Shown here: positions 1 to 64,000 of the stretch, piece after piece | Position numbering within the stretch: position 1 is the first letter of the stretch | How the letters are laid out: each line of letters starts with the position of its first letter | NCBI RefSeq assembly: GCF_017539065.1 | Contig: NZ_JAFYHP010000009.1 | Span: forward strand, 79,949 to 143,948 | DNA from: Methanobrevibacter sp. | GTDB lineage: Archaea > Methanobacteriota > Methanobacteria > Methanobacteriales > Methanobacteriaceae | Length of the DNA: 64,000 bases | Direction: 5' to 3' | Notes under the pieces: model-generated | The model's database searches: none | Told to the model about the DNA's origin: nothing | The model's input: only the letters and a program-made list of their open reading frames with translations | Translations under genes and position numbers: made by a program

Positions 1-980
1 CCCATTTGGGAAAAGCCATCAAGCCCAATCGTGAAAAATGGGTTATTCAGGGACATATAGGTTCAACCTGGCAGAACAATCAATACGTCAGAACACGTGA
101 AATGGATAAGGTGATTCCTGCATTCGAGGACTTCATGGAAAGGTTCCAAATTGATACCCTTGATTTTGGGATGATTCATTATGTGGACCTGTTGGAGGAT
201 TATGAAGAGATAATGAACGGCCCTTTCATCGATTATATTCGAAAATTAAAGGATGATGGTACAATAGCACATATTGGACTCAGTACACATAATCCGGACA
301 TTGGAATGCTTGCAGCCCAAAATCCCGAAATCGAACTTTTGATGTTTTCAATCAACCCGGCATTCGACATGTTTGGGCCAATGTCTGATATTGAAGAGTA
401 TAGGAAGGAGGATGCATTTGACGGCGAGTTTTCCAGTTTGAATCCGCAAAGAGCAGAACTCTATGAATTATGCGAGAAAAACGGCACAGCACTGACGGTA
501 ATGAAAGGGTTTGCAGGAGGCAATCTGCTTTCTGATGAGACTTCACCCTTTGGCGTGGCACTGACTCCGGTTCAATGTATCCATTACGCATTGGAGCAAA
601 AGGGTGTTTCAAGCATATTCGTTGGAGTGAAGACAGTTGATGAGCTCATGGAATCTTTAAAGTATTGCGGGGCAACTGATGCTGAAAAGGATTATGCGAA
701 AGTTTTAAAGGATGCTCCAAAACATTCGTTTGAAGGGCAATGCGTCTATTGTGGGCATTGTGCACCGTGTTCTTCCGGAATTGACATAGCTATGGTAAAC
801 AAATTGTTTGATTTGGCCAAAAACCATGATGAGGTTCCGCCTAGTGTACAGGAACATTACAACAATTTAAAATTCAATGCAACTTCATGTATTGCATGTG
901 GCGATTGTGAACCTAGATGTCCGTTCGATGTTCTTATTGTAGATGTGATGCTGGATGCACAGGATTTGTTCGGCTTTTGA
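1..980 (+). CDS. Aldo/keto-reductase-like oxidoreductase with C-terminal 4Fe-4S ferredoxin-type domain (5' end cut by window edge)
   Basis: Frame is open to position 1; stop TGA at 978-980. The C-terminus has two Cys clusters, CVYCGHCAPC and CIACGDCEPRCP (CxxCxxCxxxCP type). The N-terminal part resembles AKR-fold proteins fused to Fe-S domains. Confidence 0.7.
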   Translation, partial: HLGKAIKPNREKWVIQGHIGSTWQNNQYVRTREMDKVIPAFEDFMERFQIDTLDFGMIHYVDLLEDYEEIMNGPFIDYIRKLKDDGTIAHIGLSTHNPDIGMLAAQNPEIELLMFSINPAFDMFGPMSDIEEYRKEDAFDGEFSSLNPQRAELYELCEKNGTALTVMKGFAGGNLLSDETSPFGVALTPVQCIHYALEQKGVSSIFVGVKTVDELMESLKYCGATDAEKDYAKVLKDAPKHSFEGQCVYCGHCAPCSSGIDIAMVNKLFDLAKNHDEVPPSVQEHYNNLKFNATSCIACGDCEPRCPFDVLIVDVMLDAQDLFGF

Positions 981-1204
981 ATTGAATATAAGTTTCTCTA
1001 TTTTTGATTAATCTGCAAAAATTTTATCTAAGTTCACTGTTCCTCTGTTTCACCTTGAAGATAGTGAGGGCATTTTCACTGATGTCGACAAGTGCTGGCT
1101 AAAATTTAATCATTTTATCTTTTTCTTTTTTGCAGTCCAATTTGCTTTAAATGTGATACTTTTTAATATCTTAATAAATTAAAATATATATAAAGGTGTT
1201 CCAT

Positions 1205-3457
1205 ATGAGTGATAATAATTTGGGAAAATACATCGATGAATTTTTCAATAATCTGGAGTTATATGATGATAAATATAATAATCATCATTATAAAGGGCTT
1301 TTAAAGGCAGGCATTGACGTATTTTTAGAAAATGAAAATGCATACAATGCATATGAGGTATATCAAACCTTTTTCATGATTTATCAAATCACATCTGAGA
1401 ATAAATCTGAAAAGGTAACTGATACAAGCATCGTAAACGAACCTAACACTCTTCTTGATCTAGTCAAGATAATGAAAAAATATGAAGAAAATACCGGAGA
1501 TTTGATTGAAAAGCAAAGGGACCACTTTATCCACTCAGTCAATGTATTCCTGTTAGGTTTAGCAATATATTCCCAAAACAAGAATTATCGTGATGCATTT
1601 GAAGCTTATGTAATTCATAGTCCCTATGAAAAGTTTTATAGGATTGATGGAAAACTGTCCGATGAAGAGTTCCTATATCGATGGGGAGTGGCGGCACTGT
1701 TCCATGATGTAGGTTATCCCGTTGAAATCATCGGAAAGCAATTGAACAAATTCATGAACGACGGAGTGAAATCCATTTCAAGTTCTTATGCAGCAGATAC
1801 AGCAATCGACTTTAAGGATTTCAACGAATTTAACACCATTATAAAGATGGATCCTAACTTCGCCGATGAATTCACTAAAAACTATCCCAAAGCAAAATTC
1901 CTGAACCTGTTCAAGCCGACAGATATTATGGCCCAAAAAATTGCTACGGATTTTCCTAATGTTGATGTCAACAAGGTGGCAAAACACTTGGATGGTTTTG
2001 TGAATATAATGGGCGATAATGGCTTCATTGACCATGGATTTTTTTCATCAATTCTGGTTTTGAATTCATATGGATACTTGATACAAAAATATGCAAAAAA
2101 CCATGATTTCTTCTTTTATCCAATAGTGGATAGTGCCACTGCAATCCTGCTTCATAACTATTACAGAAATGTGCTGCAGAAGGAACCGTTTAAGTTATCC
2201 GGATTAAATCCAAAAGACAGTCCGCTGGCATATCTATTGATTTTATGTGATGAACTTCAGGAATGGAACAGGCAGCCATTCGGTATTATGGATAAAAAGA
2301 GAAGTCATGTCAACGATTTGAATTTGATAATTGATGATACCCGACTGGAAGTTGATTATATTGTAAAAAGCGGTTCAATGGGCCTTGGCTTTTCAGAAGA
2401 TAAGGAGGAATTGCTTAAAAATGTCTTATCTATTCCAAGCATATTCAAAAGGGGTTTGATGGTTTTCACTGATGTTCAACAGGACAATAACATTATGAGA
2501 GAAATTGTAAGGTCAGAGATTCAGGCTCCAAGTACTTTGCTTAGAAACGTTGAGAAACTGGCAATCCAAATCAATCAGCAATATATGGAAACTACAAAAG
2601 CCCAGTATGAGGATAAAAAGGCTAAAGGCGAGCTTGACGAAGACCTTAAGGAAAAATATGAAAACCTGAAGGAATTTGATGAGCTGTCCGCACAACTTAA
2701 AATCGCCAATATCAGGCAGGCAAGGTCAATTCCAAGGAAATTGAATGTAATCGGCTGTGAACTTGCCAATCTGTCTGACAAGCGTGAGGCCATTACTGAG
2801 TTTTCCGATGAAGAAATCCTTGATTTGGCCATTCTGGAACATGATGAATGGTGTGATGAAAAGATTGGTACAGGATGGACTTATGGCGAAGTTAGGGATG
2901 ATTCTAAATTGATACATAACTATCTTGTCCCATGGGATGAGCTGACCCCTGAAATTCAGCAATATGACATCGATCCGGTTAAGAACATACCTTCCCTTGT
3001 AGAATCAATTGGCTTGAAAATCGTTAAGACCAAGGTCAGAATGCTGACTATTGAAATGCATAAGTTCTATCAGTCAAACGAGGAAGGAACACAGGACTTT
3101 GAAGATTTGCCGGATTACATCAAATATTCCAATTACAAACAGGCTGATTTCCTAGTTAAAATATTGAATGAACTCGGATATGATGTGGTGGACAGTGAGA
3201 GTCCCGGCGAAGCTGTTGATTCATTTGACAATGATTCACTTGAATATTTAGCCAAACGGGAACATAATGCCTGGTATAAGCTTAAAGTTAACGTAGGTTG
3301 GAGATATGGTCCTGCTCGTGATGATGAGCAAAAACTCAATCCTAATCTAGTGGACTGGGACCATTTAGACATTTCAAAGAAAGACTCAAATATGAGAACA
3401 TTTAGGAACCTTCCGCAATTGTGTAAGAATGTCGATTTAAAAATTGTTAAAAACTGA
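1205..3457 (+). CDS. HD-superfamily phosphohydrolase-like domain fused to RyR (ryanodine-receptor type) repeats, paralog A
   Basis: Long ORF; ATG 1205 is preceded by AAGGTG. Ordered HD-type motifs: HFIHSVNV, FHDVGYP, IDHGFFS, LLHNYY, LCDELQEWNR. The C-terminal half has two canonical RyR repeats: EHDEWCDEKIGTGWTYGEVRDDSKLIHNYLVPWDELT (nt ~2820-3020) and EHNAWYKLKVNVGWRYGPARDDEQKLNPNLVDWDHL (nt ~3240-3450). Each is preceded by a helical half-repeat. Confidence 0.85.
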   Translation: MSDNNLGKYIDEFFNNLELYDDKYNNHHYKGLLKAGIDVFLENENAYNAYEVYQTFFMIYQITSENKSEKVTDTSIVNEPNTLLDLVKIMKKYEENTGDLIEKQRDHFIHSVNVFLLGLAIYSQNKNYRDAFEAYVIHSPYEKFYRIDGKLSDEEFLYRWGVAALFHDVGYPVEIIGKQLNKFMNDGVKSISSSYAADTAIDFKDFNEFNTIIKMDPNFADEFTKNYPKAKFLNLFKPTDIMAQKIATDFPNVDVNKVAKHLDGFVNIMGDNGFIDHGFFSSILVLNSYGYLIQKYAKNHDFFFYPIVDSATAILLHNYYRNVLQKEPFKLSGLNPKDSPLAYLLILCDELQEWNRQPFGIMDKKRSHVNDLNLIIDDTRLEVDYIVKSGSMGLGFSEDKEELLKNVLSIPSIFKRGLMVFTDVQQDNNIMREIVRSEIQAPSTLLRNVEKLAIQINQQYMETTKAQYEDKKAKGELDEDLKEKYENLKEFDELSAQLKIANIRQARSIPRKLNVIGCELANLSDKREAITEFSDEEILDLAILEHDEWCDEKIGTGWTYGEVRDDSKLIHNYLVPWDELTPEIQQYDIDPVKNIPSLVESIGLKIVKTKVRMLTIEMHKFYQSNEEGTQDFEDLPDYIKYSNYKQADFLVKILNELGYDVVDSESPGEAVDSFDNDSLEYLAKREHNAWYKLKVNVGWRYGPARDDEQKLNPNLVDWDHLDISKKDSNMRTFRNLPQLCKNVDLKIVKN

Positions 3458-3469
3458 TATGGTGAAAAA

Positions 3470-5833
3470 ATGACAGAAGAAACTATCAATCCGAATATAA
3501 GTCCTGAAAAATCAAATTTGCATAAATATATTGATAAGTTTTTTGATATGCTTACAATGTATGACGATTCCAAATCATTAAGTTCCGGAATTAATCATAA
3601 CTATAAAGGCCTATTGAAAGCTACAATCGATGTTTTTCTAGAATATGAATCTCCATATACTGCTTATGAGGTTTATGAGAACTTCTTAATGATTTATCAA
3701 ATTACTCCCGAAGACAAAAGCGAAGTCGATGAAAATAGCCCAAACAGCATCATAAGCGAACCGAACACCCTTCTTGATTTGGTTAAAATAATGCAGAAAT
3801 ATGAAGAAAATACTGGAGATTTAATCAACAGGCAAAGGGATCATTTCATACACTCAGTCAATGTGTTCATATTAGGTTTGGCAATTTATACTCAAAATGT
3901 AAATTATAGGGAGATATTTAGGGATTATATTCTGGACAATTCTTATTATAAGAAATATTATAAAACTCCCGATGGAGAATTTTCTCATGAGGAATTTTTA
4001 TACCGTTGGGGTGTTGCAGCACTTTTCCACGATATCGGTTATCCATTTGAAATAATCGGAAAGCAGATTGATAAGGTTATTGAAGATGGAGTTAAGTCTA
4101 TTTCTGTCAATTACGATGTCGGTGCTAACTTAGATTTCAGAGACTTCAATGAATTCAACGCTATTGTAAAGATAGCTCCTTATGACTATGCAGATAAGTT
4201 TAGGGAAAGGTATTATTCAACAAAAGTTCTGGATTTATTCAAACCTACTGACATCATGGCCCATAAAATTGCCATGGATTTTGATTTTGATGATGCCCAA
4301 TTTAAAGAGTTGATAAGACATTTAAGTGGTTTTGTCAAGTATATGAACAAGAAAGGCTTTATAGACCATGGATACTTCTCAGCAATTCTTGTCTTGAACT
4401 CATATGGTAAGCTGATTCAGAAGTATGTCGAAAAGGACAAGGATTTCTTCTTTTATCCGATTGTAGATAGTGCAACAGCAATTCTATTGCACAATTATTA
4501 TAATAAGACATTGCAGAGCGAGCTGTTCGGTCTTGGAAAATTGGATCCGAGTGATTCCCCTATTTCATATTTGCTGATTTTCTGTGATGAACTTCAGGAG
4601 TGGAATAGGCGCCCTTATGGTGTTTTGGATAAGCAGAAAAATCATGTTAATGACTTTGATGTTGAAATAGATGAGGAAAAAATCATTGTAAGGTACATTC
4701 TGAAGAATGGGTCCATGGGTCTTGGCTTTGAAGAGATGAAAGACGAATTCATCAACAAAGTTCTTGACGTTAGAAAAATATTCCCTGCTAAATTATCCAT
4801 TTTGCCTAAGGTCGAATTGGATAATGTCCAAAGGGATATTTTAATGTCAGATATTCAAACTCCAGATGTTCTTATGAGAAATATCGAGAAATTGGCCCGC
4901 GAGATTCATGAGCAGTACAGGCGAACTTCCGATGAGGAAGTGGTGGAATTTGATGACTTGAGTTCAGATTTGAAGATGTCCAATGTTCGCCAAGCGAAAT
5001 CCATTCCTAAAAAACTGGCGATGATAGGATGTGAAATTGCCCATAAGACCGAAGAGGAAATGGCTGATCCAACTGATTTTGACACTAAACTCAATCAAAT
5101 CATCAATGAGAATTATGGCGGCGATAAAGACGTCACTGAAGAGATTGTTGAAGAGTCAGGCAAGCTTATCAGGATTCTCAAATTCAATGAAAAGGATGTT
5201 GAAGACTTATCAATCTTTGAACATGACGAATGGTGTACTGAAAGATTTGGTAAAGGTTGGATTTGCGGTAAAAAAACAAACCGTGAAATGAAAATCAGTG
5301 AAGATTTGGTTGAATGGGAAAAGCTTTCTCCACAAACACGCAAGTATGATGAAGATGCCATCAAGAATATTCCTAAGCTTTTGGACAATATTGGTTTGAA
5401 AATCATCAGAAGCAGGCTCAGGGCACTTACCTATAAAATGAACCAGTTCTATGAATACGGTAAGCTTGACAGCAATTCCAGTGGTGAAAAGGAATTCAGG
5501 GCATTGAATACTCATATTCAGTTCTGTAATTTAAGACAGGCTACCCATTTGGTTAAGCTATTGAAGGAAAAGGGTTATGAGTTTGTTCCGATTGATGATA
5601 TTGGAGAACCTGTTGAAAGTTTTGATTATGATGAAATTGAATACTTTGCTAAAAGGGTGCATGAAGGATGGTATAAGCTTAAGCTCAACCTGAATGAGAT
5701 TTCCAGCAGGAATTTTGTAGAATGGGATAACCTTAACAGAAAAGTTAAGCAGAAAAACAGGGAAACCATCAGAAATCTTCCCGACATGTGCAAAGATGAA
5801 TATGTATCCTTGAAAATCGTCAGAAGCGATTAG
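3470..5833 (+). CDS. HD-superfamily phosphohydrolase-like domain fused to degenerate RyR-like repeats, paralog B
   Basis: Starts 12 nt after the paralog A stop, with a GGTGA SD. Collinear with A, sharing long identical blocks (EPNTLLDLVKIM, YEENTGDLI, RDHFIHSVNVF, FFFYPIVDSATAILLHNYY). HD motifs are retained (FHDIGYP, IDHGYFS, FCDELQEWNR). RyR repeat 1 is degenerate (GWICGKKTNREMK). Repeat 2 lacks the GW.YG..RDD core. Confidence 0.85.
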   Translation: MTEETINPNISPEKSNLHKYIDKFFDMLTMYDDSKSLSSGINHNYKGLLKATIDVFLEYESPYTAYEVYENFLMIYQITPEDKSEVDENSPNSIISEPNTLLDLVKIMQKYEENTGDLINRQRDHFIHSVNVFILGLAIYTQNVNYREIFRDYILDNSYYKKYYKTPDGEFSHEEFLYRWGVAALFHDIGYPFEIIGKQIDKVIEDGVKSISVNYDVGANLDFRDFNEFNAIVKIAPYDYADKFRERYYSTKVLDLFKPTDIMAHKIAMDFDFDDAQFKELIRHLSGFVKYMNKKGFIDHGYFSAILVLNSYGKLIQKYVEKDKDFFFYPIVDSATAILLHNYYNKTLQSELFGLGKLDPSDSPISYLLIFCDELQEWNRRPYGVLDKQKNHVNDFDVEIDEEKIIVRYILKNGSMGLGFEEMKDEFINKVLDVRKIFPAKLSILPKVELDNVQRDILMSDIQTPDVLMRNIEKLAREIHEQYRRTSDEEVVEFDDLSSDLKMSNVRQAKSIPKKLAMIGCEIAHKTEEEMADPTDFDTKLNQIINENYGGDKDVTEEIVEESGKLIRILKFNEKDVEDLSIFEHDEWCTERFGKGWICGKKTNREMKISEDLVEWEKLSPQTRKYDEDAIKNIPKLLDNIGLKIIRSRLRALTYKMNQFYEYGKLDSNSSGEKEFRALNTHIQFCNLRQATHLVKLLKEKGYEFVPIDDIGEPVESFDYDEIEYFAKRVHEGWYKLKLNLNEISSRNFVEWDNLNRKVKQKNRETIRNLPDMCKDEYVSLKIVRSD

Positions 5834-6036
5834 ATTTTAATTTCTCTGGCTTTAAAGTCGGAGAATTTTTACAATTTTTTGATGTGAATTCAGCAGATGA
5901 CAATATCGGTTCTATAACGGGAAATCAGAGAAATGGCTATTAACTTTTTTTGCAGTGTTTTTGAATAACATTTTGGAAAATATTCGGTCTCATTTCCATT
6001 TGGATTTTCGGCATGAAATTCAAAAAAGAGCTTGAG

Positions 6037-6900
6037 TTATAATTTCTTAAGCACTAACGATGTGATATCAACACCTAAATTTTTAGAGATGGGGTTGCAT
6101 TTGCTGCAAAGCAGCGCAAAAACGTCTTTGTTACCTAGATTCATTTCTGTGAGGCCTTCATAGTTTGCCATTCCCTTCGAAACTATCAATTTGCTTTCAT
6201 CAAATAGTTTTCTGAAGTCATCCGAAAACATCTCTTGAACAATTCCTCCCGAATCGCATCCGAGAGTTGTAATTTCGGCAAATTCATCCAATCCAGCATC
6301 AATAGCTTCCTTTTCACATGCATCATTTACAATTGGGCTGCTTTTAACGGCAACGACTACATCGACATCATATTCTTTTATCTTTTCAATTAATAATCTG
6401 TCAAATACGATTTCACCGGAATTGTCAACCAGATATAGGACTTCGCTATGATGTTTCAATGCCTTTTTGAATTCTTCAATGTCATTAATGCTCAAATTTT
6501 TATTCAGATTTTTGCAAATCAACCCTTCAAAATCAGTGGTGATGTCATAGGCTCCAAAGTCAAGGATATTTCCGACAATTGCCAGCTTGACGTATGTTTC
6601 CAGGCTGTTGTTTGTCTTTAGAATCTCATGGACATTTGGTATTAGGGATAATGCAATTTCATTGCTGATTTCCTTTTGTTTAAAATAGGCATCCCTACAT
6701 CCAGTTTCTTGTTTGATGTATTGATTGACTTCTGTTGCCAATTTATTCGGTTGTGAATCTTTGTTGAAGTTATCTGCCATATGCATCATGCAGTCCTGCA
6801 TCAATTCAAACTTTAAATCTTCATTTGAGCAGGATAAATCAATGACTTCTTTCACTTGTCTTAATATGCAGGCTCCACATTCGTAATATGACTTGATAAT
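6037..6900 (-). CDS. DUF89 / ARMT1-like damage-control phosphatase family protein
   Basis: KGMANYEGL motif near the C-terminus. The family-typical N-terminal Cys motif ECGACILRQ is encoded in frame upstream of the first GTG (6855). The frame is open back to stop 6913-6915 with only ATT 6900 / ATC 6897 as possible starts. Confidence 0.7.
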   Translation of the reverse strand: MIKSYYECGACILRQVKEVIDLSCSNEDLKFELMQDCMMHMADNFNKDSQPNKLATEVNQYIKQETGCRDAYFKQKEISNEIALSLIPNVHEILKTNNSLETYVKLAIVGNILDFGAYDITTDFEGLICKNLNKNLSINDIEEFKKALKHHSEVLYLVDNSGEIVFDRLLIEKIKEYDVDVVVAVKSSPIVNDACEKEAIDAGLDEFAEITTLGCDSGGIVQEMFSDDFRKLFDESKLIVSKGMANYEGLTEMNLGNKDVFALLCSKCNPISKNLGVDITSLVLKKL

Positions 6901-6973
6901 ACCACAACCTTTTTAAGGAATCAAGTATATTTTTAATATTATACTTTTAATAGTTTATCATTAGGTGATTGAA

Positions 6974-7768
6974 ATGACTGATGATTGGGATGACATTAAA
7001 GTAAATAGAAGAAAAGGAGATAAAGTACATTTCGAATCTACTTTGCTCCAACAAATATCCGACGGAATAGATTTTATCCGTAGCGAAAGTAAAGAAATTT
7101 TAGAAGAATTAGATATTCAAGGAATTGATGAAAAGATTCTTGAAGAATTTGGTGAAAATGCTTTAGATCAAATTTCAGATATTTCAGACGGTTTATCTGG
7201 CATTAAATCTGATTTAATCGATGCAGATGATATCCCTGAGTTTTTAAAAGAATATTCAATCAATGCTAAAAAAGCATTAAACAGAGATCTTGATTATGTT
7301 AGGAGAGCAAGAAGAAGACTGGATCGAATGGATTCCAATGAATTAGTTGACATATATAAGACAAATGCTAGTGTTATAACCCTTTGTGACAAGGCAATTG
7401 AAGTTAATCCTTCCAATTATGAAGCTTATTATCTAAAAGGCCTCGCTTTGGTTAATTTAGAAGAGTATTGTGAAGCAATTGAAGAGTTCATTAGCTGTTT
7501 AGCATTGAATGAAGATTATGTTGATGCAAAATTGGCAATCGCTAATGTTAATCGATTAAATAAGGATTATGATGATGCAATTAATGTCTATGATTCTATT
7601 TTAAAAGATGATGAAAATTCATTTGAAGCGATTAAAGGGAAAGCATATACTTATTTTGATTTTGACGATTTCCAAAAGGCCGCTGATGAATTTAAAAAAG
7701 CAGATTCAATTCACTCTTTAGATGATGAATCTAAAAGGCTTTGGGATGAATGCATTAACAAAAAGTGA
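6974..7768 (+). CDS. TPR-repeat protein
   Basis: ATG 6974 follows AGGTGA. The C-terminal half has TPR-like repeats (EAYYLKGLALVNLEEYCEAIEEF, DAKLAIANVNRLNKDYDDAINVY). The N-terminal half is acidic. Confidence 0.7.
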   Translation: MTDDWDDIKVNRRKGDKVHFESTLLQQISDGIDFIRSESKEILEELDIQGIDEKILEEFGENALDQISDISDGLSGIKSDLIDADDIPEFLKEYSINAKKALNRDLDYVRRARRRLDRMDSNELVDIYKTNASVITLCDKAIEVNPSNYEAYYLKGLALVNLEEYCEAIEEFISCLALNEDYVDAKLAIANVNRLNKDYDDAINVYDSILKDDENSFEAIKGKAYTYFDFDDFQKAADEFKKADSIHSLDDESKRLWDECINKK

Positions 7769-7874
7769 ATATAATTCACTTTCTTTTTTTCTTTTTTTTC
7801 ATTGATAAGAAAAGATTTATCAACGTTTTTTTGTAGATATAGTACTATCTAAAAAATATTTTAGAGGTGAAAAA

Positions 7875-8615
7875 ATGGCAAAAAATGCAATAATTACTGG
7901 AGGATCCAGAGGAATTGGAAAAGCAATGGCTTTAAAATTAGGTGAACTTGGTTACAATGTAGCTATCAACTACAGAAGTGACTCGTCCAAACAATTAACC
8001 GAAGATTTAGTTGAAGAACTTAAATCAGAATATGGTGTTGAAGCTATTGCAGTTCAAGCAGATGTAAGTAAGTTTGAAGATTGTAAAAAATTAGTTGAAG
8101 CAGCTGTTGAAGAATTCGGTGAGGAAATCGATGCTTTAGTAAACAACGCTGGAATCACAAACAATTCCAACTTCATTGACTTACAACCGGAACAATATGA
8201 AGCCGTTATTAACACAAACCTCGTAAGTATGATGCACATGTGTCACTTGGCTTTACCTTACATGGTAGACCGTGATACTGCAATCGTATGTACCGCATCA
8301 GTAGGAGGTCTTACAGGTGTAATCAACCAGGCTGATTACTGTGCTGCTAAAACTGGTGTAATCGGATTGTGCCGTGCATTAGCTTTAGAATTTGCACCAA
8401 GAAAAGTAAGAGTAAACTCAATTGCACCGGGTATGATTATGACTGACATGTTACGTGGTGTAAACCAAGATGAATTGAATGCACTTGCAGCAACAATTCC
8501 ATTAGGACACATTGGGGAAGTTGAAGAAATCGCTGGTGCTTTAGAATACATCTTAACAGCAGATTATTTAACCGGTCAAGTTATTTCACCTAACGGCGGA
8601 TTTGTATTACAATAA
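7875..8615 (+). CDS. Short-chain dehydrogenase/reductase, 3-oxoacyl-ACP reductase (FabG)-like
   Basis: TGGSRGIGKA Rossmann motif, NNAG, and catalytic YCAAK. Typical classical SDR length of 246 aa. SD AGAGGTGA lies upstream. Confidence 0.85.
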   Translation: MAKNAIITGGSRGIGKAMALKLGELGYNVAINYRSDSSKQLTEDLVEELKSEYGVEAIAVQADVSKFEDCKKLVEAAVEEFGEEIDALVNNAGITNNSNFIDLQPEQYEAVINTNLVSMMHMCHLALPYMVDRDTAIVCTASVGGLTGVINQADYCAAKTGVIGLCRALALEFAPRKVRVNSIAPGMIMTDMLRGVNQDELNALAATIPLGHIGEVEEIAGALEYILTADYLTGQVISPNGGFVLQ

Positions 8616-8644
8616 GGTTATTTTAACCTTATTTTTTTATATTT

Positions 8645-10441
8645 TTATTCTTTTGATTGAGCTTTTAGGGTATTGTAATAATATCCATTAAGTTTTAAAA
8701 GCTCGTCGTGAGTGCCCTGTTCTATTATCTCACCATCTTCAATGACAATGATGTTATCGGCATTTCTAATGGTAGATAGTCTATGAGCAATGATAAAACT
8801 AGTTTTATTTTCCATTAATTTATCCATAGCCTTTTGAATTAACTTTTCAGTTCGGGTATCAACACTTGAAGTTGCTTCGTCTAGAATTAAAACTTCCTTT
8901 TTAGATAAGATTGTTCTGGCAATGGTTAATAATTGTTTTTGGCCATGTGAAATATTATCTGTATCTTCGTTTAATTCGCTTTCGTAACCGTCGGATAATT
9001 GCCTTATGAAATTGTCTGCATAGACTTGGCTTGCCGCATCAATAACCTCGTCGTCAGCAGCATCTAAATTGCCGTAACGAATATTATTGGAAATTGTATC
9101 TGAAAATAGCCAGGAATCCTGAAGTACCATTCCGATATGGGATCTTAAGCTGTTTTTATCGTATTTTTCAATATCTACACCATCAATTTTTATCGAACCG
9201 GAATTGATATCATAAAATCTCATAAGTAATTTGACGATTGTGGTCTTTCCAGCCCCGGTTTCGCCTACAATAGCTACCTTTTCACCTTTTTTCACGTCAA
9301 ATGATAAATCCTTGATTATTTTTTCATTAGGAGTATATGAAAAGCTCACGTTTTCAAAGGTTATTCCCTCTTTGATTTCATTAAGCTCTTTATCTGATAG
9401 GTTTTCCTCATCTTCAAGTTCTAAGAATTCAAAGATACGTTCGCTGGCAGCCATTGCGGTTTGGATCTGATTCATTACACGTGTAATCTGCTGAATAGGT
9501 CTGTTGAAGCTTTGGGTATATTGGAAGAATGCCAGGATGTCTCCGACTGCAATCGCTTTCTGCAGTACGAATACCGCACCTAAAACTGCAACCACAACAT
9601 AAGTGAAGTTTGAAATGAAGTTCATTAAAGGACCATTTAAGCTGGAATAGAATTGTGATTTCCATTCATGAGAAAACCATTTTTCATTGTCACTTTCAAA
9701 TTTGTCCATGGAGATTTCTTCCTGGTTGAATGCCCTGATTATGTCATGGCCTGTGAATGTTTCCTCAACTTGGCCATTGAGCGAGCCTTTGTACTCCAAT
9801 TGCCTTAAGAAATATTTCTGTGAGTATCTGGTCATGAATCTCATGAGTAAAAATGCTATCGGAACAAGAATGATAGTTGCCAATGTCATCCATACGTTTA
9901 TGGACAGCATCATGATAAATACTCCGATGAGGGTAATTATTGCAGTGGTCAATTGGATAAATGACTGTGTAATACCATTTTGAAGGGAATCCACATCGTT
10001 TGTCACTCTGGACAATATGTCCCCTCTTTTATTCTCTTCAACTTTTTCCATTGGTAAATGTAGGATTTTATCTATTAATCTTTCTCTTAAGTCATAGCTG
10101 ATTTTAGTTGTAACTTCAACCAAAAAGATGCTTTGCAGGTATGAAAATAATGAGCTGACAACATATAAAATTGCTACGATTATTAAGATGTGGGTCAGGC
10201 TGTTAAAGTCAATTGAACCTGTGTGGTGGATTAACTTGTTTGTCCCATCATAGATTAGGGTTGTGGCCTGGCCAATCAGCAATGGAGCGATAATAGTAAA
10301 TGCAGTTGAAATCACTGCACTGATTATAGTCAATGTTAATCTAAATTTATGGTCTTTCAGAAGTGTGAGAATATTCATTATTGCCTTCTTATTATTGACA
10401 GGTTTTTCTGGAGGTTGTCGTTTAAGAGGTCGTGGACTCAT
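8645..10441 (-). CDS. ABC exporter, fused permease/ATPase subunit (MdlB/MsbA-like), downstream partner
   Basis: N-terminal multi-TM domain. Walker A GETGAGKTT, signature SHGQKQLL, Walker B ILILDEATS. A 4-nt ATGA overlap with the upstream paralog implies a heterodimer operon. Confidence 0.9.
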   Translation of the reverse strand: MSPRPLKRQPPEKPVNNKKAIMNILTLLKDHKFRLTLTIISAVISTAFTIIAPLLIGQATTLIYDGTNKLIHHTGSIDFNSLTHILIIVAILYVVSSLFSYLQSIFLVEVTTKISYDLRERLIDKILHLPMEKVEENKRGDILSRVTNDVDSLQNGITQSFIQLTTAIITLIGVFIMMLSINVWMTLATIILVPIAFLLMRFMTRYSQKYFLRQLEYKGSLNGQVEETFTGHDIIRAFNQEEISMDKFESDNEKWFSHEWKSQFYSSLNGPLMNFISNFTYVVVAVLGAVFVLQKAIAVGDILAFFQYTQSFNRPIQQITRVMNQIQTAMAASERIFEFLELEDEENLSDKELNEIKEGITFENVSFSYTPNEKIIKDLSFDVKKGEKVAIVGETGAGKTTIVKLLMRFYDINSGSIKIDGVDIEKYDKNSLRSHIGMVLQDSWLFSDTISNNIRYGNLDAADDEVIDAASQVYADNFIRQLSDGYESELNEDTDNISHGQKQLLTIARTILSKKEVLILDEATSSVDTRTEKLIQKAMDKLMENKTSFIIAHRLSTIRNADNIIVIEDGEIIEQGTHDELLKLNGYYYNTLKAQSKE

Positions 10442-12171
10442 GATAATGCCTCCATATAATCTATTTGTATTTTTGCTATTTCTTGATATATATCACAACT
10501 TTCTAAAAGCTTATTGTGTGTTCCTCTATCGACAATCTCACCGTTGTCAATGACAAGGATTTCATCCGCATCCATGATTGTTGAAATTCTTTGTGATACG
10601 ATTAAGATTGAGGAATCCTTCAAATCTTTTAGATTATCTTTTATTTTCCTTTCGGTATTCATGTCAAGTGCTGAAAAACAATCATCAAACAGATAGAACT
10701 CATGGCGGTTTATAATTGCTCTTGCTATTGATAAGCGTTGCTTTTGACCTCCTGAAAAATTAGATCCCCCCTGCGTTACCTCTTCAGCGAGGTTTTCCAC
10801 AAAATCAACTTGTGCAAGTTTCAACGCTTTTCTAATTTCATCATCACTTGCATCATTTTTTCCAATTTGCATGTTTGATTTAACGTCTCCCTGGAATAGA
10901 ATGGCTTTTTGAGGAGTAAAACTAATTTTATCTCTTAAACTTTTCAAATTATAATCTTTAATGTTTATTCCATCAATCAGTATTTCACCGGAACTTGGGT
11001 CCTGAAGACGGGGTATCAAATTAAGAATGGTTGATTTGCCGCTGCCGGTTCCGCCAATGATTGCAGTGGTCTTTCCAGGTTTTAAGCTGAAATTAATGTC
11101 TTTCAATGTTTCCTTTTCACTTCCGGGATATCTGTATGAAACATTTTTAAATTCGATTGTAGGATTTTGTGAAATCTCTGTAAGTTCGCCGTCGGTTATT
11201 GTAAGTTTGGTGTTCAGCACTTCACTGATACGCCTTCCGGAAACAAGAATTCTTGGAAGCATGATGAAAAAGCCCCCAATCATTAGAAATGAAGTGACAA
11301 GCATTGTTGCATATTGGATAAATGCTATTATGTCTCCGGTCAGAACTCCATTGTTTATGGCATCATACGCACCAAAGTAAAGAATCAAGACAACCATCAG
11401 ATTCATCATTAATGTTATCAATGGAAGCATGACCAGCATGGTCTTAAATACATGGATATTGACATCGTAAAAGTCCTTGTTCACCTTTTGGAATTTTTTC
11501 TCTTCAAAATCCTGTCTGACAAAAGCCTTGATTACTGGAATTCCAATCAGAATCTCCCTTGCTGTTTTATTTATGCTGTCCATTATTTCCTGTATGATTT
11601 TGAAATAAGGAATGACCTTGACCATAACGATTACCAAAAGAATAATGATGACAATGAAATTCACTAAGATAATCCATGACAGGTTTGTCTGAAGTTCAAA
11701 TACCTTGATGATACTTCCGATTCCCAAAAGCGGAGCAAATATGAGGGTTGTGAAAATAAATCCTAGAACCCCTTGAATCTGATTGACGTCGTTTGTTGTT
11801 CTTGTGATTAAGGAAGAGCGTGAAATCTCATTCAATTCATGGTTTGAAAATTTCAAGACTTTTTCATAAATGATTTTCCTTAAATCTTTAGCGTAACCGG
11901 ATGCTACCCTGCTTGCAAAAAAAGACACACCAACTGTTGCAAATGCTGAGATTGCAACCATCAAAAGCATTATTAATCCGGTATCTATGATAAACTGGAA
12001 ATCTGTGTTTTGTATGCCTATATTTACAATATCTGCGGTGTATTGTGGTAAGGTCAAATCACAGTAAACCTGGATTAATAGAAAAATGAAAATCAATCCT
12101 ATTTGAGGTATTTTGTTTATCATTGGGTTTAATAATTTCTTCATAATTGCCTTTAATATTATATATTTCAT
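10438..12171 (-). CDS. ABC exporter, fused permease/ATPase subunit, upstream partner
   Basis: Multi-TM N-terminal domain. Walker A GGTGSGKST, signature SGGQKQRLSIARA, Walker B FYLFDDCFS. Confidence 0.9.
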   Translation of the reverse strand: MKYIILKAIMKKLLNPMINKIPQIGLIFIFLLIQVYCDLTLPQYTADIVNIGIQNTDFQFIIDTGLIMLLMVAISAFATVGVSFFASRVASGYAKDLRKIIYEKVLKFSNHELNEISRSSLITRTTNDVNQIQGVLGFIFTTLIFAPLLGIGSIIKVFELQTNLSWIILVNFIVIIILLVIVMVKVIPYFKIIQEIMDSINKTAREILIGIPVIKAFVRQDFEEKKFQKVNKDFYDVNIHVFKTMLVMLPLITLMMNLMVVLILYFGAYDAINNGVLTGDIIAFIQYATMLVTSFLMIGGFFIMLPRILVSGRRISEVLNTKLTITDGELTEISQNPTIEFKNVSYRYPGSEKETLKDINFSLKPGKTTAIIGGTGSGKSTILNLIPRLQDPSSGEILIDGINIKDYNLKSLRDKISFTPQKAILFQGDVKSNMQIGKNDASDDEIRKALKLAQVDFVENLAEEVTQGGSNFSGGQKQRLSIARAIINRHEFYLFDDCFSALDMNTERKIKDNLKDLKDSSILIVSQRISTIMDADEILVIDNGEIVDRGTHNKLLESCDIYQEIAKIQIDYMEALS

Positions 12172-12335
12172 ATAACTATTATAATTATAGTTTTAATTGA
12201 AATTGATTTAACTTAGTAAAAGTTCCATTAATTTATAAAAATGCCTTATTTTGATAATATTTCCTTGTAAAATTCGTTATATTTAAAATTAACTGCTTAA
12301 AAAGATTTAAATAGTAATTAAGCAAATATATATTC

Positions 12336-12851
12336 ATGAAACCTTTTGATTTTAGTAATTTAAAAATTATTAAAGCAAACACCGAAATATTGTCTAAAAT
12401 TGATTTTGATTGTGGTGATGAAGATCTCAATGAATTCTTGTTAAAGGATTCATTTGATAATATTAATAATAATCTTTGCACAATATTTTTGTGTAAAAAT
12501 CAAAATCGGGTTGTCGGATTTTTCTCTTTATCTGCAGATTCAATTAGAATTAATAATCAATTGGTTGTTGATTATCCGGCTTATCCAGCAGTTAAAATCG
12601 GTCGGTTAGCAGTTTGTAAAGATTTCCAAAATTTACACATCGGGTCTTTAATGATTTCATGGATTGTTGGGTTTTGTAGAAATTTAAGTAGTGAAATAGG
12701 TTTAAGGTTTATTTCTGTTGATGCATATAATAATGAAAAAACAATTAGATTTTATGAAAATAATTTTTTTGTTGGATTAGAATCAGTAATGAATAATAAA
12801 CGTCGTAGGAATATTCCTATGTATAGGGATATTTGTGAAAAAATTAATTAA
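12336..12851 (+). CDS. GNAT N-acetyltransferase of the TacT/AtaT-like toxin type
   Basis: 171 aa. N-terminal DFDCGDEDLNEFLLKDS followed by VVGFFSLSADSI, as in tRNA-acetylating GNAT toxins. Acetyl-CoA region KIGRLAVCKDFQNLHIGS. Confidence 0.65.
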   Translation: MKPFDFSNLKIIKANTEILSKIDFDCGDEDLNEFLLKDSFDNINNNLCTIFLCKNQNRVVGFFSLSADSIRINNQLVVDYPAYPAVKIGRLAVCKDFQNLHIGSLMISWIVGFCRNLSSEIGLRFISVDAYNNEKTIRFYENNFFVGLESVMNNKRRRNIPMYRDICEKIN

Positions 12852-12911
12852 TATTTTTCAATAATTATTTAAATAATTTAATATTAAATTAATAAACAAG
12901 GAGGTTACTGT

Positions 12912-13064
12912 ATGGCAAGTAAAGTAAATCCAACACCAACATTAAAAGGATTAGATGCTGAAAAATTCATTGAAAAGTTAAACACTCCTTCTAGTGATGA
13001 AGAATTAAAATCATTAAAAAAGGCTGATGAAATATATAAAAAAATGGAATATATTCAAAAATAG
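12912..13064 (+). CDS. Small ORF (50 aa) downstream of the GNAT gene, unknown function
   Basis: Not in the ORF track (below its size cut-off). ATG 12912 follows a strong SD, AAGGAGGT, at 12898-12905; stop TAG 13062-13064. Translation: MASKVNPTPTLKGLDAEKFIEKLNTPSSDEELKSLKKADEIYKKMEYIQK, predicted to be two helices. Confidence 0.55.
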   Translation: MASKVNPTPTLKGLDAEKFIEKLNTPSSDEELKSLKKADEIYKKMEYIQK

Positions 13065-13087
13065 GAATATCTCCATTTAAATTTGTT

Positions 13088-13888
13088 TTATTTGAATTTT
13101 TTCCATAAATCAGTTTGAAGAACGCTGTTTTTGCTTAATTCTTCTAATTTCAGGAATAGTCCCCAGGGCATGGATACGATTAGGTATTCATTTGGAATAA
13201 AATGTTTCATTTTGCTTCTTCCGGCAAAGTCTATCGGTCCAAGAACGGGCTTCGGATCATCGCTATTTGCTTGTTCAAAAGTAAAGCATCCTATAGCTTG
13301 GCATGCTGAAGCCTGAGGGGTTAAAAGACACGCCCCATCAAGTCTGAATGATGTGTTAATTTGAATTAAAGCGGTCAATTCAACAGGATTCACTGTAAAA
13401 ATAACGGATTTTGGAATCTCATCATCTTCCAAATTCTCCAATCCTTTGAAAATCACATATTCTCCTTCGTCGAAAACAGGCCTGTTTTTTATGCTTTGTT
13501 TTGCGGTTTCAAAATCACAGTAGATTCTTTCGCCGTGCCTGAACATTTCCCTTGTGTTTTTCTTCATATAATTTAACTTTTCTTCATATGCTTCACGGTC
13601 TGGTGCGGAATCGATTCCTAATGATAGGAATGTCGCCTGAAAATCAATCATGTCCTCATTTGCCATTCCGCTGCCCCATCCGAAACCTACATTGAGTCCT
13701 CCGCAGGTAACGTTGTCACGGCCGAAATAGGTGGTCACCCTTTTAGCAATGGTCTGTGCAATGAAACTCATTACACATCCTCCTTTGCCCTCTTTTGGAC
13801 TTTTGCCGTCTTTTAGTTCAACATCACTTTTAAGCAGCACGATTGGTGGGAATTTCATGTTCAGTTCTTTTGATATATTACTTTGCAT
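13088..13888 (-). CDS. DUF169-like protein (tentative)
   Basis: 266-aa ORF with good coding character. N-terminal PPIVLLKS ... GGCVMSFIAQ ... TCGGLNVGFGWG resembles DUF169 family proteins. The assignment is from memory only. Confidence 0.5.
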   Translation of the reverse strand: MQSNISKELNMKFPPIVLLKSDVELKDGKSPKEGKGGCVMSFIAQTIAKRVTTYFGRDNVTCGGLNVGFGWGSGMANEDMIDFQATFLSLGIDSAPDREAYEEKLNYMKKNTREMFRHGERIYCDFETAKQSIKNRPVFDEGEYVIFKGLENLEDDEIPKSVIFTVNPVELTALIQINTSFRLDGACLLTPQASACQAIGCFTFEQANSDDPKPVLGPIDFAGRSKMKHFIPNEYLIVSMPWGLFLKLEELSKNSVLQTDLWKKFK

Positions 13889-13988
13889 ACTAACAACCTC
13901 TATGTTAATGTTATTCTTCAGGATTTATATTAATTACTAAAATAAAAATGCTTTAATATTTTATTTAACAAATTTAAAATTGATTATT

Positions 13989-15275
13989 ATGGCGTATGAA
14001 ATTAAAAACAAAAAAAATATATCAACAATAGGTGTGCATGCTGGTCAAGAGGAAGTGGATGAAACAGGTTCAAGAGTAACACCGATTTATCAAACAACTT
14101 CCTATGTATTTGACACACCGGAGCAGGCTGCAAACAGGTTTGCTCTTAAGGAAGGGGGAAATATCTATACAAGACTCACCAACCCAACAACAGAAGCATT
14201 TGAAAAAAGAATGGCAGCTATTGAAGGCGGAACCGCTGCTTATGCAACCGCTTCTGGAATGTCCGCCATATTCTATACAATAATTAACCTGACACAAGTT
14301 GGAGACAATATAGTGTCTGCAGATAATCTTTATGGAGGAACATACGAGCTGTTTGAAAACACACTTGAGGAATTGGGCAGAACAGTCACATTTGTTGATT
14401 CCCAATCCCCTGATGAGTTTGAAGCAGCAATCAATGATAAAACCCGTGCAATTTATGTTGAATCAATCGGAAATCCGAAATTGGATATTCCTGATTTTGA
14501 TAAACTGTCTGAAATTGCACACTCACATGGAATTCCGTTGATTGCAGACAATACCGTTGGTATTGGTTCTGTTCGTCCGTTTGACCATGGTGCCGATATC
14601 ATTTCATCATCCGCAACAAAATATATTGGCGGTCACGGCACTACCCTTGGAGGAATAATCATTGAAAAAGGGGACTTCGACTGGATGAACGGTAAGTTTC
14701 CAACATTATCCGAGCCTGATGAAACATATAACGGTTTAGTATTTGGCGAAACCTTTAGGGGATCTGCTTTTACAACAAGAATCAGGGCAGTTGTTGGTAG
14801 GGATACCGGAGCAGTTCCTTCTCCATTCGGATCATTTTTACTCTTGCAAGGACTTGAGACTTTAGGCTTAAGAATCGAAAGGCATGCTTCAAATGCAATG
14901 GCAGTTGCACGCCATTTGGAAGCTCATCCTAAGGTGGCTTGGGTAACTTATTCCGGTTTAGAATCTTCTCCAAACCATGAAGTAGCTAAAAAATATGCTG
15001 AAAAGGGATATGGTGGAATAGTATCATTCGGTTTGAAAGCTGGTTATGACGGTGCTTTGAAATTCATTGAAAGTGTTGAATTGTTATCATTTTTAGCTAA
15101 CATTGGTGATGCAAAATCATTAGTTACTCATCCTGCATCAACCACTCACTCCCAATTGTCTCCGGAGCAACAGTTATCCACTGGTGTAACACCTGATTTA
15201 ATTAGATTCTCTGTTGGTATTGAGGATATTGAGGATATTTTGGCCGATGTGGACCAAGCTTTAGATAAGGTATAG
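13989..15275 (+). CDS. metY: O-acetylhomoserine sulfhydrylase (PLP-dependent, Cys/Met metabolism family)
   Basis: Full-length collinear family features: NPTTEAFEKRMAAIEGG, PLP-lysine motif SATKYIGGHG, C-terminal IRFSVGIEDIEDI. Confidence 0.85.
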   Translation: MAYEIKNKKNISTIGVHAGQEEVDETGSRVTPIYQTTSYVFDTPEQAANRFALKEGGNIYTRLTNPTTEAFEKRMAAIEGGTAAYATASGMSAIFYTIINLTQVGDNIVSADNLYGGTYELFENTLEELGRTVTFVDSQSPDEFEAAINDKTRAIYVESIGNPKLDIPDFDKLSEIAHSHGIPLIADNTVGIGSVRPFDHGADIISSSATKYIGGHGTTLGGIIIEKGDFDWMNGKFPTLSEPDETYNGLVFGETFRGSAFTTRIRAVVGRDTGAVPSPFGSFLLLQGLETLGLRIERHASNAMAVARHLEAHPKVAWVTYSGLESSPNHEVAKKYAEKGYGGIVSFGLKAGYDGALKFIESVELLSFLANIGDAKSLVTHPASTTHSQLSPEQQLSTGVTPDLIRFSVGIEDIEDILADVDQALDKV

Positions 15276-15567
15276 GGAATTTTTCATTTTATATTTTAAT
15301 TCAATTCCCCTATTTTTTTAATTTTTTTCCAGAAACATTCGCAATGTTTTTAATTATAGTCATTTTTGGCATTTCAAGTATTTGAACAATTTTTTAAATG
15401 TTAAATTATATTTTGGCATATTTTTTACATATTTGTCAATCAAAAAGATTTCCCTAACTTTTTGTTGGGGTGTTTAAAATAAAAATATTTATTTAATAAA
15501 AATTGATATAAATATTAAATAGTTACGATAGTAATGATATTTTATAACGAAATAGGGGGAAAAGCAT

Positions 15568-17640
15568 ATAATTAGAAATAAGAATATTAAACGATTTGCA
15601 CTATTTTTAATCATTTTGTCAGTAATATGTACAATATCTTGTGTTAATGCAATGGACCAGGATTCAAACAGTAGCGAAATTATCACTGATTCTGCATCCG
15701 GAAACCTATCTGAAACCTATGTATCACCGGATGCAAGTGATGAAATAGGGGACGGAAGTTCACAAAAACCATTTAAAAGTTTAGAATTTGCCGTCAACAA
15801 TAGTAACGATGACTCAACAGTTTACTTAAACGATGGAGTGTATGTTGGAGAAAACAATAGAAATATTAAAATTGAAAAGTCAATTACAATCATTGGAAAA
15901 TCTAAGCAAAACACAATAATCAATGGAGAGTCCTCTGGAAGACTGTTTAATGTAACTTCAACCGGCAGATTGACTTTAATTAATGTTACTTTACTGAATG
16001 GTTACTCAGATGAAAATGGCGGATCATTCTACTGTGATGGTGGAGAAATAAATCTTAAAAATTGTATTGTGAAGAATTCCAATTCAAATGGAAATGGTGG
16101 AGTTATATACAATAATCTGGGAACTTTAAACATTGAAAATTCATGCTTTACAAACAACAGCGCATGCGTTTATGGCGGAGTTTTGTATACCCTAGGAAAA
16201 ACATCCATTAAAAGCTCTGATTTCACAGAAAATTTTTTAACTTCTAGAAGTGGTGTTGGTGCATGTATTGCAGCTGGAGGAATATTGGATTTAGATGGAT
16301 GTTTATTTTATGACTGTTTCAGCCCATATTCTGCAGCAGGATTAATAAACTTGGGAAATGCAACAATAAACAATTGCAGATTTGAAAAATTACATACAAA
16401 TTATACAGCGGGTGCTATAAGTAATCATAAGAATATGATAATCAACAATAGTTATTTCGGATATAATGACGTTAAATATTATGCGGCAGCAATTCTTGAT
16501 TATGCGGGAGAAGATACTTACTCTCCAGGGGGACCATATGTTTTTACAAAAGTGTACAATACCATTTTTGAAAAAAATCATGCAGGATATCATGGAGCGG
16601 TATCCAATAATTTCCCAAACACAGATCTTTTCATGCAAAACTGTGCACTTGTAGGTAATTATTTAATATTGGATACAGCTTATGGAGATATTGCTTTAGA
16701 TGATAATGCAACTTTACAATATTGCTGGTGGGGTCAAAATGTAATAAGCCCTTATTATTATTCACGTCACGATGGTGAAAACACTCCCCAAAAGATAAAC
16801 GCTTCCAGATGGTTGGTCATGACATTCACTGCAAAGGATAATGTAATCTATAAAGATGAAATTAACCAATTAACCGTTAGCCTAAAACAATACTTCGACA
16901 ATGAAACAAAAGAAATCTATGATTATGACGGTGAATTTAACCTTCCGCTTGAGGTAACATTTTACACAAATGTTGGGACTTTAGCTACAAAGAAATTGGT
17001 TAATGGTGTTGCTACTTTAGATTTTAATCCACAAGATGAAGTTAGTGAAGTTTATGCAAAAATAAATAATCAAACATTAAAACTTGGTAGTTTTCAATTA
17101 AGAGAATCATCAATTATTGTTGATGACTTTGAAAAATATTATGGAAGCAGCAGCAAATTAGTTGTAAAGTTAGTTAAAGAAAACAATATCCCTATTTCAA
17201 ATCAAAAGTTAACTGTTAGTTTAGGAGGAATTGTATATACCATTAAAACTGATAAAAATGGAATAGCAAAAGTAAATCTTAAAAATAAGGCTAAAATTTA
17301 CACTGCTAAAATTACTTTTAATGGAAAAAATCATTTAGCTTCTTTTAAATCCATAAAAGTTAAGATACTAAAACCAATCATAAAAGCTTCAAAATTAAAA
17401 ATACACAAAAAGAAAAAATTCACTGTGACTTTTAAGGATGCAAATAAAAAAGCAATCAAAAAGGTCAAAGTTAAATTCAAGATTAATGGTAAAACCTATA
17501 TCAAGACAACTAACAGTAAGGGAAAAGCTAAAATAAAAATAAATTTAAAAGCAGGCAAAAAATATAAGGTTAAAGTAGGATTCAAAGACACTAAATATTA
17601 TGGAACCACCACTTTAACTAAAAAAATTAAGGTAATTTAG
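15568..17640 (+). CDS. Adhesin-like protein (ALP1): beta-helix repeats plus C-terminal Lys-rich Ig-like modules
   Basis: The track ORF starts at TTG 15616, inside the signal-peptide core. The frame is open upstream to ATA 15568 / ATT 15571, 8-11 nt after GGGGG (15555-15559), giving IIRNKNIKRFALFLIILSVICTISCVNA. Repeats are of the GG..Y / N..F.NN type. C-terminal modules are of the INGKTYIKTTNSKGKAKI type. No TM anchor. Confidence 0.8.
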   Translation: MIRNKNIKRFALFLIILSVICTISCVNAMDQDSNSSEIITDSASGNLSETYVSPDASDEIGDGSSQKPFKSLEFAVNNSNDDSTVYLNDGVYVGENNRNIKIEKSITIIGKSKQNTIINGESSGRLFNVTSTGRLTLINVTLLNGYSDENGGSFYCDGGEINLKNCIVKNSNSNGNGGVIYNNLGTLNIENSCFTNNSACVYGGVLYTLGKTSIKSSDFTENFLTSRSGVGACIAAGGILDLDGCLFYDCFSPYSAAGLINLGNATINNCRFEKLHTNYTAGAISNHKNMIINNSYFGYNDVKYYAAAILDYAGEDTYSPGGPYVFTKVYNTIFEKNHAGYHGAVSNNFPNTDLFMQNCALVGNYLILDTAYGDIALDDNATLQYCWWGQNVISPYYYSRHDGENTPQKINASRWLVMTFTAKDNVIYKDEINQLTVSLKQYFDNETKEIYDYDGEFNLPLEVTFYTNVGTLATKKLVNGVATLDFNPQDEVSEVYAKINNQTLKLGSFQLRESSIIVDDFEKYYGSSSKLVVKLVKENNIPISNQKLTVSLGGIVYTIKTDKNGIAKVNLKNKAKIYTAKITFNGKNHLASFKSIKVKILKPIIKASKLKIHKKKKFTVTFKDANKKAIKKVKVKFKINGKTYIKTTNSKGKAKIKINLKAGKKYKVKVGFKDTKYYGTTTLTKKIKVI

Positions 17641-17641
17641 T

Positions 17642-17664
17642 GAAGAAACCATTTTTGTTTCTTC
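17642..17664 (+). terminator. Stem-loop directly after the ALP1 stop
   Basis: GAAGAAAC (17642-17649) pairs with GTTTCTTC (17657-17664), loop CATTTTT. Hairpins are not required for archaeal termination, so the function is tentative. Confidence 0.4.
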
Positions 17665-17739
17665 ATTGAAACCCCCCTTAGGGGTACATTTATATACTAC
17701 TTCAACTAATTTATGATAGGAATTTAGTGAGGTGAGATT

Positions 17740-18600
17740 ATGAAAAAAATTACTATTGCTATATTAGCTTTGATCCTTATGGGATTATTGATTCCAACTG
17801 GATTTGCAACTGATTCCAATCTTGTAATAACATATGGTGAAACCACATATGCACACAACGATTACAAATCTGTTGTTGATGCATTCTTTGTAAATAATGC
17901 AAATGTTGATTTAAACAATGTGAATTCAAAAGTAATCACTGCTGATCAAGTAAATCAAGTATCAAGTGGGGTTACTGGTAAATCATACTCATCAAATCAA
18001 ATATTCTCTTCAGCATTACTTGATTTGAATGATAATGATAATCTTGAAGTTAGTGTTGATAGATCAAAAATCACCACAATAACTGGACAAATGTACATTT
18101 CTGCATTGAAATCAGCCGGTATTACTAGCGGACATGTCTATGTAACAAGTCCTGTAACAGCTACCGGGGAATCTGCTCTTGCAGGAATAATGAACGCTTA
18201 TGAAGAGGCAACTGATGTTGAAATTCCTGAAAGTGTAAAAGAAGCAGCTAATGATGAAATCTACACTCAAGCGGAAATCGTAGAAAATTCCGGTGTAGAT
18301 GCAAATGAATTATCTGACTTAGTAAATCAAGTAAAAGAGGAAGTATCAAAAGACAATGTGACAGACCACGATACAATCGTGAACATTATCAATAACTACG
18401 TGCAAAACAACAATATTAACATAACAAATGTGGATATTGAAAACTTGGCCACTACAATTGAAGAAGTACAAAACGTCCAAGGAGACGTTAACTACTATAA
18501 AGACCAAGTAAGTGGTTTTTTAAATGATGATGGTTCTGCTGGTGGATTTTCACTTGACGGATTATTAAACTGGATTAAATCCTTTGTTAATGGGATTTAA
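17740..18600 (+). CDS. DUF1002-like secreted protein
   Basis: Signal peptide MKKITIAILALILMGLLIPTGFA. The core ITTITGQMYISALKSAGITSGHVYVTSPVTATGESALAGIMNAYEEAT resembles the DUF1002 family, which is common in Firmicutes. Confidence 0.65.
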   Translation: MKKITIAILALILMGLLIPTGFATDSNLVITYGETTYAHNDYKSVVDAFFVNNANVDLNNVNSKVITADQVNQVSSGVTGKSYSSNQIFSSALLDLNDNDNLEVSVDRSKITTITGQMYISALKSAGITSGHVYVTSPVTATGESALAGIMNAYEEATDVEIPESVKEAANDEIYTQAEIVENSGVDANELSDLVNQVKEEVSKDNVTDHDTIVNIINNYVQNNNINITNVDIENLATTIEEVQNVQGDVNYYKDQVSGFLNDDGSAGGFSLDGLLNWIKSFVNGI

Positions 18601-18646
18601 TTCCATTTCTTTTTTTAATTTTTTTTAGCTATTTGAAAAATAAGAT

Positions 18647-18946
18647 TCAACCCGATACCATCACAAGTTCGCCGGTAACTGGATCTTGATATACTTTTCC
18701 AACTTCGCTATATCCGCTGTCTTCAAGCCCACCTGCATCACTATAGTTCTGTGTAAATGTTTCTGCAGTTGAAACATCCTGTGTTGATTGTGATTGGGTA
18801 ATCATATCAGGATTAACTGATAATGCCATAATAGCAAAAATTAAAAACCCTAGTGCCAATACGAGCATTGCATCTGAAAGGTTATTCAAACCTCCCATTG
18901 GGTCATCATCAATCGATTCTGATATTCTTCGTCTTTTTCTAAGCAT
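18647..18946 (-). CDS. Small single-TM protein, DUF2149 / ExbD-like (tentative)
   Basis: 99 aa. Basic N-terminus, then NNLSDAMLVLALGFLIFAIMAL as the TM segment. Sits immediately downstream of the ExbB-like gene. Confidence 0.6.
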   Translation of the reverse strand: MLRKRRRISESIDDDPMGGLNNLSDAMLVLALGFLIFAIMALSVNPDMITQSQSTQDVSTAETFTQNYSDAGGLEDSGYSEVGKVYQDPVTGELVMVSG

Positions 18947-18950
18947 GTCC

Positions 18951-19592
18951 TCACCATCTATTTAAAGTTTCAAGTTCTGCTTCAGCAACGGTTTCAACAT
19001 CAATCAGCTCTGATTCGTACCATTGTTTTTTGTATTTTGAAACAACAAATGCAACAGCACCTACAGATAAACCTGTAACGGTTGTATCGAAAGCTATTGT
19101 CAATGATTGCGCAAGTGTTGCGATATCTCCAGTTCCTAATGCGGCTAAACCAGGTCCCAATGGAATTAAAGTACCAAGTAAACCTAAAATAGGACCTACA
19201 CGTACAAGAATGTCTGTTTTATTAGTTTTTTTAATTAACCTTGTCTCTTCTGCAGATATTAACTCACTTGCCAATGCTTTCCTAGCTTCCGGACCGATAT
19301 CATAATTATCAGCAATTCTTGTCAATATCGCTTTTTGATAATCAAATAAATTACTGTTTGAAATTTCGTTTTTCATTTGATTTACATTACTTGAAAATGA
19401 AACTCTCCTCACTAAATCTTCTAACTCTTTTGATGTTATTGCTTTTCTTGAAATAAATTCATTGATTAAGCCACCAAATGCCAAAATAACAATAACTATT
19501 GAAATTACAATTAATATAACAACTGGGGTTAATAAACTTTCAGAAATTATATGAATTAATGAGGTTAATGTTTCAGTTCCCTGAATTATCAT
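18951..19592 (-). CDS. MotA/TolQ/ExbB proton-channel family protein
   Basis: 213 aa. The C-terminal region GPILGLLGTLIPLGPGLAALG ... SLTIAFDTTVTGLSVGAVAF matches the MotA_ExbB channel signature. A 4-nt overlap with the upstream gene. Confidence 0.75.
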   Translation of the reverse strand: MIIQGTETLTSLIHIISESLLTPVVILIVISIVIVILAFGGLINEFISRKAITSKELEDLVRRVSFSSNVNQMKNEISNSNLFDYQKAILTRIADNYDIGPEARKALASELISAEETRLIKKTNKTDILVRVGPILGLLGTLIPLGPGLAALGTGDIATLAQSLTIAFDTTVTGLSVGAVAFVVSKYKKQWYESELIDVETVAEAELETLNRW

Positions 19593-20239
19593 GAATTTCC
19601 TCCTTTAGTGTCATTTATAAGTACGCCCACAATTAAAACAGCAATAATTCCTATAACAACATAGATTAATTGATATGTTGGTGTCAAAATTAAAAATGAA
19701 CTAAACATAGTATAATCTAAGGTTATAGTTGAATAATATGTTAATGTGAAAATAAACATCAAAACTGCAAATAAAGACATGTATTCTCCAACAATAACCG
19801 GATATTCTCGTTTTGCATGACGTAGTAATCTTGTGAGTTGATAAACAACAAATAAAATAACAAAAACGAATAAAGAATATAATAGCATGGTTAAAATACT
19901 TAGATTTGCTTGAGAAGCAAATAAAACTATTGAAATTAAGAATGTGAGTATTATTGCATAAAACGGTAATTTGAAATCATATGTTTTTATGTAATATATC
20001 AATGAAACAAGTATTATTGCTGTAATTATAAGGAATATGTAGCTAAAATTAGATAATAAAAATTCTAATTGGGTATTTAAATAACTTGAAGCATATATTA
20101 ATAAAAATGATATAACGGAAAATATTGCAGAAATTATAATTAATTTAACATTATTTAGTTTATAATTTCCAAAAAATAATGCGATATTAGCACAGAACAA
20201 TACTAATAGAATTAATAAATATCCTCCAATCAAATCCAT
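19589..20239 (-). CDS. Polytopic membrane protein (DUF2162-like, tentative), first gene of the ExbB-like trio
   Basis: 216 aa, about 6-7 hydrophobic segments. Translationally coupled (ATGA) to the ExbB-like gene. Confidence 0.6.
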   Translation of the reverse strand: MDLIGGYLLILLVLFCANIALFFGNYKLNNVKLIIISAIFSVISFLLIYASSYLNTQLEFLLSNFSYIFLIITAIILVSLIYYIKTYDFKLPFYAIILTFLISIVLFASQANLSILTMLLYSLFVFVILFVVYQLTRLLRHAKREYPVIVGEYMSLFAVLMFIFTLTYYSTITLDYTMFSSFLILTPTYQLIYVVIGIIAVLIVGVLINDTKGGNS

Positions 20240-20323
20240 TTTCTAAACCCTATATTCTTTATCAGATTAATATATATCTACATGAATATATAAACATATC
20301 GAGATGAACTAATTTAAAGGATA

Positions 20324-20347
20324 TTTAATGGGAGTAAATCCATTAAA
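20324..20347 (-). promoter_or_regulatory. 8-bp inverted repeat upstream of the ExbB-like trio
   Basis: TTTAATGG (20324-20331), 8-nt spacer, CCATTAAA (20340-20347). About 85-105 nt upstream of the start at 20239. Confidence 0.3.
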
Positions 20348-20458
20348 ATAAGCATATTGTAGTTTAAAAATAAATAATAATAAAATGGAGTAAAAATGTT
20401 GATTGAATTAAAAAAAATAAAGGAATAAAAGAATAAAAAAACTTTCAAAATTGCTTAT

Positions 20459-21028
20459 TTATTCTTCGATTATTTCGTAGTAGGAGCCTTCTGCACATGA
20501 TTTGCAAACAGGTTTTCCTCCGATCAATTTGTGGCGACCATCTGATACCTTTTCACCACATACTGAACAAAATGCAGTTGTATATGGTTTTCCAGGCATG
20601 TCCCCTCTACCTAAGTCAATTCTAACTTTATCAACTTTAAATAATTCTTCAGGAGGAGTTCTTCTAAAACGAGCAATCATTTCTTCTTTGGTTTCTTCAT
20701 CCTTGAATTTTTTGTTCGCATCGGCATCGGTGATTCTTAAAGCTTCACCTGTGTCCTGGTTATAGAATGTTGCTGCAAATTTACCGTAATACATTTGTTT
20801 CAATGTTCTTTTACCCATAGAACAGCCAGTAACGGATTGAACTGCATCAGACATGCATCTATCAATTTCCAAAAATACAATTAAATTTTTATGTCTTTCA
20901 TTCAATGGCATTCCAAGCAATTCAAGACCATACATTGCAAGTTTTGTTCCAATAGCTATTCCTCCACAAACGTGGCCATGGAAATTAGCCGCTTTTGTTA
21001 ATTGTTCATCATAGTCTTTTTCATTCAT
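20459..21028 (-). CDS. FmdE-domain protein with C-terminal zinc ribbon
   Basis: ATG 21028 follows AAGGTGA. FHGHVCGG motif of the FmdE family. C-terminal CSVCGEKV ... CKSCAEG. Confidence 0.75.
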   Translation of the reverse strand: MNEKDYDEQLTKAANFHGHVCGGIAIGTKLAMYGLELLGMPLNERHKNLIVFLEIDRCMSDAVQSVTGCSMGKRTLKQMYYGKFAATFYNQDTGEALRITDADANKKFKDEETKEEMIARFRRTPPEELFKVDKVRIDLGRGDMPGKPYTTAFCSVCGEKVSDGRHKLIGGKPVCKSCAEGSYYEIIEE

Positions 21029-21039
21029 TCTTTTCACCT

Positions 21040-21843
21040 TTATAAATCTAATGTTAAGTTTGTTTTCATAGGTACACAAACTTTTCTCTCATCATCTAAT
21101 TTAATTAATTTTACATCAATCGAATAAGCTTTTCTTAAATTACTTTCAGTTACAACATCATCAGGAGTTCCAAAATCTATGAACTGTTTATTTTTCATAA
21201 TTGCCACTTTTGTTGAGCTTAAAAATGCATGATCAGGGAAATGTGATGACATTATAATTGACAAACCTGATTTGGCAAGATTATCAATGATTTCCAATAG
21301 TTTTATTTGATTCCCGAAGTCCAAATGGGATGTCGGTTCATCCAAAATTAGAATATCTGGCTTTTGACAAAGTACTCTTGCAAGGAATACTAATTGACGT
21401 TCCCCACCACTTAAATTTGTATATTCCTTGTCCTTTAAATCTTCAATGCCTAAAGTTTTCAAGGCATCTAAGGCGATTTCAACATCTTCTCCTCTTGGAG
21501 AATCTGTCAAGTTAAGGTAGGGTGCCCTTCCCATCAGGACAACATCAAAGACTTTAAATGGAAATGATGGAACATGTGCTTGAGGAATATAACCTATATG
21601 TTTTGAAATCTGTTTAAAAGACAACTTCTTAATGGATTTCCCATTAATTAAAATTTCACCGGAGTTAATTTCATGCAGACCATTAAGACATTTGATTAAT
21701 GTTGTTTTCCCGGTTCCGTTTGGTCCCAGAATACATAATACATCTCCTTTTTCAATGGAAAAGCTAATGTTTGAAAATATTTCCTCACCGTCATAGTCAA
21801 ATGAAATGTTTTTCACTTCAAATAGTTTATCCTCTACGACCAT
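21040..21843 (-). CDS. ABC importer ATPase (FepC/BtuD-like)
   Basis: Walker A GPNGTGKTT, signature LSGGERQLV, Walker B ILILDEPTSHLD. Confidence 0.9.
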   Translation of the reverse strand: MVVEDKLFEVKNISFDYDGEEIFSNISFSIEKGDVLCILGPNGTGKTTLIKCLNGLHEINSGEILINGKSIKKLSFKQISKHIGYIPQAHVPSFPFKVFDVVLMGRAPYLNLTDSPRGEDVEIALDALKTLGIEDLKDKEYTNLSGGERQLVFLARVLCQKPDILILDEPTSHLDFGNQIKLLEIIDNLAKSGLSIIMSSHFPDHAFLSSTKVAIMKNKQFIDFGTPDDVVTESNLRKAYSIDVKLIKLDDERKVCVPMKTNLTLDL

Positions 21844-22847
21844 TCTGAATAACCCCTCTTAAGTAAGTATAAGAAAATCGGAACGCCGATAATTGCTGTT
21901 AGAATTCCTATTGGGATTTCAATGGCAATCACAGCACGAGATATATTGTCTATTAGCAATAAAAAACTGGCTCCCAAGCTCAATGATGCTGGAAGCAATA
22001 TTCTATTGTCTGGTCCTACAAGCATACGGGCCATATGAGGAATTATTAAACCAATCCAACCGACAATTCCACTTATTGAAACTGCTGCTGAGGTTAATAA
22101 GGTACAGCCGGCAATAATCAGCAGTCTAATTCTTGAAGGATTCAATCCAAGGGATTGGGCCTCTTCATCACCCATAGCAAGCAAATTCATTTGCCATCTT
22201 AAAAGCAATAATATTACAAGTCCTATAATTACAGGTATTGCAATCATGAATAATTTATCTGCATTAATTGAAGCCAATGATCCCATTAACCAGTATACGA
22301 TTTCAGGCAGTTTGTCATCTGGATCTGCAATGAATTTGATGGCTGAAATCAATGAATTGAAAAATGCAGATATTGCCACTCCAGACAATACCAAAACAAG
22401 TATTCCGCCAGCCTTATATGTTCTGGATATTAGATATGTGGCGGATACAGACAGTAAACCGAAAAGAAATGCAAAAATTTGAGTTATTATGTTAGCTCCA
22501 CTAAGCAGAATGGCCAATGCCGCTCCAAAACCGGCACCATTTGACACGCCAAGCAAATCAGAAGATACCAAAGGGTTTTTAAATATTGATTGAAATGCAG
22601 CTCCGGAGATTGCAAGACATGCACCAACCACAATCGCACCAATGATTCTTGGAAGCCTTATTTCAAATACGATTGTTGTAATGGTGGAATTTACTTCTAA
22701 TTGTGGAAATATTGGGCACAATAAAGTATTCATTACATCAATTGGGCTTATTGGATACCTTCCAATTAAAAATGATGCGAAAAATAAAATTATTGGAAAA
22801 AAGATTAAAAGTATGATACTTATAATCTCTTTTGATTCATTATCCAT
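21834..22847 (-). CDS. ABC importer permease (FecCD/BtuC family)
   Basis: About 9-10 TM segments. Family-like stretches RLPRIIGAIVVGA and GWIGLIIPHMAR. ATG 22847 (alternative GTG 22856). Confidence 0.85.
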   Translation of the reverse strand: MDNESKEIISIILLIFFPIILFFASFLIGRYPISPIDVMNTLLCPIFPQLEVNSTITTIVFEIRLPRIIGAIVVGACLAISGAAFQSIFKNPLVSSDLLGVSNGAGFGAALAILLSGANIITQIFAFLFGLLSVSATYLISRTYKAGGILVLVLSGVAISAFFNSLISAIKFIADPDDKLPEIVYWLMGSLASINADKLFMIAIPVIIGLVILLLLRWQMNLLAMGDEEAQSLGLNPSRIRLLIIAGCTLLTSAAVSISGIVGWIGLIIPHMARMLVGPDNRILLPASLSLGASFLLLIDNISRAVIAIEIPIGILTAIIGVPIFLYLLKRGYSEWS

Positions 22848-22855
22848 GAATATCA

Positions 22856-23962
22856 CTATAGATTTGATTCTTTAAGTCCTGAATCCAATAGAATTTGTTT
22901 TGCCTGATCATCACTTAAATCAAAGTGATAGAAATTACTGTAAAACTCTTTGGTTGCATCTACCATATTGATGTCTTTGTAATCATCTGGATAGAGTACT
23001 TTAGCTGTCCATGGAACTCCTATAATCATATTTGCCCCAACTGGCCTATCAAACCATTTGAATGGAGATTGTGGAGATAAATAGACTTCTTTATTTTTAA
23101 CAGCATCCATTTTTGCCCAGTTAGGATTACTATAAACACTTGCGTAGAATTCTGGATCGTTTGTAATGATTTTATCAGGATTCCAACTAATAACTTGCTC
23201 TATTGAGACTTGAACACCACCAGTGGTGTTTCCTTGTGCTAATGAATCTGCAACATTCACTCCACCAACTAAATCAATTAATTGCCCATGTGTGGAGTGT
23301 GAAGGATTTGTTTGAAGTCCGTCATCGCCTTGAGCATAATAAACTGTTGTTTTATCACTATCAGATAATTTAGAAGACCTGTCATGCACAATGTCTAAAT
23401 ATTTATCGTTAAAATCGTTTAATTCTTTAGCTTTATCTTCAGCTCCAACGACTTCGCCCATAAATGTAATGGATTCCCCTATTTTTTCAACATTTGTTGT
23501 GTCTTTAACTGCAATCACAGGTATTGTACCGAATTTTTCTTGTCTCTCAGCAACAGTTGATGCATCACCATCACCGCCTTCATCAATAGATTCAATGACT
23601 ATATCTGGCTCTGAAGCTATAAATTCTTCATAACTTCCATCCTGTGTACCATACCATCCTCCAACAACAGGATAATTCTGATACTGGCCGGGAACATATT
23701 CTAATTCATCATCAGTCCACTGGAAGTTAACGGCTTTTAATTTATCCGGTGCTATCATATATAATACTGTAGTCATAGGAGGGCTTGTTGCCACTACGTT
23801 GCCAACAGAAGCAGGGATTTCAATGTCTCTGCCAATCATATCGGTTACATTTTTAGCGCCAACTGTTTCAACGGTAGATGGTGTTAGAAACATATGAGTG
23901 GCCAGTCCCGCTAAGACCAGAACAAATAATAATAAGATTATTACTTTTATTTTCTTTTCCAT
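22856..23962 (-). CDS. ABC importer substrate-binding protein (BtuF/FepB-like, class III)
   Basis: N-terminal membrane anchor MEKKIKVIILLLFVLVLAGLA. First gene of the binding protein-permease-ATPase operon. Family assignment rests on context and size. Confidence 0.65.
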   Translation of the reverse strand: MEKKIKVIILLLFVLVLAGLATHMFLTPSTVETVGAKNVTDMIGRDIEIPASVGNVVATSPPMTTVLYMIAPDKLKAVNFQWTDDELEYVPGQYQNYPVVGGWYGTQDGSYEEFIASEPDIVIESIDEGGDGDASTVAERQEKFGTIPVIAVKDTTNVEKIGESITFMGEVVGAEDKAKELNDFNDKYLDIVHDRSSKLSDSDKTTVYYAQGDDGLQTNPSHSTHGQLIDLVGGVNVADSLAQGNTTGGVQVSIEQVISWNPDKIITNDPEFYASVYSNPNWAKMDAVKNKEVYLSPQSPFKWFDRPVGANMIIGVPWTAKVLYPDDYKDINMVDATKEFYSNFYHFDLSDDQAKQILLDSGLKESNL

Positions 23963-24216
23963 TATTAAACCTCAAATTCAACATTTCGATAAGAATATAT
24001 TTTCATTAAGTTATTAAATAATTTTTCTAATATGTGATTATTCAAATAAATAATAATTTAATAAAATGTTAGAACAATTATTGATAATAAAAATGAATTT
24101 AGATAGATAAAAATTGGAATTTTAATCGAATATAATAAATAAATAAGAATTTGCGTTCTATAATATTTTACAATAATTTTTGAAAAAAAATAAAAGAATA
24201 AATATGTAAAACATAT

Positions 24217-27200
24217 TTATTGTGTTAAAGTTTCATTAGTTTGCAGTGTCTTATTCAATAAAACCTCAAAAGTCCTATATTCGTCTTTTAAGGAACCGAT
24301 TGAAATTTTAAGCATATTTGCATCACTACTGAAATCAGTAGCATTGAATGAGAAAACGCCCACACCATTTACAACATTGAATTTTAGCTCAATGTCATTC
24401 AATGTGGCATACATTTCAAACACTGGCAATTTGGAAGCCACTTCATCATATTTATAGAAAGTAATTGAATAAGTTCCAGGGGTTATGACTTCTATTTCCT
24501 TAACAGACAGATAAACGGCATTTACTCTAGGGCACATGGTTCCATAACCGGTAGTGTTTGTTTCATAATCCCAGGTTATTCTTGCATTCTTACCAAACCA
24601 GTTTGCACCCAATTGCAATCTTTTGGAATCATTGTACAGGCCATATTGATAAATTCCTTCAGGATTTGCACTTAACTCACCCAAAATCATCATACTAGGG
24701 CCTTTTGCATTTCTATAAATTGCATTATCATTGACATTTGGTTCAACCGCATTTTCTGCCAAATCATAACCTGCATTAAATCTAATGCCTTCAAGTGCAT
24801 TATCAGATATCCAATTGCTTAAGATGACAATGCCTGTTGAGAAATTTGAATCAACAGAAATTCCCATATAATTATCTAAGATTTTATTTTGAGTTATTGA
24901 AACGTTAACTGCTGATTTATTCAAGAAGATTCCATAACCTAATGGTCCTTCAGGAATGTCCATCACATATAATCCGATGTTTTTGGTAATCAAATTATTG
25001 GTTATATTGGTGTTTTTTACACCTGAATCATAATTGATTCCATAATTGCTTAAGGATAACGTATTGTTGTTTATTTCCAAATCATCAGTATTTTGAACAA
25101 ATATTGCATTTCCAAATGATTCAACAACGTTTTTAATAACTTTGATATTTTCTGCATTGGATATTTCAATACCGTTTCCAGGAATGATTAAGTTACCTGA
25201 ATTGTATTCACTGATTTTGGATTGATCAAGAACATTTAAAATGGTGTTATTCTCAAGTGTTACGTTGTTTGCATTTTTAATAATAATTCCTGAACCCTCA
25301 TGGGCATTAATTGCTAAATTAGAAATGTTCAAATTAGATGCGGCAATTGTTAAAACCGGACTTTTGGATTTGCCATTTAATGTAGTGTTTGGCATAAAAG
25401 TAATGTTCAATGCTTTATCTATGGTCAAGCTGACATCATTATAATTATTTCCTAAAAATTCAACAGAGTTTTTAGCTTCATTAAATCTGGCTTGGATTTC
25501 ATCTCCAGGAATGCCGGCATCAATAAATGTAACCCCCGTTTTATTTAAAATTGTTATGACATTATTGGCCGCGGATGCTTTGTATTGATTTGTTTGAGCA
25601 TACTTGCTTATAATATCATAAGATCCAACGCTTAATGAGGAAACATCAACTTTAATTTGACCGTTCTTATCAGATTTTTGTGAATAGGACTGGTTATTTA
25701 AAGTATATGAAATTAACTGGTCAGCTAATGCTTTTCCGGAAGAATCTTCTAAAGTAATAGTGTATGATTCAGCAGAATTTTTAGAAAATGTCCTATCATA
25801 GCTAGTTAGTGTGGTTGGGGTTCTTGCAACTTTAATGGTTCCTGTTGCTTTAGCGTTTTTATAGATAGCTGATCCGGCATAGGTTACAGTTGCCTTATAT
25901 GTATTTTCAGTTGCAAATTTAGTTTGAATGCTAATTTGACCTTTGCTGTTAGTTGTTTTAGTGTAGGTAATACAGTTCAAATTAATTTTTAGAGTCTGTC
26001 CTGAGATAGCTTTACCGTCATTTGTTTTTAAAGTTACTGTATAATCCTTTGCAGTATTTGGAATAGTGTTCATATTTGGAGCAGTTATTTTAGTAACTGT
26101 TTTTTGAACAGTTATTTTTCCTGTTGCAGAAGATTTCTTATATGATTTGGTTTTCTTATAGTTTGCTTTGACTTTATATGATTTGAGCTTGGAAAATTTA
26201 ACTTTGATTGTAACCTGACCTTTACTGTTGGTCTTTTTAGTATATTTTTTACCATTTACTTTGACTGTAACTTTCTGTTTTTTAAGAACTTTACTGTTTT
26301 CATCTTTTAAGGTAATGCTATATTTTGTTTTGGTTTTAGGAGTAGTTGTAATCTTAGGAGCAACCAATTTGGTTTTTAATACTTTTTTAACATAAATCTT
26401 AGTAGTTTTCTTAGCTGCAGTATATTTATTGGTACCTTTATAATTCATTACAACTTTATAGGTTCCTTTTTTAAGTTTAAGTTTTAATTTAGCAATGCCT
26501 TTTGCATTTGTTGTTTTAGTATAAGTTTTTTTATTAACTTTAATAGTTACTTTTTGACCAGACAATGGTTTATTGGATGAATCTTTTAAAGTTAATTGAT
26601 AATAATCGGCTTTTTTAATAAACATTGCATAATTTGAAGCCACAATATTAGTTGATACTTTTTGAACTGTTATTTTTGCCTGTGCATTTGATGCAGAATA
26701 GTCAACATCGTCTCCAGCATAGTTTACTTTAACAGTATATGTGCCCACGTTCTGTCTGATTTTAATTGTAGCTTGGCCTTTAGCATCGGTAACCGCTTTG
26801 ACAGTTTTTGTACCAATGGTGAATGTGACTGGTTCATTCACGACAGGATTGTTATAAATGTCAGTCACTGTTGCAATGAAATTAACATTGGAATTTGGAT
26901 AAGTGTTTAAATTTGAAACTGCAATTTTGGCTGGGGTTATATTGCCGGGAATGTAATTATCATCAACGTTGAATTTTTTAACATTCTTGTTTTGATCACC
27001 GGTAATATATTCTGAAGTACCTGGTAAAACCACTGTTACAACGTTTCCACTTTCCTTAAAGTCTTCTGGATAGAATCTGGCTGTTGCTGTTCCATCAACC
27101 ATCATTACAGTCTTATAGACATCACCTTCCTGAGGGGCAACATAATTATTGTCTTTATTTAAATAAAATATCACTGGAACGGAACTCAATCCTTTTGCAA

Positions 27201-28503
27201 CTTCTCCATTCGGGTTGATGAGTGAAATTGTATAGATTCCCTTTTTTGATTGTTTTATTTCAGTTAATTGGAGTCTGTAATCTCCACTATACCAACGTGC
27301 ACCATATTCAAAATATAATATAGGACAATTGACATTTTCATTTATTACGAAAGTATAACCTAAGAATACACCGCCTTTGCCATCACGATTAATAGGTCTT
27401 ACGTTATTTCCAACCATATAATTGTTATTTAATACTTCTAATTTTTCACCGCCCTGCTTCCATATTCCTTGAGCGTTTTCACTATTGAAAACTTCTCCTC
27501 CATCAGTAAATGAGTTTTTATAAAAGAAATTGCCGATAATGTTGATTTGTTGGATTTGACAGTCCACATACACTCCATACATTGAATTTAATGCAATATA
27601 ATTGCTTAAAATATTGATGTTATTGGATGAAGTCAATTCAATTCCCTTTTCATTATTGGTAATGTTGTTGAAATTGACTGTTGGATTGTTTGAACTGCCT
27701 GCAAACAATACTCCCACTTCATTATTTAAAATATTATTGGAATTAATGATTGTTTTAGTAGAATCAACATCATTAATACCGTATTTGGAATCTTCAATAA
27801 TTGAATCCTTTACTGTTACTCCATTTGAATTCTTAATTTTAATCCCATTTACAGTTTCGGAAATGCTTACATTCTGTATTACTGTATTTCTTGCATTTTC
27901 CAGTCTTATGGCATCAGCAATATTATTGTTGGAAAAGGTACAGTTTCTTATAATGATATTCGAAGCGCCATCTATTAAGATATGGTAATCATCAGTACGT
28001 AACGGTGTGCTGCTGTCGAATACGAAATTAAATCCTTCAATAATTGTTCCACTGGCTCCTGAAGTGAGGTAAAATTCTCCTCTATGATTAGAAAATGCAG
28101 TGCTTGAGCAGGCACTTAAATTTGTTCCGACTTCACTTTTTATTGTTACCTTCTTATCAATTTGCAAATGGCAATGTTCATATGATTCCCCTCTAATAAT
28201 GATGGTATCTCCGTCGTTTGCAGATTGAATTGCAGTTCTTATAGTGTGATCATTCATCTCCACATGAGTCTCACCATAATTATCAACTACAATAGTTTTA
28301 GGCTCAGATAAAATAGCATCATTAGATGCGCCTAATTGATTATCATTTAAATTATATTCTTCATTAGCATTTAATTCACCGATTGGCGAATCTACAGTTA
28401 AATTATTATCATCAAAATTGTCTTCACTTGCTGCAACTGAACTGATGCATAAAAACGTAACCAATAATAAAGACAACATTATATAAATGTTTTTGTTTTT
28501 CAT
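24217..28503 (-). CDS. Adhesin-like protein (ALP2), 1428 aa: two parallel beta-helix regions flanking five Ig-like modules
   Basis: Signal peptide MKNKNIYIMLSLLLVTFLCISSVAA. NosD/PbH1-like repeats (N..I.NN..GI) at both ends. Five ~92-aa modules at nt ~25550-26930 with the core V.VNGK.YTKKTNSKGQ. Confidence 0.9.
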   Translation of the reverse strand: MKNKNIYIMLSLLLVTFLCISSVAASEDNFDDNNLTVDSPIGELNANEEYNLNDNQLGASNDAILSEPKTIVVDNYGETHVEMNDHTIRTAIQSANDGDTIIIRGESYEHCHLQIDKKVTIKSEVGTNLSACSSTAFSNHRGEFYLTSGASGTIIEGFNFVFDSSTPLRTDDYHILIDGASNIIIRNCTFSNNNIADAIRLENARNTVIQNVSISETVNGIKIKNSNGVTVKDSIIEDSKYGINDVDSTKTIINSNNILNNEVGVLFAGSSNNPTVNFNNITNNEKGIELTSSNNINILSNYIALNSMYGVYVDCQIQQINIIGNFFYKNSFTDGGEVFNSENAQGIWKQGGEKLEVLNNNYMVGNNVRPINRDGKGGVFLGYTFVINENVNCPILYFEYGARWYSGDYRLQLTEIKQSKKGIYTISLINPNGEVAKGLSSVPVIFYLNKDNNYVAPQEGDVYKTVMMVDGTATARFYPEDFKESGNVVTVVLPGTSEYITGDQNKNVKKFNVDDNYIPGNITPAKIAVSNLNTYPNSNVNFIATVTDIYNNPVVNEPVTFTIGTKTVKAVTDAKGQATIKIRQNVGTYTVKVNYAGDDVDYSASNAQAKITVQKVSTNIVASNYAMFIKKADYYQLTLKDSSNKPLSGQKVTIKVNKKTYTKTTNAKGIAKLKLKLKKGTYKVVMNYKGTNKYTAAKKTTKIYVKKVLKTKLVAPKITTTPKTKTKYSITLKDENSKVLKKQKVTVKVNGKKYTKKTNSKGQVTIKVKFSKLKSYKVKANYKKTKSYKKSSATGKITVQKTVTKITAPNMNTIPNTAKDYTVTLKTNDGKAISGQTLKINLNCITYTKTTNSKGQISIQTKFATENTYKATVTYAGSAIYKNAKATGTIKVARTPTTLTSYDRTFSKNSAESYTITLEDSSGKALADQLISYTLNNQSYSQKSDKNGQIKVDVSSLSVGSYDIISKYAQTNQYKASAANNVITILNKTGVTFIDAGIPGDEIQARFNEAKNSVEFLGNNYNDVSLTIDKALNITFMPNTTLNGKSKSPVLTIAASNLNISNLAINAHEGSGIIIKNANNVTLENNTILNVLDQSKISEYNSGNLIIPGNGIEISNAENIKVIKNVVESFGNAIFVQNTDDLEINNNTLSLSNYGINYDSGVKNTNITNNLITKNIGLYVMDIPEGPLGYGIFLNKSAVNVSITQNKILDNYMGISVDSNFSTGIVILSNWISDNALEGIRFNAGYDLAENAVEPNVNDNAIYRNAKGPSMMILGELSANPEGIYQYGLYNDSKRLQLGANWFGKNARITWDYETNTTGYGTMCPRVNAVYLSVKEIEVITPGTYSITFYKYDEVASKLPVFEMYATLNDIELKFNVVNGVGVFSFNATDFSSDANMLKISIGSLKDEYRTFEVLLNKTLQTNETLTQ

Positions 28504-28690
28504 GTTTTCCCCACATAATTTTCATAATATAACAATTGACATAAAACATCAATATACTATAATTTACTATCGATATATATTAATATATTCCGATTTATTT
28601 CTAATTATAAATAAAATTTTTTAAAAATTTTGAAATGACATGAAGTAAAATACATATAGAAATAATACATAATATAATCTAATAGGGGGA

Positions 28691-30478
28691 ATAACTATCA
28701 AAAATAAAATAATATTCATTTTTGTGTTGATATTCATTTTCCTAACTTTATCCTGTATAAATGCAGAATCCTTTGATGAAAGTTCAAATAATACTTTAAT
28801 AGCTAATTCCGAAGCAAATGATATTGAAGATTTATCTACAGCAAATGGTGATTTTTCAAGTTTAGAAAATGCAATAACCAATGCATCCCAAACAAAAACT
28901 CTGAAATTGACCAAGGATTATACATATAACTCTGCATCTGATGGAAAATATTCGAATGGAATCAATATCACAATAGATGATTTGGTTATAGATGGTCAAG
29001 GACATAGCATAGATGCATGTAAAAAAGCAAGGATATTCAATATTAAATCAAACAATGTTGTTTTGACAAATCTGACAATGATAAACGGATTTTCAAATTC
29101 ACATGGAGGTTCAATTTACTGGACAGGATATAACGGAACAGTAGAAAATTCCCTTTTTAAATACAGTAATTCCTCAAGAGATGGGGGAGCAGTCACTTTC
29201 AAATATTATGGGACAGTTACTAACTCCAATTTTGAAAATAATTATGCAGGAATTGGAGGAGCACTAAATTTTGGAGATGATGGCAGAATAACCAATTCTA
29301 AATTTTACAAGAACTTCTCGAAATATGTTGCAGGTGCAGTAAATTATGAAGGCAATGGAAACATAGAAAACTCCACATTCATTGAAAACGAAGGAGGAGA
29401 TGGGGGAGCTGTTCTTTTTACTTCTGGAATAATCAATAACTCAAGTTTCATAAAAAATAATGCAATCGGATACGGTGGCGCAGTCTCAATACAAAGAAAT
29501 GCACTCATAAACAATTCAAGATTTATAAAAAACACAGGAAAATTTTCCGGGGCACTGGACTTTAAAGAAACAGGCAATGTTGCAAATTCCATTTTTAGAG
29601 ATAATCATGCAAAAACTTATTCCGGAGCCATATCTTTCACTGATGACGGATATGTTGTTAATTCAACATTTATAAACAACTCCGCATTAACCTATGCTGG
29701 ATCCATTCTTTTTGAAAAGGAGGGATTTGTTGAAAAATCAATATTCCTAATCAATTCTGCTGAAACGGAGGCTGGAGCAATATACTTCTGCACTATAGGC
29801 ATTATGCAAAATTCTACATTCACACAAAACCGTGCAGAAGATGGGGGAGCAATATTTGCATATTGCAACAATATCAGCATCTTCAACTGTAAATTTAATC
29901 ATAATTTCGCCTCAAATGAAGGTGATTCAATCTATATTAAAGCAGATAATATCATAATCAATAACACAACATTCAATAGCGAGCATTCTTACAATGATAC
30001 AATATATATCAATTCAGATAATTTAACAATGAGTAACATTGATTTTAATAATACTCCTCCAGAAGTACTTAATATAACTCCTTTAAGTGATTATGATATT
30101 GATACCAACATGACGCAGGGTCCCGTCAATACTAGTAGCAACACTCATATAACAGAGAAAGAAACTACAAATACTAATTCAAAAACTGTTAAAAATAAAA
30201 AAGCTACTTACATTAAAGCAAAATCAAAGAAATTTAAGGCAGCTAGTAAAAAGAAGAGATTTACTGTAAAATTGCTCAGTAATAAAAAAGCCCTTAAAAA
30301 CAAGAAAATCACATTAAAGTTTAGGGGAAAGAAATATAGTTCAAAAACAAATAAAAAAGGGAAATGTGTTTTTAAACTAAAAATTAGAAAAAAAGGCAAG
30401 TTTGGAGTTGTAATTAAATTTTCTGGAGATAAAAACTATAAATCAACAAAAAAAATAATTAAAATAATCATTAAATGA
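28691..30478 (+). CDS. Adhesin-like protein (ALP3): GGA-repeat beta-helix plus one C-terminal Lys-rich Ig-like module
   Basis: The track start GTG 28724 lies inside the hydrophobic core. The upstream open frame gives (I)TIKNKIIFIFVLIFIFLTLSCINA after GGGGG 28685-28689. The start is ATA 28691 or, with better spacing, ATC 28697. Repeats: GGAVTF, GGALNF, AGAVNY, GGAVLF, GGAVSI. C-terminal module: KFRGKKYSSKTNKKGKCVF. Confidence 0.8.
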   Translation: MTIKNKIIFIFVLIFIFLTLSCINAESFDESSNNTLIANSEANDIEDLSTANGDFSSLENAITNASQTKTLKLTKDYTYNSASDGKYSNGINITIDDLVIDGQGHSIDACKKARIFNIKSNNVVLTNLTMINGFSNSHGGSIYWTGYNGTVENSLFKYSNSSRDGGAVTFKYYGTVTNSNFENNYAGIGGALNFGDDGRITNSKFYKNFSKYVAGAVNYEGNGNIENSTFIENEGGDGGAVLFTSGIINNSSFIKNNAIGYGGAVSIQRNALINNSRFIKNTGKFSGALDFKETGNVANSIFRDNHAKTYSGAISFTDDGYVVNSTFINNSALTYAGSILFEKEGFVEKSIFLINSAETEAGAIYFCTIGIMQNSTFTQNRAEDGGAIFAYCNNISIFNCKFNHNFASNEGDSIYIKADNIIINNTTFNSEHSYNDTIYINSDNLTMSNIDFNNTPPEVLNITPLSDYDIDTNMTQGPVNTSSNTHITEKETTNTNSKTVKNKKATYIKAKSKKFKAASKKKRFTVKLLSNKKALKNKKITLKFRGKKYSSKTNKKGKCVFKLKIRKKGKFGVVIKFSGDKNYKSTKKIIKIIIK

Positions 30479-30485
30479 TTAAAAA

Positions 30486-33400
30486 TTATTTTTTAATTTT
30501 TATTGTTCTTTTAACTTGAGATTTTAGATATTTAATGATTATTTTATGTTTTCCCACTTTTAAATTTTTTAAAGTAACCTTAGCAATACCTTTCCTGTTG
30601 GTTTTGGAAACATAGGTCTTACCTTTGATTTTAAAGGTAATCTTTTTATTTGAAATCGGTTTTCCGTTACTTTTCTTTAAATAAGCATTGTATTTAATCT
30701 TTTTAGATTTTTTCTTGGTAATGCTCTTTGCTTTTAAAACCTTTTTAATTTTTATGGTATTCTTTACGGATTTACCGTCGCAGGATGAGGTAATTTTATA
30801 TTTTCCAGGAGTTAAACTGAATGTTTTAGAAGCATAACCGTTTTTATTGGTGGTAACCTTATATGTTTTTCCTGAAATTTTCATTACCACTTGTATATTG
30901 CTCATGGCTGCACCGTAACTGTCCATAATGCGAACTTTGAAGGTTGTTTTCCCGCAGTAGTCCATATTGATATTTTTATTCAAAGTGATTTTCAATGGGT
31001 TTTTATCAACGTTAAGTGAAATAATTTGATCATTGATTTTTGCGGTTAATTTGGTTACCTTAGGAATTGAAACCTTTTTAGATAAAACTCCCTTTGAAAA
31101 TGATATGACTTTATTGTCTAATGATAAGCTTACATCAAAATCAGCTAGTAGTTCCGGTGAGTCAATTTTTGACACTGAATTCTTTTTGTTTAAAGTTTTT
31201 GTCATATCAATAATAATATTTGCAGATTTATATTGTATTAATGGATTTGAATTGGAAAAGCCCATCATAATCCATGTGAAATCGTCTGTAATATTGATAT
31301 TGATTAATTTTTCAAAGCTTGGTGAATTTGTTCCCCACCAATTGTTTTTTAATGAGATCTCATCCCATGTTTGATTAAATATTGCAAATCCATTGGAGTC
31401 ATGGTTATTGTAAATTATGGAATGGGTTATATTAGCTCCTCTTCTTAGAATAATTGCTCCACCATCGCCTTCGGCGATATTGTTTTCAAATTTAGATCCC
31501 ACTATTGTCATATTTCCATTATTGTCAATAGCTCCACCATTTTTTGTTGCTTTGTTGTTGATGAACTCAGATTTGAAGATAGTTAAAAATCCTCCATTAT
31601 CTATCGCACCAGCGCCATAAGCTTGATTGTCATCAAATAAGGAATATAAAATAGTTAAATTTCCAGAATTATCAATGGCGGCTCCATGGCTTCTTGCTAT
31701 GTTGGAAATGAACTGAGATTTATTGATTAAAATGTTTCCATTTTTATTAAAAATTGAGGTGCCCTCATCTGATCCTTCGTTTAATTTAAATATTGAATTT
31801 GAAATGTTGGCATTTCCAAGGGCAATGTATAATACTCCATATGAATGTGAAATGATATTATTTTCAAATTTGGAATTATCGATTATTAAATTGTCGCGGC
31901 TTTGAATAACTGCACCTACTTCTGCCTTATTATTTTTAAATTGAGAACTGTTGATTGTAGTCACATTTTTGAAATTATAAATGACTCCAGCATTAGATGC
32001 TTCATTTGAATCAAAATTACAATCATTGATATTTAAATTACCTTTGTTATATGCAAATCCTCCATGGTTTGCTTTATTGTATTTTGCATTTGATTTGTTT
32101 ATTTGAACAAAAGCAGTATTATAGATGGCTCCTCCATCAGTTGCAAGATTGTAATTAATATTCGAATCGGCAATGATTAAATTAGCGGTATTATAGATTG
32201 CTCCTCCACTATAATTGGCGGAATTATAATTAATATTAGTATTGTCTATGGTTAAATTAGCAGTATTATAGATAGCCCCTCCATTATTTGCATTTCCATA
32301 GGTTATAGTGCATTTCTTTAAGGTTAAGTTTGCAGCATTATATATTGCTCCGCCAAGATTAGCTTTATTATTTTCTATCTTAAAACTATTTAAAGTTAAA
32401 TCTCCCTTATTATAAATTGCTCCGCCTTCTTCAGCGGAATTATTGTTTAAAATACATTCTTTTAAAGTCATAGAAGACTTTTCAATATAAATTCCACCGC
32501 CCTTTTCTGCGCTGTTGTTTATCAGGTTAGCATTTTTTATATCTAAAGAATAACGGGAACATGAAATTCCTCCACCATTTATGGTAGCGGTGTTGTTTAT
32601 TAAATCACAATGAGTTAGTGTTAAATATGATAAAAAGACATCGATTCCACCGCCTCTTTCTGCAGAATTATTATAAATTAAAGAATTTTCAATGATTAAA
32701 TGGCCATGTGAATCTGATATTATTCCTCCGCCTTTATTTGCATAATTATTTTCAAAATAACAATTGTCGACATTCATTGTATATTCGGAGATATATGCGC
32801 CACCACCAGCAAAAGCGGTGTTATTTATGAAAATGCTGTCATACATTTCACAGGTTCCCCAGCTTTTAACGCCTCCTCCCAAATCGGAGGCGATATTAGA
32901 ATAAAATTTGGAATTTCTAACAATCAAATATCCTCTATTATTATAAATGCCCGCACCACGTAGAGCCGAATTATTTATAAATGTGGAATTGATTAAATTG
33001 AAATTGCTAAATCTATTGTAAATTGCCCCTCCTTCATCGCAATGGTTATTTTCAAATAAAGAGTTAATAATAATTATTGTATTTGCGCTATAACTATCTA
33101 TAGCCGCACCGGTACTTGCAACATTATCTTTAAAAAGAGAATTATATACTGTTAATTCTGATTTAGTTTCTCCAGAAATTGCTCCGCAATAAGCAGAATT
33201 ATTGATGAATTTGGAGTTATTAACTGTTAGTTTTCCTTCATTATAAATAGCGGCTCCTCTTCCATCAGTGAAACCGTTCACAAAAGTTAAGTCGATTATA
33301 TTTACTTTGGCATTTTTTGAAATTACAAAAATGCCTGATTTTCCTTTTGCATCCAGCACGGTATCTGAAGAATTAGATCCTTTAATAGTAATGTCTTTAT

Positions 33401-33608
33401 TTATAGATATTGCTGAACCGTTACTACAGTAAGTTATATTTTCTAAGTTAACAACGCCTCCAGAATCAATATTGTCTATTGCATTTTGAATTGAATCAAA
33501 GGTAGCATCGGTTGATGTTCCATTATCATCTGCATAGGCAGAATTCGATAACAATATTAAAAAAAGAAGTATGATTGCGAATTTTGCAGTGGATTTAATT
33601 ATTTTAAT
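30486..33608 (-). CDS. Adhesin-like protein (ALP4): about 25 GGAIYN-type repeats plus two C-terminal Ig-like modules
   Basis: The track start TTG 33554 gives MLSNSAYA. The upstream open frame gives IKIIKSTAKFAIILLFLILLSNSAYA, starting at ATT 33608, 8 nt after GGGGG (33617-33621). Many repeats: GGAIYN, GGGIYI, NGGAID. C-terminal modules: ISGKTYKVTTNKNGYA and IKGKTYVSKTNRKGIA. Confidence 0.8.
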   Translation of the reverse strand: MKIIKSTAKFAIILLFLILLSNSAYADDNGTSTDATFDSIQNAIDNIDSGGVVNLENITYCSNGSAISINKDITIKGSNSSDTVLDAKGKSGIFVISKNAKVNIIDLTFVNGFTDGRGAAIYNEGKLTVNNSKFINNSAYCGAISGETKSELTVYNSLFKDNVASTGAAIDSYSANTIIIINSLFENNHCDEGGAIYNRFSNFNLINSTFINNSALRGAGIYNNRGYLIVRNSKFYSNIASDLGGGVKSWGTCEMYDSIFINNTAFAGGGAYISEYTMNVDNCYFENNYANKGGGIISDSHGHLIIENSLIYNNSAERGGGIDVFLSYLTLTHCDLINNTATINGGGISCSRYSLDIKNANLINNSAEKGGGIYIEKSSMTLKECILNNNSAEEGGAIYNKGDLTLNSFKIENNKANLGGAIYNAANLTLKKCTITYGNANNGGAIYNTANLTIDNTNINYNSANYSGGAIYNTANLIIADSNINYNLATDGGAIYNTAFVQINKSNAKYNKANHGGFAYNKGNLNINDCNFDSNEASNAGVIYNFKNVTTINSSQFKNNKAEVGAVIQSRDNLIIDNSKFENNIISHSYGVLYIALGNANISNSIFKLNEGSDEGTSIFNKNGNILINKSQFISNIARSHGAAIDNSGNLTILYSLFDDNQAYGAGAIDNGGFLTIFKSEFINNKATKNGGAIDNNGNMTIVGSKFENNIAEGDGGAIILRRGANITHSIIYNNHDSNGFAIFNQTWDEISLKNNWWGTNSPSFEKLININITDDFTWIMMGFSNSNPLIQYKSANIIIDMTKTLNKKNSVSKIDSPELLADFDVSLSLDNKVISFSKGVLSKKVSIPKVTKLTAKINDQIISLNVDKNPLKITLNKNINMDYCGKTTFKVRIMDSYGAAMSNIQVVMKISGKTYKVTTNKNGYASKTFSLTPGKYKITSSCDGKSVKNTIKIKKVLKAKSITKKKSKKIKYNAYLKKSNGKPISNKKITFKIKGKTYVSKTNRKGIAKVTLKNLKVGKHKIIIKYLKSQVKRTIKIKK

Positions 33609-33686
33609 TCTTCCATCCCCCTTTAAAGATTAATTAAAATAATTTGAAAAAAAGAAAAAAGAGAAGTAATAAAAAATATTACTTAT

Positions 33687-35492
33687 CTATTTTTTAACAG
33701 TGTATGTAACTTTTACAGTTTTTGCGTTATAAGCGCCGTCACCTGCAAAGCTAACTTCTGCTTTGTAACTACCTTTTTTAGCTACTTTTACTTTAATTTT
33801 AGCAACACCATTAGCATTGGTTTTAGCAGAGAAGGTTTTTCCTTTAACTTTAATAGTAACTTTTTTATTTGCTAAAGCTTTACCTTCTGATTTTAAAGTA
33901 ACAGAAACTTTTTTAGCTTTTTTAACTTTTAAAGTAACTTTTTTAGCACTTAAAGTGGTTGCTTTTTTATTAACAGTGATTTTAACTGTTTTTAATGCAG
34001 ATACATAGTTTCCGGTTGCATCAACGAAAGAGATGTATGCATATTTGGTAGCTGCACTAGCATATTTGACAGGAACGCTGAGGACACCTTTTACGGTTTT
34101 TCCACTAGCAAGTTCTTTACCGTCAACTTGAACTGTAACAGTTTGACCATCTAATAAGTTACCGTCTTTGTCTTTTAAGGTAATTTCTAAAGTACCTTGA
34201 TCACCAGCTTTTAAAGTGAGGTCGGATGCGGTTATAGCAGTTGCAACAGGTTCAACAGGTTCTGGAGTATTATCTTCAAGAACGAGATCTTTTAATGAGA
34301 AATAAATTACAACAGCTTGAGCTTCAACTCTAGTTTGTTTTCCTTGTTGCATTTTTATAACTACTGGTAAAGTGTTATTTTCAACAGTAACAGGTAAAAC
34401 TGGTTTTAAAACATTATTGTCTCTTATCATGATACGTAATAATATTATGCTATCAGGTTCCACAGCACTTTTGTTTGTAACTATGTTGTTTGCTATTGTT
34501 ACATTTGAAAGAGTACTTGGTTCTCCGTGAGCATCGTTACCTTGTTCTGCAGCAATTAAAACGTTGTAGTCTACTGCATAAAAAGTATTTTGGGTAATTA
34601 TGATGTCACTTGAAGCTTTTTCAATACTGATTACTGGGAATCTTCTGTAATCTATAGTACCTTCTTTGAAAACACCACAGTTTTCAAAGGTGTTGTTAGA
34701 TATGATTGAGTTTTTAGTGGATGCTCCACCATAGTAAATTGCATAAACATTACCAATAAATGTATTTCCGATAATTACTCCGCCTTCACTACCTTTAGCG
34801 ATGGATACTCCATCAAGCACGGTACCGTTGAAAACGTTGTTTTTAACATAAATGTCTTTAGCTCCACCAATGTTAACTACTTTTGAACCTTTTTCTTTAT
34901 TAACTGTTGGATCGTTAGCTAAAAGGGTAGCGTAACCTCCTTCGAAGTAGTTATCTTCGATGGTGATTCCATCACATGTATCAACATTAACTGCGGAATT
35001 GAAGTCTTTGAATGTACAATTTTTCACTAAACCATTTTCGGTGTTGAAGAAATTAACACCGTAACCATTTACTGTTCCACCATATACGAAATTATTATTA
35101 GGATTGTTGTCTATAAAGGTAATTCCTTGGATAGTAACGTTAGTACCGGTTACATAGAATATTCCATTACCATTACCGTAACCAGTAATAGTAGCGGTAC
35201 CTTTACCATCAATAACTATATTGCTGTTAGCAATATTAACGGTGGTTCCTGCGAAATCATATGATTTTCCACTTAAGTCTACTATATCTCCAGTTGTATT
35301 AGCTGAATCAACTGCAGTTTGAACGGCTTCAGGTGTAGCGTTTGCTGGTGTAATTGGGTCAGCAGCGATAACTTCATCAATAGCATCTGCTGCAACGACA
35401 TCGTCAGTTACATCTTCAGCAGAAATTGAACCGACTGAAAGTGCAATTAAAACAACTAAAAGAAAGGAAAATATAACCTTTTTATTAATCAT
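33687..35492 (-). CDS. Adhesin-like protein (ALP5): beta-helix plus two C-terminal Ig-like modules
   Basis: Canonical ATG. Signal peptide MINKKVIFSFLLVVLIALSVGSISA. C-terminal modules VDGKELASGKTVKGVL and VKGKTFSAKTNANGVAKIKV. Lys-rich end with no TM. Confidence 0.9.
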   Translation of the reverse strand: MINKKVIFSFLLVVLIALSVGSISAEDVTDDVVAADAIDEVIAADPITPANATPEAVQTAVDSANTTGDIVDLSGKSYDFAGTTVNIANSNIVIDGKGTATITGYGNGNGIFYVTGTNVTIQGITFIDNNPNNNFVYGGTVNGYGVNFFNTENGLVKNCTFKDFNSAVNVDTCDGITIEDNYFEGGYATLLANDPTVNKEKGSKVVNIGGAKDIYVKNNVFNGTVLDGVSIAKGSEGGVIIGNTFIGNVYAIYYGGASTKNSIISNNTFENCGVFKEGTIDYRRFPVISIEKASSDIIITQNTFYAVDYNVLIAAEQGNDAHGEPSTLSNVTIANNIVTNKSAVEPDSIILLRIMIRDNNVLKPVLPVTVENNTLPVVIKMQQGKQTRVEAQAVVIYFSLKDLVLEDNTPEPVEPVATAITASDLTLKAGDQGTLEITLKDKDGNLLDGQTVTVQVDGKELASGKTVKGVLSVPVKYASAATKYAYISFVDATGNYVSALKTVKITVNKKATTLSAKKVTLKVKKAKKVSVTLKSEGKALANKKVTIKVKGKTFSAKTNANGVAKIKVKVAKKGSYKAEVSFAGDGAYNAKTVKVTYTVKK

Positions 35493-35870
35493 TCCTTTTT
35501 TCTCCTTTAAATTAATTAAATTAAATCACTAATATAAAAATCATTAATAAAATTCAAAATATTTTATACTAGTTAGTTATTATTTATTAAATTATCTTGA
35601 ATATAAACATTATCCTTTATATCAAGTTAAACTTATGGTTTAAAAATAAAATTAATTTTTAAAATATGATTAGTTATATGGTAATTTATTTGAAAAAAGC
35701 AAATAAATAAATTTACTGTAAATAAAATGAATATGAGATAATTTTTTCAAAAATAAATAGATTTTATAAATAATACTTTATTACATATCGAGTTCAGTTT
35801 TCTGCCTATATGATAATCATTATATATCATTAAAATATAAACAGTTAAATGAAAGAAAGGTGGAAAGGGG

Positions 35871-37478
35871 GTGAAAATCATAAATATGAAAAAGATTATT
35901 CCAATTATATTTATATTTCTCATGACGATAGGCATTGCCGCGGTCAATGCTTCAGAAGATATAGATACTGCCTTGGAAGTGAACATTATAGACTCTTCGA
36001 CGATTGAAGGGAGCAATGTAATCACTGTCCAAAATGACTCATCTTCTAATCTGGAATATGAAATTTCGAATGCTGAAGATGGGGATGAAATTTTAATAGA
36101 TCAGGGAACATATGCAATCCACAATATTACAATTACAAAAAGCATTACCCTACAGGGCAATGGCAATCCTAAGGATGTAATCATTGATGGGGAAAATAAC
36201 TCTAGCATATTTCTTATTAGAAGTCCTGATGTTCATGTAACCTTTAGAAATTTAACATTCATCAATGGTTTAACCGATAATTTTGGTGGAGCAATTTCAA
36301 TGGAAACAGGTACTGTGTATGTAGATAACTGCATTTTTATAAATAACACTGCATTAAATAACACTAATGCGGGAGCCATCTCCAATTATGGAACTAAGGA
36401 AAGCAAAGGATATTTATCTGTAAAGGATTCACTTTTCTTAAACAATCATGCTGACCATGATGGAGGTGCAATCACCACATGTTATGCAAATTCTGACATA
36501 ATTAATTGTGTCTTCATTAATAATTCGGCACACCGTGATGGGGGAGCGATACGCGTAAGTGTTCAGGGATACGGCAATGTCCAGGATTGTATTTTCATGT
36601 ATAACCATGCTGATGAATGGGGCGGAGCCTATTACAGTTGGTCTGGTGAATCCAACATTGAAAGATGCATATTCATGAATAATAGTGCAGGAACTAACGG
36701 CGGAGCAATAATGGTTTCAGGCAATATCAATCTACAAGATTCTATTATTGTCAATAATTATGGTGGATTGAATGGAGGTTCTTTTTACATACAACAGCCT
36801 ATGTATGATAAAAAAACAACCATGAAAATCAATAATAACATAATCACCAACAATTCATCTCCAAACGGCCAAGAAATTTTCATCAAATGGAGAGATTCAC
36901 ATAATCTATACACAGATTTCAACAACAATGATTGGGGAGATGAAGATCCTAATGATCCACGTGTAAATGACCCAAAGAAGGTTACTTCAAGAAGCAAAGT
37001 TTCAAAAACAATTAACTCTAATTTATTTGGACGGTTAAATGTGGATGAATTAGACAAATACAGTGATTTGGTTGGTAGTTTCTTTGAAAACGATACGCTT
37101 GATGACCTTAAAGAACAATTTAAATATGAAGAAACAGATGAAAGTCCGGTCAATAATCAAACAAGCTATCCAAATAAAAAAGACGCAAGCCAGGAAAAAA
37201 CCGCTAAGCAAACGTTAGATGATGATGAAATTATAAATGAATCTAATAATAATTTAACTACAGCTTCAAATTCACAAGTTTCCAATATTGTATTCAACAC
37301 TCCGAATGCTTTAGGAAATTCTACTTCATATGGGGAAGATAATGACGCATATGAATTAAATGAAAGTGAGCATTCTGTTGCAAAGCAAAGTAGTTTTGAT
37401 ATTAAGGTATTCATTGTCCTAATTGTTTTAGTATTCCTATTGTTGATGATTGGATACAAAAGATTTAATAAAGAGTAA
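35871..37478 (+). CDS. Adhesin-like protein (ALP6): GGAI-repeat beta-helix, low-complexity stalk, C-terminal TM anchor
   Basis: GTG 35871 (or ATG 35886). Signal peptide KKIIPIIFIFLMTIGIAAVNA. Repeats: FGGAISM, DGGAITT, DGGAIRV, NGGAIMV. C-terminal VFIVLIVLVFLLLMIGY followed by KRFNKE. Confidence 0.85.
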   Translation: MKIINMKKIIPIIFIFLMTIGIAAVNASEDIDTALEVNIIDSSTIEGSNVITVQNDSSSNLEYEISNAEDGDEILIDQGTYAIHNITITKSITLQGNGNPKDVIIDGENNSSIFLIRSPDVHVTFRNLTFINGLTDNFGGAISMETGTVYVDNCIFINNTALNNTNAGAISNYGTKESKGYLSVKDSLFLNNHADHDGGAITTCYANSDIINCVFINNSAHRDGGAIRVSVQGYGNVQDCIFMYNHADEWGGAYYSWSGESNIERCIFMNNSAGTNGGAIMVSGNINLQDSIIVNNYGGLNGGSFYIQQPMYDKKTTMKINNNIITNNSSPNGQEIFIKWRDSHNLYTDFNNNDWGDEDPNDPRVNDPKKVTSRSKVSKTINSNLFGRLNVDELDKYSDLVGSFFENDTLDDLKEQFKYEETDESPVNNQTSYPNKKDASQEKTAKQTLDDDEIINESNNNLTTASNSQVSNIVFNTPNALGNSTSYGEDNDAYELNESEHSVAKQSSFDIKVFIVLIVLVFLLLMIGYKRFNKE

Positions 37479-37496
37479 ATAGCTTCAGCTATTTAC
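37475..37496 (+). terminator. Stem-loop overlapping the ALP6 stop codon
   Basis: GTAAATAGC (37475-37483) pairs with GCTATTTAC (37488-37496), loop TTCA. Confidence 0.4.
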
Positions 37497-37681
37497 TATT
37501 AACTATTTTTTTAATTTAAATTTCTTGCAAGTAAATTATAAGAATTGCACCATGATATAATTTTAAACATTCGTGAAATCATAATTCATGAGGGTATTGA
37601 ACCAATCCCAAAAATTATGTTTCTTACCATATATCAACTTTCACTAAAAGTTAAAATGAGAAAAAATAGAAAAAAAGATGA

Positions 37682-39811
37682 TTATCTTTTAGAGTTCATT
37701 TCTTTAATGTCGTCACGATAATAAAAACCGACTGTTAATATCATTAATAAAACAATGAATAACATTCCGCTGACTCTAAAGAATTCATCTTCATCAATAA
37801 TAATTTGTTTTACAACAGAATCTGATGTGGAACCAGGATTTCCAGAATCTCCAGTACTTGGTTCGGAAGCACTAGCCTGTGAAGCACTAACATCTGTTTC
37901 ATAGCTTTGTGAAACATCATTCACCTGACTGTTTGCACTGTTTGCAGGATCTGTTTTCTGGCTATATGTGCTGTTTCCGGTATTTGAACTACTTTCTTGG
38001 GTGCCGAGGCCGTTTCCTCTATTGGCAGTTCCTCCAGAACCATCACCGTTGCCGTTGCCATTACCGTTTCCACCGCCTGTGCCAATATCTTCAAATAATT
38101 GATAATTTGGAATGGTAGGATAGGTATATGTTGGTGTTTTACCATTAATTCCTTTAGATGATTTGGTATTGGAATTAAATGTGTTGTCACGTTTTGAACG
38201 GTCTACAGTGGCTCTTATTAAATCTCCATTTTTAGCATCGACTGTGAAAACTCCAGCCCCACCTTTAACGGTAATGCTTCCGGTTTTACCATCAGGGGTG
38301 GAATATGTCAAAATCCTGTCTGGAAGTAGGCTAGCAATATTTCCATTAGAATCTAAGAATTTTGCTTGGAATTTGTTTGGACCAATCTGAGTAACTACAA
38401 ATTGAATTTTATTTGATTTAATCTTAGGACATATCAAATTATAATCGCTATACCAATTATCTCCTATTTCCAATCTTTCTCCAGTATCTTGATAATAGGT
38501 TTCTTTGGCTTCAACTGATAATTCAGAGTTGCGGTAAATAACATTGTAACTAATATCCTGTTTAGCAGGTTTTACATAATCATCAAAGAACTTGATGCCT
38601 ATTTCACTATCAGATATTACATTTGACTGAATTTTATTGTTTCCGATTTCTGCAATTGCAATTCCATTAAACTTATTGTAAGTGATATCGTTAGATTTGA
38701 TGTTAATGTTATTTCCAGCACTGTTGATTAAAATGCCATTAATACCATTTTTGGAAATTGTGTTCTTATTTATTTGAACATTTTCCGGTCCTTCCTTATA
38801 GTTAATGCCATTGACTTCCTTCGCTAAGTAAATACCATTTTGAGTGTTGCTTAAAATATTATTTCCATCAATATAAACATTATTTGATTTAGCAATTTCA
38901 ATACCATTTTGACCGTTATTTTTAATATCGTTGTTAAAAATATATGCATAACTGGATTTTGCTAGTGAAATGCCGCTTTTTGAGTTTTTAACAATGTCAT
39001 TTTTGGTAATGTTCAGATATTTGGTGTTTAAAGAAACAATTCCATTGCCTTTAGTTGTAATCTTATTTCCAATAATGGTCGCATATTCGGCACCATCAAC
39101 TTTGATTCCATCACCATCACCGGTTATTGTAAACCCTTTAATCTTTGTTAGGGAAGCTGATTTGCCTTTTATGGTAATTACAGGATTGTTTGAACTTGAT
39201 TTTAAAGTAGTTCCCACATTACTAATCAAGGTTAATGATTTGGTAATCACTAGATTGATGTTGGAATAACTTGATCCTTTAAATAATATTACATTATTGG
39301 CTTTTGCATTGTCAATAATGCTTTGAATCTCAGAGTTGCTTAATCCTGCTTCAACTATTCGGGTATTGGTCATTTTAATAGTTGTTGTTAAGCTAGAAGC
39401 TTTATAATTTGAGTTTCCAGCATATTTAGTAACTATCTTATATGTTCCGTCATTTAGCCTAAGCTGAAGGGAGGCAACGCCTGCTGAGTCAGTATTGACA
39501 TTATAGGTCTTTCCATTCAGTGCGAATGATACTTTTGTATTTTTTAAAGGACTGTTATTTGAATCGGATAACTTTACTTTGAAATAGTCTCCAATAACAT
39601 CAAATGTAGTATTGCTTGTAACGTTAATGTGTGTCTCCTGCTTTGATGCCTGAAGTGTCTGCGTGTCATTTGATAATTTAAGAACGGGTTCGTTCGGAAC
39701 CTCTAAATCATCACTAACATCTGTTGAATTATCTATTTCTTGAGCAGCACATATGTTTAGCGTGAGCAATGTGAACAGTAATAGCAGTATACCAAATGTT
39801 TTCTTGTCCGT
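37682..39811 (-). CDS. Adhesin-like protein (ALP7): one Ig-like module, NosD-like beta-helix, Gly/Asn/Ser-rich stalk, C-terminal TM anchor
   Basis: The track start TTG 39769 gives MLTLNICAAQ. The upstream open frame encodes TDKKTFGILLLLFT, back to ACG 39811, which lies 6 nt after AGGAGGT. Ig-like module: LNGKTYNVNTDSAGVA. GNGNGNGNGDGSGG stalk. C-terminal MLFIVLLMILTVGFYY. Confidence 0.75.
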   Translation of the reverse strand, partial: TDKKTFGILLLLFTLLTLNICAAQEIDNSTDVSDDLEVPNEPVLKLSNDTQTLQASKQETHINVTSNTTFDVIGDYFKVKLSDSNNSPLKNTKVSFALNGKTYNVNTDSAGVASLQLRLNDGTYKIVTKYAGNSNYKASSLTTTIKMTNTRIVEAGLSNSEIQSIIDNAKANNVILFKGSSYSNINLVITKSLTLISNVGTTLKSSSNNPVITIKGKSASLTKIKGFTITGDGDGIKVDGAEYATIIGNKITTKGNGIVSLNTKYLNITKNDIVKNSKSGISLAKSSYAYIFNNDIKNNGQNGIEIAKSNNVYIDGNNILSNTQNGIYLAKEVNGINYKEGPENVQINKNTISKNGINGILINSAGNNINIKSNDITYNKFNGIAIAEIGNNKIQSNVISDSEIGIKFFDDYVKPAKQDISYNVIYRNSELSVEAKETYYQDTGERLEIGDNWYSDYNLICPKIKSNKIQFVVTQIGPNKFQAKFLDSNGNIASLLPDRILTYSTPDGKTGSITVKGGAGVFTVDAKNGDLIRATVDRSKRDNTFNSNTKSSKGINGKTPTYTYPTIPNYQLFEDIGTGGGNGNGNGNGDGSGGTANRGNGLGTQESSSNTGNSTYSQKTDPANSANSQVNDVSQSYETDVSASQASASEPSTGDSGNPGSTSDSVVKQIIIDEDEFFRVSGMLFIVLLMILTVGFYYRDDIKEMNSKR

Positions 39812-39996
39812 ATTTTCACCTCCTTCACATCAATTGAAAAATATTTTCCTTATGAATTATATTTCATATTAATAAGTATATAAGATTGACTAATTTGACC
39901 ATTTAAACTTGCATAAATTCAAATCACAGAAGTTTTTTTGAAAGAACCTATAAATATGATAAAATCTTAATTAGTTATAAATGGGGGTGATGTTAA

Positions 39997-40962
39997 TTGA
40001 AATATTTTAAAAATTTCTTTAAAATTTCAATAATACTGCTACTTCTTATAATTACAGTAGGGTCAGTTTATGCAGCAGATAATACTGATTCTTCATTAAA
40101 CGATAATCAGGATGACGATTTTGAATTGAATGAAGATATGGAAGAGGGTCCGGGTGATGATGACCCTGATGAGGATGATAATCCTGATGAGGATGAAGAA
40201 GGTGATGATGACCCTGATGAGGATGATAATCCTGATGAGGATGAAGAAGGTGGTGATGATTCTGATGAGGATGAAGAAGGTGGTGATGATTCTGATGAGG
40301 ATGATGATTCTGATGATGAAGAAGATGATGATTCTGAAGACGATGAGGACGATTCAGAATACAATGATTTTGAGTTTCTCGAATATAAAATCTTGGCATA
40401 TCTTGAAAAATATGGAAACTGCACAGATGAGAATTGGACAGAATCTGAAGATTTCCTTAATGAATACCAAATTTATCTATCCAATCCATCAGACTACACT
40501 TTGAATGAAAGTGCAGAAGGCTACAAAACATATTTAAAAATTTATGATTCAATAGTGTCAACGTTCGGCGATTACAACCTAACGGAAAATGAAACAGCAT
40601 ATCTGAAATTCCTGATAATCTATTATCTAAATCATTATGGAAATGTCAGTGCAAACTACACATGGAATGAAAGCGATGATTTCTCAAACTTCACTCTATG
40701 GGATTACCTGTCTGCATATTATAAAGGATGCGCTTCAGCAGGTGCGCCTGCAATTAATGGAGAGTATGATGGTTTCAGAAACTTAAATGATTTGGTTTAC
40801 CCGATATTGGCCAATTCTTTTGACTTAAACAAAACAGCACAAGACAAAAATGTATCTAATATGGCCAATGTAGATGTGCCTGACAACGGTTCATGGTGGT
40901 CTTATGGCATTATCCTATTTTTAGCTTTGATAATGGGCGTTCTAATAATTAGGAAAATTTAA
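39997..40962 (+). CDS. Secreted/anchored acidic tandem-repeat protein
   Basis: TTG 39997 follows GGGGGTGA. Signal peptide KISIILLLLIITVGSVYA. About 75-aa D/E-rich repeat region. C-terminal TM WWSYGIILFLALIMGVLII followed by RKI. Confidence 0.8.
   Translation: MKYFKNFFKISIILLLLIITVGSVYAADNTDSSLNDNQDDDFELNEDMEEGPGDDDPDEDDNPDEDEEGDDDPDEDDNPDEDEEGGDDSDEDEEGGDDSDEDDDSDDEEDDDSEDDEDDSEYNDFEFLEYKILAYLEKYGNCTDENWTESEDFLNEYQIYLSNPSDYTLNESAEGYKTYLKIYDSIVSTFGDYNLTENETAYLKFLIIYYLNHYGNVSANYTWNESDDFSNFTLWDYLSAYYKGCASAGAPAINGEYDGFRNLNDLVYPILANSFDLNKTAQDKNVSNMANVDVPDNGSWWSYGIILFLALIMGVLIIRKI
40153..40308 (+). repeat. In-frame tandem DNA repeats encoding the poly-acidic tract
   Basis: The 48-nt unit GGTGATGATGACCCTGATGAGGATGATAATCCTGATGAGGATGAAGAA occurs twice and is identical (40153-40200, 40201-40248). 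It is followed by the 30-nt unit GGTGGTGATGATTCTGATGAGGATGAAGAA (40249-40278) and a second, diverging copy. Confidence 0.9.
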
Positions 40963-41031
40963 TTTTTCCTTTTTTAAATTTTTTTATTTAACATAAATCT
41001 TTTTATTATATTTTTATCATAAATTAATAAC

Positions 41032-41649
41032 ATGAGAATCATAAAACATTGTCCAAATTGCGGATGCGAAATTAATGATGATGATGTTGAATTCTGCACA
41101 GAATGCGGATATAACCTGTTTGAAAAAAATGAGGATGTTCCTAAGGGATTTTTCGATAATCTGGCTGATAAAACAAATTTTTCAGTATTGATCTTTTCTT
41201 TTATCGTGTTCGGCGTATTCCTGTTTGTCGGTTCAATAATATGGGCGTCATTCATGGCAAGCGGATCAATTGACCTAATTACCTATTTGTTATTGACTGT
41301 TGTTTTTTCAGTATTCTTTGGTGGGATTTTCATTGGATACTTCGGATGCAGGGATGAAACATATGTGCTGCCGAATTTTTCAATGTATCTTGGAAGCATA
41401 TTTGCAGTTGTGCTATGCGGAATCGGATTTATATTTACATTTTTAATGGGAATAATTTCAGCCATTAGCTCAGCCTTCTCAGCATTGGGCGGTAATTCAG
41501 CATATGGAAGTACACAATCAACCGCTTCTTCATTCACACCATCTGTTGATTTAAGCTTTGTATTTAAAATAATATTATTTGTTCTGTTGATTCCTGTGGC
41601 CGCCTATTTCGGTGTTTATCTGGGTTATTACTTAAAACAGAATATTTAA
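41032..41649 (+). CDS. Zinc-ribbon membrane protein
   Basis: N-terminal CPNCGCEI ... CTECGYNL zinc ribbon followed by about 5 hydrophobic segments. Confidence 0.7.
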   Translation: MRIIKHCPNCGCEINDDDVEFCTECGYNLFEKNEDVPKGFFDNLADKTNFSVLIFSFIVFGVFLFVGSIIWASFMASGSIDLITYLLLTVVFSVFFGGIFIGYFGCRDETYVLPNFSMYLGSIFAVVLCGIGFIFTFLMGIISAISSAFSALGGNSAYGSTQSTASSFTPSVDLSFVFKIILFVLLIPVAAYFGVYLGYYLKQNI

Positions 41650-41942
41650 TTTTTCCTTTTTTTAATTTTTAAATTTCGAGTTTTTAAATTAAAGCTCCGA
41701 AACTTTTCATTTAACTAATTTCTTTTTTTTGTTAGGTTCTATCAGTAATTGTTCAGCTTTTTCTAGTCTATTTTGTTATTCCTTAATTGTTTTGATTTTT
41801 GAAGAGTTCATAATGGCGGAGGGGGAATTATTACATGTTCATTATATGAACATTAGGGAAATATGGGGGAATTTATGTTTTACGCAACTTCATCAAAACA
41901 ATTTTTTCATATTTCTCCATTTAAATGATGGGAGGTGAATTT

Positions 41943-44900
41943 TTGAAGTTTGGAAAGGTTTATGCATTTCTATTGGTGGCGTTGATATTCTTCGTTATGG
42001 GCAGCGCCTGTGCTGCTAATGAAACGGATATTGGAGACAATGTTGATTCCAGTTTAGATAATGTTCTCGGCACTTGTGATGATAATGAAGTGTTAAGTGA
42101 AGATATCGAGTTTTCTGGAACGACTTTTTCAGAGTTAAAATCTGAAATTAATAGTGCTGATGATGGTGATGTTATAACCCTTCAAAATGATGTCATACAA
42201 AAGTCCAGTGCTCGCATTACAATATCTAAGGAAATCACAATTGATGGGAATGGCTACACATTAAATGCCAATGGAAGATCATCAATTTTTCTGGTTACTG
42301 GAAATAATGTTGTATTGAAAAATATTGTTTTCGAAAATGCTAAAAGAAACGGTGCATTAGGCGGAGCTATTGAATGGTACGGTGCCAATGGTACTTTAAT
42401 CAATTGTACTTTTGTGAATAATGTGATAAGTAGCAAAGCAGCTACTACTAAATTTTCTGCTTATGGCGGAGCAGTCTTTTTCAATGGAGATGGGACTGTG
42501 ATTAATTGTACTTTTGTTAATAATAAAGCTGAAAGTCAGGGTTATGATGCTTTTGGAGGTGCTATTGCATTTTATAAAGGATCTGCAATTAATTCTACTG
42601 TGGTCAATTGTATCTTTGTGAATAACACGGCATCAAGCGATAATCTTAGAAATGGTTTTGGCGGTGCTGTCTATTTCGGCAGTACTTTGTACGTTTCGTT
42701 TAATGTCATTGTCGCCAATTGTAGTTTTGTGAACAATCTCGCAAAAACTAGTGGAGGCGCTATTTTCATAGATGGTGAAAATAATAAGAATAATGATGAA
42801 CTTTATGTTGTTGTCACTAATTGTACTTTTGCCGACAACAAAGCGACAGGCACTATCGGTTCTTGTGCGGGGGCGGTCTACATCAATAAGGCTGCTTGTA
42901 CTGTGGATAATTCCAGTTTTGTTAATAACACAGCAGATGCCTATGGAGGTGCTGTTTACTTCGATAAAGCCATAGGTACTATGGTTAATTCCCGCTTTAT
43001 TAATAACACGGCAAAAAGTTCCAGTGGAGGTGCTGTTTATGTGGGTAAGAATTCTAATGGAGCCGCAGTTGATTGCAGTTTTGAGAATAATACTGCTAAA
43101 TCAGGCGGTGCTTTCGATGCCGATTACACCAGAGGTGTTGTGATTAATTGTACTTTTGTCAATAATAAAGCAACTGGTTCTAGCGGAGGTGCCGTCAATT
43201 TTGAGCATGGTGCTTCTGGTGAGGTATTTAATTCCAGTTTCATCAATAACAAAGCAACAACCTCCGGGATAGGTACAGGCGGTGCCATTTCAGGATCTGA
43301 AAATGTGGTTAATTGTATTTTTGAAAACAACATTGCTGATCGTGGTGGTGCCATTTATGGGTATGGTTATATGGATAACTGTACTTTTGTGAATAACACG
43401 GCAACTAGCACTAATGATGCTTGTGGCGGTGCAGTTTACCTGTCTGAGGCAAACAGTATCATAAATAACTGTAGTTTTGTGAACAATTCCCGTTCTGTTG
43501 TTTACATTGCTAAAAATGATTGTCGCGTAGTTGGTTGTAGATTTGCGAATAACACTTTTTGTGCCCTTAGATGTGATGGCGATGACGGTCATGTGGATGA
43601 TTGTAGTTTTGTCAATAACGTTGCAGCAGATTCTCTTGGCGGTGCTGTTCACTGGAGAGGCGCTAGAGGTATCTTGAATAATTGTAGTTTTTTGAATAAT
43701 ACCGGCAGTTCAGGAGGTGCCATTTACTTTTATGGTGATGTAAATCCTCCGAAACCTATATATATTGGTGCTGTTGACAGCAGCGTAGTTAATTGTAGTT
43801 TTGTGAATAACACCGCAGATACTTCTGGAGGTGCCATTTCCATCAAAGCCAATAACTGTGTTGTTGTAAATTCTTCTTTTGTAAATAACACTGCAAATAA
43901 GAATCAAGGCGGTGCTATTTACTTTGTAGGAATACAAAATTATGGACTTACCGGCACTGTAGTCAATTGTAGTTTTGCAAACAATAATGCAAAACAATCT
44001 TTTGGCGGAGCTATATCTTGGCCGGGTGTTAGGGCTACTATGGTTAATTGTATTTTTGTGAATAACACGGCTAAATACGGTGGTGCTGTTTCATTTTTAG
44101 CTATTCCAGGCCTTTCAAGTTTTAGGTCTAATGTGGTTAATTGTAGCTTTACGAATAATGCTGCAACAGAATCAGGTGGTGCGGTTATCTTTTATTACAG
44201 TGCAAATAATGGAAGGGGTTTTGTGTCTGATTCCAGGTTTGCGAATAATACTGCTAAATCAGGAGGAGCTATTAGCTTCTACAGCACTGCTATCAATTTC
44301 GTAAATAAGGAGATTACCGGTACCGTAAGCAATTGTAGTTTTGACAATAACTCAGCAACTGAATCCGGTGGGGCAGTTATTTTTTATGGCGGCAAATATC
44401 CTATGAAAGGTTTTGTGCAAGATTCTACTTTTATGAATAATGTTGCTAACTTTGGAGGTGCCGTTAACTTTTGTACTTCCCCTATACAGTTTGGTTATTC
44501 CTTTGCATATACTCGTGGTTCTGTAACTAATTCCAGTTTTGTGAATAATACTGCAATAACTAGTGGAGGTGCTGTTCACTTCTATACCTCTGTGGGGGAA
44601 GTGGTTGATTCTACTTTTGTGGATAACAAAGCAAACCATGATGCTGGAGCTATCTATGTTGATGCTCCAGAATCTCTTAGAACCGTTAATCAGAATGTTA
44701 ATCCAAATGTTCTTGGAGCTAGCGTTGATTTGAAAGCTGCAGATGTTGCTGTAATCGGCTCTAGTTTTACTGATAACAAAGCGAATAATAATGGCGGTGC
44801 TGTTTACTTTACTGATTTTTATGGAATTGTAATTAATTCTAGTTTCATAGATAATGCTGTAAAGAATTATGGTGGTGCCATTTACAGTAATAGTACAGTA

Positions 44901-46022
44901 AATATTTCCAGTTCCAATTTCACCGGTAATAGGGCATTCAGTGGGTCTGCCTGGTATGCCAATGATGATGCATCTATTGAAGATTCTCTTCTATTGGATA
45001 ATAAAGCAGATTCCATGTCATTGATCCTCGGTGTTGTTGTTAATGATAGGGATGTTTCAATCAATTCCACTCTTGCTGGTCGGGATAATCTTTTAAATGC
45101 CATTTATAACAATGGTGGTGATTTTATTCTGAGGAATGTTACATATCTTGGTTTTAAAGGCATCATGAATACCGGCAATGATGTTGTTCATCCGGTCAGT
45201 AGCGCTGATTTAAGTGATGAAGGCATTTTATGCTATCAGGATGATCGTGAAGCTAAACAGAATATTGTAATTGAGATTTATGACAGCAACCATAATCTGA
45301 TTTATAATTTTACTGATGCAAGTGATATTTATGGAACTGTTTATTGTGGTCTTAAATTGGCATTTGGCGAGTATACCGTTAAAAGTTATTTCAATGAAAA
45401 TAATTATTACACCAAAATAGCAAATAACACTAAATTTTCTGTTATCCCCTCTGATGTTGATTTGGTTGTTAAAAAGACTTCTAACGTTAGTACCGTAAAA
45501 ATTGGCGATTTAGTTGAGTGGACTATTACTGTTTTCAATGATGGGCCAGGAATTGCATTTGATGTGAATCTCACAGAATATTTGTCTGATGGTTTAGGTT
45601 TTGTTTCTGCCAATCCAAGTAAAGGAGATTACAGAGGCAATATTTGGACTATTGGTGATATGGATAACGGTGAAATTCAAACGCTGAAAATCATTACTAA
45701 GGTTTTGAAACATGGTCAAATATTTAATACTGTTAGTGTTGTCACATCCAGTAATAATACTAATTTAACAAATAATTCCACCTGTGAGATTACTGTAATC
45801 GACCCTGAGAAAAATGAGACAGAACCTGATAATAATGCATCTCAAAGGCAGAATAAAAAGGAAATGGATAATAAGGAATTAATAAATCAGACTGCAACAG
45901 ATGTTGATGGAGCTTTAATTGATTCCAATCCTGTCGGTGTTAAATATGCAACAGGAAATCCAATTTTCACATTATTATTGGTGCTGTTTGCTTTAGTAGC
46001 ATTTAGAAAAAGATCTTTGTAG
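41943..46022 (+). CDS. Adhesin-like protein (ALP8), ~1360 aa: more than 25 V.NC.F.NNTA...GGA.YF repeats, a DUF11-like domain, and a C-terminal sorting-signal-like anchor
   Basis: The likely start is TTG 41943, after GGAGGTGA (41931-41938), giving KFGKVYAFLLVALIFFVMGSACA. PMP-like repeats run throughout. DUF11-like block: DLVVKKTSNVSTVKIGDLVEWTITVFNDGPG. The C-terminus is ATGNPIFTLLLVLFALVAF followed by RKRSL. Confidence 0.9.
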   Translation: MKFGKVYAFLLVALIFFVMGSACAANETDIGDNVDSSLDNVLGTCDDNEVLSEDIEFSGTTFSELKSEINSADDGDVITLQNDVIQKSSARITISKEITIDGNGYTLNANGRSSIFLVTGNNVVLKNIVFENAKRNGALGGAIEWYGANGTLINCTFVNNVISSKAATTKFSAYGGAVFFNGDGTVINCTFVNNKAESQGYDAFGGAIAFYKGSAINSTVVNCIFVNNTASSDNLRNGFGGAVYFGSTLYVSFNVIVANCSFVNNLAKTSGGAIFIDGENNKNNDELYVVVTNCTFADNKATGTIGSCAGAVYINKAACTVDNSSFVNNTADAYGGAVYFDKAIGTMVNSRFINNTAKSSSGGAVYVGKNSNGAAVDCSFENNTAKSGGAFDADYTRGVVINCTFVNNKATGSSGGAVNFEHGASGEVFNSSFINNKATTSGIGTGGAISGSENVVNCIFENNIADRGGAIYGYGYMDNCTFVNNTATSTNDACGGAVYLSEANSIINNCSFVNNSRSVVYIAKNDCRVVGCRFANNTFCALRCDGDDGHVDDCSFVNNVAADSLGGAVHWRGARGILNNCSFLNNTGSSGGAIYFYGDVNPPKPIYIGAVDSSVVNCSFVNNTADTSGGAISIKANNCVVVNSSFVNNTANKNQGGAIYFVGIQNYGLTGTVVNCSFANNNAKQSFGGAISWPGVRATMVNCIFVNNTAKYGGAVSFLAIPGLSSFRSNVVNCSFTNNAATESGGAVIFYYSANNGRGFVSDSRFANNTAKSGGAISFYSTAINFVNKEITGTVSNCSFDNNSATESGGAVIFYGGKYPMKGFVQDSTFMNNVANFGGAVNFCTSPIQFGYSFAYTRGSVTNSSFVNNTAITSGGAVHFYTSVGEVVDSTFVDNKANHDAGAIYVDAPESLRTVNQNVNPNVLGASVDLKAADVAVIGSSFTDNKANNNGGAVYFTDFYGIVINSSFIDNAVKNYGGAIYSNSTVNISSSNFTGNRAFSGSAWYANDDASIEDSLLLDNKADSMSLILGVVVNDRDVSINSTLAGRDNLLNAIYNNGGDFILRNVTYLGFKGIMNTGNDVVHPVSSADLSDEGILCYQDDREAKQNIVIEIYDSNHNLIYNFTDASDIYGTVYCGLKLAFGEYTVKSYFNENNYYTKIANNTKFSVIPSDVDLVVKKTSNVSTVKIGDLVEWTITVFNDGPGIAFDVNLTEYLSDGLGFVSANPSKGDYRGNIWTIGDMDNGEIQTLKIITKVLKHGQIFNTVSVVTSSNNTNLTNNSTCEITVIDPEKNETEPDNNASQRQNKKEMDNKELINQTATDVDGALIDSNPVGVKYATGNPIFTLLLVLFALVAFRKRSL

Positions 46023-46057
46023 GTGATGTGTTTTTAACATATCACTTACTTTTTTTT
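46023..46057 (+). terminator. Stem-loop plus T8 run after ALP8
   Basis: GTGATGTGTT (46023-46032) pairs with AACATATCAC (46036-46045), with one G-U pair. T8 at 46050-46057. Confidence 0.55.
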
Positions 46058-46178
46058 TAATTTATGATTTTTTATCAGATAAAAATTCCCCTATCTAAAC
46101 CATCTAATATATATACTAATAAACTATATAAATTAATTCATTAACAAAGTAAAATTATTTGATTGAAGGTTTGATATT

Positions 46179-47021
46179 ATGGTTAGGTTTTCACAAACTC
46201 TCGATGATAACGGGTCAAAAAATCGAGAACGACGCTATTCTCGATATGGAGAAAGTCAGTATTATGAAGAGCGCAGTGCTGATTCCAGAACTATCGATGA
46301 TATTGTTTACAGTCAGCTTCCTAGGCCAAATCAGGTCAAGAGATCAGTTTATAGAGATGATGCTTATGTTAAACCAGAAGCATATGAACCAATCAATGTA
46401 CTTCATGACACCCATCAAATTGAAAGAGAATCTATCCAACCTGACTATTCAAAACCAGAATTAAGTTTCCCTGCTGATCAAAACATCCAATTCGGTGTCG
46501 AATACTCTCCAAATTCCAGACCTCCTGTAATAGGTAAAAACTACACAATCAGGTCAAATTCAATCATTTACAATGATGTGGTTATCGGAGACAATTTCAG
46601 AACAGGACACAATGTTGTCATACGTGAAAACACTAATATTGGAGATGATGTTTTAATCGGAACCAATACAGTTATTGAAGGGGATGTAATCATCGGAAAT
46701 GATGTCAGCATCCAATCCAATGTATATATTCCAACCAATTCTGTAATTGAAGATAATGTATTTATCGGACCTTGTGCTTGTTTTACAAATGATAAGTATC
46801 CTGTAAGAATCAATTATGAACTTCAAGGACCTAGAGTCAGACGTGGAGCTTCAATTGGAGGTAACACAACATTCCTGTCTAATGTTGAAATTGGAGAAGG
46901 GTCTATTGTTGCTGCTGGAGCTATTGTAATACACTCTGTTCCACCATTTTATTTAGCTATTGGAACACCTGCACGTATCAAACCGCTTCCGGATCACTTA
47001 AAAGTACCAAATAGATTTTAG
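46179..47021 (+). CDS. Left-handed beta-helix (hexapeptide-repeat) acyltransferase with ~110-aa low-complexity N-terminal extension
   Basis: Hexapeptide repeats: [52 protein letters not shown] 46179 is preceded by GAAGGT. Confidence 0.8.
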
Positions 47022-47032
47022 GAGAATTGCTG

Positions 47033-47194
47033 ATGGCCATATATAAATGTAAAATTTGCGGATATACATTTGATGAAGATGACATTGAGGAAGGTTTGAA
47101 TATTCCTGCCGGAACAAAATTCGAAGACTTGCCGGCTTCATTCAAATGTCCAAAGTGCAGAATGCCGAAAGCCATGTTCGAAAAAATAGATTAG
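47033..47194 (+). CDS. Rubredoxin (53 aa)
   Basis: Absent from the ORF track (below its size cut-off). SD AGGAG lies 8 nt upstream. Translation: MAIYKCKICGYTFDEDDIEEGLNIPAGTKFEDLPASFKCPKCRMPKAMFEKID, with CxxCG ... CPxC knuckles and a PAGT.FEDLP loop. Confidence 0.85.
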   Translation: MAIYKCKICGYTFDEDDIEEGLNIPAGTKFEDLPASFKCPKCRMPKAMFEKID

Positions 47195-47255
47195 TTTTAT
47201 ATATCACAAACTTATTATATAATTATAAGTAACAAATTTAAGGAGATTGTTAATT

Positions 47256-47375
47256 ATGGCAAAATTTAAATGCAAATTGTGCGGTTACACAACCGAAGAA
47301 TTCGAAGAACTCCCAGAAGATTTCAAATGTCCTATGTGCGGAGCAACCGCTGACATGTTTGAAAAAGTAGAATAG
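47256..47375 (+). CDS. Mini-rubredoxin-like protein (39 aa)
   Basis: SD AAGGAG upstream. Translation: MAKFKCKLCGYTTEEFEELPEDFKCPMCGATADMFEKVE. Both Cys knuckles are present and the central loop is shortened. Confidence 0.7.
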   Translation: MAKFKCKLCGYTTEEFEELPEDFKCPMCGATADMFEKVE

Positions 47376-47383
47376 GTGATTGC

Positions 47384-47494
47384 ATGGCTTATGTTTGTAA
47401 AGTCTGTGGTTTTGTCTTAGAAGAAGATGAATTGCCAGAAGATTACGTATGCCCTGTTTGTGGTGTACCTGCAGCAAATTTCGAAGAACAATAG
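47384..47494 (+). CDS. Mini-rubredoxin-like protein (36 aa)
   Basis: SD AGGTGA upstream. Translation: MAYVCKVCGFVLEEDELPEDYVCPVCGVPAANFEEQ. Confidence 0.7.
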   Translation: MAYVCKVCGFVLEEDELPEDYVCPVCGVPAANFEEQ

Positions 47495-47506
47495 GTTCTT
47501 CATTTT

Positions 47507-48139
47507 TTAAATTTTTTCTAAAAATTGCTTATTTTTAAAATTAACACTAATCTTATTAGAGTGTTTTTCAAATATTTTTTCTATATCCCTATGGTCTTTT
47601 GATACTACATGATAGCATACCTTATCTGCGTAGTCCTTCTCAATTGTTTCAAGGGAGTTGTTTCTAACCTCAGTATCCACTAATTTAATATCTGAGTATT
47701 CAAAAAGGATTTCAAAAACGTCATACTCTTCAATCTCAACGATTTCAGCTTCACCAATAGCCTCCATCACTGATTTGGAATATGCTCTTACAAGTCCTCC
47801 GGCACCAAGCTTAATTCCACCGAAGTATCTAGTGACGATTGCGGTTACATTGTGGAGTTCATTTTTCCTTAAAACGTTAATCATAGGTTTTCCTGCGGTT
47901 CCACCCGGTTCCCCATCATCGTCAAATCCCTCTCCGTCTCCAACGATGTATGCTGTACAATTATGAGTTGCATCATTATATTTCTGATTTAGTTTTTGGA
48001 TAATCTCCTTTGATTCCCTTTTGTTTTTAGTGGGATAAAGGCTGCATATGAATTGGGATTTTTTAATGTTAATTTCACTTTGTACTGGGCTTTTAATAGT
48101 TTTCATGGTATCAATATATTTATATATATAATCCGACAT
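47507..48139 (-). CDS. IMPACT/YigZ family protein (UPF0029)
   Basis: DDGEPGGTAGKPM motif and GGIKLGAGGLVRAY, typical of YigZ. Confidence 0.8.
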   Translation of the reverse strand: MSDYIYKYIDTMKTIKSPVQSEINIKKSQFICSLYPTKNKRESKEIIQKLNQKYNDATHNCTAYIVGDGEGFDDDGEPGGTAGKPMINVLRKNELHNVTAIVTRYFGGIKLGAGGLVRAYSKSVMEAIGEAEIVEIEEYDVFEILFEYSDIKLVDTEVRNNSLETIEKDYADKVCYHVVSKDHRDIEKIFEKHSNKISVNFKNKQFLEKI

Positions 48140-48172
48140 ATTAAATTTAATTAATTTTGAAAGGTGTTAATT

Positions 48173-48601
48173 GTGACAAGTAGATCTGCTACAGTATTGG
48201 TTATTTTTATAATTGCGATTTTAGCATTTTGCCTTGCAAGTGTTTTCGCAGCTATGACAGGGCCGATTTCAATTTTGCCTCAAGAAAGTGATTCTGGAGG
48301 AATATTAGATAATCTTTCAGCGATTACTGATGATATAGATAGTAATGATAATTCTTATGGTTATCAGGACTATAACGATTATTCAAGTTATGATTCTTCA
48401 GATTATAGTAGTGATGATTCAAGCAATGTCGAAACAACTACTGACGATTCATCCAGTAGTTCGGACTCAGGCTCAGATTCCGGTTCATCAGACAGTTCCA
48501 GTAATATAGAAACCACAACTGATTCATCCAGTTCTAAAAATGTTAAAAGCGTTAAAGATTCCAGCAGCAATAATCCAAATATTGAGACTACCACTGGATA
48601 A
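48173..48601 (+). CDS. Ser/Asp-rich secreted or anchored low-complexity protein
   Basis: GTG 48173 follows AAAGGTG. N-terminal hydrophobic segment VLVIFIIAILAFCLASVFA. The C-terminal part is Ser-rich with a threefold N[VI]ETTT motif. Confidence 0.55.
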   Translation: MTSRSATVLVIFIIAILAFCLASVFAAMTGPISILPQESDSGGILDNLSAITDDIDSNDNSYGYQDYNDYSSYDSSDYSSDDSSNVETTTDDSSSSSDSGSDSGSSDSSSNIETTTDSSSSKNVKSVKDSSSNNPNIETTTG

Positions 48602-48615
48602 TCTTTATTCTTTTT

Positions 48616-49308
48616 TTAAAAATCCAATAGCTTTTCAACGTCGAATATTACGGAGTTAATAGCTAAGTTGAACAGCCTTTCTCCATATTCCTCATCCACA
48701 TAGACGCCATTTTCTTCAATGTCCATTGCACCTTCTTCAATATTGGGATCATCTTCTCGTGCTTGTTTGAATCCATGCAGGCCAACTTCTTCATATTCGT
48801 CAACATTAGCCTGATTTACAACTTCTTCATCATCAATAATGCCTAAAACCTTAGCCATTGACAGTTCACCGCTTCCTCCATGAGGACCTTCAGAAGAGAT
48901 TACCTTGTTGTTGAATGTTATTGACAAATCAGTTTTATCTTCAATATCCCATAATTCAGCCATCAAAGGAATATTTCCTCCATGTGCATTGACAATAACA
49001 ACTTTTTCAATATTCAGGAATTTTTTAGCTTGATTAAGAGTATTAATAACATTCTCCTTCAATTCTTCAAGGGAAACGTGCACTCCATGGTCGATTGTGT
49101 CCAATTCATAAGCTGGAAATATGATTCCTAAAAATTTAGCTCCTGTTATAAGGGATGATTGGAAAGCGATATGTGCTCCGATTTTAGCATCGGTATCAAT
49201 AGGCAGTGCCGGGCCATGGTTTTCCAAGTGGGATCCAAGTGCTATGATTCCAACTTTGTGAACTCCCGGATCTCTGATTTTCCCTGCTCTGTATCTTAAC
49301 TCAGCCAT
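48616..49308 (-). CDS. Creatininase-family amidohydrolase, ArfB-like (archaeal riboflavin/F420 FAPy deformylase type)
   Basis: ATG 49308 follows GGTGA. Creatininase-family motifs LENHGPALPIDTD and NAHGGN. The specific ArfB function is inferred from the archaeal context. Confidence 0.7.
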   Translation of the reverse strand: MAELRYRAGKIRDPGVHKVGIIALGSHLENHGPALPIDTDAKIGAHIAFQSSLITGAKFLGIIFPAYELDTIDHGVHVSLEELKENVINTLNQAKKFLNIEKVVIVNAHGGNIPLMAELWDIEDKTDLSITFNNKVISSEGPHGGSGELSMAKVLGIIDDEEVVNQANVDEYEEVGLHGFKQAREDDPNIEEGAMDIEENGVYVDEEYGERLFNLAINSVIFDVEKLLDF

Positions 49309-49318
49309 ATTATCACCA

Positions 49319-49801
49319 TCATACCTCAAAGTTCCAAATGTCGTCACCGACATAATGTTTGGTTTCAACCGCTTTTCCGGAATCATTTGCAACCATTTCT
49401 TCACCGCTGATTAAACTAATGCCAATAGCCAATGGTTTTCCATGTGTTTCATCAATTATCAGGACAATGTCTCCAGGTTCAACGCCTTCGGAGGCATCGA
49501 CAATTCCAGGGCTCATAATATCGGCGCCATTGCTTACAAATCTGATGGCTCCCATATCTACAGTAACGGTTTTGGATTCGATATCTGTCTTGAGTGCTGC
49601 TTTAAGTGTTGGGAATGGTTTATCATCAATTATTATAATGTAAGGTTCTCCATCTACTAAAATAAATGAATTAGGTTCGGCTTCAAGGATTTCCACATTC
49701 TTTTTTCCTTGAAGTAAATCTCCATATTCTCCTAATTCCGCTTTTATTTCTTTAATTTTCTTTTTTTTCAAGAAATTTCTTTTTTTAACTTTAATTACCA
49801 T
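49319..49801 (-). CDS. PUA-domain RNA-binding protein (MCT-1/Tma20-like)
   Basis: 160 aa. C-terminal PUA-like block VTVDMGAIRFVSNGADIMSPGI ... GDIVLIIDETHGKPLAIG. Confidence 0.75.
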   Translation of the reverse strand: MVIKVKKRNFLKKKKIKEIKAELGEYGDLLQGKKNVEILEAEPNSFILVDGEPYIIIIDDKPFPTLKAALKTDIESKTVTVDMGAIRFVSNGADIMSPGIVDASEGVEPGDIVLIIDETHGKPLAIGISLISGEEMVANDSGKAVETKHYVGDDIWNFEV

Positions 49802-49844
49802 GATATCCCAATAGTATTTTGTTAAATAATATTTTGTATTTGGA

Positions 49845-50345
49845 TTAAATAAAGCTATTTGTTAATATTGAATATTCATCATTTCTTGAAAAAACATATC
49901 TAAAATCAATTTCTTCATCAAGATTGGCGATTATAATCGGCGGATCTTTAATTGCATATCTTGTTATGCTGCTGGCATTATTATGGATTAATTTGTTTAT
50001 AGAATAATTGATTATTTCAAGTTCTTTTGGGCTGAATTTGACATTGGGGATAATTAAGGGATAATATTTGTGTATTATCCTATTGTAATAGGGTTCTTTT
50101 CTAAAAAATAATTGATGGTTCTCTATTAGATCTTGGCTGACTTCTCTGAAATGTATGGGTTTTATTCCTTTTTTCGATTTAATGTAGGTTTCATTTGTGA
50201 GTAATTCCCCATAAATCTCATAATAATTAAAATCAATGAAATATAACATGCTGCACAGCACGGTTTTTCCAAAACTGGGTCTGCTGCTTGCTTGGAATAG
50301 TACATACATTAGGAGGTCAATATATTTCTCACGCTTAAATTTCAT
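49845..50345 (-). CDS. DUF4065 / Panacea-domain protein (SocA/GepA-like)
   Basis: The likely start is ATG 50345 (MKFKREKYIDLL). FGKTVLCSMLYFIDFNYYEIYGELLTNETYIKSKKGIKP matches the DUF4065 N-terminal core (K..KLLYF.D ... G.P). Confidence 0.65.
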   Translation of the reverse strand: MKFKREKYIDLLMYVLFQASSRPSFGKTVLCSMLYFIDFNYYEIYGELLTNETYIKSKKGIKPIHFREVSQDLIENHQLFFRKEPYYNRIIHKYYPLIIPNVKFSPKELEIINYSINKLIHNNASSITRYAIKDPPIIIANLDEEIDFRYVFSRNDEYSILTNSFI

Positions 50346-50399
50346 TAGTATCACGGTGATGGTTGGGTGAAAATACCTTTGTCGCAATTGTAATTTAAT

Positions 50400-50425
50400 A
50401 AGTGAGGGAGAGCATCTGAAAAGTA
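50400..50425 (-). promoter_or_regulatory. Conserved 26-nt promoter-proximal motif, copy A (gene-sense TACTTTTCAGATGCTCTCCCTCACTT)
   Basis: About 55-80 nt upstream of the DUF4065 ATG, followed by the TATA-like TTATTAAAT. 23/26 identical to copy B. Confidence 0.5.
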
Positions 50426-50621
50426 TTTTTTAGTTAATTTCACTTTTGATATTGGATTTTTCCTAATTTTCCTTTAAATTAAGGTAACCTTTATATAGTA
50501 GGTTACTTATAATTATAAGTATTAGTTTTAATTAGGTTTCGTCTTATCTTAACTTGATTATATTATGAGTATTAAATTACTCTATTCATATTAAAAAAAC
50601 TAAAATTTTATAATAATATAA

Positions 50622-50861
<240 letters not shown>

Positions 50862-50911
50862 TATTATTTTTCTAGATTATATTGTTTATGATGAATTAAG
50901 GAGGTGTATCA

Positions 50912-51100
50912 ATGTCAAAGGGAACTCCATCAATGGGTAAAAAGAATAAAAAGACCCATATCAGATGCAGAAGATGTGGTAAAAACACTTACCATATACG
51001 CAAAAAAGTCTGTGCTTCTTGCGGATTCGGTAAATCCAGTAAACTAAGAAGATACAGCTGGCAAAATAAAAAACCAACTACTAGGCAAAGACTAGTATAA
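50912..51100 (+). CDS. rpl37e: 50S ribosomal protein L37e
   Basis: 62 aa, very basic. C4 zinc ribbon CRRCGK ... CASCG. SD AAGGAGGTG. Confidence 0.9.
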
Positions 51101-51114
51101 GTTGGCTAAATTGT

Positions 51115-51152
51115 GAAGATTATTCATTAATCTTCCTTCAAATACTTTTTTT
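51115..51152 (+). terminator. Stem-loop and T7 run after rpl37e
   Basis: GAAGATTA (51115-51122) pairs with TAATCTTC (51128-51135). T-run at 51146-51152. Confidence 0.5.
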
Positions 51153-51221
51153 ACAGATTAATTTTATATACCATTATTTTTAGATAATTCTATTGATTAA
51201 CTACTTTTCGGAGGTCAATCA

Positions 51222-51632
51222 ATGACTGATTTAAATGATATTGCTCGTGAAAATGAGGTAGATTTAGAAAACTGTGTTGTTTTTGTAAGAGGCAACGACG
51301 ATATATTGGCCGTTGACATTTCCAATGCTGGAATTAAACAGAGAAGTGATGGTACTATGGGATTTACTTTTTCAATTTCCCCAAAGGATGCATTGGCGCT
51401 TGAAGAGTATTTCTCCAAATTCACATCAGGAGAGAAATTCTATTTTGACATTTCACAAACCGGCTACAGGCCAGTTTATTATAGGGGATTGTCTCCAATG
51501 ACTAAAGAGGTTAGTCAGGAATATCATCCAAAATTCAATATTACCTTGTTTGCTCAAAAGGCAATTGTGGAAGCGGAAGATTCATATTTTGAACCGACTT
51601 GTGCCTGTTGTGAGTTCTGCCACATAGGATAA
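51222..51632 (+). CDS. Hypothetical protein with C-terminal Cys/His cluster
   Basis: 136 aa. SD GGAGGT upstream. The C-terminus is EPTCACCEFCHIG. No family recognised. Confidence 0.6.
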   Translation: MTDLNDIARENEVDLENCVVFVRGNDDILAVDISNAGIKQRSDGTMGFTFSISPKDALALEEYFSKFTSGEKFYFDISQTGYRPVYYRGLSPMTKEVSQEYHPKFNITLFAQKAIVEAEDSYFEPTCACCEFCHIG

Positions 51633-51668
51633 GGCAAGGGATCAGCAGAGGAGAACCTTTTCGAAGAA

Positions 51669-52004
51669 TTAGAGTTCTCCTTCCAAAGCATCCCACAATT
51701 CAACAGCCCATCCTTGCTTGCCGTCAATCACCATATCCAGCAATCTTACCTTACCGTCCCTAAATCTGAATAATCTGTAGTCCTGTTGTGTTTTTTTAGC
51801 AGTTCCTTCTTTATTGCAGTCAAGATAGATTCCTTCATCATATTCTTCATCAAAATCTCCGGCCTGCACAAAATCTCCTACTAGGGAGTAACCATTCTTT
51901 ACGGTCTTATCTAGCTTTTCAACTGTTTTCAACCATCCGCCCTGTGCTCTGAATTTTATGTCAGGGTCGATTCTTGTTATTTCTTTTTGCCAATTTACGA
52001 TCAT
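51669..52004 (-). CDS. Hypothetical small acidic protein (111 aa)
   Basis: The likely start is ATG 52004 (MIVNWQKE). The upstream part of the track ORF covers the promoter and the conserved motif. No family recognised. Confidence 0.55.
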   Translation of the reverse strand: MIVNWQKEITRIDPDIKFRAQGGWLKTVEKLDKTVKNGYSLVGDFVQAGDFDEEYDEGIYLDCNKEGTAKKTQQDYRLFRFRDGKVRLLDMVIDGKQGWAVELWDALEGEL

Positions 52005-52054
52005 GTTACCAAATCCTTTTTTAATTCTAATTTGGTAATGGGCATATAAATGAA

Positions 52055-52080
52055 AAGTGCGAGAGAGCATTTGAAAAGTA
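52055..52080 (-). promoter_or_regulatory. Conserved 26-nt promoter-proximal motif, copy B (gene-sense TACTTTTCAAATGCTCTCTCGCACTT)
   Basis: About 50-75 nt upstream of ATG 52004, followed by the TATA-like TTTATATG. Confidence 0.5.
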
Positions 52081-52152
52081 ATATACATATTTATATATAA
52101 TATCAAATGTCATATGTTATAATATATTAATAATTATGTTTGGGCTTTAAAA

Positions 52153-52824
52153 ATGAATCTGTTTGAAAAATTTGATATTGAAACTGAAAATGAACATTTA
52201 TATGAAATAGCATTTACACATGCTTCATATGCCACTCTTCATGATTTAGATTACAATTATGAAAGATTGGAGTTTCTAGGAGATTCCGTTCTAAGTTTAA
52301 TCGTATCTGAATACCTATATAAAAAATACCCAGACTATGAAGAAGGGGAATTGACAAAAAAGAGATCCAACTTCGTATGTCAAAACGCATTAATCTATTA
52401 TTCACAGAAACTAGGCCTAAAAGAATATCTGAAAATTTCAGTAGAAGAATCAAATCTAACAAAAAATGAAGTAATTTCCGTAACTGCGGATTTGTTTGAA
52501 TCATTCCTTGGCGCAATACTCATAGACCAGGGAATTGAGTTTACAAAGGAATTCGTTAAACATTGGATTTTCAAATACATAGATCAGGATAGGGTATTTT
52601 TTGAAGATTACAAATCTAAAATGAAGGAATATGGTGATGCAAAAGAAGTATGCATTGAATATGAAATACTCAAAGAATATGGTGTTCCTCATGATAAAAC
52701 ATTCATCATCGCATGTTTAGTCAATGGCAAGGAAATGGGTGTTGGAAGAGGAAAAAATAAAAAAGAAGCTGAACAAGCGGCTGCGAAAGGTGCTATGCGC
52801 AGACTAAGAATCGGGAGGAAGTAA
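52153..52824 (+). CDS. rnc: Ribonuclease III, bacterial type with dsRBD
   Basis: RNase III signature ERLEFLGDSVLS, second catalytic region ADLFESFLGAI, and C-terminal dsRBD (GVPHDKTFIIACLVNGKEMGVGRGKNKKEAEQAAAKGAM). Confidence 0.9.
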   Translation: MNLFEKFDIETENEHLYEIAFTHASYATLHDLDYNYERLEFLGDSVLSLIVSEYLYKKYPDYEEGELTKKRSNFVCQNALIYYSQKLGLKEYLKISVEESNLTKNEVISVTADLFESFLGAILIDQGIEFTKEFVKHWIFKYIDQDRVFFEDYKSKMKEYGDAKEVCIEYEILKEYGVPHDKTFIIACLVNGKEMGVGRGKNKKEAEQAAAKGAMRRLRIGRK

Positions 52825-54291
52825 ATGAACAAAGAATCTGTTGGAATTGTTGAGACAGAATATCTCCAAATATCAGAACCTATCAATTTAGATAGTGGTG
52901 AAGTACTTGAAGAAGTTAGCGTAGCTTATGAAACTTACGGTGAACTTAACAAAGAAAAATCTAATGCAATTTTAGTCTGTCATGCATTAACCGGCGATGC
53001 ACATGCCGCAGGATGGCATGAAGGAGATAAAAAACCAGGTTGGTGGGAAATCGTAATCGGCCCAGGCAAAGCGCTCGATACAGAAAAATACTTTATCATC
53101 TGCTCAAACGTTTTGGGAGGATGTAAGGGAACAACTGGCCCTAGTTCTATCAATCCAAAAACCGGTGAAGAGTATGGTCTTGATTTTCCAGTAATTACCA
53201 TTTCTGACATGGTCAAGGTTCAAAAGAAATTGGTGGATTCATTTGGAATCACTCAATTGGTTGCAGTCATCGGAGGTTCAATGGGAGGAATGCAAGTTCT
53301 CGAATGGATGGTGTCCTATCCTAAAATGATGAAAAAAGCGGTTCCGATAGCCACATCTGCAATGTCTTCTCCACAGCAGATTGCATTCAATGCTGTAGGT
53401 CGCCAGTCAATCTTTTCTGATCCTCACTGGAAAAGTGGAAACTACTATGAATCAGGTGTAATTCCACGTAATGGTTTGTCCCTTGCACGTATGATTGCTC
53501 ACATTACCTATTTGAGTGATGAATCAATGGATATCAAATTCGGACGTGGTCTTCAGGATAAAGAGGAGATCAGTTATGATTTTTCTGTTGATTTCCAGGT
53601 TGAAAGCTACTTAAAACATCAAGGGGAATCATTTGTAAAACGTTTTGACGCTAACAGTTATTTATATATTACAAAAGCCGTTGATTTATTTGACTTATCT
53701 GTAAACGATTCATTAATCGACGGATTTAAAGATGTTCGGGCAAAAGTTGAAGTGATTTCTGTTGATTCCGATTGGTTATATCCAACCGAACAGAGTACAG
53801 ATATCGTAACAGCCTTGAACGCCAATGAAGTTGAGGTATCCTTTTCAGAGATAAAATCAAACTATGGGCACGATGCATTTTTACTTGAAAAAGGACAACT
53901 TGATTTTATTCTTTCAAAATTCCTGTCCGACCGCATTGTTGAAGATATAATGATGGAAGAAATAGCTACAATCAAAGAAACAGACAATGTGCAGCATGCA
54001 GCCAAATTGATGTTGGATAAGCATGTAACTCATATTCCGGTTGTCAGTGATGATAATAGGTTAATTGGTATTGTTACAAGTTGGGATTTATCCAAATCCA
54101 TTGCCAATAATTCAAATCATCTAAAGGATATTATGACTAAAAATGTCAAATATTGTACTGCTGATGAGACAATAGAAGATGTAGCTCGTAAAATGCGCAA
54201 ATTTGATATATCCTGTCTTCCTGTTGTTGATGAGGACATGATTGTTCTAGGATTGATTACAACAGACCAAATTAGTAATTTATTAAGTTAA
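52825..54291 (+). CDS. metX: Homoserine O-acetyltransferase with C-terminal CBS-domain pair
   Basis: Alpha/beta-hydrolase core with nucleophile elbow GGSMGGMQ and [16 protein letters not shown] near the end of the catalytic domain. Two CBS motifs at the C-terminus. The ATG directly abuts the rnc stop. Confidence 0.9.
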
Positions 54292-54328
54292 ATTACTTCT
54301 TTTTTTTATTATTCATGTTGGGGATATC

Positions 54329-54892
54329 ATGTCTATAAATGTTGATTTATTTTATTTTATTAATCATAATCTGCAAAATCCGATATGTGATATGATTCTG
54401 CCGCTTATAACTCATTTGGGCGGTTTTATATGGTTATTGATAATATTGGTTGTTCTTATAATATATGCAAAGCTGAAAAACAAGGAAACCCTTAAAAAGG
54501 TAGCCATCATTGCATTATGCGCTTTGTTGTTTGCTGATTTGATAACCTATGCTGTCAAGCTCATTGTCCAGGAGCCAAGACCATATTTGACTTTGGATAA
54601 TGTACGTCTGCTGGTATATGAGGAGGATGTATTCGCCTTTCCGTCAGGCCATTCCACTTCAACAGTGGCAGTAATTACTATTTTTGTTTTAAAAATCAGG
54701 GAACTGGTTAAAAAACATTATAATGTTGCTAAAATCCTTTTGATACTATTTGCAATTGTTATCATGTTTTCAAGAATCTATTGTGGTGTCCATTATCCGT
54801 TTGATGTTTTAGCGGGGGCAATAATTGGAATTGTTGGTGCATTGGTGGTCAGCAGGTACGAAAACAAGATTTTAAGCAAAATTAATTTTTAG
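54329..54892 (+). CDS. PAP2-family lipid phosphatase
   Basis: The three PAP2 motifs: KLIVQEPRP, PSGHS, SRIYCGVHYPFDV. Multi-TM. Confidence 0.85.
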   Translation: MSINVDLFYFINHNLQNPICDMILPLITHLGGFIWLLIILVVLIIYAKLKNKETLKKVAIIALCALLFADLITYAVKLIVQEPRPYLTLDNVRLLVYEEDVFAFPSGHSTSTVAVITIFVLKIRELVKKHYNVAKILLILFAIVIMFSRIYCGVHYPFDVLAGAIIGIVGALVVSRYENKILSKINF

Positions 54893-55253
54893 TGTTTTGT
54901 CCCAAGCAGATAAAAACGGAATAATAGAGGAAAAATGATGCATAAGTTTAATTTGAATTTCTGCTTGGAACCATTTTTTTGTAACAAAATCTGTTATAGA
55001 TATGTTACATATGTTAAAGATGTATGACCTCATATATAAATGTTTTGTTTTTAATTTTTTTAAAAAAAATAGTTAATATTTTTTTAAATAATAATTTAAC
55101 AATTAATAATTATTTATATTTTATAATTCTTAATGAATATTATTTTTAATGGTATATAAAAGATATTATAGTGTTTGTTATGATTTATATTGGATTATAT
55201 TAATTTTTATAAAAACCATAAAGTTTATATACTATGTAATGTAACATTAACAT

Positions 55254-55281
55254 AAGTAATTATATTTTAACATAATTACTT
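55254..55281 (+). promoter_or_regulatory. Perfect 10-bp inverted repeat, candidate operator of the XRE regulator
   Basis: AAGTAATTAT (55254-55263), 8-nt spacer, ATAATTACTT (55272-55281). About 50 nt upstream of ATG 55330. Confidence 0.5.
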
Positions 55282-55329
55282 AGAGTACTTAAATACTTTT
55301 TGCAAAAATGAATTAATTTGTGGATTACT

Positions 55330-55566
55330 ATGAGAACCATGATTAAATATTTAAGACAGGAGCTCAAGATGAGCCAGAAAGAACTTGGGGATAAAGTTGG
55401 AGTTACCCGGCAAACCATTAATGCATTGGAAAATGGCAGGTATAATCCATCTTTGTTTTTAGCTTATGAAATAACTCAGGTTTTTAATAAAATGATGTTT
55501 AAAGGAGATCGAGAAAAATACTTTGTCATGGAAGAAATATTCATTTTCGATGACGATTACTATTAG
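55330..55566 (+). CDS. XRE/Cro-family helix-turn-helix regulator
   Basis: HTH: MSQKELGDKVGVTRQTINALENGRYNPSL. Small size and an acidic tail, as in the Firmicute HTH + membrane-protein modules. Confidence 0.85.
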   Translation: MRTMIKYLRQELKMSQKELGDKVGVTRQTINALENGRYNPSLFLAYEITQVFNKMMFKGDREKYFVMEEIFIFDDDYY

Positions 55567-55574
55567 GTGATAAA

Positions 55575-56306
55575 ATGATTTTAGATATATATAAGGATGC
55601 ACTTGAATATTCAGCTCAAGACTGGATAAAATTAGTGATATTAGGAGTAATGTGTTTATTTAGTTTCTTATTAATACCTGCTTTTCTTATTACAGGTTAT
55701 AATTACAGAGTTATTAATACTGCAGTACACGGAATCATAAACGGCAGGGATTCCTTGCCTGAATTCGATGATTTGGTAAGCATGTTTGTCGACGGTATAA
55801 AGGTTGTAATAGTTGAGATTGCATATTTAATCGTTCCGATGATTATATTCTTGGTATTTGCACTTATTTCAAGTCAACTAACCGGTGCCGCATCAAGCGG
55901 ATTAATGATTATAGGTTGTTTAATCACATTCATTGTTGTTGTGGCCGCATGCTTAATGAGCCAAATGGCATTATGTCACATGGCATATAATGATGGAGCA
56001 TTTTCAAAAGCCTTCGCTTTAAGTGAAATTAAAAAGGCAATTGATGAAATCGGATGGTTTGAATGCATTGCAACTTACTTAGGATTGATTATCATAACTT
56101 TAGTAATATCCATTGTTGTAACTGCAATCATTGGATTGATATTCACAGCATTTGGAATATCCGGTGCTGCTTTAGGTGCTGATCCAAGTGGCGTATTTGT
56201 GTTAGGGGCATTCATAAACTCAGCAGTTGCAATGTTTATTGTCGGACCATACTTAAGCATATTCAATGCAAGGTCTATCGGATTATTATATTCAATGCAG
56301 GCATAA
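55575..56306 (+). CDS. DUF4013-like polytopic membrane protein, paralog 1
   Basis: N-terminal ALEYSAQDWIKLVILG, SLPEFDD, and VDGIKVVIVEIAYLIVP. About 6 TM segments. Confidence 0.65.
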   Translation: MILDIYKDALEYSAQDWIKLVILGVMCLFSFLLIPAFLITGYNYRVINTAVHGIINGRDSLPEFDDLVSMFVDGIKVVIVEIAYLIVPMIIFLVFALISSQLTGAASSGLMIIGCLITFIVVVAACLMSQMALCHMAYNDGAFSKAFALSEIKKAIDEIGWFECIATYLGLIIITLVISIVVTAIIGLIFTAFGISGAALGADPSGVFVLGAFINSAVAMFIVGPYLSIFNARSIGLLYSMQA

Positions 56307-56315
56307 GGTGATTTG

Positions 56316-57152
56316 ATGGCGAGCATTACTGATTGTGTTGTTGAAGGATTGAAATATCCATTTAATGATATAAAGAAACTTTTAGGCTGTGGTGTGTTAT
56401 TTGCACTAATGAGCGTATTGTCCTTAGGTTTTAGCCTTAAATCTTTTGGCATATTTAAGGCAAGCGTAGATGTAATGGAAAAGACCAATAGTCATTTTTC
56501 AGCCCTGCAATTTTCACAATTGCCGACTGGAGACATTTACATCACAATAGCAATAGCAATTATTAGCTTCATTGTTGCGTTGTTCATTATGGGATACCAG
56601 TATGATATTGTTAAATTCTCAATTGATAAAAAACAAGAGCTTCCTGGATTTGATGATATCTTAGGCATGTTTATAAAGGGAGTTAAATATTTCATAGTAA
56701 CTTTGGCTTATAATATCATTCCAATTCTTGTATTGGCTGCAGGAATAGCATTGCTACAGGACTCCTCAGCAATATTAGTAATTGTCTTTATTGCCATGAT
56801 ATTGTTCATAATTGCGTTTTTCCTCCTGATTATGGCATTAAACAATATGATTGCGCATGATGACATCAGAAAGGCATTTGACTTCAGGGAGATAATCGGC
56901 AATATTGCAAATCTTGGACGGGGCAAGTATATTGGAATAGTCATCTTTACCCTTATCGTATACATGATTATAATGGCTGCTACAAGCTTCATATTGAGTT
57001 TATTGTCAATGGCATTTGTCGCAGCGATTAGCAATCAGGCCGTATGGGTGTCTGCATTCATAGCAATAATTGAAGGTTTATTTATAGATTCTTACGGTGC
57101 ATTATTCTATAATAGGGTTTGCGGATCAATATATAGAGAATCAATAAAATAA
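56316..57152 (+). CDS. DUF4013-like polytopic membrane protein, paralog 2
   Basis: GLKYPFNDIKKLLGCG, ELPGFDD, and IKGVKYFIVTLAYNIIP are collinear with paralog 1. Confidence 0.65.
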   Translation: MASITDCVVEGLKYPFNDIKKLLGCGVLFALMSVLSLGFSLKSFGIFKASVDVMEKTNSHFSALQFSQLPTGDIYITIAIAIISFIVALFIMGYQYDIVKFSIDKKQELPGFDDILGMFIKGVKYFIVTLAYNIIPILVLAAGIALLQDSSAILVIVFIAMILFIIAFFLLIMALNNMIAHDDIRKAFDFREIIGNIANLGRGKYIGIVIFTLIVYMIIMAATSFILSLLSMAFVAAISNQAVWVSAFIAIIEGLFIDSYGALFYNRVCGSIYRESIK

Positions 57153-57153
57153 T

Positions 57154-57180
57154 TAGAATGTTTTCAACATTCTATTTTTT
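57154..57180 (+). terminator. Stem-loop plus T-run after the second DUF4013-like gene
   Basis: TAGAATGTT (57154-57162) pairs with AACATTCTA (57166-57174), followed by TTTTTTCTTTTTTT. Confidence 0.55.
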
Positions 57181-57213
57181 CTTTTTTTAAATAATTTGAT
57201 GGGAGATTTTAAT

Positions 57214-58134
57214 ATGGTAGACTATGTTATCGAAACAAACAATTTGTCAAAAATATATTCCAAAACCAAGGTTGTGAATTCCGTTAATATGCATGTTGAA
57301 AAAGGCAAGATTTACGGCCTTCTTGGAAAAAATGGAGCGGGAAAGACCACAACAATGTGCATGCTTCTTAATTTGACATATCCAAGCGGTGGTGAAATAT
57401 CTCTTTTTGGAAAAGACCCTAAAAAGTATCCAAAACAGATTTATCCAAAAATCGGCTCAATTATTGAGACTCCGGGATTTTATGAAAATCTAACAGCTTA
57501 TGAAAATTTAAAAATCATTTCTAGATTAAGGGGGAATTATAATCCTCAAAATATCAGACTGGTTCTTGAAATGGTTAATTTAAGCGATGCAAAATCAAAA
57601 AAATATAAGGATTTTTCATTAGGTATGAAGCAGCGTTTGGGAATCGCAGCAGCTATTATGCATAATCCCGAATTATTAATTCTGGATGAACCTATCAATG
57701 GGCTTGATCCTTTCGGAATTAAAGAAATTAGGGCATTGCTTAAAAGGTTGGCCCATGAATTCGGAATAACAATTCTAATTTCCAGCCACATTTTGAGTGA
57801 AATTGAAAACATTGCCGATGTCATCGGATTCATGGATGAGGGAGTTTTAATCGAAGAGATTTCAAAAGAGGAGTTGTATGGCAGATTGAACAAGTTTGTC
57901 GAATTTGAAGTATCCAACATAGATTTGGCGGTTGAAATTCTTAAAAAATTGGAACTTAAAGAAAATGTGGACTTTACATTTAATGATGATAGAGTTATAA
58001 ATTTATATTCTCATTTAGAATTGAGAGACAAACTCAATGCGCTGTTTGTTAAAGCGGGAATTGATGTAAAAAAAGTAAATTTATGTGAAGAAAACTTGGA
58101 AGACTTTTTTACAAGAGTCGTATCTAATAATTAA
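57214..58134 (+). CDS. ABC-2 type transporter ATPase (lantibiotic/bacitracin-immunity-like)
   Basis: ATG 57214 follows GGGAGA. Walker A GKNGAGKTT, signature SLGMKQRLGIA, Walker B LLILDEPINGLD. Confidence 0.85.
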   Translation: MVDYVIETNNLSKIYSKTKVVNSVNMHVEKGKIYGLLGKNGAGKTTTMCMLLNLTYPSGGEISLFGKDPKKYPKQIYPKIGSIIETPGFYENLTAYENLKIISRLRGNYNPQNIRLVLEMVNLSDAKSKKYKDFSLGMKQRLGIAAAIMHNPELLILDEPINGLDPFGIKEIRALLKRLAHEFGITILISSHILSEIENIADVIGFMDEGVLIEEISKEELYGRLNKFVEFEVSNIDLAVEILKKLELKENVDFTFNDDRVINLYSHLELRDKLNALFVKAGIDVKKVNLCEENLEDFFTRVVSNN

Positions 58135-58143
58135 GGTGATTTG

Positions 58144-58869
58144 ATGTTAACTTTTATCGAAATGGAATTTTTAAAACTTAAAAGATCAAACATATTCTTA
58201 TTAAGTTTAATTGGAGCTATTTTGCCCCCATTATTGATGTTTATTGCAGTTTCTGCCTTTGGTGAGGGAAGCACTTTTGCCGTATTGTTCAGTAATGTGA
58301 ATATGTACATGTCAGCAATATTTGCGGTTCTTCTTTTTGCAATAATGATATCTTACTTATTCGGCAGGGAATATAATGAACATACTCTAAAAACAATGTT
58401 AACTATTCCAGTATCAAGAGGAAAATTCTTAATAAGTAAATATATAATGTTTTTAGTATGGATAGTGATTTTAACTGTAGTCACAACTCTTTCAACAGCC
58501 ATATTTGGTTTTGCTGCAGGTCTTGAAGGATTTAGTTTAAAATTATTCATTGATAGTTTTACCCAACTTTTGTTTGCGAATGGATTATTGTTTTTAACAT
58601 TCTCTCCATTCGTATTTGTTTCATTATTTGTTACAAATATGGTTCTGGCAATGGTTGGCGGTGCAGGTTTAACATTATTGAATTTGTTGATTTACGGTCA
58701 AAACTGGGCTCCATATGTGCCGTGGGTATGCCCATATCTAATCGCATCCGGTGAAATAGCAGACTACAGTGCAAGCATAACTGTATCTTATGGTATTATT
58801 TTACTCACTTTTGTGATTGGATTAATCATTTCATATCTTTACTTCACAAAAACTGATGTCAACCTTTAG
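58144..58869 (+). CDS. ABC-2 type transporter permease
   Basis: Six hydrophobic segments. The N-terminal EMEFLKLKRSNIFLLSLIGAILPP is typical of ABC-2 / immunity-type permeases. Confidence 0.75.
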   Translation: MLTFIEMEFLKLKRSNIFLLSLIGAILPPLLMFIAVSAFGEGSTFAVLFSNVNMYMSAIFAVLLFAIMISYLFGREYNEHTLKTMLTIPVSRGKFLISKYIMFLVWIVILTVVTTLSTAIFGFAAGLEGFSLKLFIDSFTQLLFANGLLFLTFSPFVFVSLFVTNMVLAMVGGAGLTLLNLLIYGQNWAPYVPWVCPYLIASGEIADYSASITVSYGIILLTFVIGLIISYLYFTKTDVNL

Positions 58870-58873
58870 GTTT

Positions 58874-58899
58874 TAGTCATCAAATGCTCTCTCTAACAT
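58874..58899 (+). promoter_or_regulatory. Conserved 26-nt promoter-proximal motif, copy C (TAGTCATCAAATGCTCTCTCTAACAT)
   Basis: About 45-70 nt upstream of ATG 58944, followed by the TATA-like TTTTAAATAG. 20/26 identical to copy B, with an identical 12-nt core TCAAATGCTCTC. Confidence 0.45.
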
Positions 58900-58943
58900 T
58901 TTAAATAGTTAAAAATCAAGAATACTAAATAGGATGTGATAAA

Positions 58944-59219
58944 ATGCATGATATTGAAAATCAAAAGTTCTGCCAGTCTTGTGCAATGCCGATGACAGAT
59001 GATGAACTCTTCGCAACCAATGCAGACGGATCTAAAAATGAGGATTACTGCATATACTGCTTTAAAGATGGAGAATTCACATCAGACAGGTCAATGGATG
59101 AAATGATGAATTTCTGCATTGATAAGATGTGTGAATGCCATCCGGAAATTGACAAGGCTGAAGCCGGTGCAAGGATGAATGAAGTTTTTCCTAAATTAAA
59201 AAGATGGGCGAATGATTAA
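58944..59219 (+). CDS. Small zinc-ribbon protein
   Basis: FCQSCAMPM ... YCIYCFKDGEF pattern of the 'putative zinc ribbon' family. 91 aa. Confidence 0.65.
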   Translation: MHDIENQKFCQSCAMPMTDDELFATNADGSKNEDYCIYCFKDGEFTSDRSMDEMMNFCIDKMCECHPEIDKAEAGARMNEVFPKLKRWAND

Positions 59220-59283
59220 TTGGCTCACTTTTTTCTTTTTCTTTTTTTAAGTTTTAAGTATTATTAATTTGTAATATTATATC

Positions 59284-60732
59284 ATGTGTTCAATAGTTGG
59301 CCTTCAAGGTAATGTTAAAGCAGATGATATTGTTAAAATGTTAAAGGTCTCTAAAAATAGGGGTCCGGATTCATCAGGCATCTTTTTAGATGAAGTTTAC
59401 ACTGACATTGACTTAGATGAATTTGAAGATGATAATTCTTATCCTATTGCTTTTGGCCATAATTTACTTTCCATTTATGATTTGAATGATAGGATTTCCA
59501 AGCCACAGCCGGTATCAAATGGGAATCTTACTTTGGTTTTCAATGGGGAAATCTATAATTTTAAAACAATCACCAATCTGCTTTCAAGAGTTGGGGTCGA
59601 AAAGGAAATATTGTCTGATGCGGAAGCCCTACTTTACTTAATCGAATGTTATAACAAAGGAGACATTGTAAAAGCTATTCAGATGGCAACTAAACTGATT
59701 GATGGAGATTATGCATTTGCTGTTTGGGACGGTGAAAACCTTGCCATTGCCCGCGATCCACTTGGAGTCAAACCGCTATTCTATGCACAAAATGATGATT
59801 TGAAGGGATTTGCATCCACCAAACATTCATTAATGGAAGTCGGTTTTGACGAAATTGAAACTTTAAAGCCGGAACACATCCTATTTAACTGGAATGATAT
59901 AGCCCCAGCACAACCAATTTATGAAAAAATATTTGAAGGCGATGTAGCTAAAATAGACAAGCTGTTAAAGTTAAGTGTTGTTAAAAGAATCGATGGATTA
60001 ACAGAGGTCGGTGTAATATTTTCAGGGGGTCTTGACAGTTCATATCTGGCACTCCTTCTAAAAGAGATTTCAGAAAATATTCCATTAAAAATAACCCTTT
60101 ATGCAGTCGGAGCTGAAGGTTCACAGGATATAGATTCAGCGATATATGCATCAAAATTCCTTAATCTGGATTTAAAAATCTGTGAAGTCACAGAAGAACT
60201 GGTACGTGAAAGCCTGCCTCATGTTGTAAATGCAATAGGTGATGACAACCTCATGAAAGTGGGTGTCGGAATGACCACTTACCTTGCAACAAAAATGGTG
60301 GCGGAAGATGGAATAAAGGTTGCAATCTCAGGTCAAGGTGCAGATGAGCTATTTGGAGGATATAAACGCTATCTGAAAAGTTTTGTAGATGATACATTAA
60401 ATTATGACATCCGCGAGGATATTTCAAACATGTATCATGTCAACCTGGAACGCGATGACGCATGTTCAATGCTTAATTCTGTTGAATTAAGATTGCCTTT
60501 TTTAGATAAAAATCTGGTTTTATTGGCATTAAATATTCCAGACAATAAAAAGATTGTGTCCATGCATGACGATATGCGCAAGAGTATTTTAAGAAAGATA
60601 GCTTTTGAAGAGGGTCTTGATTACGAAATAGCTTACAGGCCTAAAAAAGCGGCTCAATATGGAACTGGCATCGATAAGATTTTGAGAAAGAAAATCCTTA
60701 AGGATACTGATATTTCAGAATTTTTAGATTAA
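59284..60732 (+). CDS. Asparagine synthase (glutamine-hydrolysing)-like amidotransferase
   Basis: N-terminal nucleophile Cys2 (MCSIVG). PP-loop SGGLDSS. C-terminal synthetase-domain features. Confidence 0.8.
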   Translation: MCSIVGLQGNVKADDIVKMLKVSKNRGPDSSGIFLDEVYTDIDLDEFEDDNSYPIAFGHNLLSIYDLNDRISKPQPVSNGNLTLVFNGEIYNFKTITNLLSRVGVEKEILSDAEALLYLIECYNKGDIVKAIQMATKLIDGDYAFAVWDGENLAIARDPLGVKPLFYAQNDDLKGFASTKHSLMEVGFDEIETLKPEHILFNWNDIAPAQPIYEKIFEGDVAKIDKLLKLSVVKRIDGLTEVGVIFSGGLDSSYLALLLKEISENIPLKITLYAVGAEGSQDIDSAIYASKFLNLDLKICEVTEELVRESLPHVVNAIGDDNLMKVGVGMTTYLATKMVAEDGIKVAISGQGADELFGGYKRYLKSFVDDTLNYDIREDISNMYHVNLERDDACSMLNSVELRLPFLDKNLVLLALNIPDNKKIVSMHDDMRKSILRKIAFEEGLDYEIAYRPKKAAQYGTGIDKILRKKILKDTDISEFLD

Positions 60733-61056
60733 AAAGGATAATTTCCGGATAAGTGTATATATCTGCCAAATCAATTTCATATTCTATGTTTCCAATGAAT
60801 TTTGGATTATAGTTTACTTTTTGGCTTTTTTCAAAGGTTTTTCATATAATTTTATTTTAACATTGATTGATTAACTTTTGTATTTTATTGAATTTTGTTA
60901 ACATTGAGTATAAGTCTTGTTTTATGTAAATATGTCGATGTATGTCTTATTTTCATGTTTGAAGTAATAGTTGTATGGCTTTGTAAAATTGTCTTCATTT
61001 ATAAGCAAAATTACTTAAATGATGGAGTATAATCTATTATTTGGTTATAAGTTTGT

Positions 61057-61160
61057 ATATTGTCGAGCGTATTCGACAATTACATTAACTTCAAATATAT
61101 TGTCGATTGTACTCTACAATTGTATAAAAATTATTATTTTTGTAGAATGTAGTCGACAAA
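61057..61160 (+). promoter_or_regulatory. Cluster of ATTGTCGA half-sites and palindromes upstream of the ATPase gene
   Basis: Perfect palindrome ATTGTCGA-N6-TCGACAAT at 61059-61080. A second ATATTGTCGA at 61097-61106, overlapping ATTGTA-CTC-TACAAT (61106-61120). Reverse half-site GTCGACAA at 61152-61159, just before the TATA-like ATTTATATATTTTA. Confidence 0.5.
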
Positions 61161-61213
61161 ATTTATATATTTTAAAATACAAAAATTCAATTAAGATATT
61201 GTGCGGTGAAAAA

Positions 61214-62422
61214 ATGATTAAAAGGGAATTATACTTAAACCAAATCGAAAGAATGATAGATAAGGAACCTGTCAAAATCATAACCGGCGTTAGAAGAAGC
61301 GGCAAGACATACTTACTTAAAAGCATTCAGGAAGAGCTTGAAAACCGTGGAATAAAAAAGGAAAACATATTCCTGATATCATTCGAATCAATGAAATACA
61401 ACAAGATAGAAAACTTCAAACAGCTCGACGAATGCATAATGAACCTGACCGAAAACACAAAAGGCAAAGTCTACCTATTATTTGATGAAATACAAAATGT
61501 GGAAAACTGGGAAAAAAGCATAAACGCATGCAGAGTGGACCTTGACTGCGATATCTACATTACAGGATCCAACTCAGAACTATTATCCGGCGAAATGGCA
61601 ACACTCATATCAGGCAGATACTACCAGATAAACATCTACCCCTTCTCATTCGCCGAATTCATACAATACAAAAAGGAAATAGAAAAAACAGACACCAGTG
61701 ACTTGGAGGAACTGTTTAAAGAGTATGTGGAATATGGCGGAATGCCACCAATACAGCAGGTTGCAGCACAAGACAAATATTCCTACTTAAGCGACATATA
61801 CAATACAATACTTCTAAAAGACATCGTAACAAGACACAACATAAGAAACACTGACATGCTAAACCGCATACTCGACTATGTAATAATGAACCTGGCAAAA
61901 AACTTCTCAGCCGGAAACATCGCCAGATACATTAAACACGAAAGAAGAAAAATATCAAAGGACACAATACTCGACTATCTTCTATACTCCAAAAACGCAT
62001 GCTTCATACACCAGGCACCAAGAGAAGACATAAAAGGAAAAAAAGTACTCAAGCACAATGAAAAATACTTCCTGGTTGATCATGGATTTTACCAGGCAAA
62101 ATACGGAGAAATAGAAAACATGGGCTCAATCCTTGAAAACATAGTCTACATAGAGCTGCTCAGAAGAGGATATGACGTAAAAATAGGAATGATAAACGAT
62201 AAGGAAATAGATTTCGTCTGCACCAGGGACAAAGAAAAAATCTACATTCAGGTAACCTATCAATTGGAAAGTGATAAAACAATAGAGAGGGAATTTTCAG
62301 GACTTGCAAAAATCAACGACAACTTCGACAAATATGTCTTGAGCATGGACAAAATGGATTTTTCAGGAAGCGGACTGAAACACAGAAACATCATAGACTT
62401 TCTAACATCAGATTATATATAA
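61214..62422 (+). CDS. COG1373-type AAA ATPase with C-terminal DUF4143 (restriction-endonuclease-like) domain
   Basis: ATG 61214 follows GGTGA. Walker A GVRRSGKT, Walker B YLLFDEIQ. C-terminal EIDFVCTRDKEKIYIQVTY. Codon and base composition visibly differ from the neighbouring genes. Confidence 0.85.
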   Translation: MIKRELYLNQIERMIDKEPVKIITGVRRSGKTYLLKSIQEELENRGIKKENIFLISFESMKYNKIENFKQLDECIMNLTENTKGKVYLLFDEIQNVENWEKSINACRVDLDCDIYITGSNSELLSGEMATLISGRYYQINIYPFSFAEFIQYKKEIEKTDTSDLEELFKEYVEYGGMPPIQQVAAQDKYSYLSDIYNTILLKDIVTRHNIRNTDMLNRILDYVIMNLAKNFSAGNIARYIKHERRKISKDTILDYLLYSKNACFIHQAPREDIKGKKVLKHNEKYFLVDHGFYQAKYGEIENMGSILENIVYIELLRRGYDVKIGMINDKEIDFVCTRDKEKIYIQVTYQLESDKTIEREFSGLAKINDNFDKYVLSMDKMDFSGSGLKHRNIIDFLTSDYI

Positions 62423-62424
62423 TT

Positions 62425-62464
62425 GTGTTTAAAAGAGTTTTTTAACTAATGACTCTTTAAACAC
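62425..62464 (+). terminator. Long stem-loop after the ATPase gene
   Basis: GTGTTTAAAAGAGT (62425-62438) pairs with ACTCTTTAAACAC (62452-64), with one bulged A. Confidence 0.5.
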
Positions 62465-62635
62465 CATTGTATTGGGCGATACGCTATGTTTCCACTAACA
62501 TAAGGTTGATAATTAAATAGTTATTTTTTTCATATTCCATTTTTCAAAGTCAGATAGTTAGGTTCATAAAATATCAGTTTTTATATAATCACTTTCAAAA
62601 TTTAGAAAATCCATATTTTTCATATGGTGATTTTC

Positions 62636-63622
62636 ATGAAAAACGAATTAATCAATCTAATAAAAACTAAAATGGGACCTCATTTAACTGAAATTCAAAT
62701 ATATGAACTTAACAGAAATCTTAAGATAATCTTGAATGATTTTGAAGTGGTTAAAATTAATAAATTTGACGAATCAAAAGAAAATCATGAGTTATTGATG
62801 TCTTTTCTTTCAGCCAAAGAAATTGAGGGATGTTCTAAAAAAACCATTACTTATTATAGAAATACAATTTTAAAAATGCTTGATAAAATCAATTTAAAAA
62901 TTGAGGACATCACCACTGATGATTTAAGAAAATATTTGGCTGACTATAAAAATCAAAGCAATGCATCCAAATCAACAATCGATAACATCAGGCGAGTTCT
63001 ATCAAGTTTTTTCAGCTGGCTTGAGGATGAGGATTACATCCCTAAAAATCCCGTTAGAAGGATTCACAGAATCAAGACCAAAAACGTCGTTAAGGAGGTC
63101 ATAAGTGATGAGAATTTTGAAGTCTTAAGAGACCACTGCAATAACATAAGGGACTTGGCAATAATTGAGCTTTTAGCATCAACCGGTATACGTGTAGGTG
63201 AACTGGTGAACCTTAATATTGATGACGTTCTGTTTAATGAAAGGGAGTGCATCGTATTGGGCAAAGGTGAGTCTGAACGTATAGTTTATTTTGACGCAAA
63301 AACAAAAATTCACCTGCAAAAATATCTGGAGTCTAGAGATGACAACAATCCTGCCCTTTTTGTATCAATCAAAAAACCTCACATCAGGCTTGGAATCACT
63401 GGAGTTGAAAAAAGAATGCGCAAACTCGGTCGTGAATCTGATATTAAAAGAATACATCCCCATAAGTTTAGAAGAACAATGGCAACCAAGGCAATAGATA
63501 AGGGAATGCCGATTGAACAGGTTCAAAAATTATTGGGACATGTGCAGATTGATACTACCATGCAATATGCTATGGTAAATCAGAGCAATGTAAAAATATC
63601 TCATAGGAAATATATCGGATGA
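62636..63622 (+). CDS. Tyrosine recombinase / phage-type integrase (XerC/D-like)
   Basis: ATG 62636 follows GGTGA (alternative ATG 62624). N-terminal SAM-like core-binding domain. Catalytic-domain motifs ASTGIRVGEL, HPHKFRRTMAT, LLGHVQIDTTMQY. Confidence 0.9.
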   Translation: MKNELINLIKTKMGPHLTEIQIYELNRNLKIILNDFEVVKINKFDESKENHELLMSFLSAKEIEGCSKKTITYYRNTILKMLDKINLKIEDITTDDLRKYLADYKNQSNASKSTIDNIRRVLSSFFSWLEDEDYIPKNPVRRIHRIKTKNVVKEVISDENFEVLRDHCNNIRDLAIIELLASTGIRVGELVNLNIDDVLFNERECIVLGKGESERIVYFDAKTKIHLQKYLESRDDNNPALFVSIKKPHIRLGITGVEKRMRKLGRESDIKRIHPHKFRRTMATKAIDKGMPIEQVQKLLGHVQIDTTMQYAMVNQSNVKISHRKYIG

Positions 63623-63678
63623 TATTTCTTAAAATAGTTAAGATTATAACTATTAGGTTTATGGACTTGTTACTATGG

Positions 63679-63698
63679 ATTGTGTGACTTGACACAAT
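63679..63698 (+). promoter_or_regulatory. 7-bp inverted repeat downstream of the integrase gene
   Basis: ATTGTGT-N6-ACACAAT. It has the same ATTGT...ACAAT architecture and 6-nt spacer as the palindrome at 61059-61080. Confidence 0.3.
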
Positions 63699-63976
63699 TC
63701 ATTATTTTAATATTATTTAATTAATAACTTAATTTTTTTTTTATCTGTTCTTTTCACAGTAAAGTTTATATAAGATGTTTTTTTCACGACAATTTTACAA
63801 AGTGGCTTCAACAAGCTTTAAATTCTGTATTGAACAATTTAATTATAGTTAAAAAGCCTTCAAAAATATGTAGGGGGTAGATAAATATGTTGTTTAATAG
63901 ATATTTATTTGCTAATTGTAGCAGTTTTTCCATACGCTGTTATGGTGTTCCCTCATTTCATCTCTTGGGGGTGAAA

Positions 63977-64000
63977 ATGGTGGAGATAATTATCTTCATG
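63977..64000 (+). CDS. Possible 5' end of a CDS cut by the window edge
   Basis: ATG 63977 follows GGGGGTGA (63967-63974). Only 8 codons are visible. Confidence 0.25.

What the first reader, a model, noticed from the sequence alone, without database searches (positions are those of the whole stretch)
1205..5833. Tandem paralogous HD-phosphohydrolase + RyR-repeat giants: candidate nucleotide-sensing effector pair
Seen in sequence. Two ORFs of about 750 and 787 codons lie head-to-tail, 12 nt apart, with an SD in the gap. They are collinear along their whole length. Each has an N-terminal domain with the ordered metal-binding motif set of the HD superfamily (H..H, HD, DHG, H, D). Each also has a C-terminal half built from alternating helical half-repeats and RyR-type repeats. 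Paralog A carries two textbook RyR cores: GWTYGEVRDD...LVPWDEL and GWRYGPARDD...LVDWDHL. In paralog B both cores are eroded: GWICGKKTNREMK in the first, and the GW.YG..RDD core deleted in the second. B also has a longer acidic linker.
Established knowledge. The RyR domain (Pfam PF02026) defines eukaryotic ryanodine-receptor Ca-release channels. It occurs only sporadically in prokaryotes and phages, where it has no assigned function. HD domains are frequent nucleotide or nucleic-acid hydrolysing effectors in signalling and conflict systems.
Inference. This may be a two-subunit sensor/effector in which A keeps the ligand-binding repeats and B is a degenerate partner. I know of no described system with this HD + 2xRyR architecture as a duplicated pair in a methanogen. 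The pair is bracketed by two unusually long non-coding stretches of ~200 nt (981-1204 and 5834-6036), which fits an autonomous cassette.
Basis: partly seen in the sequence, partly recalled or inferred. Interest (0 to 1): 0.8.

Follow-up and report, generated by a model that had tools for sequence, protein, structure and literature searches.

The report
RyR-sensor, HD-like enzyme gene pair
Two neighbouring Methanobrevibacter genes each fuse an uncharacterised HD-like enzyme domain to ryanodine-receptor-type nucleotide-binding repeats, and their relatives elsewhere sit beside or are fused to TIR immune-signalling genes, so the family is probably an undescribed receptor/effector arm of TIR (Thoeris-like) antiviral signalling, although this copy has no TIR partner nearby.

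Summary
ORF A (1205-3457, 750 aa) and ORF B (3470-5833, 787 aa) are collinear paralogs with 50% identity. They lie 12 nt apart, with a GGTGA Shine-Dalgarno in the gap.

Each C-terminal half carries four RyR-type repeats, alternating degenerate and canonical, which form two Repeat12-like units. Pfam RyR scores 1.3e-28 for A and 1.8e-14 for B.

The N-terminal ~430 aa matches no Pfam, NCBIfam, PADLOC, PDB or Foldseek entry. It keeps an invariant H…HD…H…H…D set and shows weak but consistent HD similarity. I call it HD-like, not a proven HD.

New evidence links the N-domain family to TIR:
- Standalone forms sit next to ThsB-type TIR genes in defence islands.
- 22 of 31 bacterial RyR-fused homologs adjoin a TIR or DUF4062-STAND gene.
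- Some Methanobrevibacter paralogs are TIR–HD-like–RyR triple fusions.

Two 2026 preprints show that phage RyR domains bind or cleave TIR-made cADPR isomers. A's first canonical repeat keeps all five ligand-contact residues.

Best reading: a Thoeris-like receptor/effector.

In this window I found no TIR in 64 kb. The neighbours are metabolic genes and the ~200-nt flanks are ordinary. The heterodimer idea is untested.

The parts
1193..1198 (+). Shine-Dalgarno AAGGTG for ORF A, 6 nt before ATG 1205, in an AT-rich TATA-like stretch
   Evidence: Read from the sequence. The alternative GTG start at 1196 lies inside this motif.
1205..3457 (+). ORF A, 750 aa: HD-like N-domain plus two RyR Repeat12-like units. 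This is the A-type paralog.
   Evidence: It is 100% identical to P0001, named 'RyR domain-containing protein [Methanobrevibacter sp.]'.
1205..2494 (+). A N-domain (aa 1-430): helical bundle, HD-like core, small C-terminal beta subdomain
   Evidence: AF2 with a deep MSA gives pLDDT 92.7 and pTM 0.93. There is no Pfam/NCBIfam/PADLOC family. 1132 cluster representatives match at E<=1e-3.
1448..2302 (+). A HD-like core (aa 82-366) with H107, H110, H167-D168, D276-H277, H317, D349
   Evidence: The residues are invariant. Pfam HD is sub-threshold in 23/71 members, aligned in register with H…HD. hhalign to canonical HD domains gives 84%.
2534..3037 (+). A RyR unit 1 (aa 444-611): degenerate repeat R1' plus canonical repeat R2, with the full ligand pocket H546/W549/R564/H571/D588
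   Evidence: Foldseek matches the human RyR3 Repeat12 + ADP structure at E 1e-6.
3038..3454 (+). A RyR unit 2 (aa 612-750): degenerate R3' plus canonical R4, with pocket H687/W690/R705 but N712 and N729
3458..3469 (+). 12-nt A-B spacer with Shine-Dalgarno GGTGA (3461-3465). This suggests co-transcription and independent translation initiation of B.
3470..5833 (+). ORF B, 787 aa: B-type paralog with the same architecture
   Evidence: B-clade orthologs follow A-type genes in at least 13 Methanobrevibacter MAGs.
3470..4819 (+). B N-domain (aa 1-450) with an intact motif set: H125, H128, H187-D188, D299-H300, H341, D373
4865..5419 (+). B RyR unit 1 (aa 466-650). It includes a longer acidic linker. 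Pocket is H585/W588/T603/S610/D627.
5420..5830 (+). B RyR unit 2 (aa 651-787). It has a 10-residue deletion of the GW.YG..RDD core; H731 and W734 are kept.
   Evidence: The deletion is conserved in 11 B-clade orthologs.
5866..5880 (+). Two oligo-T runs (T5, T6) downstream of B: a likely archaeal termination signal (inference)

Best explanation
A and B are two diverged copies of an uncharacterised family. The protein joins a ~430-aa HD-like domain, probably a metal-dependent phosphohydrolase, to RyR Repeat12-type modules that bind an adenine-nucleotide or ADP-ribose-derived ligand.

Across the family this protein is the receptor/effector arm of TIR-based, Thoeris-like immune signalling. The proposed steps are:
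1. A TIR protein senses infection and converts NAD+ into an ADPR-type signal. The TIR can be a ThsB-like standalone, TIR-LRR, DUF4062-STAND-WD40, or a TIR fused to the same polypeptide.
2. The RyR pocket binds that signal.
3. Binding switches on the HD-like domain, which hydrolyses an essential nucleotide or nucleic acid and stops the infected cell or the virus.

In this window the pair is a TIR-less copy in a native metabolic neighbourhood. A keeps one complete ligand pocket. B keeps the catalytic-type residues but has altered pockets. The two are probably co-transcribed. They presumably respond to a TIR encoded elsewhere in the genome, or to a related cellular adenine nucleotide.

Shown: the domain architecture, residue conservation and genomic associations. 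Inferred: ligand identity, enzymatic activity, activation logic and any A-B complex.
For: RyR identity:
- Pfam 99.5 and 54.2 bits; PDB hits; Foldseek to RyR3 Repeat12 with ADP or AMP-PCP at E~1e-6.

Ligand logic:
- RyDEP residues H75/W78/H100/D117 and RyR-Tad residues H129/W132/K147/H154/D171 contact 3'cADPR/ADPR. They map to A H546/W549/R564/H571/D588. H, W and D are kept in essentially every family member.

TIR linkage:
- TIR+N-domain+RyR fusions: P0139, P0142, P0148, L003 gene 2, L040, L033.
- A TIR gene lies within 1.5 kb in 13/31 bacterial loci, and a DUF4062-STAND-WD40 gene in 9 more.
- Standalone N-domain genes are immediately followed by 125-145-aa ThsB_TIR genes (P0164, P0210, P0166, P0283). 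Others are flanked by TIR_2 genes (P0145, P0342). These sit next to RM, McrBC, a gene with a Shedu-type SduA_C domain, and integrases.
- The catalytic Glu of the associated TIR domains is 97% conserved.
- SLOG/SLATT-like neighbours occur.
- TIR-fused paralogs sit at a separate locus in the same MAG as an A-type locus (L008 and L040).

HD-like effector:
- Invariant H…HD…H…H…D; Pfam HD sub-threshold in 23/71 members against at most 3/71 for any noise family; hhalign 84%, E 7e-6.

Cellular, not viral:
- No relatives in IMG/VR.
Against: - No TIR, SLOG or other defence gene in the 64-kb window (tblastn; six-frame HMM; neighbour Pfam).
- 36 of 44 Methanobrevibacter loci lack an adjacent TIR or DUF4062 gene.
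- The locus sits at a conserved chromosomal position between AKR and TPR/ABC genes with native GC.
- HD membership is unproven: Pfam is below cut-off and there is no PDB or BFVD structural neighbour despite a pLDDT-92.7 model.
- Standalone N-domain proteins pair with ThsB without any RyR. So the RyR module is not required for the TIR link, and the N-domain itself may bind the signal.
- Triple fusions that hold producer, sensor and effector on one chain are awkward for a diffusible-signal model.
- There is no experimental evidence for any member.
Confidence: 0.5

Rival explanations
1. Signal-processing accessory rather than killing effector. The protein removes or converts TIR products. The RyR pocket captures, or like phage RyDEP glycosidically opens, cADPR isomers. 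The HD-like domain then hydrolyses the ADPR pyrophosphate or phosphoester. This would either reset signalling, as ring nucleases do, or make NAD+ depletion irreversible and deny phage NAD+-reconstitution pathways their ADPR substrate.
For: - The RyDEP catalytic dyad (H75/D117) corresponds to H546/D588, which are conserved family-wide.
- Several loci already contain a separate classical effector candidate next to the family gene: SLOG-SLATT/DUF4231 in L052, L060, L066, L022.
- In TIR-STAND-WD40 loci the TIR may itself be the NADase effector.
- Phage NARP1 uses linear ADPR.
Against: - Most RyDEP homologs with the same residues are sponges, not enzymes.
- Minimal two-gene cassettes [N-domain][ThsB] have no other effector candidate.
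- No activity data exist.
Confidence: 0.15
2. In Methanobrevibacter the pair is a domesticated housekeeping regulator or enzyme: an HD-like phosphohydrolase tuned by a cellular adenine nucleotide (ATP/ADP/NAD/ADPR) bound at the RyR modules. It has no role in antiviral defence in this genome.
For: - No TIR in the window, and metabolic neighbours.
- Conserved chromosomal position across many MAGs and native composition.
- Eukaryotic Repeat12 binds ATP/ADP.
- In relatives the pair is embedded in an FHA / Ser-Thr kinase-Hsp70 / metallophosphatase array, which suggests cellular signalling.
Against: - Copy number varies from 1 to 4. TIR-fused paralogs and SLATT neighbours occur in the same genus.
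- ~40%-identical homologs are scattered over unrelated bacterial phyla beside TIR genes.
- The cargo at this chromosomal site differs between genomes.
Confidence: 0.2
3. One reading: an obligate A-B heterodimer in which A supplies the ligand-binding repeats and B is a degenerate structural or regulatory partner.
For: - A-then-B tandem order with short gaps is conserved in at least 13 MAGs.
- The B-clade R4 core deletion is conserved.
- Single RyR repeats dimerise back-to-back in phage proteins.
Against: - Each protein already contains two intramolecular Repeat12-like pseudo-dimers, so dimerisation is not needed to form pockets.
- B-type genes occur alone on other contigs (L024-L026, L032, L034-L037), and A-type genes occur alone (L011, L012, L020-L022, L029).
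- B keeps all catalytic-type residues and most R2 pocket residues.
- No complex prediction could be run.
Confidence: 0.15

Closest known systems
Thoeris anti-phage systems (types I-XI; ThsB TIR plus a signal-activated effector)
   Same: Relatives form two-gene cassettes with ThsB-type TIR genes in defence islands. The partner combines a ligand-binding module with a putative enzymatic domain. The associated TIRs keep the catalytic Glu.
   Different: Neither an HD-like domain nor a RyR domain appears among the described effectors (SIR2-SLOG, Macro-TM, caspase-like, DUF2270, DUF6650, SLATT, CMP hydrolase, TIR-SLOG, ion channel, HIT hydrolase) in the text and held tables of 10.64898/2025.12.03.692087. 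PADLOC has no model for it. The window copy has no TIR.
Phage RyR-domain anti-Thoeris proteins (RyDEP glycosidase; RyR-Tad sponge)
   Same: Same Pfam domain (PF02026) and the same ligand-contact residues (H, W, K/R, H, D). These are the only RyR-domain proteins outside eukaryotes with a demonstrated ligand.
   Different: Those are small viral single-repeat homodimers that block immunity. Here the domain is cellular, with no IMG/VR relatives. It is arranged as intramolecular tandem repeats and fused to a large HD-like domain, and it sits on the host side next to TIR genes.
Repeat12 / Repeat34 domains of eukaryotic ryanodine receptors
   Same: Tandem RyR repeats form a pseudo-two-fold module that binds adenine nucleotides. 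These are the best sequence and structure matches.
   Different: The proteins here are not part of an ion channel. One repeat of each pair is degenerate, with the GW.YG..RDD loop replaced by a helical insert.
HD-superfamily metal-dependent phosphohydrolases (PF01966; di-metal H…HD…H…H…D subgroup such as HD-GYP, PgpH, Cas3 HD)
   Same: Same order and type of conserved metal-ligand residues. Weak profile similarity over the H and HD motifs.
   Different: Below the Pfam threshold. No detectable structural neighbour. The domain is ~430 aa, with an N-terminal helical bundle, a long insert between HD and the third motif, and a C-terminal beta subdomain.
CARF/SAVED-effector fusions of type III CRISPR and CBASS
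   Same: Conceptually the same design: a nucleotide-signal sensor domain fused to a hydrolytic effector, sometimes in several paralogs per locus.
   Different: No homology, and the signal producer is a TIR rather than Cas10 or a CD-NTase. Methanobacterium standalone N-domain genes do lie beside a SMODS/Cap17-like operon.

Membership tests
RyR domain (Pfam PF02026) | Match to the family HMM above the gathering score | tested here: met
   A scores 99.5 bits (3 stretches) and B 54.2 bits, against a cut-off of 27.4.
RyR domain (Pfam PF02026) | Repeat12-type fold built from paired repeats | tested here: met
   Foldseek of the A model (C-terminal half pLDDT ~75-89) hits RyR3 Repeat12 structures at E 1e-6, prob 1.0, TMt 0.45-0.51. 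Internal repeat hhalign gives 95-99.9%.
RyR domain (Pfam PF02026) | Ligand-contact residues defined in RyDEP and RyR-Tad (offsets 0 H, 3 W, 18 K/R, 25 H, 42 D) | tested here: met
   A-R2 has H546/W549/R564/H571/D588, all five. A-R4 has H/W/R/N/N. B-R2 has H/W/T/S/D. B-R4 has H and W only. Actual ligand binding was not testable.
HD superfamily (PF01966) | Match to the family HMM above the gathering score | tested here: not met
   A N-domain scores E 0.2, 12.4 bits vs cut-off 22. The best of 71 relatives scores E 0.0012. However, 23/71 give a sub-threshold hit in register with H…HD.
HD superfamily (PF01966) | Ordered, conserved H … HD … (H … H) … D metal-ligand motifs | tested here: met
   H110, H167-D168, H277, H317 and D349 are kept in almost all of 94 family proteins and in distant standalone forms.
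HD superfamily (PF01966) | Profile-profile or structural similarity to bona fide HD domains | tested here: inconclusive
   hhalign against two canonical HD domains gives prob 84%, E 7.4e-6 over the first two motifs. A reciprocal jackhmmer gives weak hits at E 0.004. Foldseek of a pLDDT-92.7 model finds no PDB or BFVD hit at E<=1e-3; the only hint is E. coli PPX at prob 0.47. The profile against PDB sequences finds nothing.
HD superfamily (PF01966) | Divalent-metal-dependent phosphohydrolase or nuclease activity | not testable with these tools
   Needs biochemistry.
Thoeris-type TIR signalling system | A TIR (ThsB-like) gene in the same operon or locus | tested here: not met
   In the window there is none in 64 kb. 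In the wider family the feature is met: 22/31 bacterial loci, 8/44 Methanobrevibacter loci, and 6 of 8 standalone homologs examined.
Thoeris-type TIR signalling system | Location in defence islands or mobile contexts | tested here: not met
   Window neighbours are metabolic or transport genes. Homologs sit next to RM/McrBC, a gene with a Shedu-type SduA_C domain, integrases, WYL, and SMODS.
Thoeris-type TIR signalling system | Effector activated by a TIR-made NAD+ derivative; anti-phage phenotype | not testable with these tools
   Inferred only, from RyR-domain ligand data in phage proteins.

The most novel reading that the evidence does not exclude
The RyR domain is an ancestral cellular receptor for TIR-made ADP-ribose signals. 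HD-like-RyR proteins, including TIR-HD-like-RyR single-chain versions, would then constitute a new Thoeris-like immune system. It would be widespread in anaerobic bacteria and expanded into paralog arrays in gut methanogens.

Phage RyR sponges and glycosidases would be captured host sensors. The Repeat12/34 domains of animal ryanodine receptors would descend from this immune sensor, giving an evolutionary rationale for the long-debated cADPR-RyR connection. The conserved A/B paralog pair would act as a heteromeric receptor with one competent and one modified pocket.
Probability: 0.3. Interest if true: 0.85.

Novelty: new variant of a known kind. Interest (0 to 1): 0.68.

Why it matters
If correct, this adds a new sensor domain (RyR) and a new effector domain (an unannotated HD-like fold with more than 1000 sequence clusters) to TIR immune signalling. 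It would extend such systems into methanogenic archaea of the gut and rumen.

It would also explain where phage anti-Thoeris RyR proteins came from. It places the nucleotide-binding repeats of animal ryanodine receptors in an immune-signalling lineage, which bears on whether cADPR acts directly on RyR channels.

The family offers compact two-gene cassettes ([N-domain][ThsB]) that can be tested directly in E. coli or B. subtilis.

Tried and rejected
- NCBIfam, PADLOC and PHROGs scans of A and B gave nothing beyond RyR-type matches in PHROGs.
- Foldseek of the first full-length model (pLDDT 68) returned only RyR hits, because the N-domain was poorly modelled. I re-modelled the N-domain with a 71-sequence MSA (pLDDT 92.7), but Foldseek against PDB and BFVD still found no neighbour.
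- The whole-length profile A3 against PDB was swamped by RyR hits. The trimmed core profile A4 found nothing.
- I tried to collect canonical HD homologs using the C-terminal HD of P0221 and got no hits, which cost one search. I substituted a 2-sequence HD profile for hhalign.
- The Pfam HD hits in P0221 and P0244 first looked like support for HD identity. They lie in a separate C-terminal domain, not in the region homologous to A.
- I searched the window for TIR with tblastn and a custom TIR HMM and found none.
- The viral-contig scan found no relatives. Rfam found no RNA family in the window.
- The "unusually long flanks" claim is rejected on the window's own gap distribution.
- I looked up scaffold IDs of TIR-adjacent homologs in the Thoeris-survey tables and found none, but two of those tables are truncated in the held copy.
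Full report
**1. What is in the sequence**

The region holds two long ORFs on the + strand. A runs from ATG 1205 to the stop at 3455-3457 (750 aa). B runs from ATG 3470 to the stop at 5831-5833 (787 aa). The A-B gap is 12 nt and contains GGTGA. Two oligo-T runs follow B.

A and B align end to end with 50% identity (404/803, E = 0). B carries a ~36-residue acidic insertion in the linker before its first canonical RyR repeat and a 10-residue deletion in its last repeat. A is 100% identical to a database protein named 'RyR domain-containing protein [Methanobrevibacter sp.]'. GC content is 0.366 for A and 0.356 for B, close to the window mean of 0.333. Gaps of at least 200 nt make up 40% of all intergenic gaps in the window, so the flanking spacers are not unusual. 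Rfam finds no RNA family in the window.

**2. The C-terminal half**

Pfam RyR (PF02026) matches A at 1.3e-28 in three stretches and B at 1.8e-14 in one. PDB sequence search returns only RyR Repeat12/34 domains, the Bacteroides RyR-like protein, and a recent 'RyR domain-containing protein' entry.

Profile comparison of the four segments gives R1'~R2 95.5%, R1'~R3' 98.3% and R2~R4 99.9%. Each protein therefore has four RyR-type repeats in the order degenerate, canonical, degenerate, canonical. That amounts to two Repeat12-like pseudo-dimers. Foldseek of the A model matches human RyR3 Repeat12 bound to ADP, AMP-PCP or dantrolene at E~1e-6.

**3. What RyR domains do, as of 2026**

Two preprints overturn the statement that these domains have no assigned function in prokaryotes and phages.
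[quoted passage not shown] Six of the eight other phage homologs tested bind these Thoeris signals, and the two that were characterised in detail do so with nanomolar affinity. Contact residues are H75, W78, H100 and D117 (PMC13232231).
- RyR-Tad from a Pectobacterium phage sequesters 3'cADPR, 2'cADPR and cADPR. Its binding residues are H129/W132, K147/H154 and K170/D171 (10.64898/2026.06.04.730250).

Both residue sets fall at offsets 0, 3, 18, 25 and 42 of the repeat. Mapped onto the window proteins:

| Repeat | Offset 0 | Offset 3 | Offset 18 | Offset 25 | Offset 42 |
|---|---|---|---|---|---|
| A-R2 | H546 | W549 | R564 | H571 | D588 |
| A-R4 | H | W | R | N | N |
| B-R2 | H585 | W588 | T603 | S610 | D627 |
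| B-R4 | H731 | W734 | deleted | S | N |

Across 94 family proteins, H, W and D of R2 are essentially universal. Offset 18 is usually K or R. Offset 25 is S or T in most members, including the TIR-adjacent bacterial ones. So B-R2 differs from the family majority only at offset 18. The R4 deletion is shared by all B-clade orthologs, which makes it an old, maintained feature.

**4. The N-terminal half**

No Pfam, NCBIfam or PADLOC family covers residues 1-430. A phmmer scan of 1.8 billion cluster representatives finds 1132 relatives at E<=1e-3. Many are ~400-aa standalone proteins labelled 'hypothetical'.

With a 71-sequence alignment, AlphaFold gives a confident model (pLDDT 92.7, pTM 0.93). 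It is mainly helical with a small C-terminal beta subdomain. Foldseek finds nothing significant in PDB or BFVD. The only suggestive match is E. coli exopolyphosphatase at probability 0.47. A trimmed core profile finds no PDB sequence.

Evidence for an HD relationship is consistent but weak:
- The set H110 … H167-D168 … H277 … H317 … D349 is invariant across archaeal, bacterial, fused and standalone members. From my own knowledge, this is the di-metal HD pattern.
- Pfam HD gives sub-threshold hits in 23 of 71 members (best E 0.0012; A itself E 0.2). These align residues 109-173 to HD positions 3-40. No other family is hit in more than 3 members.
- hhalign against two bona fide HD domains gives 84% probability. 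It aligns RDHxxHS with HRHDVFEHS, and AALFHDVGYP with AALFHDIGKP.
- A jackhmmer search started from those HD domains picks family members as its next hits, at E~0.004.

I therefore call the domain HD-like and regard superfamily membership as probable but unproven.

**5. Distribution and paralogy**

One genome-collection scan gave 75 loci. In Methanobrevibacter, an A-type gene followed by a B-type gene recurs in at least 13 MAGs. One locus (L003) has four tandem paralogs. A-type and B-type genes also occur singly.

Bacterial homologs come from Anaerolineae, Syntrophomonadaceae, Peptococcaceae, other Clostridia and Actinomycetota. They are ~580-600 aa and carry the N-domain plus a single R1'-R2 unit. 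No relatives occur in the viral contig collection.

**6. The key new finding: linkage to TIR**

(a) Fusions. P0139, P0142, P0148, L003 gene 2 (1070 aa), L040 (1090 aa) and L033 (779 aa) are TIR_2/ThsB_TIR + N-domain + RyR. They are 46% identical to A in the N-domain.

(b) Neighbours of RyR-fused genes. A custom TIR HMM finds a TIR gene fused or within 1.5 kb in 13/31 bacterial loci and 7/44 Methanobrevibacter loci. Nine further bacterial loci have an adjacent DUF4062-NACHT/AAA-WD40 protein. From memory, DUF4062 is regarded as TIR-like; I did not test this here. Examples include TIR-LRR (L074, overlapping stop/start) and small TIR proteins 3-6 nt downstream (L056, L068).

(c) Standalone N-domain genes. 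P0164, P0210 and P0166 are each immediately followed or preceded by a 125-145-aa ThsB_TIR gene. P0166 lies next to an MspI-type RM system and McrBC, and P0164 lies between integrases. P0283 lies between a TIR_2 gene and a ThsB_TIR gene, near a gene with a Shedu-type SduA_C domain. P0145 sits in an operon with three TIR genes. P0342 faces a 522-aa TIR_2 gene. Two Methanobacterium homologs instead adjoin a SMODS/Cap17-like operon and an Mrr nuclease.

(d) Other neighbours. These include SLOG-like plus SLATT/DUF4231 two-TM proteins (L022 passes the Pfam cut-off; the others are sub-threshold) and TrkA_N-RyR fusions.

(e) The associated TIR domains keep the catalytic-type Glu in 97% of cases. PADLOC sees them only as generic TIRs.

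**7. The window copy**

Pfam assigns the neighbours as follows:
- upstream: an aldo/keto reductase with a ferredoxin domain
- downstream: an ARMT1-like phosphatase on the opposite strand, a TPR protein, an SDR and two ABC exporters
- further along: GNAT, DUF169 and a Cys/Met PLP enzyme

No TIR is detectable in 64 kb. Related MAGs have the family genes at the same chromosomal site, between AKR and TPR/ABC, but with different cargo. Most carry SIS, FHA, a kinase-Hsp70 fusion and a metallophosphatase upstream, plus two unknown genes and MatE downstream. Others have a SLATT-like gene directly upstream of a single A-type gene. None of these extra genes is present in the window. At least one MAG carries an A-type locus (L008) and a TIR-fused locus (L040) on different contigs. 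A TIR partner elsewhere in this genome is therefore plausible but unknown.

**8. Interpretation**

The most economical reading is that the family is the receptor/effector component of Thoeris-like TIR signalling. RyR would be the signal-binding module and the HD-like domain the output. I put this at 0.5 for the window pair. I judge it more likely at the level of the family than for this particular copy.

Caveats:
- Standalone N-domains pair with ThsB without RyR, so the N-domain may itself recognise the signal.
- Some loci already hold SLOG/SLATT effectors, which leaves room for a signal-processing or ADPR-destroying role (0.15).
- The TIR-less, syntenic, metabolically embedded Methanobrevibacter copies may have been domesticated for sensing cellular nucleotides (0.2).
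- The specific A-B heterodimer model could not be tested. It is weakened by the intramolecular repeat pairs and by A-type and B-type genes that occur alone (0.15).

**9. Novelty**

A December 2025 survey of TIR systems lists 29 putative Thoeris types and verified effectors for types V-XI: DUF2270, DUF6650, SLATT, CMP hydrolase, TIR-SLOG, ion channel and HIT hydrolase. Neither RyR/PF02026 nor an HD-type effector appears in its text or in the held parts of its tables. Figure 1C and the truncated parts of the tables could not be checked. Searches combining RyR with TIR, Thoeris, SLOG or PF02026 return only the two phage preprints. I rate this as a new variant of a known kind of system. The window holds an incomplete, TIR-less instance.

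Noticed in passing
L001-L031 (e.g. L003:3049-9174; L002:5359-9697): Most Methanobrevibacter relatives carry a conserved array directly upstream of the A/B pair: SIS protein, FHA protein, a ~1170-aa Ser/Thr kinase fused to an Hsp70-like ATPase, and a calcineurin-like metallophosphatase. The whole array is absent from this window. It may be a separate signalling or conflict module, or a regulator of the pair.
   Followed up: partly
L045:2484-4247, L047:12723-14540, L061:6937-8775 (also L046, L054, L059): Anaerolineae loci have a second gene next to the HD-like-RyR gene that fuses a TrkA_N (NAD-binding Rossmann) domain to a C-terminal RyR domain. This is another RyR fusion with an NAD-related domain.
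   Followed up: partly
L003:15500-17767 and L033:10433-12667: The paralog immediately after the TIR-fused gene has lost the first HD-type residues (F-R-Y-D in L003, V-H-F-D in L033). It keeps a fully canonical RyR pocket (H-W-R-H-D). It may be a binding-only, regulatory or sponge-like family member.
   Followed up: no
L003:9188-10000 (= N-terminus of P0026, P0020, P0050): Some A-type orthologs (1020-1021 aa) carry a 271-aa N-terminal extension with no Pfam match, and it is not TIR.
   Followed up: partly
P0221 and P0244 (1271 and 1366 aa): Distant relatives combine the HD-like N-domain, a ~700-aa helical region, and a separate canonical Pfam HD domain at the C-terminus. One protein thus holds two HD-type modules.
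   Followed up: partly
L083:5001-9018, L084 and L085 (Methanobacterium): Standalone N-domain genes lie convergent to a Cap17-like / unknown / SMODS (CD-NTase-like) operon and near an Mrr nuclease. The family may also be linked to CBASS-like signalling in methanogens.
   Followed up: no
window 24217-28503 (-), 30486-33554 (-), 41925-46022 (+), 28724-30478 (+): Several very large ORFs (1022-1428 aa) show repetitive similarity to a 2883-aa protein found near family genes in other Methanobrevibacter MAGs (L039:14166-22817). They are probably adhesin-like surface proteins.
   Followed up: no
L003:20328-21907, L014:12353-13929, L023:12892-14465, L031:14946-16522: A duplicated pair of ~260-aa genes with no Pfam match follows the A/B pair in many relatives, ahead of a MatE transporter. 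These genes are absent from the window.
   Followed up: no
window 13980-15275: The Cys/Met PLP-enzyme gene lies ~8 kb downstream of the pair here. In relatives (L002, L012, L022, L029) it sits upstream, right after the AKR gene. This indicates a local rearrangement around the pair in this genome.
   Followed up: partly

Follow-up and report, generated by a model that had tools for sequence, protein, structure and literature searches.

The closest described relatives of the genes considered here are found in the hmuYRSTUV haem operon of Bacteroidota, whose HmuU and HmuV products are annotated as MotA/ExbB and DUF2149 proteins, the latter domain corresponding to arCOG03208 (PMC10434189, PMC11681262, PMC9425974). 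The operon is iron-induced and encodes HmuU and HmuV beside the CobN-like dechelatase HmuS (PMC10434189, PMC11681262, PMC12583661); the HmuT-HmuU-HmuV genes are PG1554-1556 in P. gingivalis and BT0491-0493 in B. thetaiotaomicron. The role of HmuTUV is still open in the literature, as is that of the three-gene unit described below (PMC12583661, PMC12094164).

This unit, hereafter the trio, lies beside the genes of an ABC importer in a 64,000-nucleotide stretch of Methanobrevibacter DNA (the window). The host is a methane-producing gut archaeon without an outer membrane. Structures have been solved for the ExbB5-ExbD2 and MotA5-MotB2 complexes, to which parts of the trio can be compared. Because modules of this type stay near a metal-chelate ABC importer and membrane-anchored surface proteins across the family, the trio probably drives a step of metal uptake at the cell surface. 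More specifically, we give a probability of roughly one half to the trio being a TonB-independent, ion-driven stator module of the HmuT/U/V type that works on an anchored surface protein in the uptake of metals or metal chelates. New here are the finding of five such modules in one genome, the co-occurrence of the trio's clade with the importer, the orthologue of a NosD-like partner and the trio's own promoter-like region.

Results

All seven minus-strand open reading frames of the locus (18647-23962) are present as the initial annotation described them. The trio consists of a DUF2162-like polytopic membrane protein (216 aa, 19589..20239), a MotA/TolQ/ExbB-family channel protein (213 aa, 18951..19592) and a DUF2149 protein (99 aa, 18647..18946), and both coordinates and sequence bear out the 219-nt gap ahead of it (20240-20458), the 4-nt overlap of its first two genes (19589-19592) and the 4-nt gap between the last two (18947-18950). 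The family calls were likewise correct, including the DUF2149 and DUF2162 numbers, and the proposed threshold check on the middle protein places it above the PF01618 cut-off (42.6 bits versus 22.9). This protein has three TM helices and a cytoplasmic helical domain, and its AF2 model (pLDDT 91) matches ExbB in Foldseek over about 205-214 columns (TM 0.62-0.69, probability 1.00), with TolQ, PomA and MotA as the next matches. P134, G137, L138, G140, T141 and F168 are invariant, and D169, T170 and T171 reach a conservation of 90% or more. This identifies the protein as a channel subunit with the ExbB fold. A more canonical ExbB/ExbD-like pair is encoded at a separate site in the same genome.

The DUF2149 protein (PF09919, 39.5 bits versus a cut-off of 27.1) runs from a basic N-terminal tail through one TM helix, which carries an invariant Asp (D25), and a variable linker to a conserved C-terminal motif, GYxExGxVYxDPxTGxLxMV; 26 diverse members of the 517 family representatives share N22, D25, G83, V85 and D88 without exception. 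Pfam gave no PF02472 match to this protein, and a DUF2149 profile picked up no ExbD, TolR or MotB by sequence; comparison with the profile of the genome's own ExbD-like protein was weak and aligned Asp on Asp. It has a single helix of the ExbD/TolR/MotB type with an invariant membrane Asp and fills the ExbD/TolR-like "B subunit" role. The DUF2162-like protein has seven predicted helices, and an ATGA overlap couples its translation to that of the MotA-like gene. Despite its PF09930 score of 23.7 bits, under the cut-off of 34.4, we accept its DUF2162 homology because members of its clade match canonical DUF2162 by BLAST and because its nearest cluster in the Atlas is DUF2162 (score 0.91, 205 shared features). 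The first six helices of its AF2 model (pLDDT 87) are similar to a six-helix half of an MFS transporter, a likeness that is only suggestive at a Z of 9-10.6, under the reliable level for helical bundles; Foldseek found nothing with this model.

The four remaining genes encode a class III substrate-binding protein (SBP; 368 aa, 22856..23962; Peripla_BP_2 PF01497, 82.6 bits), a FecCD-type permease of the BtuC/FhuB-like, type II importer kind (21834..22856; PF01032, 298 bits), an ABC importer ATPase (21040..21843; ABC_tran, 120 bits) and an FmdE-domain protein with a C-terminal C4 zinc ribbon of the dksA/traR type (20459..21079), in which the FmdE domain (PF02663, 106.5 bits), the FHGHVCGG motif and the ribbon (PF01258, 37.3 bits) were all confirmed. 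The permease is the only FecCD protein of the genome and the FmdE protein its sole FmdE. We assign the importer to no substrate, since every NCBIfam equivalog scored under its cut-off, both the BtuC, FecC and F420-0 models against the permease and the models closest to the ATPase (haem, Fe-dicitrate, corrinoid). In the PDB, the SBP comes closest to 4pag (6e-49, no ligand named), HI_1472 (3psa, 2.6e-18) and iron-complex binding proteins, and its anchor is an N-terminal hydrophobic helix that looks uncleaved. The FmdE protein (PDB relatives 2gvi and 3d00) has neither signal peptide nor TM segment and is thus taken to be cytoplasmic; it probably begins at the ATG at 21028, since the alignment of relatives sets in only at residue 15-17. 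Genes of the FmdE family are reported mostly to adjoin metal-ion transporter genes (PMC2954224). Directly upstream of the importer, also on the minus strand, lies the gene for an exported adhesin-like protein of 1428 aa (24217..28503; beta-helix/NosD and Big_1 by Pfam) with a signal peptide and no C-terminal TM helix, part of an island of surface-protein genes between the trio and its ancestral partner.

Within the intergenic region of the minus strand (20240-20458), a T-rich stretch past the FmdE stop is followed by a promoter-like block of about 70 nt that is common to relatives. The block holds ATCTCGATATGTTTATATA at 20287-20305, inside which a TATA-like TTTATATA stands about 47 nt ahead of the trio's ATG, and it is kept in genomes G004 and G080 despite a different upstream gene there. 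The motif is unique within the window, barring one match with three mismatches, and is absent from the region upstream of the importer. The trio therefore has a conserved promoter-like region of its own and is separate from the importer operon.

Linkage to metal or corrinoid transport genes, on which the initial annotation made its interpretation depend, does recur in other genomes, and we therefore regard it as real. The window's MotA-like protein falls in a 24-member clade (support 100/98), and the importer is present in 24/24 genomes with this clade versus 57/81 genomes overall; conversely, the 24 genomes that have no FecCD match all lack the clade. In a basal sub-clade, SBP and FmdE genes lie immediately downstream in 6/6 members (five genera), five of which have FecCD there too. 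Counted by hand, 25 kb or less separates the importer from a module in at least 29 of the 52 genomes that carry it, where about 7% would be expected by chance, and the distance is 2-3 kb in 12 genomes. The association extends over many genera with varied order and orientation (upstream, downstream, divergent), and importers are divergently placed in a second, separate module clade (L076, L080). Linkage between module and importer is thus supported. Nevertheless, because surface genes are abundant and related genomes are not independent samples, it may partly be synteny inherited within an adhesin island.

A large exported, C-terminally anchored protein, whether beta-helix/NosD-like, CobN-like or an adhesin-like giant, is a steadier neighbor of the module than the importer. 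This Methanobrevibacter genome has five such modules, three of which (contigs C9, C14 and C26) directly follow genes for proteins of 1726, 2034 and 2187 aa, one of them CobN-like, that begin with a signal sequence and carry a TM helix at the C-terminus. Across the family, 24 of 65 modules are preceded on the same strand by an anchored or CobN-like gene, against a background of 17 anchored proteins of this type among the 1587 ORFs of this genome; allowing for miscalled starts, the same probably holds for L030 and L033. Modules are multi-copy in Methanobacteriaceae, and a large exported protein bearing a C-terminal helix anchor is typically encoded directly before each copy. Metagenomic relatives adjoin CobN, CobA/BtuR and Big_2/SLH surface proteins, and the CobN-type trio L066 is directly followed by an FmdE gene. 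In the window trio's own clade, the gene just before the trio encodes, at 14 of 24 loci, a NosD-like beta-helix protein that has a signal at its N-terminus and is anchored at its C-terminus; the upstream protein lacks a C-terminal anchor at L014, L015, L024 and L026.

The window holds an orthologue of this protein with NosD/beta-helix and Ig domains (37682..39829; Beta_helix 73.5, NosD 56.8, Big_3_5 32 bits), which is the best full-length tblastn match to the upstream proteins of L016, L017, L019, L022, L027 and L032. It has an S-rich linker, and alignment shows that its C-terminal anchor, a TM helix followed by YYRxDIKxM, is conserved. In related genomes its gene stands immediately before the trio; in the window the two are 17.4 kb apart, with the gene upstream on the same minus strand, and its Shine-Dalgarno sequence GGAGGTGA is followed by AAAT and then by ACG where relatives have the expected ATG start codon. 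With its presumed partner 17 kb away and lacking a canonical start, the trio may here serve another target or be partly orphaned. In the two closest relatives, the importer sits on another contig. The interpretation offered initially stands as to families and linkage, but the adjacency of trio and importer in the window is a secondary rearrangement, and across such modules an anchored surface protein is the more constant neighbor.

Discussion

If the trio is a stator module, homology with ExbB5-ExbD2 and MotA5-MotB2 suggests that ion flow past the DUF2149 Asp would move a pentamer and a dimer relative to each other, and the mechanical work would be extracytoplasmic, at a site where ATP is not available. 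Gene linkage points to an anchored surface protein as the target, whose membrane helix would receive the force in the way that TonB receives it from ExbBD. In the pseudomurein wall that protein could then capture a metal or metal chelate, let it go or process it, and the substrate would pass from there by way of the SBP to the ABC importer and the cytoplasmic FmdE/zinc-ribbon protein. The ancestral cluster of the window's clade would have combined the trio, the NosD-like anchored protein and the SBP-FecCD-ATPase-FmdE importer; in this genome the importer has moved beside the trio, and surface-protein genes now part the trio from its anchored partner.

Other roles have to be weighed against this one. 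That the module is a general motor for the conformational work, display, turnover or adhesion of C-terminally anchored adhesin-like proteins, with no part in nutrition and an importer link that is synteny inherited within a variable island of surface-protein genes, is unlikely but has several points in its favor: two of the five modules of this genome follow PKD/propeller/beta-helix giants without a metal signature, bacterial relatives flank Big_2/SLH wall proteins, and the window itself is an adhesin island (Beta_helix, Chlam_PMP, Big_1 and DUF11 proteins, 24-46 kb). It fits poorly with the presence of the importer in every genome of the clade and the absence of the clade wherever FecCD has no match, and with metal-gene links that recur in independent arrangements and distinct module clades, namely to CobN-like proteins, FecCD importers, FmdE, CobA/BtuR and the haem hmu operon (PMC10434189).

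The same perfect co-occurrence, together with the adjacency seen here, the close spacing in 12 genomes and the TonB-like topology of the SBP (an N-terminal helix and an outside domain), could instead mean that the trio acts directly on the adjoining importer, gating FecCD or pulling the anchored SBP with no third partner. We consider this quite improbable, since most modules of the family have no importer nearby and follow anchored giant proteins instead, the order and orientation of trio and importer vary, and the trio has a promoter-like region whose motif is missing upstream of the importer. Moreover, type II ABC importers such as BtuCD-F and FhuCDB are ATP-driven, and to our knowledge none needs an extra energizer. 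Most doubtful of all is that the trio is itself a transporter in which a metal ion or small chelate passes through DUF2162 and the MotA-like/DUF2149 pair couples DUF2162 to an ion gradient. Pfam does label DUF2162 a predicted transporter, its gene is translationally coupled to that of the MotA-like protein, and a review on P. gingivalis proposes an inner-membrane transport (haem/iron) role for HmuTUV (PMC12094164). The resemblance to MFS half-domains nonetheless lies under the reliable level and drew an empty Foldseek search, a recognizable DUF2162 is missing by BLAST in 15 of 65 modules, and the pairs on C14 and C26 leave only 165-261 nt to the upstream gene, too short for DUF2162. We also know of no 5:2 stator that drives a solute carrier.

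An ion-driven stator working on an anchored surface protein thus remains our preferred reading, and HmuTUV is its nearest counterpart. Both are three-gene units in which a membrane protein is combined with one protein of the MotA/TolQ/ExbB type and one with DUF2149 (PMC10434189, PMC11681262), both are tied to metal or tetrapyrrole acquisition, and just as HmuTUV follows HmuS, a paralogous module in this Methanobrevibacter follows an exported CobN-like protein. PF09930 gave no match in the B. thetaiotaomicron control genome. The window's trio differs in that its linked genes are those of a class III ABC importer, FmdE and an anchored NosD-like protein, where HmuTUV has a CobN-like enzyme, and the host of the trio has no outer membrane, TonB-dependent receptor, hemophore or TonB_C. 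A search of the genome, which is 93.7% complete, found no TonB_C domain, in agreement with the initial view of a cell without TonB, and the published assumption that HmuUV energizes HmuR therefore cannot hold for this organism. That the trio's mechanism is uncharacterized, as also claimed, is agreed, though HmuU and HmuV already carry the MotA/ExbB and DUF2149 annotation.

With ExbB-ExbD and TolQ-TolR the trio shares the full-length ExbB fold, the TM2 PxxGxxGT motif and TM3 threonines of its MotA-like protein and a single-TM partner with an essential-type Asp encoded directly downstream; in TonB-ExbBD structures (9ddo) the TM helix of a third protein docks on ExbB, which offers a model for the anchored partners. 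ExbD and TolR, however, have a periplasmic domain of about 90 residues, whereas DUF2149 has a conserved motif of only about 25 and is not ExbD/TolR by HMM. Ton and Tol transducers, moreover, are anchored N-terminally and act on an outer membrane, which the host of the trio lacks, and those proposed for the trio would be anchored by C-terminal helices. The window's importer has the SBP, FecCD permease and ATPase of BtuCD-F, FhuCDB, Yersinia HmuUV-T and MolBC-A/HI1470-72, but its operon ends with an FmdE/zinc-ribbon gene and, unlike these type II importers, it is linked across the family to a stator-like module. Finally, in NosD-NosF-NosY a periplasmic beta-helix protein is moved by a membrane energizer in copper traffic to N2O reductase. 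The trio's upstream partner is similarly an extracytoplasmic beta-helix protein encoded with a membrane energy-transducing unit, a likeness that is analogy only, as its Pfam NosD match reflects generic beta-helix repeats; the energizer of NosDFY is an ABC complex, whereas that of the trio is a stator-like pair.

Organization of the locus

All seven minus-strand genes described in the initial annotation lie where it had placed them, and the spacing it gave is exact in both coordinates and sequence: a gap of 219 nt precedes the trio, the first two genes of the trio overlap by 4 nt (ATGA), and the DUF2149 gene directly follows the MotA-like gene after a further 4 nt. Upstream of the trio, genes for a substrate-binding protein (SBP; 22856-23962, minus; Pfam Peripla_BP_2, 82.6 bits), a FecCD permease (21834-22856, minus; Pfam FecCD, 298 bits) and an ABC ATPase (21040-21843, minus; Pfam ABC_tran, 120 bits) overlap or abut one another and make up one type II importer operon with a class III SBP. 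They are followed by a gene for an FmdE protein with a dksA/traR-type zinc ribbon (20459-21079, minus; Pfam), which probably starts at the ATG at 21028 because its relatives align only from residue 15-17. A genome scan located both the sole FecCD permease and the sole FmdE gene of the genome at this locus. The FmdE family is reported mostly to adjoin metal-ion transporter genes (PMC2954224).

The importer had been called BtuFCD/FepBCD-like. The parts of a type II importer are borne out by Pfam, and the substrate-specific half of that assignment is not: all NCBIfam equivalogs for BtuFCD, FepBCD, haem and F420-0 importers scored far under their cut-offs (for example, BtuC 237 against 461 and BtuF 27.5 against 234). 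Solved relatives of the SBP in the PDB include HI_1472 as well as iron-complex binders. A corrinoid-specific (BtuFCD) or siderophore-specific importer, supported neither by the NCBIfam scores nor by these relatives, was rejected. An NCBIfam search with the trio proteins and FmdE returned no name.

An ExbB-fold subunit and its small partner

The middle gene of the trio (18951-19592, minus) encodes a MotA-like protein that scores well above the MotA_ExbB threshold (PF01618, 42.6 bits against a cut-off of 22.9; 44.2 bits in the whole-genome scan), in keeping with the family initially proposed for it. A single-sequence search of the PDB with this protein gave no match, and a profile search with its family gave marginal matches to MotA only. 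The question of fold was settled by Foldseek, since the AF2 model (pLDDT 91) matched ExbB over its full length (5zfp, 5sv0 and 6tyi; TM 0.62-0.69, 205-214 columns, probability 1.00), with TolQ, PomA and MotA as the next matches. The modeled protein thus has an ExbB/TolQ-type fold, with three transmembrane (TM) helices and a cytoplasmic helical domain. The channel-lining motif of the last two TM helices is conserved across 50 sequences of MotA-like relatives: the TM2 residues P134, G137, L138, G140 and T141, which align with the PTxGxxGT motif of MotA, are invariant, while T170 and T171, the threonines of TM3, show conservation of at least 90%.

The last gene (18647-18946, minus) encodes a 99-aa protein that belongs to DUF2149 as had been suggested (PF09919, 39.5 bits against a cut-off of 27.1). 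A basic N-tail is followed by one N-terminal TM helix with a conserved Asp, D25, which is invariant in 26 diverse family members and which hhalign placed opposite the Asp of an ExbD-like protein encoded elsewhere in the genome (E 0.012, probability 3.6%). The ExbD-like N-terminus described earlier is borne out in the basic tail and the single TM helix with its invariant Asp, the architecture that defines such partners. By HMM the protein is not a member of the ExbD/TolR family: a Pfam search with the 99-aa protein gave no match to PF02472 (ExbD/TolR), and the DUF2149 profile found no ExbD, TolR or MotB, nor any other meaningful match, in the PDB. Whereas ExbD and TolR carry a folded periplasmic alpha/beta domain of ~90 residues, only ~55 residues follow the helix of the DUF2149 protein, the last ~25 of which form a short conserved motif (GYxExGxVYxDPxTGxLxMV). 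DUF2149 is a small family (517 representatives at the 50% identity level in a set of 1.84 billion proteins) and is listed as PF09919 and COG4744/arCOG03208 with the arCOG note "linked to TolQ" (PMC9425974). A further and more canonical ExbB/ExbD-like pair is encoded outside the window, directly downstream of MreB and RNase HII on contig C23 (L013:5896-7158, minus); its ExbB (279 aa) scores 99.8 bits with PF01618, and its ExbD-like protein (137 aa) matches PF02472 with 32.9 bits in its N-terminal part only.

The assignment of the first gene (19589-20239, minus) to DUF2162 met with a mixed outcome. Its PF09930 score of 23.7 bits is under the 34.4 cut-off, but a BLAST chain via clade members joins the protein to canonical copies scoring 215-229 bits, and the Atlas groups it with DUF2162 (0.91, 205 shared features). 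Judged by these sequence relationships, the gene is probably a divergent DUF2162. The model of its product (pLDDT 87) has seven helices.

Transcription of the trio

Conservation with two other species, in which the upstream gene differs, covers about 70 nt ahead of the DUF2162 start, and this stretch includes the TATA-like element TTTATATA; further upstream the sequence is T-rich and shows no conservation. The promoter-like block (ATCTCGATATGTTTATATATTCAT...) occupies window positions 20262-20310, upstream of the trio, and ATCTCGAT, which adjoins the TATA-like element, might be bound by a regulator. When a regulatory motif shared between trio and importer was sought, the trio motif proved absent from the importer upstream region. 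An Rfam scan of 18000-24600 detected no riboswitch or other RNA family, and a sigma-70/terminator scan was uninformative for an archaeon. Because the promoter-like block is conserved despite the different upstream gene, and because its motif is absent at the importer, the sequence argues that the trio is its own transcription unit and that its adjacency to the importer here reflects rearrangement, not operon fusion.

One module clade is tied to the importer

In a maximum-likelihood tree of 65 MotA-like proteins, the window's copy falls within a 24-row clade that spans many genera (support 100/98). In the basal sub-clade, the SBP and FmdE genes lie immediately downstream of the trio in all six rows (five genera), with FecCD also there in five of them. 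Other branches of the clade have the importer 5-20 kb off, in varied orientation and with surface-protein genes intervening, and in the two closest relatives it is on another contig. At one basal locus a gene for a 278-aa class I SAM-dependent methyltransferase (L032:10585-11421) sits between trio and importer, and the spacing at L030, L033, L055 and L058, also in this sub-clade, suggests the same gene at that position.

The importer is present in 24/24 genomes carrying the window's clade, compared with 57/81 overall, and the clade occurs in none of the genomes that are without the importer. Co-occurrence of the trio with a class III importer, and its linkage across genera, thus bear out the association that had been proposed from this one locus. 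When coordinates were compared by hand, at least 29 of the 52 genomes with the importer were found to have it 25 kb or less from a module, 12 of them at a distance of 2-3 kb, against a chance expectation of roughly 7% (three modules, 2.2-Mb genome); because related genomes are not independent, these figures denote a strong tendency and not a formal probability. Divergently placed importers also occur in a second, separate module clade (L076, L080), and at L066 an FmdE gene comes directly after a CobN-type trio. Two sampled genomes (G011, G023) have two FecCD importers each, every one near a MotA-DUF2149 module, and in a third (G018) a MotA-like reading frame lying 2.3 kb from the importer has decayed, with 11 stops.

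Modules are associated with anchored exported proteins

The Methanobrevibacter genome has five MotA-like + DUF2149 modules. The one on contig C9 is preceded by a DUF3344 protein and a 1726-aa CobN-like protein, those on C14 and C26 by PKD/propeller/beta-helix proteins of 2034 and 2187 aa, respectively, and the one on C29 has a TFS-like gene and a gene for a 1042-aa beta-helix protein just downstream on the same strand. Both CobN-like genes of the genome are on C9 and none is next to the window's trio, so that an exported CobN-like (de)chelatase beside a module is found for the paralogous C9 copy and not for the window's. The C9 CobN-like protein and the C14 and C26 giants share one architecture, in which an N-terminal signal is combined with a C-terminal TM helix and a short cytoplasmic tail; it is found at 500 aa or more in just 17 of the genome's 1587 ORFs. 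The two giants (C14:83633-89737, locus L011; C26:22464-29027, locus L012) are paralogous, with PKD, PQQ-like propeller, CHB_HEX_C and beta-helix domains and nearly identical C-terminal anchors (…AAVILFAVI.ILGYGYRR.KKDGDEF), and each is followed by a MotA-like + DUF2149 pair without a DUF2162 gene.

More widely, the gene directly before the module on the same strand encodes an anchored or CobN-like protein at 24 of the 65 loci with flanks. MotA-like modules occur in 73 of 80 sampled Methanobacteriaceae genomes, and DUF2149 is present in 254 of the 301 genomes sampled across the phylum, where 1-6 copies are usual. Upstream of some modules (L042, L045, L052, L064) is an unannotated exported family of ~930-980 aa; at L052 and L064 these proteins combine an N-terminal signal with a C-terminal TM helix, and a Pfam scan of the L052 protein, the sole member scanned, gave no match. 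Bacterial module contexts were drawn from four metagenome look-ups and the literature, with several contigs too short to be useful.

Within the window's clade, 14 of 24 loci have a gene for a 615-707-aa protein directly upstream of DUF2162 on the same strand. This partner carries a signal peptide and NosD/beta-helix repeats, has a linker rich in Ser, and ends in a conserved anchor made up of a TM helix followed by YYRxDIKxM. The modules at L030 and L033 probably also follow an anchored protein, allowing for miscalled starts, and the upstream proteins there (541 and 589 aa as called) look like this same partner. In the window, the partner's usual slot is occupied by the importer and FmdE, and its best full-length homologue is encoded 17.4 kb upstream on the same strand (37682-39829, minus), with adhesin-like genes and the importer in between. 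The reading frame of this gene is open and a strong Shine-Dalgarno sequence, GGAGGTGA, is in place, but 4 nt after it an ACG stands at the position of the relatives' ATG or GTG start; initiation at the first canonical start, a TTG at 39769, would leave the protein without most of its signal peptide. The ACG may be a near-cognate start, a sign of decay or an error in base calling. Genes for exported adhesin-like proteins (Beta_helix, NosD, Chlam_PMP repeats, Big_1, DUF11) are densely packed in the surrounding region (24217-46022), and several of these proteins have C-terminal TM anchors (35871-37478, 39997-40962, 41925-46022). A complex predicted from the MotA-like, DUF2149 and DUF2162 proteins with the partner's C-terminal 76 residues gave no verdict (score 0.00, partner fold uncertain) and weighs in neither direction.

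Discussion

To our knowledge, ExbB/ExbD-type motors are understood only as sending energy to the outer membrane, the flagellum or a gliding track. The reading that we favor, with a probability of about 0.5, is that the module powers a step at the cell surface that feeds the importer's uptake of a metal or metal chelate. Its basis is a subunit with the ExbB fold, a partner that bears an Asp in its membrane helix, the translational coupling of the three genes, and conserved linkage to anchored exported proteins and, in the window's clade, to the importer and FmdE as well. The MotA-like and DUF2149 proteins would form a 5:2-type ion-driven motor, a pentamer around a dimer of the B subunit, which may pass work to the anchored protein via its membrane helix, much as in the case of TonB in solved TonB-ExbBD complexes. 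In this way a metal or metal chelate would be captured, released or processed, and could then be taken up by the SBP and ABC importer.

Three other readings deserve to be weighed. A motor for surface proteins that has no relation to uptake would account for the modules that follow anchored proteins, yet it leaves the invariable presence of the importer alongside the window's clade without a reason, and we think it unlikely. Adjacency in the window and in the basal sub-clade is what one would expect if the trio acted directly on the importer; given the trio's putative promoter and the varied order and orientation of the two, this seems quite improbable. The likeness of the first six DUF2162 helices to an MFS half-domain in VIA-align (Z 9-10.6, under the caution level for helical bundles) would fit a self-contained transporter built on DUF2162, which we hold to be very improbable: Foldseek found nothing in the PDB for the DUF2162-like model, and the C14 and C26 pairs have no DUF2162 gene.

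Extending the surface-step reading, we tentatively suggest, while rather doubting that it holds in full, that these modules amount to a Ton system in cells that lack an outer membrane. Stators of the HmuUV type (named for the module's counterpart in Bacteroidota) would grip the C-terminal helix of wall-spanning receptors or enzymes, and the ion gradient would drive metal-chelate capture and release, or (de)metallation, in the pseudomurein wall, thereby feeding the ABC importer. This might apply to Methanobacteriaceae and probably other monoderms, with each of the five modules per genome serving a different surface protein. The Ton system proper relies on TonB and an outer-membrane receptor, whereas a search of the present genome (1.84-Mb assembly, 93.7% complete) found no TonB_C domain and Methanobrevibacter is a monoderm, without an outer membrane. 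The earlier statement that this cell has no TonB agrees with that search; for the missing outer membrane, the basis is the established biology of the organism. Such a cell nevertheless has five divergent stator copies, each tied to an exported anchored protein, and one module clade has a strict tie to its sole FecCD-type importer. This pattern gives a concrete and testable answer to how enzymes or receptors outside the cell, where there is no ATP, could be worked upon. Rumen and gut methanogens, which are targets for methane mitigation, depend on Ni, Co, Fe and Mo/W, and the module is relevant to their metal nutrition.

The module type itself is already known, but named only by domain. In the hmuYRSTUV haem operon of Bacteroidota, HmuU and HmuV are annotated with the MotA/ExbB and DUF2149 families, HmuTUV come after the CobN-like HmuS, and iron or haem limitation induces all of them strongly (PMC10434189, PMC11681262). 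HmuS has been demonstrated to be a haem dechelatase, HmuU and HmuV are assumed to energize a TonB-dependent receptor, the function of HmuT is called unclear, and HmuS/CobN homologues in methanogens are noted without explanation (PMC12583661); a 2025 review still describes the roles of HmuS, HmuT, HmuU and HmuV as unclear (PMC12094164). From this literature and the arCOG03208 listing, the module is therefore catalogued but uncharacterized. Three things are new here: the module has expanded in Methanobacteriaceae, a clade-specific link with strict co-occurrence joins it to a type II ABC importer and FmdE, and it has a NosD-like anchored partner. The pattern offers a testable answer to the question of HmuT, HmuU and HmuV function in the haem-iron field of gut Bacteroidota, and does so from an organism in which an outer-membrane explanation is impossible. 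If the proposal is true, HmuTUV of gut Bacteroidota would be redefined as energizers of HmuS, not of an outer-membrane receptor.
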